A DNA stretch of 34,893 bases, taken from positions 1 to 34,893 of IMG/VR virus record IMGVR_UViG_3300006127_000048. One strand, given 5' to 3'. Under the pieces are notes generated by a model. It was given only the letters and a program-made list of their open reading frames with translations. It ran no database searches and was not told the DNA's origin. How positions within the stretch are numbered: the first letter of the stretch is position 1; each line of letters opens with the position of its first letter. Positions 1-34,893 of the stretch are shown in pieces. A program made the translations under genes and the position numbers. The DNA is from a virus (Duplodnaviria; Caudoviricetes).

Positions 1-1839
1 AGGAACTTGGCTAATAATCTGTTTCTCTTGCGCCTGAACTGGACTAGGGTTCGGTGCTGACGGAGTAACGCTATTCGGTGGAGCGCCACTTGTCGAAACA
101 GGAGCATTAGGAGTTGGTGCCGTTGGCATAGGTGGTTGCATACCTAGATATTCCTGCATGTACTGTTGAGGCAAGAGTTTATACATCATTAACTTCATAG
201 CACTTTCAGTAGGGTTCTTATCTTTTGTCTTCTCAAAATAAGTCAAAGGGTCTAGCAATCCAGCTTCGTACTCGGAAAGAGCAGAATTAAATACGGACAA
301 CTCATCCTGTGGAACGAGTGAGCCATTCTGAACATTTACTGTAAACTTTCTACCTTGTGGGATTTCACTTGCTTGCAACTGTGCCATTTGCTGAGTGTTT
401 TCTGGTCCAATAACAGAAATCATGTGAGGAGTATCCCAGTACACATAAATCATCTGTAAGAAGTGATTAAAGATTCTGCCAGCCGCCAATTCAAGCATTT
501 CGGTAACACCACCACCTGTGCGAGAAGTATCTTGCTGACCGACAATAATCTTTCCTCGTACAGTCTCCTCTTGCGAAGTAGATTCTGCTGTTGAGCCACT
601 GACACCAAAACGTGCCATAAAACGTGTCCTATCGTCTTGTATGCGCTGATAAACGACTTCTGGGATATCATGGTTCTCTGGGAACATGAGGGCTTTAGAA
701 GGTTCGCCAGGAGTAACGATTGTTCTGCCTTGTCTACGAGCTTCTGCTACCTGTGCTGCCTGTTCTTTATTGAACATCAAACCATTGACTACAACACCAC
801 CGTTAATGTTATCTACATTTCTGTCGTATTGCTTTAATCCCTTGTTGATGTTGTCTTGTGTAACAAGTCCTTGCGCAATTAACCCTGTCTCATCACATGG
901 TTGAGTACCTAAATCAAAGACTGTTAGGAATACGAATGGAATTTTTGGTCTAGGGAAGTGATTATGCCCAGGGACTTCCTGTGTAATAGGCGCACCTGTT
1001 GCATCTACTGTTTGCTGTTGCTTAGGATAATTAAAGTTAGGGTTCTTTGATTTATGTAAAATAATATCTCCTAATTTATAAAATACATACTCATCAGTCC
1101 AACATTGTTTATAGCCCATGAGTGAGCCGAGCTTGCCTTGTGCTTCCTTTTCAATTTTTTCTTTATGTTCAGGGAAACGAGTAATAAGATTACGAGCAGT
1201 ATCGTAGAGTTTAAGATTCAAGAACTCACCAACATATTCTCCATCCTCAATATAACCGTTAGGGTCGAGCTCTAGGTCTTTAGGATTGATAGCTTTAACA
1301 ATAATTTCATTCTCCTCTCCGTTGTAACCAATCTGCCATACACCTAAGAAGCGTAGACTCCAATGACGAACACCTTTCTTCAATTTTGTTTTTAGATGAT
1401 TGTACTGCGCAAGATATTCGAGAGCCATATGAATCTTGTCAGCAACTTCTTTCATCTCAGTAGTGTTATCACAACCGACAATAGGTTCAGGGTTCTGTTG
1501 AGTAGCCTGAGGAATCATTGTCTCAACCGCTTCAAAGATTATGTTATCTGTTAGAGGTCTTTTACCATTCTCGTATTCACTATCAGGGAACTGCTTGCCA
1601 ATCCAATAACGCTGATTGATGTCTCCAGCTTCGTGTATTTGTTTCTTAGTAGTTGATCCGTCATAAAGTAATCTCCATGATTTTTCTAAATCACGCAATT
1701 CGGTATCATCCATGTCCAAAGTTAATTCACCGAGACTTTCAACTAGTCCTTCCTGTTTTTCTCCGTCAGCATTTTTACCCTTCGCCTTGTTATAGTTTGC
1801 GAATAGTGAGTAAAATCCAGATGTTAGTATGCCTGCCAT
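1..1839 (-). CDS. Portal protein (P22-like), 3' end truncated by the window edge
   Basis: Absent from the ORF track because it runs off the edge. Starts at ATG 1839 (MAGILTSGFYSLFANYNKAKGKN...NIIFEAVETMIPQATQQNPEPIV...). The same frame at the window edge gives a Pro/Gln-rich tail (...MQPPMPTAPTPNAP...QAQEKQIISQVP), so at least 613 aa. Position after terL, size and PQ-rich C-terminus fit a P22-type portal. Confidence 0.8.
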   Translation of the reverse strand, partial: MAGILTSGFYSLFANYNKAKGKNADGEKQEGLVESLGELTLDMDDTELRDLEKSWRLLYDGSTTKKQIHEAGDINQRYWIGKQFPDSEYENGKRPLTDNIIFEAVETMIPQATQQNPEPIVGCDNTTEMKEVADKIHMALEYLAQYNHLKTKLKKGVRHWSLRFLGVWQIGYNGEENEIIVKAINPKDLELDPNGYIEDGEYVGEFLNLKLYDTARNLITRFPEHKEKIEKEAQGKLGSLMGYKQCWTDEYVFYKLGDIILHKSKNPNFNYPKQQQTVDATGAPITQEVPGHNHFPRPKIPFVFLTVFDLGTQPCDETGLIAQGLVTQDNINKGLKQYDRNVDNINGGVVVNGLMFNKEQAAQVAEARRQGRTIVTPGEPSKALMFPENHDIPEVVYQRIQDDRTRFMARFGVSGSTAESTSQEETVRGKIIVGQQDTSRTGGGVTEMLELAAGRIFNHFLQMIYVYWDTPHMISVIGPENTQQMAQLQASEIPQGRKFTVNVQNGSLVPQDELSVFNSALSEYEAGLLDPLTYFEKTKDKNPTESAMKLMMYKLLPQQYMQEYLGMQPPMPTAPTPNAPVSTSGAPPNSVTPSAPNPSPVQAQEKQIISQVP

Positions 1840-1863
1840 TTTTATATTTTGTTTATTAAATAT

Positions 1864-1900
1864 TAAAAGAGACGCAAAAGAAATAAATCTTTGCGCCTCT
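1864..1900 (-). terminator. Terminator-like hairpin in the portal 5' leader
   Basis: Minus strand reads AGAGGCGCAAAGA-TTTATT-TCTTTTGCGTCTCT followed by TTT. The G-U pair forms only in the minus-strand RNA. Confidence 0.55.
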
Positions 1901-1938
1901 GTTGAATCAGGTTAAGCGTTTTATTATGTTACGAGTTA

Positions 1939-1988
1939 ATTATATACCCACTATCTTATAAGTGCAAACAAGTCAAGACTGTGTATAA
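1939..1988 (-). promoter_or_regulatory. Sigma70 promoter for the portal/head operon with an upstream DnaA box
   Basis: Minus strand: TTATACACA (1988-1980), 12 nt, TTGCAC (1967-1962), 17 nt, TATAAT (1944-1939). Confidence 0.7.
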
Positions 1989-1996
1989 CCCCATAA

Positions 1997-2026
1997 CGCA
2001 AAAATCCCCAGAGAGGGAAATTTGCG
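1997..2026 (-). terminator. Intrinsic terminator after the packaging operon
   Basis: Minus strand CGCAAATTTCCC-TCTCT-GGGGATTTTTGCG, a GC hairpin with a T5 run, downstream of ORF 2298-2080. Confidence 0.5.
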
Positions 2027-2079
2027 ATTATTAGCTTTGATCATATCCTCATGAATTTTGTAAAGAACAGCTACCTAAA

Positions 2080-2298
2080 TTATACCACACTAAACTTATC
2101 TGACTTCGGGGAGTATGTGTATAAGTGCCGTTCAATTAAAAGTATATCCCCATTCTTGTCAAAGTTAATGGTGGCTGAACCACGCTTTATATCACTAAAA
2201 ACGCCAGAATCAAGCATGAATTTAATCTTATCGTAATGTTGCATAAATAGCTTAAATGCTTCTGTATCTTGGTCTGATAGTGTGATAATTGCTGTCAT
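2080..2298 (-). CDS. Hypothetical protein between terL and portal
   Basis: 72-aa ORF starting 3 nt after the terL stop, followed by a terminator. Confidence 0.75.
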   Translation of the reverse strand: MTAIITLSDQDTEAFKLFMQHYDKIKFMLDSGVFSDIKRGSATINFDKNGDILLIERHLYTYSPKSDKFSVV

Positions 2299-2301
2299 AA
2301 A

Positions 2302-3921
2302 TTATGTGTAGCGCCAGTCCGATTCTTTTGGAGAAACTTCTGGCATTGTTAATTGTATACCATCTGTCGTATTGTTGTGATAGCGATATGGTGCTTCTGG
2401 TATTACTGATTTCCTTTCACTACCACCAACGAACTGGCTCTCATTCTCTGCGAATCTGTCATAGGCTACTCGGTAATACACCATAGCAATAGCCCAGTCG
2501 TTACGATCTGAACGCTCCCAGACATAAACAAGATTGCCCATTCTATCCTCATCAACGATACGATACATATGTGACCAGTGAAGCCACATGTTCCACCATT
2601 TTTCTAAGTTACCCATGAGGAGAATACGCTTGTCGTTCATCTCGTCTACAGTCTGCTGAATGATACGGTTACGGTCTACAAGCACTCTGCCATATTCTTC
2701 ACCGTCTCCCCATTTAATAAGATTCATAGACTTTTTATCCTGAACAAATGAACATAGAAATACTTTACCTTTGTTATCATCTGCGAACTTACGAACTCCG
2801 ATGATGTCTCCACCCTGATCTATTACCATTATCCAATCATCATGCTTATCTACCTCACGCTGTAGTTCCTCATAGGTATCACATTCGCCATAATCAATAA
2901 GCCCATTCATATCTCCATAGCACCAGCGAATCTTTATACCTGTGTCAACTCCGAATAGTACACGACCTTTACGCTGTGTTTCTTCCGTCAAAATACCCTT
3001 AATCGTTTCAAGCGTAACCTTTGACTTGTTATCAGCATAAGGCAAAGCGAGTACGAAATTATGAAAGTATTGAGCTTCCTTTTCCTTGAAGTCTTTAATG
3101 ATTTTACTAGCAGGAATCCATGCACAAATAAGCTGTGGAATATGATAGCCACTGAACTCTGCTTCTGGGTTCTTCTTTCTCCAATGTCCTTCACGTCTAT
3201 CTTGGTCTGTAATCTCATTCTGACAGAACTTACATTGATAGCATTGACGTTGCTGATCAACTGAATATGGCCACTCCATGAACTGCCATTCTTTACATGC
3301 TGAACATAATATAAACCATTCTTTCATGTCGGATTTCTGCCAATATTGGTCTATACCGTTTCCAACTACACTAGGGTGAGATAAGTACCAACGCCAACCA
3401 CCTGCTTCCGCTTGCTGACGTGTTTCATATTGCGTAATGACTTCAGGATTTGAAGCGTCTATTTCGTCATGCACGTTTAGTTGTGAGGAGGACATTGTAG
3501 CTGATTTGGTAGTGAATGTACCACGCCAACGAATCATGCTATCGCCTATCTTCTTCTGTTCAATCGTGTCATGGTCTTTAGTCCAATTTTGGAATACCTT
3601 GTTTTGAGCAATAATACGGTTAATCTTATCTCCCACCATATCAAAGACATCGGACATAGTAGGCAAAGTGTAGATAATGTCCTTTTTCAAGAATCGAGCT
3701 ACCCATAGAATCTTAATAGTAAACATAACCGTAGCGCCTATCTGGGGAGCTTTCAGGATAGCTTGATATGGACTCATGTCCTCTAGAATATCTTTTAGGA
3801 ATGGTCTATCACGAAATGATAAAGACAAACCACGCTCACTTTTAATATCTTGTCCCTTAATGAAAAGATACGGATTTACCGCTTCAAGCTCTTCTGGTTT
3901 AATGTCTATTGTTTTTTTCAC
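2302..3921 (-). CDS. terL: Terminase large subunit (lambda GpA-like)
   Basis: 539 aa. Walker A-like KAPQIGAT, Walker B VHDEID, GpA-type Zn motifs CSAC and CKFC, RNase H-like nuclease GVDTG. Lies between terS and portal. Confidence 0.92.
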   Translation of the reverse strand: MKKTIDIKPEELEAVNPYLFIKGQDIKSERGLSLSFRDRPFLKDILEDMSPYQAILKAPQIGATVMFTIKILWVARFLKKDIIYTLPTMSDVFDMVGDKINRIIAQNKVFQNWTKDHDTIEQKKIGDSMIRWRGTFTTKSATMSSSQLNVHDEIDASNPEVITQYETRQQAEAGGWRWYLSHPSVVGNGIDQYWQKSDMKEWFILCSACKEWQFMEWPYSVDQQRQCYQCKFCQNEITDQDRREGHWRKKNPEAEFSGYHIPQLICAWIPASKIIKDFKEKEAQYFHNFVLALPYADNKSKVTLETIKGILTEETQRKGRVLFGVDTGIKIRWCYGDMNGLIDYGECDTYEELQREVDKHDDWIMVIDQGGDIIGVRKFADDNKGKVFLCSFVQDKKSMNLIKWGDGEEYGRVLVDRNRIIQQTVDEMNDKRILLMGNLEKWWNMWLHWSHMYRIVDEDRMGNLVYVWERSDRNDWAIAMVYYRVAYDRFAENESQFVGGSERKSVIPEAPYRYHNNTTDGIQLTMPEVSPKESDWRYT

Positions 3922-4045
3922 GTTTTATCTTGTTAGCTCTTGTACGCATTATATTTCTTTCTCTTTTGCAAGGAAAGCAACAAGCTGGAACTTTGTTCTT
4001 TCTCTCAACGATATCTCCACAATGTTGACAAGGTACTTTAATCAT
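3899..4045 (-). CDS. Small Zn-finger protein (48 aa)
   Basis: Not in track. MIKVPCQHCGDIVERKNKVPACCFPCKRER...; ATGA overlap with the terS stop and overlaps the terL start. Confidence 0.65.
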   Translation of the reverse strand: MIKVPCQHCGDIVERKNKVPACCFPCKRERNIMRTRANKIKREKNNRH

Positions 4046-4500
4046 TTTATTTCATCAGAAATTAACTTAGAGGCTATTTCTTTAGCGAGTATAATCATCT
4101 TCTCTCGATTTTCGGTATTTACTTCAACATTTACATTCAAAGACTTTTCAGGAGCATATGCTCCTTTCAATTTATAAGCCATTTCAAGTCCTTTAGATAC
4201 TGCTTGCGTCTCTATTCCGTTATCAATAACTTCACCCTCGATAACGATGTTATCTCTCTTATTCAAAAGCTCTATGTGCCTTTTGGTAATCAATTCATCA
4301 GGTATCATATCAGCCAACGACTTTGACACATTGGCTATTTCCTGTTGTATCTTAGCATTTCTTAACATGCGAGCCCCTGTAACAGCAGATACATTATCAT
4401 CTTTCTTTTTCAAAACCTTTTTAACAGCCTGAGTAGCATTACCCCCATTGAGTACATATTCTTTAGCAAATGCTTTGTGCTTAGGCTTTAGTTTGGTCAT
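4042..4500 (-). CDS. terS: Terminase small subunit
   Basis: KLKPKHKAFAKEYVLNGGNATQAVK...ARMLRNAKIQQEI is the typical HTH N-terminus of the Terminase_2 family. Upstream of terL; start taken at ATG 4500 (track start 4521). Confidence 0.85.
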   Translation of the reverse strand: MTKLKPKHKAFAKEYVLNGGNATQAVKKVLKKKDDNVSAVTGARMLRNAKIQQEIANVSKSLADMIPDELITKRHIELLNKRDNIVIEGEVIDNGIETQAVSKGLEMAYKLKGAYAPEKSLNVNVEVNTENREKMIILAKEIASKLISDEIK

Positions 4501-4569
4501 TGTTTTTAAGTGTCCAACCATTAGGAAACTGCTTATCGATAAAGGCTAATTCAGATTGTCGTATGTAGG

Positions 4570-4782
4570 TCATTTTGTTGTAAAGAATGTTGAATGTGCG
4601 TGCTTAAATTTTGTATCACATCCTGCCACAGAACATTTCCAACCTTTTGGAGTAGGAATAGTTACTGTTTTCGTGCCGTTGTCTACGATTTTGGATAACT
4701 GTTTAATCAGTTTCTTCGATGACTTCATCGTCGTCGGGTACAGTATCTTTCCTCTTTTTTTTGTTTGGTTCGTATTTGCCAT
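4570..4782 (-). CDS. Hypothetical basic protein with a C2H2-like motif
   Basis: 70 aa, CSVAGC...HAH, co-oriented in the operon. Confidence 0.55.
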   Translation of the reverse strand: MANTNQTKKRGKILYPTTMKSSKKLIKQLSKIVDNGTKTVTIPTPKGWKCSVAGCDTKFKHAHSTFFTTK

Positions 4783-4987
4783 AGAGTTCTTCGTAGTTTT
4801 TGTTTGGTGTGCCGTCTTTTAGAAAGGGCTGTTGAATATCGGCTTCGTAATACTTTGCTTCTAATTCTAGCCTTCTTAAAAATGTGCCTGATAGATTTCT
4901 CGTCTCACAATTATCACATACTCGCTTTCCGTCTTTATACCGTAGGACTGTTACTTGTTTTCCGCATTGACATTTTAGTTTTCGCAT
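4703..4987 (-). CDS. Zn-ribbon hypothetical protein
   Basis: CQCG...CDNC and an acidic tail. Start uncertain (4987, 4999 or 5041). Confidence 0.6.
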   Translation of the reverse strand: MRKLKCQCGKQVTVLRYKDGKRVCDNCETRNLSGTFLRRLELEAKYYEADIQQPFLKDGTPNKNYEELYGKYEPNKKKRKDTVPDDDEVIEETD

Positions 4988-5129
4988 GAAAGTTTTCATT
5001 TGGATATTTGTCTCTCTTACGTCTTGCGGAGTAACGACCATTCTCCTGACCGTGCCAACATTTTCTGATCTGGCCGACTGATACTAAATAAGTCCTACCA
5101 CACTGACAATTTATTTCTTTTCTATTCAT
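4935..5129 (-). CDS. Small Cys-containing hypothetical protein
   Basis: Start overlaps the groEL stop; CQCG...CWH motif. Confidence 0.5.
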   Translation of the reverse strand: MNRKEINCQCGRTYLVSVGQIRKCWHGQENGRYSARRKRDKYPNENFHAKTKMSMRKTSNSPTV

Positions 5130-6648
5130 CGGATTTTGGTGGGACTTTTACAACTGCAATAGTTCCTTTGTTTATCAAACGACCTTTAGCGAATGAGACT
5201 GCATTTTCAATCGAGCAACGAGTAGCTTTTACTGGGTCTATTATACCAGATTTTATCATGTCAACATAGCACTCGTTCTCGGCATCAAAGCCTTTTCCTT
5301 TTGGCATATTGACTAGAATGTCTGCATAATCAAGTCCAATGTTATCAATGATTCTCTTGAACGGAGATAGGATAGCTTTCTTCATAATTCGTTCGCCTAT
5401 ATCGGTGCTAGAGAGCTTTTGAGATACTCGATATAGTGCCATGCCACCTCCCTCGACAATTCCTTCCTCTAGAGCTGATTTTACGGCATTAACGGCATCT
5501 TCTACCTTGTCATAGAGTCCCTGTGTCTCTCCTTCGGTCTTTGAACCGACTGAAATTACGGCTACATTACCCTGCAAACGAGCTATACGCTTCTCTACCA
5601 TGTCGTAATCATTATCATTGGTGATTGAGCCTAATTGCTGTTTTAATTGCTTTACAGTTGATTTTACGCTTCCAGCACCATTCAAAATGATAGTCTTACC
5701 ACTTGTAGCGATAACTTTTTCGGCTTTACCAAGATTTTCAAGTGTAATTTCTTCTAACTTATAGCCTGCGTCTTTTGAAATGAAAGTAGCACCAGTAACT
5801 AAAGCTACATCTTCTAGCACTTCGTTTTTCTGTGAGGCGCACTTAATTACAAGGGTATTAAACATACCGACTTGTTTATTATAGGCAAAAGTATTAAGTA
5901 CGGCTGGGTCTATCTCGGTACAGAAAATAACAAGCTCTTTGATAGTAGCTGAGGCTTTTTCTAGGAATGGCATTAACTCAGCGATTGTAGATAGTTTTTC
6001 GCCGATCACCAATGTACGGACACCTTTAAATTCTGCCTTGTTCCCCTTGTTACACATGAAAGGGTGAACATAGCCTTTTTCTACCTCATAGCCTTCAACG
6101 AGCTTAACTTCGGTGCTTGGTAGTTTAGATTCTTCAACTGTAATCTTTCCATCTTTGCCAACAGCTTCAAATGTATCAGTGATGATGTGGGCGATTTCGT
6201 CGGATTCAGATGACACAAGAGCCACTTGAAATATCTCTTTTGATGTTCGGATGGGCTTTGCAATCTTGCGAAGCTCATCAATAATTTTAACTTTAGCCTT
6301 TTCGATAGACTTATTTATCTTCTTAGGATTTTCGGAATATTTAAATGCTTCTGTAGGGATAGCGTGGCATAGCTTAATTGTTGTAGTAGTAGCGTCTCCT
6401 GCCTCTTCGTTAGTTTTAGCCGCCGCTTCGCACATAAGGTTCAATGTCTGACGCTCAATGTCGTCATTGACTTCAAGAGCTTTAGCGACACTCACACCGT
6501 CAGTAGTAACACGAGGGACTGAAAATGCTCGGTCTAGGGTTACAGCACCACCGCCAGGACCAAGAGTGCAACAAACATATTCCTCAACTAAGTCCATAAC
6601 TCGTATCATTTTTTGTCGGTCTTCTATTCCGTTAGAGAGTATTTTCAT
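5122..6648 (-). CDS. groEL: Phage-encoded chaperonin GroEL (Cpn60)
   Basis: 508 aa with TLGPGG, TTDGVSVAK, AGDATTTT, VGKDGKITVEES, KRIARLQGNVAVISVG, VEDAVNAVKSALEEGIVEGGG and GIIDPVKATR. No GGM tail. Confidence 0.97.
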   Translation of the reverse strand: MKILSNGIEDRQKMIRVMDLVEEYVCCTLGPGGGAVTLDRAFSVPRVTTDGVSVAKALEVNDDIERQTLNLMCEAAAKTNEEAGDATTTTIKLCHAIPTEAFKYSENPKKINKSIEKAKVKIIDELRKIAKPIRTSKEIFQVALVSSESDEIAHIITDTFEAVGKDGKITVEESKLPSTEVKLVEGYEVEKGYVHPFMCNKGNKAEFKGVRTLVIGEKLSTIAELMPFLEKASATIKELVIFCTEIDPAVLNTFAYNKQVGMFNTLVIKCASQKNEVLEDVALVTGATFISKDAGYKLEEITLENLGKAEKVIATSGKTIILNGAGSVKSTVKQLKQQLGSITNDNDYDMVEKRIARLQGNVAVISVGSKTEGETQGLYDKVEDAVNAVKSALEEGIVEGGGMALYRVSQKLSSTDIGERIMKKAILSPFKRIIDNIGLDYADILVNMPKGKGFDAENECYVDMIKSGIIDPVKATRCSIENAVSFAKGRLINKGTIAVVKVPPKSDE

Positions 6649-6884
6649 TTTGATATTGCAACTATTGACTTATAATTTACGAAGAAAAAATTGGCATGTT
6701 CTATAACGTGAGACTCTTTTGAAAATAACGCTTTAAGTCCAACTTTTAGATCAGGATTCTTTTGACCTGCTTCTATTCCGACAGATAAAATCTGTCCCTC
6801 ACGCATAACAGTTTCCGTGGAAACAAAACCTTTCGGCTTTTCTTTTGGTAGTTGTACCTGTACAAATTCTCCTGTGGCTTTCAT
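6645..6884 (-). CDS. groES: Co-chaperonin GroES-like (Cpn10)
   Basis: 79 aa, ATGA-coupled to groEL. The pattern EGQILSVG...LKVGLKALFSK...SIVAI resembles Cpn10 (GxVxAVG...VKVGDxVxF...ILAI). Confidence 0.8.
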   Translation of the reverse strand: MKATGEFVQVQLPKEKPKGFVSTETVMREGQILSVGIEAGQKNPDLKVGLKALFSKESHVIEHANFFFVNYKSIVAISK

Positions 6885-7093
6885 TATTTTTTAGATTTAT
6901 TAACTTTTTCAGCTTCTAATTTAATAATCTGTGGGCGAGCTTGTATTCCGTTCTTTCCGTAATCCAAGACTGCACCGATATCGTAACCATGTTTTACTGT
7001 AAGTTTCTTGTAGTCTTCAAAAAAGGCGGCGATTTCTTTTTTTTCTTGCTCTTCAATTGATAATTCTGCTGGTTTTATTTTTTGTTCTGACAT
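6884..7093 (-). CDS. Hypothetical protein
   Basis: 69-aa ORF whose stop overlaps the groES start. Confidence 0.7.
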   Translation of the reverse strand: MSEQKIKPAELSIEEQEKKEIAAFFEDYKKLTVKHGYDIGAVLDYGKNGIQARPQIIKLEAEKVNKSKK

Positions 7094-7103
7094 TGTATTA
7101 AAA

Positions 7104-7352
7104 TTATTCTAATGGCTCTCCTGTTTTCTCTTTCTCTTTCAAACTATCCTTAAACGATTGTTCTTCTTCTGATAATCCTATGATGTATCCTTCACCATGA
7201 GGAAGGTGGCTCACGACCTTTGAAGATACTTTATCAACTACTGTGCCGATGTTTTCCTTGTATCTATCAGCAACACCAAGCATGACAATAGCGATAAGTA
7301 ATCCAATTATAACTCCAAGAGCAAAAGCAATTATTGAAAATAGAAAAATCAT
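7104..7352 (-). CDS. Membrane-anchored hypothetical protein
   Basis: Start re-set to ATG 7352; N-terminal TM helix MIFLFSIIAFALGVIIGLLIAIVMLG. Confidence 0.7.
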   Translation of the reverse strand: MIFLFSIIAFALGVIIGLLIAIVMLGVADRYKENIGTVVDKVSSKVVSHLPHGEGYIIGLSEEEQSFKDSLKEKEKTGEPLE

Positions 7353-7353
7353 T

Positions 7354-7449
7354 TTATGAAAGTAAAAGTAGGATAAGTCCAAATATAAAAGCTGGCGTAG
7401 AAGCGTCAAAGAATCCAAAGCACATTAGTAATATTGCGATGAGTATCAT
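7354..7449 (-). CDS. Small hydrophobic membrane peptide (31 aa)
   Basis: Not in track. MILIAILLMCFGFFDASTPAFIFGLILLLLS; first ORF after the leftward promoter, with its stop 1 nt before the next ATG. Confidence 0.6.
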   Translation of the reverse strand: MILIAILLMCFGFFDASTPAFIFGLILLLLS

Positions 7450-7465
7450 ATTATGTAGTGAGTAT

Positions 7466-7557
7466 ATTATACTAGGCGTACGATTAAAAGCAAGATGACT
7501 TTATCCACAAGTTATTAGACTTTTGAAACTTGCGTATGAAAAAAGAAGGTATATAAT
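7466..7557. promoter_or_regulatory. Divergent sigma70 promoters flanking a perfect DnaA box
   Basis: Leftward TTGCTT (7493-7488)-16-TATAAT (7471-7466); TTATCCACA at 7501-7509; rightward TTGCGT (7530-7535)-16-TATAAT (7552-7557). Confidence 0.7.
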
Positions 7558-7584
7558 TATCTATGTCGAACTTTTATAAAAATA

Positions 7585-7661
7585 GTCTTGCGCTTTTTGC
7601 TTACTAGCCTACTACTTCATACTCGCAAGGCGTGGAGTGGTAGATTAGTAAGCAAAGAGAC
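7585..7661 (+). promoter_or_regulatory. Long RNA hairpin in the leader of the initiator gene
   Basis: TTTGCTTACTA pairs with TAGTAAGCAAA; inner CTACTACTTCAT/GTGGAGTGGTAG has several G-U pairs and a GCAA apical loop. Ends 11 nt before ATG 7673. Confidence 0.65.
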
Positions 7662-7672
7662 AAAAAAATAAT

Positions 7673-8062
7673 ATGGCAAATAGACGAATGTTCTCAATGA
7701 AGATAGTTGATACTGATGCATTTTTAGATATGCCTCAAAGTTGTCAGCTTCTTTATTATAGTTTAGCTATGAGAGCTGATGATGATGGTTTTATATCTAA
7801 CCCAAAAAAGATAATGCGTATGTTAGGTTCACAAGATGATGATTATAAGATTTTAATAGCCAAAAAGTTTATAGTTCAGTTTGAGAGTGGAGTTTGTGTC
7901 ATAAAGCATTGGCTTATCCATAATTTGATAAGATCGGATAGATATACACCTACTCAATACACAAAAGAAAAGTCAATGCTGTTAATTGATGAAAAAACTA
8001 GAAAATACAGCTTAAATAAAGGAATCTCTAAAGATGTCATACCAAAAGACAACCAAGTGTAA
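7673..8062 (+). CDS. Replisome organizer / replication initiator, N-terminal domain
   Basis: MANRRMFSMKIVDTDAFLDMPQSCQLLYYSLAMRADDDGFISNPKKIMRM...VIKHWLIHNLIRSDRY is the typical N-terminus of phage replisome organizers. Confidence 0.85.
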   Translation: MANRRMFSMKIVDTDAFLDMPQSCQLLYYSLAMRADDDGFISNPKKIMRMLGSQDDDYKILIAKKFIVQFESGVCVIKHWLIHNLIRSDRYTPTQYTKEKSMLLIDEKTRKYSLNKGISKDVIPKDNQV

Positions 8063-8066
8063 CCCC

Positions 8067-8106
8067 AGTATAGGTTAGTATAGGTTAGTATAGGTTAGGT
8101 TAGGAT
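8067..8106 (+). repeat. Iteron-like tandem repeat (AGTATAGGTT x3 plus AGGTT AGGAT); candidate replication origin
   Basis: Exact 10-mers at 8067, 8077 and 8087, directly after the initiator stop and followed by AT-rich DNA. Confidence 0.75.
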
Positions 8107-8149
8107 ATATAATACAAACACAAGTAGTTAGCCATATTTTAACAAATAC

Positions 8150-8536
8150 ATGAAATCAATCGCAGAACTCATAAAATTACCAGAACAACTACTGTCAGAA
8201 AAACGACCTTTGAGAGAGCGTTCTATGCTTTTAAACGATATTTACGAGCTATATTCGTCTTTACAAGATAAGAAACTAAGACACATATACAACATTGAAA
8301 ATTACAAGAAATGGCTAAGAAACAAACGGATCAAACATTCACCAACTAACTGGGAACTATTCAGAAAAAGCTCAAACTATGTAAAAACGATTGATATAGG
8401 AAGTTTTGCAATAAGATTAGCTCATTTGAAAAAGCCAGAGGATTTATATTTTTTGTTGTCGGTGGCAAAAGATAAATATCGAAGAGGTGAGCCAGTCGGA
8501 GCTTATATATTTTATTCGACTAAAAAACAAAAATAA
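8150..8536 (+). CDS. Basic hypothetical protein, possibly replication-associated
   Basis: 128 aa, in the same frame as 7673-8062. Confidence 0.7.
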   Translation: MKSIAELIKLPEQLLSEKRPLRERSMLLNDIYELYSSLQDKKLRHIYNIENYKKWLRNKRIKHSPTNWELFRKSSNYVKTIDIGSFAIRLAHLKKPEDLYFLLSVAKDKYRRGEPVGAYIFYSTKKQK

Positions 8537-8538
8537 GA

Positions 8539-9003
8539 ATGGCAAAATCACAAGTACAATTCACGAAAGACAATGAATACTACACACCGAAGTCATTTGT
8601 AGATAGATTCGGTAAGTTTGATTATGATCCAGCGACTACTAAAGAAAAAGCTATGGAGTTTGGTGTACCTAATTTTGATACGGTTGAAACTGATGGACTT
8701 TCAAAAGACTGGTCGCAATACAAACGGATATGGATAAATCCACCATTCACAAGGAAACATGAGTTTCTTGCAAAGGCATGGTTTACCTATCTGAAATCAA
8801 AAAATGAAATATACATATTATTTCCGATTGAATTTATGACTACTGCCAGATTCCATAATGCTATCGGGGGGGGCAAAATCTTCATTCCTAACGGAAGAAT
8901 CAATTTTGAAAGTGGACTTGGAAAGAAAGGAAAATCCCCTGCTTTTGGAAGTGTTGTAATGAAACTACAAGATACATTTGAAATAGAGTTGATAAATAAG
9001 TAA
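8539..9003 (+). CDS. Phage Dam-like DNA N6-adenine methyltransferase
   Basis: EYYTPK, FDYDPA, DGLSKDW, WINPPF and GRINF motifs of the phage Dam family. Confidence 0.88.
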   Translation: MAKSQVQFTKDNEYYTPKSFVDRFGKFDYDPATTKEKAMEFGVPNFDTVETDGLSKDWSQYKRIWINPPFTRKHEFLAKAWFTYLKSKNEIYILFPIEFMTTARFHNAIGGGKIFIPNGRINFESGLGKKGKSPAFGSVVMKLQDTFEIELINK

Positions 9004-9032
9004 TTGACATTTTATAAATTCAGCGTTAAACT
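9004..9032 (+). promoter_or_regulatory. Sigma70 promoter
   Basis: TTGACA (9004-9009)-17-TAAACT (9027-9032); ATG at 9042. Confidence 0.7.
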
Positions 9033-9041
9033 AGCCTTAAT

Positions 9042-9221
9042 ATGCCTACCAAACCAAAATGGATAGAAAAAGTAAAAAAGAATATTATCAAACACAATAA
9101 TTCTCTTACACCAGAAGAGCGTGTAAAAAGTGCTTCAAAAGCTGGCAAGGCTTCATGGGCTAAATTAACTATTGAACAAAAGGCGGATCGTCTAAGGAAA
9201 ATGCGTGCTGGAAGAAAATGA
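9042..9221 (+). CDS. Small basic helical protein (59 aa), putative DNA-binding regulator
   Basis: Not in track. MPTKPKWIEKVKK...LTPEERVKSASKAGKASWAKLTIEQKADRLRKMRAGRK; ATGA-coupled to the next gene. Confidence 0.65.
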   Translation: MPTKPKWIEKVKKNIIKHNNSLTPEERVKSASKAGKASWAKLTIEQKADRLRKMRAGRK

Positions 9222-9424
9222 TAATACTTGTTGAAAATGCTAAAAAAGGAATGAAAGTATTTATGGGAATAGGTACTGAAACTATACTAAAAATAATCCG
9301 TACACAAGGAAGATTGAAAGGAATCAATGATGACCAGATTCTATATCATGTATATATGACAAGTGGTTATAAACTGGCTAAAAGTAAAGGTGAAAGGCTT
9401 GATGTTATGGTTGTGGATAAGTAG
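9218..9424 (+). CDS. Hypothetical protein
   Basis: 68-aa ORF with ATGA overlap. Confidence 0.6.
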   Translation: MIILVENAKKGMKVFMGIGTETILKIIRTQGRLKGINDDQILYHVYMTSGYKLAKSKGERLDVMVVDK

Positions 9425-9456
9425 CGTTTGACAGGCGTATATCCATTTGCTAATAT
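9412..9456 (+). promoter_or_regulatory. Sigma70 promoter with an upstream DnaA box
   Basis: TGTGGATAA (9412-9420), TTGACA (9428-9433)-17-TAATAT (9451-9456). Confidence 0.75.
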
Positions 9457-9584
9457 ATCTATATGGGTCGATACATTACAAACATAACAAGCCCGTTCCA
9501 TTCTATCCCTTACTCCGATTCTTTGAATACTGTACAAAGCCTAAATATCGGTGGGCTTGGGGATAGAATAGAGCCAAAGTAATT

Positions 9585-9758
9585 ATGTCAAAAAAGCAAG
9601 TAAAAATGATCGAGGAAGTGTTCCTCTCGGAGGATATTCCAGAGCAACCATTCCTAGATATGCGAGAGATACAAGAAGAAGAAACTAGAATTGAGAAAGA
9701 AGAAAGATTAAAAAAGTTTATGAATTGGATCAGCAGTAAGAAAATGGCGAGAGCATAG
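9585..9758 (+). CDS. Small charged hypothetical protein (57 aa)
   Basis: Not in track. MSKKQVKMIEEVFLSEDIPEQPFLDMREIQEEETRIEKEERLKKFMNWISSKKMARA. Confidence 0.6.
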   Translation: MSKKQVKMIEEVFLSEDIPEQPFLDMREIQEEETRIEKEERLKKFMNWISSKKMARA

Positions 9759-9808
9759 AGTACCTACCCAGATTACTAGACTATTAAAAATCTATTAATC
9801 TAAAAATT

Positions 9809-10282
9809 ATGAAATTATTTCACTCAAATCAGCACACTTATAACTTAGCAGAACGTCTTAACAGATTCGTTATCAAATGGATTAAACGAATTACACTTGT
9901 GACTTTACTAGCATGGGCATTAGTTGGAGCATTGAAAATTGGACAGCACTTATTTCCTCAAACTGTTTATGCAGAGAAAGAAGTACAAGTACCAGTAGAA
10001 ACTTCAATACCAGTTCTAGATCGTATCATTCAATGTGAATCAGGCGGTCAACAATATGGTAAAGATGGACAGATATTAGTAAACATCAATGTTCAACAAG
10101 ACGGCACAAAATCTATTGATGTAGGAGTTGGTCAAGTGAATGTTACAGCTTGGGGTTCATTAGCAACGAAACTTGGTTACGACCTTACAAAAGAAAAAGA
10201 TAACAAGGCATTTACAAAATACTTGTTTCTAAATAAAGGTTCTGAACCTTGGTATTCAAGTAAAAAATGTTGGAATAAATAG
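9809..10282 (+). CDS. Membrane-anchored lytic transglycosylase (SLT/lysozyme-like)
   Basis: TM helix ITLVTLLAWALVGAL; catalytic motif IIQCESGG, DVGVGQVN and C-terminal PWYSSKKCW. Confidence 0.8.
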   Translation: MKLFHSNQHTYNLAERLNRFVIKWIKRITLVTLLAWALVGALKIGQHLFPQTVYAEKEVQVPVETSIPVLDRIIQCESGGQQYGKDGQILVNINVQQDGTKSIDVGVGQVNVTAWGSLATKLGYDLTKEKDNKAFTKYLFLNKGSEPWYSSKKCWNK

Positions 10283-10283
10283 C

Positions 10284-10487
10284 ATGAATACAAAAGATTG
10301 TTGGTCATTACAAAAAACAAATATGAAATACACACATTTCTCAGATGAAATACAGAGAGGTTCTAGAGAAGATCATGACGCTTTCGGTACATTCTTCTCA
10401 TTCGTATTATCAATCGTACTTATTGGAATACTTACGCTAGTCGCAGTAAATGTATTTCACTTTAATAGTTTAATTAATTCATTATAA
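10284..10487 (+). CDS. Small membrane protein
   Basis: One TM helix FFSFVLSIVLIGILTLVAV; alternative start at 10323. Confidence 0.6.
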   Translation: MNTKDCWSLQKTNMKYTHFSDEIQRGSREDHDAFGTFFSFVLSIVLIGILTLVAVNVFHFNSLINSL

Positions 10488-10490
10488 TTT

Positions 10491-11186
10491 ATGACAAAAG
10501 AAATTGCAGTAAATAAAGAAGCGACAGAAGTAGAGAGCCTAATAGGTCAAGCAATATCAAAGGGTGCTTCTATTGAGACACTCGAAAAGCTCCTTGCTAT
10601 GCGTAAGGAATTGAAAGCAGAACAAGCTAGAGAGGCATATACAGATGCTATAGCTACATTCCAGTCAGAATGTCCTGTAATCAAAAAAGTTAAGTCAGTA
10701 ATGAACAAAGACGGAAAGTCTATTCGTTACAAATATGCTCCTCTTGATTCAATCGTCTCACAAGTACAAAAGCCACTTGCAAGTGCAGGATTATCTTACT
10801 CATTTGATGAAAGGAAAGATGATAAGACTATTACTGCTATTTGTAAGATTACTCACAAGCTCGGTCATTCAGAAATTAGTTCATTCCAAATACCTATTGG
10901 TGCAGAGGAATACATGTCTGATCCACAAAAGCATGGTGCTCGTATCACGTTTGCAAAGCGTTATGCCTTTTGTAATGCACTTGGTATTTTGACAGGAGAT
11001 GAGGATACAGATGCAGAAGACAAAAAATCTAACGAAAAATTGGATTCTCTTAGAGAAAAAGTATTACAGATATCAACGATTGATGCTCTAAAAAAGTTCT
11101 ATGAAGAAAATAAGGGTGCAGGAAAGGAGTTTGCAAAAATGGTAACTGAACAGAAAAAGTTTATCCTTGAAGCTGATAAAGAATAA
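10491..11186 (+). CDS. erf: ERF-family single-strand annealing protein
   Basis: YKYAPLDSIV, ITHKLGHSE and QKHGARITFAKRYAFCNALGILTGDEDTDA match the ERF signature GSxxTYxxRYxLxxxxGIxxxxDxD. Confidence 0.9.
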   Translation: MTKEIAVNKEATEVESLIGQAISKGASIETLEKLLAMRKELKAEQAREAYTDAIATFQSECPVIKKVKSVMNKDGKSIRYKYAPLDSIVSQVQKPLASAGLSYSFDERKDDKTITAICKITHKLGHSEISSFQIPIGAEEYMSDPQKHGARITFAKRYAFCNALGILTGDEDTDAEDKKSNEKLDSLREKVLQISTIDALKKFYEENKGAGKEFAKMVTEQKKFILEADKE

Positions 11187-11187
11187 C

Positions 11188-11793
11188 ATGAAGATTCATC
11201 AAGTAGAACAAGGTACTCCTGAATGGCACGCACTACGCCTACAGTACCCTTTAACTGCTAGCAATGCTCAAAGTATAGGTAATCAAGGTAAGGGTCTTGA
11301 AACCCTCGTAATGGAGAAAATGGCTCAAAAATACAGTAGTGCAATCATTGAGCAGTACACCAACAAAGACTTAGAACGTGGTATTGAGCTTGAACCACAG
11401 GCACGAAGCCTATACGAACTTGAGACAGGTAATACTGTTGAAGTTGTAGGTTTTGTAACTAATCCTAGAATATCAAGTGTTGCAGGTTGTAGTCCTGATG
11501 GTGTAGTTCAACCTGATGGTCTTGTAGAGATAAAGTGCTTTGATGATACTAAACATTTTGAAATGACACTTGAAGAAGATTTCAAAATTGAAAGTAAATA
11601 TATGTGGCAGATGCAAATGCAAATGCTTATATGTAATACAGCTTGGTGCGATTTCGTAGCCTATAACCCTAACTACAAAAAATCTTTACTTATCAAGCGT
11701 ATCGGAGTTGATCTAGTTATGCGAGAGAAGATAAAGACAGGTCTAGCAATCGGAGAGAAACTTATTAACGATATTGAAGCTAAAATTAAATAA
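11188..11793 (+). CDS. YqaJ / lambda-exonuclease family nuclease
   Basis: QGTPEWHALR, LTAS, RGIELEPQAR, SPDG, EIKC and YMWQMQMQM; paired with ERF. Confidence 0.92.
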   Translation: MKIHQVEQGTPEWHALRLQYPLTASNAQSIGNQGKGLETLVMEKMAQKYSSAIIEQYTNKDLERGIELEPQARSLYELETGNTVEVVGFVTNPRISSVAGCSPDGVVQPDGLVEIKCFDDTKHFEMTLEEDFKIESKYMWQMQMQMLICNTAWCDFVAYNPNYKKSLLIKRIGVDLVMREKIKTGLAIGEKLINDIEAKIK

Positions 11794-11798
11794 ATACA

Positions 11799-11957
11799 AT
11801 GACTTTTGAAGATTACATGCAAGAGATACACGCAAAGAATTACACTGGAACTGACGATAATATGCCAGACCATTATAACGAATGGCTTTCAGATCAAGGT
11901 GTTGATTACATAATGCAAGAAGCCCAAAAGTGGGGCGATACTCTAACAAACAAATAA
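11799..11957 (+). CDS. Small acidic hypothetical protein (52 aa)
   Basis: Not in track. MTFEDYMQEIHAKNYTGTDDNMPDHYNEWLSDQGVDYIMQEAQKWGDTLTNK fills the gap between its neighbours. Confidence 0.7.
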   Translation: MTFEDYMQEIHAKNYTGTDDNMPDHYNEWLSDQGVDYIMQEAQKWGDTLTNK

Positions 11958-11958
11958 T

Positions 11959-12747
11959 ATGACTACAGAGTTTATAATCAAGTTCGACTATACATTAGAG
12001 GCTTTACAAACAATGGCAAAGGAATCGGAGTATGTTGATATTACAAATCTTGATGCGGTGAAAGACGAATACAAGAAGTTTGTTAAAATACGCACAACAA
12101 TCAAGAGACAGGAAAAGGAAATGGTAGACGGCGCAAATGATTTCCGCAGTAAAGTATTCGACAAGCGTAACGAGTACCTTGCAATCACTGAACCTGTTGA
12201 AAAGAAGTTTAAGGATATTCTTGATGCAGAGGAACAGAAGAAAATCATGGAAATCCGCAGATCACTTTTGGCAGGAAAGAAACAGTCGCTCGCTTCACTC
12301 GACATTTCACCAGTATCAGATGACTTCATCTTGACACTCGATGACACGCAGTGGGTTGCTTTCTTTCAAGAAAAGATTGCCGAAAATAGTGCAAACATAG
12401 CCCGTAAGGAAGTCGAAAAGAAGCGTGAGGCTGACCAAAAGGCACGAGAGGAACAGATAAAGAAAGAAATGGCTGAAAAGGCAGAGATAGAAAAGAAACA
12501 GGCTCTAGCTAAGGCAGAGAAAGACAAGGCTGACGCTATCGCTAAAATAGAGCGTGAGGCAAAAGAAAAGGTCGAAAAGGAGAAGCGTGATAAGGAGTTA
12601 TCTGAAAAGAAAGAAGCAGAGGCACAGGCAAAACTTGAGGCAAACAAAAAGTATCAGAAGTTTCTTGCAGACAACAATTACAACGAAAAAACTGATATAA
12701 TTATAGAAACAAGTATCTATAGACTAGTAGCAACATTTAAGAAATAA
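11959..12747 (+). CDS. Coiled-coil protein (DUF1351-like) of the recombination module
   Basis: 262 aa with a KE-rich helical C-terminal half; family call is by resemblance and position only. Confidence 0.55.
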   Translation: MTTEFIIKFDYTLEALQTMAKESEYVDITNLDAVKDEYKKFVKIRTTIKRQEKEMVDGANDFRSKVFDKRNEYLAITEPVEKKFKDILDAEEQKKIMEIRRSLLAGKKQSLASLDISPVSDDFILTLDDTQWVAFFQEKIAENSANIARKEVEKKREADQKAREEQIKKEMAEKAEIEKKQALAKAEKDKADAIAKIEREAKEKVEKEKRDKELSEKKEAEAQAKLEANKKYQKFLADNNYNEKTDIIIETSIYRLVATFKK

Positions 12748-12749
12748 AT

Positions 12750-13076
12750 ATGGATAAAATCTCAATAAAAATTGACGTATCGAAGATAGATAAATCAATG
12801 ATAACTCATCGTACTTTTAAGACAAAAGACGGTAAGGAAGTTACTGTCAGAGAAATTGCACTTGATATAGTTCCAGTAAAAGAAGCAAAGTTACTCAAAG
12901 AAGGAGATACGTACCAATTATGGAAAACTCATTTTGTGACGATCCCACAGACAAAAGAGGAACGAGAAAATAAGATTAAATCACCAATACTTGGCGATGG
13001 TATTATGTTTAAGAATAAAGATGTACCACAAGGTGAATTATCTCCTGATATTAGTCCTGATGATATACCTTTCTAA
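12750..13076 (+). CDS. Putative single-stranded DNA-binding protein
   Basis: Beta-rich 108 aa ending in the SSB-type acidic tail DDIPF; located in the ERF-exonuclease module. Confidence 0.7.
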   Translation: MDKISIKIDVSKIDKSMITHRTFKTKDGKEVTVREIALDIVPVKEAKLLKEGDTYQLWKTHFVTIPQTKEERENKIKSPILGDGIMFKNKDVPQGELSPDISPDDIPF

Positions 13077-13081
13077 AAACC

Positions 13082-13426
13082 ATGTCTCACTTTGACGAAA
13101 TAAAATCCAAGCTACAGCAATATCCTCTTGCAAGAGAACGCAAAAATAAAAACGTCTTTATTGCTCGATTACTTCTAAATAAGTTTTCATCTCGCTTACA
13201 AACTGGAATAGATGAAAAGCTCATGGAGGATATTATAGTTACTGGTGCAAGTTACGATAGAAACTTTAGACAGGTTTTACAGGAATGTCCTGAACTTCGT
13301 GGCTCGGATTATTCGGATAAGCAGTCGTTGGAAGAAGATAAAATGTTACAATTAGGCTATCAACCTAAAATTAAGGAGGATAAAATTATCAAAGATATAG
13401 CTAAGCCTTATAAAGACCATGAATGA
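13082..13426 (+). CDS. Hypothetical protein
   Basis: 114-aa ORF, tightly packed. Confidence 0.7.
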   Translation: MSHFDEIKSKLQQYPLARERKNKNVFIARLLLNKFSSRLQTGIDEKLMEDIIVTGASYDRNFRQVLQECPELRGSDYSDKQSLEEDKMLQLGYQPKIKEDKIIKDIAKPYKDHE

Positions 13427-13637
13427 AAAACAAGCATATAATACTTTAGTTGATCATTTTTCTCCACCAATAACATTATCATATGTTGTAGATGAAGAAG
13501 GTAGAATGTTAAGTTTCTTTGACTTTCATTCTCAAATGAATGATGAATGTAGGTTATATTTCCACGATACTTTTTCAACTCCAAGTAAAGAAATACGGTT
13601 GACAACTGATGATGTAAGAATGCTTGGTAAGTGGTAA
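13419..13637 (+). CDS. Hypothetical protein
   Basis: 72-aa ORF overlapping the previous stop. Confidence 0.6.
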   Translation: MNEKQAYNTLVDHFSPPITLSYVVDEEGRMLSFFDFHSQMNDECRLYFHDTFSTPSKEIRLTTDDVRMLGKW

Positions 13638-13722
13638 TGGCTCTTTTAGGGGTAAAGTTTCCGAAAGTTAATTGAATTTGCAGATTGTGCTGAAAGGGTA
13701 GTTAAATCTTGGAATAAATAAA

Positions 13723-14175
13723 ATGACAAACGCAAAGAAAAAAGGAAATCATGGTGAGAACTTATTTGCTACTTTCTTGCGTTCACATGGATTTAAGGCT
13801 TTTAGAGATTCAGCAAGTGGCGGATCAACCCATAAATCAGATATAGTAAATGGATTAGATTATTCAATGGAAGTTAAGACTGTTAAAAAACTGAACCTAA
13901 AAGAATGTTGGAAGCAAGTTACACGAGATTCTTCTATAGCTCATAATTCACCATTACTTGCAATTCACCTAGATGGTATGCCTGAAAATGAGTGGATTAT
14001 AGGATTACACTCAAACGATTGGGTAGAACTAGAAAAAACTGCTCGTCAAAAGCCTAAAATTGAGGATAACCGAGCAGAAACACACCAGTACGATAGGAAT
14101 ACCATATATGCCTTACAACAGCTTAAATCGCAAATAAACAGGGTTTCTAAATTACTTGAAGATGAAAACCAATAA
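13723..14175 (+). CDS. PD-(D/E)xK nuclease, Holliday junction resolvase-like
   Basis: KKKGNHGE...SGG...SDIV...MEVK pattern of Hjc-like phage resolvases. Confidence 0.8.
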   Translation: MTNAKKKGNHGENLFATFLRSHGFKAFRDSASGGSTHKSDIVNGLDYSMEVKTVKKLNLKECWKQVTRDSSIAHNSPLLAIHLDGMPENEWIIGLHSNDWVELEKTARQKPKIEDNRAETHQYDRNTIYALQQLKSQINRVSKLLEDENQ

Positions 14176-14683
14176 ATACAATCCTTCATATACCTCACAA
14201 GTCTTTCTCGGCAAAGTCGGTTTAGATGGAGTTACAAAAAAAGTAGCTTTAAATGCACCAAAACTATACCAACATTTCTTAAACGAACAGACTAAAGTCG
14301 GAGATGAAGTAGCTATGTATATTACAAGTAAAAGACCAAAAAGAAGTTTGTTACAAAATAATTACTATGCGTTGTATCTATCGCTAATTTCAACGGCTAG
14401 TGGTTATACACCAAAAGAATTACGTGCATGGGCAAAAGGAAAGTTTTTATCACGAGGAATAAAAGAAATCTACGGAGAAAAGACTAGGATTGTAGATAGT
14501 TCTGCGGATCTAAGAATTGGTGAGTTCTGTGAGTTTCTTTGTCAGATAGAAGAAGCTACGGAAATACCATGTCCTAAAACTGATCCGTTCTTGAAAGCAC
14601 TTACACAAGAGGAGTTTAATGATCTAAAAGAATCTCAAAAACAGGCTTACTCAAAAATGAAAGCTAAAATCGTAATTAACTAA
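14162..14683 (+). CDS. NinB/Orf-like recombination protein
   Basis: KRSLLQNNYY motif and SSADLRIGEFCEFLCQIE C-terminal motif resemble the NinB family. Confidence 0.6.
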   Translation: MKTNKYNPSYTSQVFLGKVGLDGVTKKVALNAPKLYQHFLNEQTKVGDEVAMYITSKRPKRSLLQNNYYALYLSLISTASGYTPKELRAWAKGKFLSRGIKEIYGEKTRIVDSSADLRIGEFCEFLCQIEEATEIPCPKTDPFLKALTQEEFNDLKESQKQAYSKMKAKIVIN

Positions 14684-14684
14684 C

Positions 14685-14840
14685 ATGCCCTGCATTACCC
14701 ACAAACTAGTTCTCGTAGGCAACCACTACATTAACGGCAAGCAAGATAGTTCAACTTTCTCCGAGGGTGAATGGCGTGAAGAAAAAGTATGTAAGGTGTG
14801 TGGAGTGGTATGGGATTATAAATTAAATAAAAAAAGATGA
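14685..14840 (+). CDS. Small Zn-binding protein (51 aa)
   Basis: Not in track. MPCITH...CKVCG; ATGA-coupled to the next gene. Confidence 0.55.
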   Translation: MPCITHKLVLVGNHYINGKQDSSTFSEGEWREEKVCKVCGVVWDYKLNKKR

Positions 14841-15259
14841 CTCAACAAACATGTGATATATGTAATCCAAAAGAAAAAATACCAGAAAGCGGAACTATGA
14901 CTGCATGTGGTAAACACTCCGTAGATTATGTTCACCAACAAACATGGGAGGAAAGTATAATCAATCCAAGTAAAGGATTTGGAGACGGTGAATGGAAGGA
15001 TATTCCTACTTGGCAAGAAAGGTTTGATGAGAAGTTTGATAAACCATTATCAGATATAGTCCATAAACATTTAGCTAATCCTATTAGTCGATATACCTAT
15101 TACGATAATACAGAGATTAAATCCTTCATCTCCCAAGAACTTAACCGACAGAGAGAGGAGATAAAAGAAATTGCAGAATCATGTAAGGAAGAAATTGAAA
15201 CTGATGGGGTGACTATTACCACTATAAATTATCAAAGATTTATTAAGCAACTCAAATGA
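14837..15259 (+). CDS. Hypothetical protein with N-terminal CxxC...CxxH
   Basis: 140 aa. Confidence 0.65.
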   Translation: MTQQTCDICNPKEKIPESGTMTACGKHSVDYVHQQTWEESIINPSKGFGDGEWKDIPTWQERFDEKFDKPLSDIVHKHLANPISRYTYYDNTEIKSFISQELNRQREEIKEIAESCKEEIETDGVTITTINYQRFIKQLK

Positions 15260-15295
15260 CCAAACAAGAGATAATTAAATCTAATAATAATTAAG

Positions 15296-15481
15296 ATGAA
15301 AAAGCCGAAGAAAATAAAGATAAAGTTATCCGAAATTGAAATGAGTATAATCATACAAAATTGGTTACTTGATAAGAAAGTTTCAAACATGGGGCTTATT
15401 TCAATAGAGGCTCACCGACATATACGAAAGTTTATAAAAGGGTTAAGAGCAATATGTTTATCAGAAGAATTGCAAGACTAA
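15296..15481 (+). CDS. Hypothetical protein
   Basis: 61-aa co-oriented ORF. Confidence 0.55.
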   Translation: MKKPKKIKIKLSEIEMSIIIQNWLLDKKVSNMGLISIEAHRHIRKFIKGLRAICLSEELQD

Positions 15482-15493
15482 TCCCCCACGATA

Positions 15494-15841
15494 ATGGGGA
15501 AAAGAAATAAAATGACCAACCCAAAAACAATAGCATATCAGGAACAAATGAAAGAGTTTGAAGCAAGATTCCCATTTTGGAAGGCAGGGCAGAACTGTAT
15601 GCAAGAACCAACAGATGAATCACAAGATATTAAACATTTTCTTACCTCCTCCTACCTCCACCAGCTTGAAGAAGAGGTGAAGAGGTTGAGGGGGAAGAAA
15701 AGGGAATTGAAACACGATAAATGGTGCGACAGTTACGAATGTTCATGTGGTTGGGAACAAGGAGAAGGTTTTAATCAGTGTCTTGATTCCGAAATCGCCC
15801 TGTGTGAAGAAGCCATTAAAGAGATAAAAGAATTACGATGA
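15494..15841 (+). CDS. Hypothetical protein
   Basis: 115 aa; alternative start at 15512. Confidence 0.65.
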   Translation: MGKRNKMTNPKTIAYQEQMKEFEARFPFWKAGQNCMQEPTDESQDIKHFLTSSYLHQLEEEVKRLRGKKRELKHDKWCDSYECSCGWEQGEGFNQCLDSEIALCEEAIKEIKELR

Positions 15842-15932
15842 AAAAGAAACCTAAACCATGCACCCACCCTAAACATTTGTATTGCGTAACCTGTGGTAGT
15901 GGTGGAGCAAGCATTATCAATAAAACCTAAAT

Positions 15933-16571
15933 ATGGCAACAGAACTAAAAAGTGAATTGATAGAGGCGTGCGGTTGGCACACAATCGGATCCGAAGCGGA
16001 TTGGCGAAAGTGCCAACAGTGTGTGAAGCGGTACAAGAAATACAACATCATCTACGCTGACCCGCCTTGGTCTTATAGGGATAAAGCCCTCGCTGGAAAT
16101 AGAGGTGCTGGGTGCAAATATCCCGTTCAAAGCAAAGCGTGGTTAGAGGCATTGGATGTGAAAGGTATTGCCGACACCGACTGTATTTTATTTCTCTGGG
16201 TAACAATGCCGAAACTCGACGAGGCGTTTGACTTGATAAAGGCGTGGGGTTTCAACTACAAAACAGTGGCGTTCACTTGGGTAAAGCGCAATAAGAAAGC
16301 AGATAGTTGGTTTTGGGGAATGGGTAGGTGGACACGCGCCAATGCCGAGTTATGTTTACTTGCCACAAAAGGAAGCCCTACTCGCGTATACGCAGGTGTT
16401 CACTCTGTTGTTGATACGCCCATTGAAGGACATTCAAAAAAAACTGATTGTGTTCGGGGTCGAATTATTGACCTTGTTGGTAATGCGCCGCGCATTGAAC
16501 TCTTTGCACGACAAAAAACCGAGGGTTGGGACGTATGGGGGAACGAAATAGAAAGTGATATTGTTCTTTGA
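15933..16571 (+). CDS. MT-A70 family adenine methyltransferase
   Basis: YNIIYADPPW, LFLWVT, WGFNYKTVAFTWVK, GMGRWTRANAELCLLA, HSKK, RIELFAR and GWDVWGNE. Confidence 0.93.
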   Translation: MATELKSELIEACGWHTIGSEADWRKCQQCVKRYKKYNIIYADPPWSYRDKALAGNRGAGCKYPVQSKAWLEALDVKGIADTDCILFLWVTMPKLDEAFDLIKAWGFNYKTVAFTWVKRNKKADSWFWGMGRWTRANAELCLLATKGSPTRVYAGVHSVVDTPIEGHSKKTDCVRGRIIDLVGNAPRIELFARQKTEGWDVWGNEIESDIVL

Positions 16572-16599
16572 CGCTTTTATAAATTAACTAAAAAAATAT

Positions 16600-16764
16600 A
16601 TGAAAATAGAAATGGGTGAGAAAAAATACTGTCCTGAATGTACACATGAGGAATGTCCAACATGCCACGCTTGCCACAATCAACCATGTGTATTCTTTCA
16701 AAATCCTTTTAAAGAATGTTACCAGGCATTATTAAGAACTTTTCCCTCCCCAACTAACTCGTAA
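16600..16764 (+). CDS. Small Cys/His-rich protein (54 aa)
   Basis: Not in track. ...YCPECTHEECPTCHACHNQPC... Confidence 0.6.
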   Translation: MKIEMGEKKYCPECTHEECPTCHACHNQPCVFFQNPFKECYQALLRTFPSPTNS

Positions 16765-16770
16765 ATATAT

Positions 16771-17337
16771 ATGAATCAAGGCGGAAAATTAGCTGGTGGA
16801 AACCCAGCCAGAGGTAGAGCAGATAATGATTATTATGCTACACACCCAGATAGTACAAAAGCATTGCTGGCTGTTGAGGAGATTATTTACCCTGCTTTAG
16901 AACCATCATGTGGTGAGGGACATATATCAAAACTGTTAGATGGGTATAGAACAAAGTCTTTTGATTTGATTGATAGAGGATATGGAAATGTGGGAACAGA
17001 TTTTCTTACCACTGATTTTGTTGGGGAATATGCAACAGTAATTACAAATCCTCCATTTAATTTGTTTCAAGAGTTTGTGGAAAAATCTTTGAGAATAGCT
17101 ACAAAAAAAGTTATAATGTTTGGTAAGTTACAAGCTCTTGAAGGTCAAAAGCGAGCAACATTTCTTCAAAAAACACCATTACGAACAGTATATGTTTTTA
17201 AAAAAAGACAGCAACCTATGAGAAACGGAAAATCAAATGATGAGGTTACAGGAAAGAAAATGAGTTCTACAATGGCGTTCGCTTGGTTCGTATGGGAAAT
17301 TGGCTATCAAGGAAAACCAACTATTGAATGGATTTAA
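16771..17337 (+). CDS. DNA amino-methyltransferase (NPPF)
   Basis: DYYAT, SAM-binding LEPSCGEGHIS, DFL, catalytic VITNPPF and AWFVW. Confidence 0.88.
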   Translation: MNQGGKLAGGNPARGRADNDYYATHPDSTKALLAVEEIIYPALEPSCGEGHISKLLDGYRTKSFDLIDRGYGNVGTDFLTTDFVGEYATVITNPPFNLFQEFVEKSLRIATKKVIMFGKLQALEGQKRATFLQKTPLRTVYVFKKRQQPMRNGKSNDEVTGKKMSSTMAFAWFVWEIGYQGKPTIEWI

Positions 17338-17359
17338 TCCCCCTCACCCCTATAAACAA

Positions 17360-17542
17360 ATGAAAGAAGAAGTCGTAATGCCAAAAGTTCAGATGCAAAA
17401 GTATGGTAAAAACTGGAGAGTAACTTTTACTATAGGTTATCAAACATTTGGAGTTGAATCATTCAGAACGAAAAAGGAGAACGAATGGCTTGTAAAAATG
17501 CTTAAAGAGGCGTTTGGAAGAATAAATCCACCTAATGAATAA
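17360..17542 (+). CDS. Hypothetical protein; last gene of the early block
   Basis: Start re-set to ATG 17360; 60 aa. Confidence 0.6.
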   Translation: MKEEVVMPKVQMQKYGKNWRVTFTIGYQTFGVESFRTKKENEWLVKMLKEAFGRINPPNE

Positions 17543-17623
17543 TCCCCTACCCCAAAGAGTAAGATATGGTAGAATGTAATCTCACGCTGTCCTTGCAAGG
17601 ATTTTAGCTATTTATCACAGAGT

Positions 17624-17660
17624 AAAGAAACACCGTCAAATAAATGGCGGTGTTTTGTTA
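17624..17660. terminator. Bidirectional intrinsic terminator where the two arms converge
   Basis: AAACACCGTCA (17628-17638)-AATAAA-TGGCGGTGTTT (17645-17655), with an A-rich left flank and a T-rich right flank. Confidence 0.8.
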
Positions 17661-17812
17661 TTTCGGCACAAGAATAGTTTTCTTGCCGTTTTTGACGACA
17701 ATGATTCTAGTGTCATAGATTGGAAAGGTAAGTTCCAAACCTTGTGCAAGCGATTGTTCATTTGTATGTCAGAGCCTTGTAGGATGACAACATCTACCCA
17801 GAGGTGTTTCAT
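17636..17812 (-). CDS. SD-led micro-operon ORF3 (58 aa; possibly frameshifted)
   Basis: GAGGAGGTG-GAAC-ATG; MKHLWVDVVILQGSDIQ...; ATGA overlap with ORF2. Its stop lies inside the terminator. Confidence 0.45.
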   Translation of the reverse strand: MKHLWVDVVILQGSDIQMNNRLHKVWNLPFQSMTLESLSSKTARKLFLCRNNKTPPFI

Positions 17813-17982
17813 GTTCCACCTCCTCGATCAGTTCCTTCGAGAGCGTCCCAAGGCAATTCGTTTTGAATGTGCGTAGGTGGTTCTTCAGGAGGGTGTGCAA
17901 AGACTGGACATTCGGTTGTGTTGTCGTTCGCTAACTGGCAACGATACCGACAGATACAGATTAAGCATGGTGAGTAGGTCAT
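17809..17982 (-). CDS. SD-led micro-operon ORF2 (57 aa, Cys-rich)
   Basis: AAGGAG-TTTGT-ATG; MTYSPCLICICRYRCQLANDNTTECPVF...; ATGA overlap with ORF1. Confidence 0.55.
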   Translation of the reverse strand: MTYSPCLICICRYRCQLANDNTTECPVFAHPPEEPPTHIQNELPWDALEGTDRGGGT

Positions 17983-18167
17983 ACAAACTCCTTCTCAAAA
18001 GGTTTATCAACAGGTTTGATTGCTGTAGCTGGGATAGTGAAAATATCAGCATAGTCCCAGAGTGTGGCACAATTCACGTCGCAAAAAGTTTCGTGATGAC
18101 GATGAAAACAGGGTTGTCCGTTTAATGATTTGTTGCAGTAACGGCAGACCGCAGGTTTATTTTCCAT
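17979..18167 (-). CDS. SD-led micro-operon ORF1 (62 aa, treble-clef/TRASH-like Zn finger)
   Basis: GAAAGGA-AACTT-ATG; CRYC...FCDVNC. Confidence 0.65.
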   Translation of the reverse strand: MENKPAVCRYCNKSLNGQPCFHRHHETFCDVNCATLWDYADIFTIPATAIKPVDKPFEKEFV

Positions 18168-18261
18168 AAGTTTCCTTTCAAGTTGAGTTGTTTAGAGCTG
18201 GTCTTGATTCATAACTCTCGGTTATGTTTAATCAAGGGTCTGATCTAAGTATACACCCATA

Positions 18262-18291
18262 ACAAAAATCCACTATTACAGTGTAGTGGAT
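18262..18291 (-). terminator. Intrinsic terminator after the lysis cassette
   Basis: Minus strand ATCCACTA-CACTGTAA-TAGTGGAT-TTTTGTT. Confidence 0.7.
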
Positions 18292-18357
18292 AATTGTTTT
18301 AGGATAGCGACATTTTACCGATAGTTGTGTGTTCGTTTCCTTGCTATTAGTATATCA

Positions 18358-18537
18358 CTATTTAACTCCTGTGATAATGTTGTATGTGTGTCCAATTGCT
18401 GTCAATCCTGACAAAACGAAACCGATTACTACAGCTACCTGTGGGGAGACGAGACTTGTAATTGAACCTAGACCTGTAATAACGAAAGTAAGAATTATAC
18501 CGATCTGAACTTTATGACTGTTTATATATGCGAACAT
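18358..18537 (-). CDS. Holin-like two-TM protein (59 aa)
   Basis: Not in track. MFAYINSHKVQIGIILTFVITGLGSITSLVSPQVAVVIGFVLSGLTAIGHTYNIITGVK, directly after the putative lysin. Confidence 0.65.
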   Translation of the reverse strand: MFAYINSHKVQIGIILTFVITGLGSITSLVSPQVAVVIGFVLSGLTAIGHTYNIITGVK

Positions 18538-18571
18538 GTTTTTATTGTTAGTTTAATAAATCTGATAATAA

Positions 18572-19489
18572 TTATACACCGACCTTTTTGGCTTGTATAG
18601 AGCCAAACCATTGCTTCCAAAAGGCTAAAACCCCTGCATAGAACGAATTAGACATTCTTTGCTGTTGAGGAATAGGCGGTACGACCACAATAGGCTGTAT
18701 AGGGCGTATAAAGCCTTGCGTGGCTACTCCAACATAGTAACCAGAGGCCAGAAACTTAGGATTAGGCTGATATTGGTCATTTATAGTCATATTGCCCACA
18801 GAATCAATACTTAGCAACGACACTTCGTGGCAGATCGATGTATCCGTGTTTACAGGTACATTCACTTGATTCCACTGATTTCCGTCTACTGGAATACCAA
18901 TATTTAATGGTGCTTGCTGTAAAGCTGTTCTCATTGACTGTATATCTGTAGAAATACCCTGACTTTGAATGGTTACATACTTTAAGAATTGCTGACCTAG
19001 AGCTTTCATAGCAGGTGTTACACGAGAAACATTATAGTAATCCTCAATAAATACTTCCTCACTAGAATCTGCATTAGCTAAAGCCTGACTATAGTTGAGC
19101 ATTGAACGGGGTATAAAGCCTCTTGAAGCAAATGACTGCCATGCTTCTGGTGAAGTACCTCCATTATCTAGGTTTCCACAAAGTATCTCATGGAATAGTT
19201 CCGATAGTTGGAAAGTGCCATTAACTATATAACCATTAGTATTGAAAAAGTTAAGAGCTTCTGTACCGAATTGATTGTTGGCAAGTAGCCAGTTAATTTG
19301 GATCGTGGCGCATTGGACCGAAGAGAGACACCAGCAGTCGTCTGAATCATAATTACCCCACTTTTGATTCTCAAAGAAAGGCGGTTGCCATACTGCATTT
19401 GGTTCACGGACAACAAAAGGTATTGTTGATGAAAATATCCCCTTTACAAATGTCTTTATTTTTCTTCGGGGTAATGGTTTGAATTGCAT
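18572..19489 (-). CDS. Papain-like (clan CA) cysteine peptidase in the endolysin position
   Basis: Oxyanion Gln and catalytic Cys in ENQKWGNYDSDDCWCLS, GG motif, His in ICHEVSL, and INDQY. Flanked by TM proteins. Confidence 0.7.
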   Translation of the reverse strand: MQFKPLPRRKIKTFVKGIFSSTIPFVVREPNAVWQPPFFENQKWGNYDSDDCWCLSSVQCATIQINWLLANNQFGTEALNFFNTNGYIVNGTFQLSELFHEILCGNLDNGGTSPEAWQSFASRGFIPRSMLNYSQALANADSSEEVFIEDYYNVSRVTPAMKALGQQFLKYVTIQSQGISTDIQSMRTALQQAPLNIGIPVDGNQWNQVNVPVNTDTSICHEVSLLSIDSVGNMTINDQYQPNPKFLASGYYVGVATQGFIRPIQPIVVVPPIPQQQRMSNSFYAGVLAFWKQWFGSIQAKKVGV

Positions 19490-19493
19490 ATTG

Positions 19494-19778
19494 TTAAATC
19501 GCTCCGTGTGTTTTGGCAGTATTTATAACTAGTCCGACAATGGCAAGGATAATTACTCCTGCAACTAGATAAATACCCCATGTAAACGCTTTCTCTACCC
19601 AAACATTAGCTTTAGTCGAAATTTTCTCATCAATCTTATTCATTACCTTTTCCCAAACTTTCTCTTCGGCAAGAGCATGGTCTTTGATCATTTGCTTAAT
19701 CTCTCCTACCTCTCCTTTTAAATAATCTATATCTTTTGCCATGAGTTCCATTTTAGTTGTTAATGAATAATCCTGCAT
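19494..19778 (-). CDS. Coiled-coil protein with a C-terminal TM helix (XhlA/holin-like)
   Basis: Heptad-patterned N-terminus, TM GIYLVAGVIILAIVGLVI, upstream of the lysin. Confidence 0.65.
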   Translation of the reverse strand: MQDYSLTTKMELMAKDIDYLKGEVGEIKQMIKDHALAEEKVWEKVMNKIDEKISTKANVWVEKAFTWGIYLVAGVIILAIVGLVINTAKTHGAI

Positions 19779-19784
19779 GACAAT

Positions 19785-19940
19785 TTACGCAGACTTCTCC
19801 TCTGCAGGTTTAGGATTGATAATAGTGTCAAGGACTTTGGCACATTCTACTAGAAAAGCATGTTCCTCTGCGGTCAATTTAGCTAGACGAGTAGCGTTGT
19901 AAAGGTTATTAAGGGCTTCTTTTGGAGTGATTTTAGGCAT
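19785..19940 (-). CDS. Small hypothetical protein (51 aa)
   Basis: Not in track. MPKITPKEALNNLYNATRLAKLTAEEHAFLVECAKVLDTIINPKPAEEKSA fills the gap. Confidence 0.65.
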   Translation of the reverse strand: MPKITPKEALNNLYNATRLAKLTAEEHAFLVECAKVLDTIINPKPAEEKSA

Positions 19941-20172
19941 TTGTTGCAAGGTTATAGGCTTGTAATTTTTGTTCTGCTAAAGCTAATTGAGCCTGAAGTT
20001 GTTTTATATTATCGTTTAGAAACTTAACCTGATTATTTAAACCCACTAGATTACCCAATTCTACAGAAGTAGTCTGATAGGAATTACCAGCTTGGTCTGT
20101 TTGTGTTGTGGTTGTAGAGATTTTGATTTCTCCGTTTGATAATTTTGTTGCTGTTACTGTTGGTGTGTTCAT
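19933..20172 (-). CDS. Hypothetical protein with a C-terminal coiled coil
   Basis: 79 aa; ATG lies 7 nt after an extended -10. Confidence 0.7.
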   Translation of the reverse strand: MNTPTVTATKLSNGEIKISTTTTQTDQAGNSYQTTSVELGNLVGLNNQVKFLNDNIKQLQAQLALAEQKLQAYNLATNA

Positions 20173-20179
20173 GGATATT

Positions 20180-20215
20180 ATTATAACATTATTTTGATAA
20201 TCATGCTGTGGATTA
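20180..20215 (-). promoter_or_regulatory. Extended -10 promoter for the lysis-side operon with a near-consensus DnaA box
   Basis: Minus strand TAATCCACA (20215-20207)...TGT-TATAAT (20185-20180); no good -35. Confidence 0.5.
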
Positions 20216-20773
20216 CTTCCTTAATACAACCAACGACCCTGATTGTAGATAAATCGTAATCCCTTTCTCACTAATGAACTTGTCAATGACTGTCTTTACA
20301 TCTGGATATTCTTTGTTTCCGTAATCATGGAGACAGATAAAGCCGTTTTTGACTGTATGTTCCCATGCCCAGTTTAAATCCCCCGTGAGAGGCTTTTCAA
20401 AGTGTCCTCCGTCAATATAGACCATACCAAATGACCCTTGAACTAGAGGTAAGACATTCTCACTTCGACCTCGTAAGGTGATTATTCTATCGTTCAGCCC
20501 TAGCTTCTCCATATTCTCCCTAAAGGAAATTAGAGTGTCCTTGTAAACCACACTTCTATCGTTCCAATATGATTGACCTTTAGCGAACCAATCCACGCAG
20601 ATTAGAAAGCCATTACGGAGCTTTGCGACTTGTCCTATAACCGAAGCAGAACGACCCACGAAAGTCCCGACTTCTAGGAAGTTGGCGATAGGTGCGTCAA
20701 TAGCGCAGTTGTGAAGCATACGAGCTTGCTCATCCATTAAAGAACCATGAATATTTTTATAGTCTATTTTCAT
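20213..20773 (-). CDS. Class I SAM-dependent methyltransferase (Methyltransf_24-like, sugar O-methyltransferase type)
   Basis: LEVGTFVGRSA, CVDWF, VYIDGGH and GFICLHDY; start re-set to ATG 20773. Confidence 0.85.
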   Translation of the reverse strand: MKIDYKNIHGSLMDEQARMLHNCAIDAPIANFLEVGTFVGRSASVIGQVAKLRNGFLICVDWFAKGQSYWNDRSVVYKDTLISFRENMEKLGLNDRIITLRGRSENVLPLVQGSFGMVYIDGGHFEKPLTGDLNWAWEHTVKNGFICLHDYGNKEYPDVKTVIDKFISEKGITIYLQSGSLVVLRK

Positions 20774-21671
20774 AAATATAGTGTGGACTGGCTTTGCCAA
20801 CGTTAATTCGTCTTTTACCTTTGTTTGATTCAGGTACTTTGTATTCAAGCGCTGGATTTAAAGTTAAGTCCGTTCCGTCTGTATCGTAGAGAGGTGTTTT
20901 ACATTGATAGCTTTTGAATATGAGAGCCTGTTCAGTACCGAGGTGTTCAAAGTGTACGAACTTTATATCCCAACAGACAGCTAACTTCTTTCCGAGATTT
21001 CTGATAGATATACCAGCGAAGATATCCTGACCCCAAAATTCATTACAAGGAAAGTCGTGCTTGTCCAAAAACTCACCAGAATAGATTTGAAAACCTGTAG
21101 CTGTAGAGGTGAAGTAATCAGTACCAGTTTCTTTCTCTTGTTTGTAGTGGATGTTTCTTATCACATGACCCTCATCAAGATTCCAAATGAGCAGAGCCTT
21201 ACCTTCGTGCCATGTTTTCATGCGAGGGCATTGAACACCACCAACTGACCATACATCACCTTTTAATTCAGGTAACATTCGTTCATAAGCGTTCTCAGGC
21301 ACGGCGATATCGTCTTCAAAGAAAACTATTCCTCCACCACCATTATCCTTGCGCCATTGATTGATTATTTGTAGGGTTTCGGCAACCGTAAATCTCTTTG
21401 TAAGGAATAATTCCCTTTGCTCATCTTTGCGAGGGCTTTCAGCCACATCAGCATATTTCTTAGGTGGGTCTTTGATGTAGTCTACTGACTTCCATTCGTT
21501 ACCATGCTCTGCGATATACTTTTTGAATAGGGCAGTTATCTCGTCATCTTTCGCCATATCCACAAAGAGAAGTTTCATCTCACTTCTTGGCATACGGACA
21601 CGCTGAAAATTGTGAAGCCAGACTTCATGTGTTTTGAGACCTCTATTTATAAATGGGCAGGCGACTATCAT
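20757..21671 (-). CDS. GT-A fold (GT2-like) glycosyltransferase
   Basis: LLFVD, DxD-like VFFEDDI, ATGF, GQDIFAG and late His motif IKFVH. Confidence 0.75.
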   Translation of the reverse strand: MIVACPFINRGLKTHEVWLHNFQRVRMPRSEMKLLFVDMAKDDEITALFKKYIAEHGNEWKSVDYIKDPPKKYADVAESPRKDEQRELFLTKRFTVAETLQIINQWRKDNGGGGIVFFEDDIAVPENAYERMLPELKGDVWSVGGVQCPRMKTWHEGKALLIWNLDEGHVIRNIHYKQEKETGTDYFTSTATGFQIYSGEFLDKHDFPCNEFWGQDIFAGISIRNLGKKLAVCWDIKFVHFEHLGTEQALIFKSYQCKTPLYDTDGTDLTLNPALEYKVPESNKGKRRINVGKASPHYIYENRL

Positions 21672-21672
21672 G

Positions 21673-21984
21673 TTAGTTTACTGTTACTGTTCCGTCTGGA
21701 TTAGTTGTTGTCTTTATTGTTGTCGTCAGGGTTATATACGAAGGATTCACAACAGAAAGAACTTGCTGACCAACAGTCAAGAATTGGAGTAATGCACCTG
21801 CGTCTGTTCCCCATTGAATTAGAACTTGTTGTGGTGTGTAGTTAGGGTTATTGAATACTCCATTGAAAATGGAAGCTATACCAGCACTAAGCGTATTATT
21901 TACATTGATAAGCGAAGCCTTCTGACCGTCTACTGTCTCGCTGATTGTTGGAACTGATCTTTTTATTTGTGGTATTAATGACAT
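21673..21984 (-). CDS. Hypothetical protein (possible fibre chaperone)
   Basis: 103 aa immediately after the large fibre gene. Confidence 0.6.
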   Translation of the reverse strand: MSLIPQIKRSVPTISETVDGQKASLINVNNTLSAGIASIFNGVFNNPNYTPQQVLIQWGTDAGALLQFLTVGQQVLSVVNPSYITLTTTIKTTTNPDGTVTVN

Positions 21985-21994
21985 ATGTTTTTAA

Positions 21995-24286
21995 TTAAAC
22001 CCATGATGACCCATTATAATAAGTTTGGGCATGAGTTGAAAAGTTATAAGCTAATTGACCCTCTACTGGCGAACTAATCGTAGTGTAATCTGGTAATAAA
22101 TATCCCATCGCTGCCGACATCGCATTTAGAGTTGCTACTGGACCGACTGAAGCCACTCCACCTGCACCTGCTGCAACACCAGAACCACCAGTAACGACTC
22201 CTTGTGAATATACAGGACCATCTACTTCCAATCGACCTGTTTTAATTGCTCCTGCGTTAATTCCAGCGACTTCTAGACCAGCGAATTTAATAACATAAAG
22301 GTCGCCAGCACTATTATCTACAAGATACACATAGTTACCATCAGAGGTGATACCATTGACCGAACCTCCATAACTTAGATGAGCAACACCTACAGGAGCA
22401 GTTGGGTCATACACATCCATACACCAAAAGTCATGGTAGCCAGTAGAGAATATATATCGACCATTAAGAGTACAAAATGTTTGATATGCACCCAAGTGTG
22501 TCGTTGAAACAATATAAGGTGCTGTTAAATCACCGATATTTAATATAACCAAATCTCCAGTATTATACATTGGAACGTAAACATATGGAGAATTAACTTG
22601 AAGTGATGGTCCAGAGCCTGATTCAACAAATGTCGAAGAAACTAGAGATGGACTAGAGGCATTTTGAAGACTATATATATTCAGATATGTGCTACCTCCA
22701 TTGTAAAGAGAAACGAACAAATTATTTTCACTTACTAGAGTATAAAATCCTGACACAAATCCTGTACTAATTGTATTCGCCAATTTAGGAGATGATGGAT
22801 TTGAAACATCTACTACAACAAGATTTCCTGTGTTGTCAGCCGTGTACACATACGAACCAGCTACTGCTGTACCTTGATAATATGAAGCTCCTGTTAATGT
22901 GCAATACCCAAAGAATACAGGAGCATCTTTATTTGTAACATCAATGACCTCCATATAATTACCATTTCCAAACAGATATACATAGTTACCTTGAACTGCA
23001 CAAGTTCCAGGACTTCCTCCAGTGATATAAGTAGGATAATAAACTCCAAGTATTTTCGGGTTGGTTGGAATCGTCAAATCATAAATCTGAAGATGACAAG
23101 CATAGTCGACTGAATAACCGAAGTTACCCGCTTTCACAAGATAGTTTGGTCCGTCATGACCTGCTGCAGTAACTGAACCCACTTGAGCTATTTGACTAAC
23201 ATTAGTAATGACATTATTTAAATTCTGACCAAGATTAACATTTCCTGCAACAGAGAGATTATTGTAAAGAGTAAGTCCACCATTAGGGTCAAAGAGAAAA
23301 TCTAGCCCACCACGAATAGAATCATAAAGATAAAATGTTTGAGTGCCGTCTTTGTAAACATCGTTACCCATTTCATACTTACTTTCAATGTTTCCATATC
23401 CAACATTATCAGAACCTAACCAATGAAATACTGTAGAGCGACTTGTGTTGACGGGAGAGTTTCTGTTTTTTAAAAATATACGAGTACGATTGTCGCTTGA
23501 ACTTTCACCTGATATTTGTGCAATACCTTCGCTATCTCCACTACCGAAGTTATTACCATAAACATCTAAAACAAATTGAGGATTTGAGAGACCAAAGCCA
23601 TGATAAGTGTGTGTGGAATAAAAAGTATCTTCCTGTAACTGAAGAATGTGAGAATGACCCCCACTAGCCGACATTTGAAAAAATCTTGATTCGCCATTTA
23701 ATGACATCCAAATACTTGCCCAGTCTTGGTTATCAAATTTGAACACACCGCCATCATATCCCATGTAGGCTTGATGTCCGCTTCCGTCATTATAGAAAAT
23801 AAGACCTTTTTTACCTTGTGGATTTATGGAAATTGTTGAACCACCAACTTGCCAATAAGAACTTGAACCGCCATTACCGAAGTATCCTGCACCGTAGGAA
23901 TGTAAAGATTGGTCTCCAAAATCTACCCAAAATGGGAAATATCCCCCTGAACCTGTTGGCTCTGCACCACTAGTAAGAACCCAGACATCGCTACCAGCGC
24001 CAGTAGGTTTATAAGATGAAACTGAATTAAGATAGGCAAATCTAAACTCTCCACCAGATTGAGGTGTAAAACGGATTGTGGCAGCGCCTGTATTTGTGGC
24101 GTCTCCTACGGAAACTTTACCCCTAAAAGAGCCATTACCACTACTATCCAAAGTCGCATTATTAGTACCTGTTATAGTGTTAGTCCCTGAACCGAAGGCT
24201 ATCTGTGTAGCACCGATTGAGCCACCGATAGTGCCTGTATTGACTGCGTCGAGATTTGAGGTGAAGGGATTAAATACAAATTTCAT
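21995..24286 (-). CDS. Tail fibre / receptor-binding protein with an LVIVD-repeat beta-propeller
   Basis: 763 aa, G/S/N-rich. Repeats LQIYDLTIPTNP, MEVIDVTNKDAP, LVVVDVSNPSSP, LNIYSLQNASSP, LVILNIGDLTAP and WCMDVYDPTAP; typical fibre end EGQLAYN...YYNGSSWV. Confidence 0.8.
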   Translation of the reverse strand: MKFVFNPFTSNLDAVNTGTIGGSIGATQIAFGSGTNTITGTNNATLDSSGNGSFRGKVSVGDATNTGAATIRFTPQSGGEFRFAYLNSVSSYKPTGAGSDVWVLTSGAEPTGSGGYFPFWVDFGDQSLHSYGAGYFGNGGSSSYWQVGGSTISINPQGKKGLIFYNDGSGHQAYMGYDGGVFKFDNQDWASIWMSLNGESRFFQMSASGGHSHILQLQEDTFYSTHTYHGFGLSNPQFVLDVYGNNFGSGDSEGIAQISGESSSDNRTRIFLKNRNSPVNTSRSTVFHWLGSDNVGYGNIESKYEMGNDVYKDGTQTFYLYDSIRGGLDFLFDPNGGLTLYNNLSVAGNVNLGQNLNNVITNVSQIAQVGSVTAAGHDGPNYLVKAGNFGYSVDYACHLQIYDLTIPTNPKILGVYYPTYITGGSPGTCAVQGNYVYLFGNGNYMEVIDVTNKDAPVFFGYCTLTGASYYQGTAVAGSYVYTADNTGNLVVVDVSNPSSPKLANTISTGFVSGFYTLVSENNLFVSLYNGGSTYLNIYSLQNASSPSLVSSTFVESGSGPSLQVNSPYVYVPMYNTGDLVILNIGDLTAPYIVSTTHLGAYQTFCTLNGRYIFSTGYHDFWCMDVYDPTAPVGVAHLSYGGSVNGITSDGNYVYLVDNSAGDLYVIKFAGLEVAGINAGAIKTGRLEVDGPVYSQGVVTGGSGVAAGAGGVASVGPVATLNAMSAAMGYLLPDYTTISSPVEGQLAYNFSTHAQTYYNGSSWV

Positions 24287-24535
24287 TTAAGTTTGAATTA
24301 TAGAAGCCATGACTGCTTTAGTTGAATCGGTGTAGTTGATCGTGAGAGTCGCTACAGTAGTACCGCTTACACCGCCAGATTTATATACATATACATCGGA
24401 AGTTGAACCTGAATAGTTTGGAACTATCGCATTATATGGTGGTATAGCAAAACCAGTAGCAGGATTTATTATCGTGCCGTTTGCGTTTTCTATTTTAGCA
24501 GGTGTTCCTGCACTATTTGTTCCGGGTTCTATCAT
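24287..24535 (-). CDS. Small virion-associated protein
   Basis: 82 aa, beta-rich, abutting the fibre gene. Confidence 0.6.
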   Translation of the reverse strand: MIEPGTNSAGTPAKIENANGTIINPATGFAIPPYNAIVPNYSGSTSDVYVYKSGGVSGTTVATLTINYTDSTKAVMASIIQT

Positions 24536-24574
24536 CGGATTGATTTATTACTGATAATGTGATATATTTTAACC

Positions 24575-24652
24575 ATGATTGACTTAATACTAGGTTGTAT
24601 CGGATTAACTATATTTTGGAAAATTACTGATGTCATATTTGGGGATTGTTAA
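24575..24652 (+). CDS. Antisense leaderless hydrophobic peptide (25 aa)
   Basis: MIDLILGCIGLTIFWKITDVIFGDC, preceded by TTGATT (24540-24545)-17-TATATT (24563-24568) with an extended TG. Confidence 0.5.
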   Translation: MIDLILGCIGLTIFWKITDVIFGDC

Positions 24653-26210
24653 ACTCCGTTAAGAACGATTGCACTGGTTTGTTTACTAAACCCGGAGCTG
24701 AAGCGACTAAACCTTTAATTAAATGACTAACAGTGTTAGAGTCTCCATTTTCTAATGCTGATGCCAACTTTGATTTTACCAATGCACTGGTCGTATGCCA
24801 TGCAGGACTATTCACAAAATCAGATAATCCTTTCATGATAGCACTTCCAATTATAGGATGACCACTAGGTAATCCACTCATTGCACCTATACCGCCAGCT
24901 ATACCTTTTCTAATTACTCCGCTTTGTCCAGTCTTTCTGTTTATTGTATTTTCAAGGACTTGTGATGCTTTTGACCAGAAACTAAAATCTTTATTCAGTT
25001 TCGCAATATTAGGATATTGCTTAGCAAACTCACTTCGGATCGAATTAGATAATTCTAACCGAGCTGATTTATTTACTGTATCCAATGCAGTAGGAGAAAA
25101 ACCACCCCTAGTGGCATTGTCTATTGACTGTCTCAATTTTCTTACATTTGCCACATCTGAAAATATCTTTTGTCCGTCTTCCGAGGGAGTAAGACCTATA
25201 TTTGCAAGGTCTTGTGTCATAGTGGTAAGTGCTTCTGCATCCGCTTTATTAGTCGAAGGCAATTTTCCATTTATGTACAAATCACTGATTTTTTGATTTA
25301 GATTCTTGAAAAGATTTGTAACTTCAAACTTTGCATCCTGTGGAAGTGCTTGATATCCATTCTCCAAATCTTCACTAGCTTTTTCCATATTACCCTGATA
25401 CTTTTCAAGTAATCCTTCACGAGAGGTTGAAATAATACCTTTCTGTGCCAATTGAGGAGCTATTTTTTGAGTAATAGCTTTGTCTTCTTTACCTGTAGGG
25501 TTCAATACATTCGTTATATCTTTTGTGGCACTTTTTTGTAACGAACCTTCACCTGCTCCTCCAAACTTATTAGCCAATCCACCAGTCACACCACCTAATA
25601 CTGCACTGATATCATTATTTATATCCAAAGGATTTATTGACTGACCAATATCTTTTCCTTGTGAAAGATTAGAGGCAACACCCATACCATAACCAGTAGT
25701 TGCTCCTCCAATAATTCCTTTTCCTGATAATGCCTTAGAGATTAAATTACCACCTTTTGTAGCATCAGCAATAGCTCCTGCACCCTCTACGCCAGCTTGT
25801 ACGCCTCGTGCAGCTTCTCCAAACTCACCTAATCCGGGAATAAAAGGAAGTATCGAAAGAGCGGCATCTCCAACTTGTTGTAAACCTGTCTTAGTACCAT
25901 CACCTTTAATATCGTGGTACACATCCCCTACTATAGGAAATGCAAAATCTGCTGCATTTTTAATTGCTCCCCCAAAATCACCTTTTTGTATATCACCTAA
26001 AAATCCACTATCTCCTGTTGAAGAAGCGCCAGGTACAACAGGAGCTTGTCCATATTTCTGTTGATACTCTGCTCTCGTCATTTTAACTGGTTGAGCAGTA
26101 TTATCTTGTTGAGGTTGAGAAGGTGTAATCTGATTATTTTGTGCATCTGAAATAGGCGGAGGCGCTCCGTAGGTTGCCTGATATTGCGCTCGTGTCATTG
26201 AAATTGGCAT
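24633..26210 (-). CDS. Putative DNA ejection / internal virion protein
   Basis: 525 aa, Gly/Ala-rich helical with hydrophobic patches, in the position of P22 gp16-like genes. Confidence 0.6.
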   Translation of the reverse strand: MPISMTRAQYQATYGAPPPISDAQNNQITPSQPQQDNTAQPVKMTRAEYQQKYGQAPVVPGASSTGDSGFLGDIQKGDFGGAIKNAADFAFPIVGDVYHDIKGDGTKTGLQQVGDAALSILPFIPGLGEFGEAARGVQAGVEGAGAIADATKGGNLISKALSGKGIIGGATTGYGMGVASNLSQGKDIGQSINPLDINNDISAVLGGVTGGLANKFGGAGEGSLQKSATKDITNVLNPTGKEDKAITQKIAPQLAQKGIISTSREGLLEKYQGNMEKASEDLENGYQALPQDAKFEVTNLFKNLNQKISDLYINGKLPSTNKADAEALTTMTQDLANIGLTPSEDGQKIFSDVANVRKLRQSIDNATRGGFSPTALDTVNKSARLELSNSIRSEFAKQYPNIAKLNKDFSFWSKASQVLENTINRKTGQSGVIRKGIAGGIGAMSGLPSGHPIIGSAIMKGLSDFVNSPAWHTTSALVKSKLASALENGDSNTVSHLIKGLVASAPGLVNKPVQSFLTEFNNPQI

Positions 26211-26211
26211 G

Positions 26212-27744
26212 TTAGTCAGTGATTATTATTTGTGTTCCATCTGGTGCAGTTACTGTTGGACCAACTTGACCTGCTGAAGGGTTAGGATTTCTTCCACCAC
26301 TAATATCTCCTGCAGCCGTTTGATAACCGCTAATCTTCTTTTGAGCCTGTGCATCAAGACCTTGAATAACTTGCTGGATTGTCGATCCCTTAGCCAGAGT
26401 ATTTATCAATCCTTGTGCAGTAGCACGAGACGAATCAGTTGAAGCACCAGGATTAAGTATTTGAGCATAGGTTGCTGCAATATCTGTCATCTGATTCAGC
26501 AAAGTCTGGTATTGAGGATCACTTGTATTTGAAGCAATGGCTTGAACTGCTGAGTTTGCCGCAGTTATGTTAGATGGATTAAAGTTTTTAGATGTCGCAA
26601 GTTGTCCTATCAACGCATTACTCATATTTGAAACACTGTCTCGTATACCACTTAATTCGCCTGCAGTCTGAGTATTAGATGCTATAGCACCTGCATTACC
26701 TGCTATTTGTCCTGCCTCATATACAGAATTTGCTCCTGCTTTTCCGTAAGTAGATTGCTGATATGTAGGAGAGTTTTTCAAGTAATTATTTTGGAAGTTT
26801 TGTAGATTTTCAGCAGGGGTTTGTGATTGGTCATACTTGAATGACTGTCCATTAGCGTCTTTCGCATCAGGATATGAACCTATAAGATTATTGACCTGTT
26901 GAGCGTTCTGGTATCCCTCATATCCACCAAGACCGCCAGCGATAGGCTGAGCATTATATGGATTGACTTCAGTCGTTCCAGGGGCTACCGCTACTGGGGT
27001 ATATCCTTTCTCTAGTTGACTCTCTCTGTTATTAAAACCTGATTGCAAAGCTGACATTTCAAGTCCTAGATTTCCTTCTTCCTGTGCGGTTTTCATAGCA
27101 TTGAAACTTCCTGCACCTGTTTGATTATTAAAGAAATCTGCTGTTGTAGGACTAGATAGAGCATTTCCGTATTGGTCTGTTACGAATTTATTTTGATTGC
27201 CTTGTATATTGGCTTCTTGACCAGCAACATTTTCTATGTTTGCGTTTATTGCCGACAATAGAGGGTCATTCAACATAGCGTTATCAGTAGTTGAAGGATT
27301 TGTCGTAGTTGTAGCAGGATTTTTTGCGACTGGTGTTGTAGGAGTTGTAGGAGTTGTTGTACCAATACCATATCCAAGAGAGTTATTGCCTGTATTTGCA
27401 GGTGTTCCACTACCTGTTGGCTGAGGAGAATTAGCTACTTTAGGAGCATATAATCCATTTGTAGCAATATTTTTATTTGCGTCAGCAGGTGAAACTTGAT
27501 TATATAACTGACTTACTAAATCGTTACTTTTTGCACCTTGACTTATAACATTTGATTGTGCAGAAGTATTAGCAGGATGTTGGACTGCTGTTGAACTGGC
27601 TACTTTAGACGGATCAGTTTGTCCGACTGGAGCAGGAGTATTTACTGGACTATTAGTATTTCCTTGTCCAAAAGAAAGCATACTGGAAAGATTAAAAGGT
27701 TTGTTTATTGCGTTCAGTCCTTGACTAATGTTTGGTATTGGCAT
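26212..27744 (-). CDS. Putative DNA ejection / internal virion protein
   Basis: 510 aa, N/Q/T/A-rich, no Cys or Trp; follows the tail hub gene. Confidence 0.6.
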   Translation of the reverse strand: MPIPNISQGLNAINKPFNLSSMLSFGQGNTNSPVNTPAPVGQTDPSKVASSTAVQHPANTSAQSNVISQGAKSNDLVSQLYNQVSPADANKNIATNGLYAPKVANSPQPTGSGTPANTGNNSLGYGIGTTTPTTPTTPVAKNPATTTTNPSTTDNAMLNDPLLSAINANIENVAGQEANIQGNQNKFVTDQYGNALSSPTTADFFNNQTGAGSFNAMKTAQEEGNLGLEMSALQSGFNNRESQLEKGYTPVAVAPGTTEVNPYNAQPIAGGLGGYEGYQNAQQVNNLIGSYPDAKDANGQSFKYDQSQTPAENLQNFQNNYLKNSPTYQQSTYGKAGANSVYEAGQIAGNAGAIASNTQTAGELSGIRDSVSNMSNALIGQLATSKNFNPSNITAANSAVQAIASNTSDPQYQTLLNQMTDIAATYAQILNPGASTDSSRATAQGLINTLAKGSTIQQVIQGLDAQAQKKISGYQTAAGDISGGRNPNPSAGQVGPTVTAPDGTQIIITD

Positions 27745-27755
27745 GTTATTTATTA

Positions 27756-29540
27756 TTAAGAAGCTATTACTTCAGGCTTTTCGACTACCTGTACTTGTTC
27801 TAATTCATCGTTACCCAAGAACTGCATACAGACTTTAAGCTGAATCTTTGTGTCGTTATTATTTATAGGAAAAGAAAACTTTGAAAACTGAGGTTTTAGA
27901 GTTGTAGTTGGTGTTATTGTACCAAGTTTAATCCAATGTGTAAAACGAGCCGTAGCAGTATTTGTCCCCACTCCTGTGAAAGTGTCATCGAGCGCAACAG
28001 TCAGACCACTATTTGTTATTGATGTGATGTGAGCTGACTTTCCCCCACCATATCCTTGTACTATTTCGACCTCATCTCCAACAGCATAACCAGCAGTAAT
28101 TACGGAAGAAGATGCTGTGAAAGAAGATGTATTTATCCAAGTGATTGACTGCTCTGTAGGTATGTCAACGATAGAACGATATTTCAAAACTATCTCATCT
28201 GCACTATTCAATAATTTTCTATAACGTGCATATACCATTCCCCACATACTTTCTATGTTTGATGAGTACATTTCAGGAGTGATTATATAACCCCATTTCT
28301 GAGTAGTATTTAGAGAATCGTTTGTATTTATTCCAGTTGAAAATGCTGTACTGCCACCGAATAATAAATTACCTGCATATGATCCAGCACCAGAATAAAC
28401 ATTTGCGTCTACTAAAGCGCCTACACCAGTTACATAGTTTTGTCCATAGTCAGTTATGGTTGTTGTCCCCACCCCAGTATTTGTGAATGATGCTTTATGA
28501 TACAGACCTACAGACGGCTCATACTCCCAGACACCTGAAGGACAGTAAGGCTCTATACCAGTATCAACAGCATTATTGACAAGTATATTTATTTTATCCC
28601 ATGAAACTGTCATACCATTTGGATGAATGAAACGACTGTTATAGAAAGTATTAGCACCACTCAATAATCTTTTATTATAAAGAGGAAGTCTTGCAATTTC
28701 TACAAAGTTAGCTCCGTTATATTCCATTAAAAATCCTCGTGCATCTATGATGTAAGGTATATCGTTCAAAACAACACATGAATATGCTCCGTTAGATTTA
28801 AGTTCAATTTGCTTATCAAAAGTTATAGGAGAAATACCATCCCAGACGAAAACATATCCATGTCCACCTAGTGTACTCATAGTACCTATGAACATTCTAT
28901 TTTGAGCTACCTTCATGAACGTAATAGATAGGTTGTTTGCATTTGCAGTTTTTACAGTTATCGTGTTCTGGTTTCCTACAGTATTTCCTGCATTTGATAT
29001 ATTCCACGAAACGATATCCGTAAGATTATTACTCATGTACATCAAGTTGTTGAATACACAAAGTAAATGAGGAGTATTGCCTACAACACTTAATCCTGTA
29101 ACTGGAGTAGACCATGTTGCACCATTGTACATATATATATTTGAACCAGAGCCTGTTACATATAACTGTCCATAAGCATAGGTAGTAGCATTAAATATTT
29201 CCATATCTGTATAACGAGAATCTAAATCAGTAGGAGTGCTTGCAGTAGCGTCTTTCGTAAAACCACCAGAAGGATTCAATGTAGAAGTCATATAGACATA
29301 TCTACCTGCTGCCGTTACCCATTTATTATTATAAGGTTTTATTGCCACAGGAACGTCATCAGTTGCGGTATTAAACATTCCTCTAGGAGATACACGAATC
29401 TTTCCTTTATTAGTATATAAGTCACAATTAAAAGTACCAGTAAAATCTCCTAATACAGTAGATGTATTGAGTTGAAGAAGGTCAATGTTTGTTTCTCCTA
29501 CTCCGAAATTTTTGAATGATGATGGTATTACGATTGTCAT
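27756..29540 (-). CDS. Tail hub / nozzle-like beta-propeller protein (P22 gp10-like)
   Basis: About 594 aa of beta-rich repeats, lying between adaptor and ejection genes; start re-set to 29540. Confidence 0.65.
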   Translation of the reverse strand: MTIVIPSSFKNFGVGETNIDLLQLNTSTVLGDFTGTFNCDLYTNKGKIRVSPRGMFNTATDDVPVAIKPYNNKWVTAAGRYVYMTSTLNPSGGFTKDATASTPTDLDSRYTDMEIFNATTYAYGQLYVTGSGSNIYMYNGATWSTPVTGLSVVGNTPHLLCVFNNLMYMSNNLTDIVSWNISNAGNTVGNQNTITVKTANANNLSITFMKVAQNRMFIGTMSTLGGHGYVFVWDGISPITFDKQIELKSNGAYSCVVLNDIPYIIDARGFLMEYNGANFVEIARLPLYNKRLLSGANTFYNSRFIHPNGMTVSWDKINILVNNAVDTGIEPYCPSGVWEYEPSVGLYHKASFTNTGVGTTTITDYGQNYVTGVGALVDANVYSGAGSYAGNLLFGGSTAFSTGINTNDSLNTTQKWGYIITPEMYSSNIESMWGMVYARYRKLLNSADEIVLKYRSIVDIPTEQSITWINTSSFTASSSVITAGYAVGDEVEIVQGYGGGKSAHITSITNSGLTVALDDTFTGVGTNTATARFTHWIKLGTITPTTTLKPQFSKFSFPINNNDTKIQLKVCMQFLGNDELEQVQVVEKPEVIAS

Positions 29541-29544
29541 GTTA

Positions 29545-30369
29545 TTATGTTTTGATGATAAATGAAACAACTAAAGACGGCTGAATGTTGTTATGCGCTC
29601 CACCACCACCAGTTGATCCAGTATTTCCTATATTTATAATCGTGTTATAAGCAGAAGTAGTAGGATAAGAAGTACCTGATGCAAATTGTCCTGTTGTTTG
29701 TGGATGAGTATGGGCAGGCATTTCTGTAATAGAAAGTGTATGAGTTGCTTCACCGACTGCGCCACCTAGAGTACCGAAGTTTGTGTCGCCTGATTTATAA
29801 CCAGCAGGAACATTACCTCTTAAATCTGGCACGTTAAAATGAGAACCGTCTGCACTTCCATAAGTCGTACCAATGACCGCAAAAAGTGCTGCATAAGTAC
29901 CTGAGCGAGCATATGATGTGCCATCACACAAGACATATCCTGTAGGAGCAGATGAACCACCAAAAGCAGATATTGTACCAGTCGGAGCAGAAGATGAAGA
30001 AATTAAACTCCATGTTGTTGCGCCGTTTGTGTTTATATAGACAGTTGCATTATCTGTTCTTGAATATAAAGTACCTTCAGGAGCGTTAAATGTAGGCGCA
30101 CCAGAACCAGAAGTTATAGGAGCATTTACAGGAACATTCCAAAGTTTGCCATTATAAGTTATTTGAAGATAACTAGGTGAAGATTCGAGAGTAGGATTTG
30201 TTGCACCTGATAGGACACCTGCATATTGAGTACCAAAAATTACAGCACGCTGAACATTACTGCGAATTTCATGTGGCATTGTATAGCTTATTTGATTCTG
30301 CTCCAAATAAGAACATCTTATTGAAAGAGCTTGTATAGAATCATTAAGTTTTTTAATATCGTTATCCAT
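29545..30369 (-). CDS. Tail collar-domain fibre protein
   Basis: PTGTISAFGGSSAPTGYVLCDG...YAALFAVIGTTYG...FNVPDLRG...HTLSITEMPAHTH...HNNIQPSLVVSFIIK. Confidence 0.92.
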   Translation of the reverse strand: MDNDIKKLNDSIQALSIRCSYLEQNQISYTMPHEIRSNVQRAVIFGTQYAGVLSGATNPTLESSPSYLQITYNGKLWNVPVNAPITSGSGAPTFNAPEGTLYSRTDNATVYINTNGATTWSLISSSSAPTGTISAFGGSSAPTGYVLCDGTSYARSGTYAALFAVIGTTYGSADGSHFNVPDLRGNVPAGYKSGDTNFGTLGGAVGEATHTLSITEMPAHTHPQTTGQFASGTSYPTTSAYNTIINIGNTGSTGGGGAHNNIQPSLVVSFIIKT

Positions 30370-30371
30370 TA

Positions 30372-31532
30372 TTATTGATTAGTTGACGAACCTGTGATGT
30401 TCACAGCCAAATTAGGATTGATGAGACTCTTACCAAAATCATCATGTACAGTCGGATCAGTAGACTTATTACCGAAGTCAATCATCATCTGTGCAAATGA
30501 TTTATCTGCCTTTTCCGTATATGCTCTTGCTCTTTCTGGGTCAACAGAAATAGTCTCGTAGTATTGAGCGACTGCCATATAAATAGGAATGACTTGATAT
30601 GCTTCTGGTATTTGTGAAGTTTCTCCGATGAGATAAGTAGCTGAACCTGATGATATAGCAACACCTTGATAGCCTTTTTTAAGTGCCAAAGTAGTTGTGT
30701 TGTAAACAGTCTCTACTTTGTAATAAATACCATCTCCTGTCGTTGGTGCAATCTGCATATACCAGCCTTGCATATAAGTAGCCCATGATGTACCACTTCC
30801 TGTAACGATTGAACCGCCAGTCGCAGTATTGATAGTAACTGCTGTTGTCTCAGCAGAAACAAGTCCAAAAGTCCAAGTAACCGTAGTTGCACCATTTGTT
30901 AAGGTCACAAGCCTTTTTTCGCCTGTATTAAAGACCATTTCATAGGTATCTGTAGGAAGTGTCCAATTAGACGATAAAGTAGCCGACAAAGCCCCTACAA
31001 TAGGCGTGGCGGTGAGTGTGGCAGTAAATGGTACTGATACTATAGTTCCTGTCGTATAATCGGGCTGTGAGAAGTTTTTAGAGTCTTCCTGATAGCGAAT
31101 AGTTGCCTGATTGTAACCAACCGCAGGTTTAGGATAGAGACCTACTTGACCATCATAAAAGAAATAATACTGTGGAATGTCAGATTGAATATTCTGATTC
31201 ATATTTAAGGTGATCCAACGTTCCATCGAAGGACATTCTTCAGGTTGCCAATTAAATCCTGCTACCGCTGGAATTGTACCGCTATTGTTATTCACCAAAA
31301 CTGAAAGTGTAATAATTTTACGGACATTCTGTGGCATTTCATAGAATTGAACACCAGGATATGTAACCATCGAAACACTATTCGTTCGCTCGGTATAGAT
31401 AGAAGGTATTTTATGTACTGTTTCATTGTCATATTGCTGTAATTGTGTAGCAAAAAAAGCATCAAACGAAGTGGTGTTCGTATTGTTTGTGAGTTGCTTT
31501 GCGAGTTGTAGAGAGCCTGTGTATGTATACAT
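30372..31532 (-). CDS. Head-tail adaptor-like protein with inserted beta domains
   Basis: N-terminal helix, GLYPKP motif and helical C-terminus IPEAYQVIPIYMAVAQYY; upstream of the hub gene. Confidence 0.6.
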   Translation of the reverse strand: MYTYTGSLQLAKQLTNNTNTTSFDAFFATQLQQYDNETVHKIPSIYTERTNSVSMVTYPGVQFYEMPQNVRKIITLSVLVNNNSGTIPAVAGFNWQPEECPSMERWITLNMNQNIQSDIPQYYFFYDGQVGLYPKPAVGYNQATIRYQEDSKNFSQPDYTTGTIVSVPFTATLTATPIVGALSATLSSNWTLPTDTYEMVFNTGEKRLVTLTNGATTVTWTFGLVSAETTAVTINTATGGSIVTGSGTSWATYMQGWYMQIAPTTGDGIYYKVETVYNTTTLALKKGYQGVAISSGSATYLIGETSQIPEAYQVIPIYMAVAQYYETISVDPERARAYTEKADKSFAQMMIDFGNKSTDPTVHDDFGKSLINPNLAVNITGSSTNQ

Positions 31533-31536
31533 ATAT

Positions 31537-32238
31537 TTATATAAAATTAAGTAAAAAAGCTGCATTGGTAGTTGAAGCTGTATATGTTAAACGAACATAA
31601 CCTCCTGCACCGATTCCACCAGATGTACCAGAACCGTAAGAACCTGAACCACCACCACCGTAGTTATTTCCAGTAGAACCATTACCACTACTTTGTGCGC
31701 CTTGTGCGCCTGCGCCAGCAATACCACCAGAAGCAGCAGAACCACCTCCATTACCTGTAGTTGTTCCACCATTACCACCTGTATCGGCTGCACCACCACC
31801 ACCACCACCATAGTATGATCCAGCGTCTTTTCCATTTATTCCACCATCGCCACCACTATAAACAGTATCTCCTATACCTGAACCAGAAGCTCCACCTGCA
31901 CCTCCACCGCCACCATTTTTCTGACCACCTTTACCACCTTTAGCTAAAACTGTGCCAGAAGTAGAGAACCATGAATCATTACCGTCTCCTCCATTTACAG
32001 ATGATGTACCAGCAGTTCCACCAGTTCCGACAGTTACAGTATAAGTATTACCAGGAGTAACGACTATAGTATTCTTTTTTGAATAAGCCCCTCCACCACC
32101 ACCAGATCCGCCACTTGTAGGAATTGAACCATTTGAACCACCAGCACCACCTCCAGCACCCCACACTTCTACTTGAACAGAAGTAACCCCTGCTGGAGCT
32201 GTCCATGTTGTTGTAGTTGTAAAGGTTTGTACTGACAT
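31537..32238 (-). CDS. Glycine-rich domain virion protein
   Basis: TWTAPAGVTSVQVEVWGAGGGAG...GGGGGAYS...VTPGNTYTVTVGTGG...GAGGYVRLTY. Confidence 0.85.
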   Translation of the reverse strand: MSVQTFTTTTTWTAPAGVTSVQVEVWGAGGGAGGSNGSIPTSGGSGGGGGAYSKKNTIVVTPGNTYTVTVGTGGTAGTSSVNGGDGNDSWFSTSGTVLAKGGKGGQKNGGGGGAGGASGSGIGDTVYSGGDGGINGKDAGSYYGGGGGGAADTGGNGGTTTGNGGGSAASGGIAGAGAQGAQSSGNGSTGNNYGGGGSGSYGSGTSGGIGAGGYVRLTYTASTTNAAFLLNFI

Positions 32239-32239
32239 A

Positions 32240-33307
32240 TTATTGTGTGGCAATTAAATATCCTTCAAAAGTATTTGACCCGGTACAGCGAAATCCGTAT
32301 GAAGTATATCCGTTAGATGTAGTCGTTTGAACAGGAGCAGTACCACCTGAAGTAATCCATGTAATACCAGAAAACCACGTTACTGTATATGAAGTACCTG
32401 AACCTTGTTTTACAACCACCATAAAACATTGACCTATTGAAAAATTTGATTGTGTAAATGTTTCAGAAGCCGCCAATGTTCGAGTAAAGATATTGGCAGT
32501 AGAACCATCAAGAGCTTGCGCAACCATTGCCGTAACAGTGTTTATAATCTTCTGAAATGTCTTAGCTCCCGTCACAGTCTCCGCATTTCCAAGTGTCATA
32601 GCTGTACCAGATGAAGCTGGTCCAGTTAAGGTAACACCATCGGGAATAGTCAAAGTTGAACCAGTAGCAGGAGCTGTAATTGTTACTTTATTTATAGTTG
32701 TTGCTGATGCTACGCCAAGTGTAGGAGTAGTAAGAACTGGTGATGTAAGAGTCTTATTTGTTAAAGTATCCGTCGAATTTTTGCTGACAAGTGTATCTGT
32801 TGCACCTGTAGGTAATGTGAGTATTCCACCAGAAACAGTAATTGATGCGATGCTAGGAGTAGTGAGAGATGGCGAACCAGACAATACGACAGTCGAACCT
32901 GAACCTGTCGTTGTGGCGGCTGAAATTGCTGTGCCATTACCTGCAAGGACAGGAGCATTTATTGTCGTGGAAAGAGTAATAGCAGGCGTAGTAGTCGCTG
33001 TGGCGACTGTTCCAGCTAATCCATTAGCTGATACCACAGAGACAGATGTAACCGTTCCTGTCGCACCAGTATTCGTTATAGTAGTAGTTCCTGCCACCGT
33101 AGCCACAGATATACCTGTGCCAGCAGCAATTACCTGTGCTTGTGTTGTATCTCCATTTATAGAAAGAATACCACTGCTTGCAGTAGCATTGGTAAGGACA
33201 CGATGAGTGACAGGGTCTACGGCGACAGTAACAGGAGTAGAATAGTCTACGTTTGATACTCCTACGAGAGTTGCGACACTATTGACATCTTTGATTGAAT
33301 ATCCCAT
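32240..33307 (-). CDS. Thr-rich fibre / virion decoration protein
   Basis: 355 aa with fibre-type motifs GTVTSVSV and TLTNKTLTSP. Confidence 0.75.
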   Translation of the reverse strand: MGYSIKDVNSVATLVGVSNVDYSTPVTVAVDPVTHRVLTNATASSGILSINGDTTQAQVIAAGTGISVATVAGTTTITNTGATGTVTSVSVVSANGLAGTVATATTTPAITLSTTINAPVLAGNGTAISAATTTGSGSTVVLSGSPSLTTPSIASITVSGGILTLPTGATDTLVSKNSTDTLTNKTLTSPVLTTPTLGVASATTINKVTITAPATGSTLTIPDGVTLTGPASSGTAMTLGNAETVTGAKTFQKIINTVTAMVAQALDGSTANIFTRTLAASETFTQSNFSIGQCFMVVVKQGSGTSYTVTWFSGITWITSGGTAPVQTTTSNGYTSYGFRCTGSNTFEGYLIATQ

Positions 33308-33311
33308 ATAT

Positions 33312-33584
33312 TTATGTACTTTTTGTTAGGAGATTACCGTTGCTATCCGCATATATAGCTACAGGGGTAGTAAAATCTGCTGATGACACGCCAATGAGTA
33401 CCGATACTCCGTTGTCATCTTTAATAGCACGAGTGAATCCATAATCAGTTCCTGTAGTGCCGTCAGAAATGCAAAGTGCGTGAGTAGTCGGAACGACATA
33501 CACTCTCTGTATAGTTACACCGTCTGTATTTAAAGGACAGATGAGTGTTGATACGCTATTTACATCTTTGGTGGCATTACTCAT
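33312..33584 (-). CDS. Small virion protein made of two copies of a ~45-aa module
   Basis: KDVNSVSTLI... and KDDNGVSVLIGVSSADFTTPVAI resemble the N-terminus of the next gene. Confidence 0.7.
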   Translation of the reverse strand: MSNATKDVNSVSTLICPLNTDGVTIQRVYVVPTTHALCISDGTTGTDYGFTRAIKDDNGVSVLIGVSSADFTTPVAIYADSNGNLLTKST

Positions 33585-33586
33585 GT

Positions 33587-34018
33587 TTATTCAAGTGCTT
33601 TAGTAAGTTTATCGACCTTTGTTTGAAAATCTCTTTTATCTTCTGCTAGATTTGCTACTGCTACTTGATGTGTCGCTTTTTCGTTTTCCAACTGACTTCT
33701 TTCGACATCAAGTTTTGAGCGCTCAGCAGAAATTTCTGAACGAATCCTATTAGCTTCGACTTTGACCGAATCAAGCTCTTTGTTCGCTTCTGCGACTTGT
33801 GTTTTAATGTCTTCATTTCTTTTTACGAGTGAATTATATTCCTCGCTGGCTGCCTGTTTATCAGCTATCAGAGCTTCTGTGCTGTCAATGACCTTTTTCT
33901 TATCAGCAGTTAAATTAAGAATCTCTGATTGTATTCCACGAAGAACGATAGTAAGGTTTCGTTCCTCTGCTTTGAGTTGAGCAATATTATATTTTAGTAC
34001 GTCTTCTTCGGTTTTCAT
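33587..34018 (-). CDS. Coiled-coil protein
   Basis: 143 aa with a continuous heptad pattern. Confidence 0.75.
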   Translation of the reverse strand: MKTEEDVLKYNIAQLKAEERNLTIVLRGIQSEILNLTADKKKVIDSTEALIADKQAASEEYNSLVKRNEDIKTQVAEANKELDSVKVEANRIRSEISAERSKLDVERSQLENEKATHQVAVANLAEDKRDFQTKVDKLTKALE

Positions 34019-34023
34019 ATTTT

Positions 34024-34320
34024 TTACATGTCATATGCTACGTAACTCGGTGTACCCGACGAAGCCACCGTTATAATACCTCCATAAACACATTCTCCTG
34101 CTTCTACGATTGCACCACCTGAACCATCAGCAGCACCAGCACCACCTTTTAAAATGATGTCGTAGCTCGATGTTGTAGCGCCTGACCCGAACTTCACATA
34201 TAGTGCGCCTGTGTCAAGATTCTGAATCGAGAAGAATCTACGATCAACAAACGCTGCGAGAGCTGTAGTGCTATTTGAAGCACCATTTGTTCTCGTATTG
34301 ATTGATTGTCTTTGTATCAT
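34024..34320 (-). CDS. Small beta-rich virion protein
   Basis: 98 aa; RRFFSIQNLDTGALYVKFG motif. Confidence 0.65.
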   Translation of the reverse strand: MIQRQSINTRTNGASNSTTALAAFVDRRFFSIQNLDTGALYVKFGSGATTSSYDIILKGGAGAADGSGGAIVEAGECVYGGIITVASSGTPSYVAYDM

Positions 34321-34893
34321 TTTTTTAAGTGATTAAGTGTGATTTCTAATGTTGCGTATTTGTCTGCAATCTGTCTATCCTTATCGTTCAATTCCTTTTC
34401 TTTGACTTTGAGTTGAGCTTCCTTATCATCAAGTTCGTAACCTCTCTCACGGAGATAATCCAGTTTTGAGGCTATTTCTATGTCCCTTTTAGCATATTCC
34501 GAATGAAGTGAATCTATTTTGAATAAATATTCATTCTCTCGCTCTTTAAGGACTTTTTCTTTGTAAAGGACTTGTTGCTCACGCTTATCAAGGTCAAGTT
34601 TCTTTTCTCCAAGCCTGTCTGATAAGTCTTCGGTATCTGATATCAGCTTATCGGCTTTAAGCTCTCGCTCAAATGCTGACTGCTCTTTATCAGATATGAA
34701 TAACTCTCGGACTTGAACATTCGTCTCCCTTTCTTGTACAGCCTTCTCTCTTTCGATTAAAGGTTTTTCAAGATGAGTACGCTCCTGTCTTTTAAAGATA
34801 AGGACATTCTCCAGATCGGCTATATCTTTAGACTTTTGCTCTTTTGAAGCATTGTACTCAGATTCCAGTTGTACCATTTTGTCCTTAAAGATA
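34317..34893 (-). CDS. Long coiled-coil protein, probably 5'-truncated
   Basis: E/K/R-rich heptads; the frame stays open upstream of ATG 34877 to the window edge. Confidence 0.7.
   Translation of the reverse strand, partial: IFKDKMVQLESEYNASKEQKSKDIADLENVLIFKRQERTHLEKPLIEREKAVQERETNVQVRELFISDKEQSAFERELKADKLISDTEDLSDRLGEKKLDLDKREQQVLYKEKVLKERENEYLFKIDSLHSEYAKRDIEIASKLDYLRERGYELDDKEAQLKVKEKELNDKDRQIADKYATLEITLNHLKK

Follow-up and report, generated by a model that had tools for sequence, protein, structure and literature searches.

The cassette and its surroundings

The stretch of DNA analyzed here, which we call the window (34,893 nucleotides), is most of a ~40-kb phage genome, with a completeness estimate of 89%, and the capsid region missing from it is present in a near-identical record. 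Its late arm and its divergent early arm meet at about 17,600, and here, after a holin-like gene, lie three small coupled genes led by Shine-Dalgarno (SD) sequences, in a genome whose other gene starts are A-rich. An earlier note on this DNA had reported three ATGA-coupled minus-strand ORFs with their SD motifs, and all are as it described them. The holin label is putative, because its basis is hydropathy and position without a family match. Read along the minus strand, the features of the locus are:

18358..18537, minus strand: holin-like gene with two predicted membrane segments, SD-less, the anchor of the slot (hydropathy and position)
18268..18291, both strands: terminator-like hairpin between the holin-like gene and the cassette (hairpin scan)
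18248..18253, minus strand: candidate -10 box TATACT, in the context GGTGTATACT, without a -35 (sequence)
18173..18179, minus strand: SD of ORF1, GAAAGGA, -5.9 kcal/mol
17979..18167, minus strand: ORF1, 62 aa, Cys/His-rich, predicted TRASH/FCS-like zinc finger (model features)
17988..17993, minus strand: SD of ORF2, AAGGAG, -8.8 kcal/mol, within the end of ORF1
17809..17982, minus strand: ORF2, 57 aa, member of a seven-sequence Cys-rich family
17817..17825, minus strand: SD of ORF3, GAGGAGGTG, -12.9 kcal/mol, encoded by the Gly-Gly end of ORF2
17636..17812, minus strand: ORF3 as called, 58 aa, its tail entering the terminator
17658..17768, minus strand: open -1 frame of 36 codons, with its stop (17660-17658) directly before the hairpin (match to the C-terminus of the second cassette gene of the related phage record G011)
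17627..17656, meeting point of both arms: terminator-like hairpin at the convergence of the late and early arms (hairpin scan)

None of the 16 long genes (200 aa or more) in the window has an SD. By duplex energy with the canonical anti-SD, ORF1, ORF2, and ORF3 (-5.9, -8.8, and -12.9 kcal/mol) take ranks 1–3 among the 60 called genes, and three top scores would be adjacent by chance with p 0.0017, although ORF1 is only marginally stronger than two unrelated genes ranked next (-5.8 and -5.5). The observation of an SD-led unit in a phage otherwise almost without SD sites is borne out. The cassette is also less AT-rich, as had been noted by eye (GC of 0.432 versus 0.381 for the window), but this excess is modest, since 6.5% of same-size windows are equally high. 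Recoding of TGA is not supported, as the core genes are open under table 11, and neither the cassette DNA nor the terminase had a match among GenBank phages. Elsewhere, the window carries phage-encoded GroEL and GroES-like genes (5122-6884, minus strand), which share about 40% identity with every bacterial GroEL tested and are also found in several relatives, three DNA methyltransferase-like genes in the early arm (8539-9003, 15933-16571, and 16771-17337), and a methyltransferase/glycosyltransferase-like pair amid the tail genes (20213-21671); these labels come from motifs, with a Pfam match for 16771-17337 only. A second record of the same phage (L005) is identical over 14313-23167 and differs from window positions 1-3921 in the terminase (98% identical) and portal, which is strain variation away from the cassette.

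The unit had been credited with its own -10, a hairpin leader, and terminators on both sides. The terminators stand, as hairpins at 18291-18268 and 17656-17627 flank the unit. For the promoter, TATACT is present at 18253-18248, and its context GGTGTATACT, identical or nearly so, also precedes the cassettes of two relatives (G026 and G027); however, the box has no -35 and is not among the promoters listed by a scan of the window. Across the family, a strict scan placed promoters ahead of only 4 of 21 cassettes, and in most of these 21 a hairpin coincides with the last stop or lies close to it, as judged by eye. The leader did not hold up as a structured regulatory RNA, and we rejected it: its hairpin is not significant (z -1.27, with 19 of 200 shuffles equally good), it is absent from the homologous cassette of G011, and an Rfam scan of 17400-18600 gave nothing near the gathering score. 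A six-codon ATG...TAA frame (18192-18212, minus strand) lies in the leader over this hairpin and could be due to chance. Two promoter-like sites are found near the holin-like gene (18349-18377 and 18571-18599, minus strand), one with an extended -10 that overlaps the gene's end and the other before the gene.

Two of the products had been described as small and Cys-rich, which agrees with the Cys/His-rich ORF1 and with the Cys-rich family of ORF2. ORF1 is predicted to be TRASH/FCS zinc-finger-like by model features only: its Atlas feature score to a putative TRASH cluster is 0.94, with a TM of 0.6–0.7 on a weak model, and its Pfam hits fall below the cut-off. The AlphaFold pLDDT of the modeled cassette ORFs was 58.6 and 47.0, the lower being that of ORF1, which is too weak for a fold search. 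More generally, ORF1–ORF3 had no Pfam match above the cut-off, no PADLOC match, and a single weak HNH match in PHROG; ORF2 had none in any of the three.

In terms of conservation, the three genes differ. ORF1 has no sequence homolog that we could find. ORF2 has six homologs with 38–62% identity, and its family retains all four cysteines (C6, C9, C15, and C25) as well as P26, F28, W45, and E49; in six of the seven members the protein ends in Gly-Gly, the codons of which form the SD of the next gene. As single queries in viral contigs, ORF1, ORF2, and the peptidase-like gene returned the window phage only, and the ORF2 family was not found among 401 Paceibacteria genomes. The only ORF2 homolog whose context was seen is in G011, a phage record with a terminase 44% identical to that of the window. 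There, peptidase-like, lysozyme-like, and holin-like genes are followed by a promoter (TTGACG-17-TAAACT), the ORF2 homolog and a second gene, both SD-led, and a terminator, ahead of the converging early arm, so that one relative has ORF2 and ORF3 in the same slot as the window.

ORF3 itself is likely a frameshifted gene that has become fixed in the window phage population. Its start weakly resembles the second gene of G011 and its called tail has no likeness to it, while the -1 frame matches the C-terminus of that gene (shuffle p 0.003, or 0.0007 when read through with an X). Contigs from eight sequencing runs, several perhaps of the source DNA, have no indel at the break, which speaks against an assembly error, and no tandem slippery heptamer, as for a programmed frameshift, was seen by eye. 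BLASTP alone does not align ORF3 with the G011 gene, so their homology is modest. ORF3 is likely decaying in the window.

A conserved slot after the holin-like gene

The relatives come from 80 of the 509 viral stretches matched by a search with the terminase alignment. The set of 36 is made up of 32 of the 33 longer viral records and four phage contigs binned in genomes, and their genes were called by our own script, which rewards A-rich and SD starts alike. In these relatives and the window, 100 of 2197 genes are ATG genes led by an SD, and they cluster: adjacent SD-led pairs number 16 versus 4.8 in shuffles, none of 5000 reaching this count. The holin-like gene could be placed by position and hydropathy in 22 of the 36; the other 14, which were fragmentary or ambiguous, were excluded. 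In the 1.8 kb that follow this gene, an SD leads 32 of 122 genes versus 50 of 1503 elsewhere, and 15 of the 22 relatives have at least one such gene where 3.1 are expected, but p-values for the slot are optimistic because the anchors and the window size were picked after viewing the maps. The relatives with no SD-led gene in the slot are G013, G015, G019, G026, G028, G031, and G036. In G019, a tRNA-like 3' end lies immediately upstream of a small SD-led gene (L173:390-480, minus strand). A count that does not depend on the gene caller agrees, as strong SDs precede 32 of 429 long-frame ATGs in the slots versus 6 of 510 short-frame ones; at a control offset the count is 8 of 429, and outside the slots it is 132 of 8505. 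The slot is therefore a conserved feature of the family, made up of small SD-led genes after predicted holin and lysis genes.

The slot genes are often Cys/His-rich, HNH-like, or apparently secreted, and are arranged in cassettes of one to six ORFs (three coupled in the window) that are mostly unrelated among relatives; the content of the slot turns over fast. Their composition also sets them apart from the core: GC3 is 0.53 versus 0.40, stops are TGA in 24 of 36 (partly through ATGA coupling), and cassette GC exceeds that of the carrier in 16 of 16 records. The earlier suggestion of a different translation regime thus finds support across the family, where SD, codon use, and stop use all depart from the core genes. 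The parallel suggestion of a foreign moron is only partly upheld. The anatomy of the unit is moron-like, but recent import is not supported, given a slot that is family-wide, cassette GC that tracks that of the carrier phage (r 0.63 over 16 records), which argues against recent arrival, and the occurrence of the tested slot family in SD-poor viral contigs and in Paceibacteria chromosomes. The moron concept itself reportedly goes back to original work by Hendrix and Juhala.

Probable host group and SD-led genes in chromosomes

We consider Patescibacteria the likely host group of the window phage. SD-led long genes make up 24 of 466 in Paceibacteria, compared with 5 of 18 in an Acidobacteriota genome and 14 of 25 in Bacillota prophages with a distant terminase; the SD-free, A-rich starts of the window match the first and differ from the two controls, although this trait is not exclusive to CPR. 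At genome loci of terminase relatives, 25 of 59 carry CPR titles by manual count. Most of the closest relatives are stand-alone phage contigs that had been binned with a variety of genomes, and no intact integrated close relative was seen among these loci; an Adlerbacteria locus was rejected as an intact prophage and is a remnant. On long chromosomal contigs, the relatives are mostly in Patescibacteria-titled or small genomes and belong to a short capsid-less element found mainly in CPR. This element (L107-L144, e.g., L111, L112, L121, and L130) occurs in many CPR chromosomes, often after secA, with a replication-like gene, a methyltransferase, a ParB-like gene, and small and large terminase genes; it is possibly a satellite of the window phage family. 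GroEL was discarded as a host marker, since it is 36–43% identical to Paceibacteria and scores similarly against other bacteria.

A further lead comes from one relative, G022. Its structural genes are SD-less, an SD-led operon follows its holin, and it has an SD-led tyrosine integrase adjoining a whole tRNA-Ala(GGC) flanked by short inverted repeats, as in an attP. Other SD-led genes there are DUF932, DUF7830, and aspartyl-protease-like (loci L181:659-1664 and 13520-15326). The best match of the tRNA among five non-CPR genomes tried, in an Acidobacteriota genome, is 97% identical, and in 61 Paceibacteria the identity over its full length is at most 80%. For the integrase, neither 61 Acidobacteriota nor 101 Paceibacteria genomes gave a close match, and it is matched in only 1 of 37 records; together with two slot genes of G022 it carries no taxonomic signal. 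The nine matches in a search of 401 Acidobacteriota genomes included no close integrated relative. G022 could also be a mosaic or a misassembly.

This tRNA, the 34 of 59 terminase loci that are not CPR-titled, and a GroEL without host signal would all be accommodated if the host were another SD-poor or mixed lineage (Bacteroidota, Ignavibacteria, or Acidobacteriota), the SD contrast being simply the rules of that host. We find this very improbable, as the Bacteroidota promoter motif is not enriched in the window (39 versus 40.2 expected), the SD-led fractions of Acidobacteriota and Bacillota given above are far from the 0 of 16 in the window, most chromosomal terminase relatives are in Patescibacteria-titled or small genomes, and a slot family is found in Paceibacteria chromosomes.

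That slot family, HNH-like, was defined from slot genes in four relatives and has no member in the window. In 11 further (non-seed) viral loci it is SD-led in 8, and two of the 11 copies have no SD, in contigs that are SD-less. It is also found in 7 of 251 Paceibacteria genomes, as four clear copies beside rlmN and three weak ones. The four clear copies are all SD-led, and all four genomes share the same anti-SD-less 16S tail (one 16S match each, full-length in three and the 3' end only in G072). In two of the genomes (among L341-L344), the HNH-like gene is followed by a second SD-led, Cys/His-rich gene. The four proteins are 49–74% identical, and 49–64% of the fourfold sites of the adjacent rlmN differ. 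Their SDs, which differ in letters, have pairing energies of -10.9 to -16.3 against the canonical anti-SD and of only -0.5 to -4.6 against the 16S tail of the same genome. Since the SD is kept while about half of the synonymous sites have changed, in cells with anti-SD-less tails, it is likely selected rather than a relic, and its pairing argues for a reader other than the cell's own 16S tail. As the ORF2 family was not found in the 401 Paceibacteria genomes, this link to chromosomes rests on a family that the window lacks. A strongly SD-led run of genes that includes pyruvate phosphate dikinase was also observed in an Adlerbacteria-titled genome with a 16S tail without anti-SD (G038:C2:269527-278599, L217).

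The same results bear on whether the cassettes are foreign morons from SD-using bacteria or phages, with SDs that are functionless relics decaying along with the genes. Cassette GC and GC3 above the core, the fast turnover of slot content, a frameshifted ORF3, and an ORF1 without homologs would all be expected of such genes. We nevertheless judge this quite unlikely, given that the SD is retained in homologs at 38–74% protein identity with half of the synonymous sites changed, that GC follows the carrier, and that the searches made turned up no SD-using donor (one ORF2 homolog was seen in context).

The 16S rRNA of the likely host group, which the earlier note had wanted inspected for CCUCC, gives a divided answer. 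Among 31 Paceibacteria tails (30 of 84 genomes with a 16S match, plus G038), 10 have CCTCC and 21 have no anti-SD, two of these being near-intact; the 10 of 31 is in line with the 48% given for Parcubacteria by Tsurumaki et al. (2022), who describe anti-SD loss (PMC9297842). Internal GGAGG leans toward an SD-reading host for the window phage. In its long genes GGAGG occurs 19 times versus 33.7 expected (1 of 300 shuffles is as low) and is among the lowest 7 of 858 five-mers. This ratio of 0.50 resembles SD-reading controls (0.51 and 0.69) and lies outside the range of seven anti-SD-less Paceibacteria (0.91–1.06), which suggests that the phage's own host reads SD.

A host of this kind, a Patescibacterium with a working anti-SD, would make the cassette an ordinary moron translated by SD in the same cell, beside an A-rich, SD-free core; the SD would free it from the late operon or tie it to a particular ribosome state. 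The GGAGG deficit and the 10 of 31 tails that keep the anti-SD speak for this, no transfer between cells is required, and rpsU offers a known case of selective SD use in an SD-less lineage (PMC9976891). We regard it as a real possibility and a close rival of the partner-cell reading set out below. Against it, the avoidance test is weak, as it does not separate anti-SD-positive from anti-SD-negative hosts (p 0.87), draws mostly on the Gly-Gly frame, and shows no deficit in G011 (0.95), a phage with the same ORF2–ORF3 cassette; anti-SD-positive Paceibacteria are equally SD-poor in their long genes (11 of 234 versus 13 of 232 in the negative ones); and SD retention in four anti-SD-less chromosomes is left unexplained.

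Alternatively, something within the Patescibacteria cell besides the 16S tail could read the SD-like sites: a small RNA, a different segment of rRNA, or a protein by which this class of mRNA is marked or stabilized. This would suit anti-SD-positive and anti-SD-negative hosts, phages and chromosomes, without transfer between cells, and a conserved helix (h26) of unknown role is mentioned by Tsurumaki et al. (PMC9297842). We think it improbable, because the spacing is canonical, with GGAG 10–11 nt from the start in 23 of 34 cases, and because SD variants retain Watson-Crick or G-U pairing with the canonical anti-SD.

A partner cell as possible reader, and comparison with known systems

From the sequence pattern and its conservation, we infer a further possibility, the one that we tentatively favor: the cassette would be a moron with SD-led genes that forms a separate transcription unit and is translated on the ribosomes of a partner cell. 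On this account, the phage family, otherwise SD-less, probably infects Patescibacteria; the cassette would be transcribed from the TATACT box to the hairpin; phage DNA or mRNA would reach the cell on which the host lives; the anti-SD-bearing ribosomes of that partner would translate the SD-led cassette, and the SD sites would be kept for them; and the small metal-binding or nuclease-like products may act on the partner. We prefer a partner-cell reader because a single one covers phages and chromosomes, hosts with and without the anti-SD, the codon dialect, and G022. The earlier note had raised mRNA acting in a partner cell as a speculation, and this draws indirect support from G022 and from the SD-led genes in four anti-SD-less chromosomes, and is weakened by the GGAGG result, which leans toward an SD-reading host. 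Also counting against it are the 10 of 31 tails with CCTCC, cassette GC that follows the phage rather than a fixed partner, the match to the G022 integrase in only 1 of 37 records, and two of 11 viral HNH-like copies without an SD.

A broader form of the partner-cell idea is a two-cell phage life, in which the SD-less core serves the tiny host while SD-led cassettes serve the parasitized bacterium, which phage DNA would enter and, as G022 may indicate, perhaps lysogenize. The cassette is a real and conserved feature that neither chance nor recent import explains, and a two-cell reading is credible, if on balance unlikely. If it is true, SD-led genes in Patescibacteria chromosomes would be cargo for the ribosomes of the partner, and across whole genomes an SD motif would mark effector genes directed at the partner. 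The action of Patescibacteria and their phages on partner cells is hard to study, and a sequence mark that splits genes into two translation classes would give a short list of partner-directed candidates. Under the rival readings, the cassettes would still show that some genes use the SD selectively, or that the SD has an unknown reader, in cells without the standard mechanism.

The literature on SD and leaderless genes in Patescibacteria and CPR phages (mostly open literature) yielded nothing on SD-led cassettes in these phages; the phage slot and the gene pool common to phages and chromosomes, neither of which we found in print, are new here. Context is provided by PMC10746230, PMC13059738, and PMC12641178. 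Compared with the SD-led genes of Patescibacteria chromosomes, with which it has one family in common, the phage class lies at a fixed place in the genome, and ORF2 was not found in the chromosomes tested.

The closest anatomical parallel is the phage moron, as defined in PMC4378225. Like morons, the cassette has a terminator of its own, together with a candidate promoter site, between conserved neighbors, its content varies among relatives, and its composition is unlike that of its neighbors. Unlike morons, which are described there as usually a single coding region, it has two to four coupled genes (three in the window), its GC is above rather than below that of the carrier and tracks it, and its initiation signal differs from that of the rest of the genome. 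The same source notes that some morons are expressed from a repressed prophage (lysogenic conversion); no integrase was seen in the window or in its missing part, so lysogenic conversion is not evident in this phage.

In Bacteroidia, the anti-SD is sequestered and rpsU is SD-led, according to McNutt et al. (2023, PMC9976891). The likeness is a genome free of SD with an exceptional SD-led class, read there by a special ribosome. However, Bacteroidia keep the anti-SD, which bS21, bS18, and bS6 sequester, and have one SD-led ribosomal-protein gene, whereas here there are many unrelated small SD-led genes, also where the anti-SD has been lost, and ORF1–ORF3 gave no bS21 match. For passage between two cells, the nearest case is Xhp1, a prophage of a Schaalia partner with limited infection of TM7x, a phage that enters both cells (PMC13578794). 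The main texts of that study and of Liu et al. (2023, PMC10746230) make no mention of SD sites. Both describe phages able to enter an episymbiont and its partner, as the window phage would under partner-cell reading; unlike Xhp1, the direction here would be reversed, and it would be written in the genome as two sets of signals.
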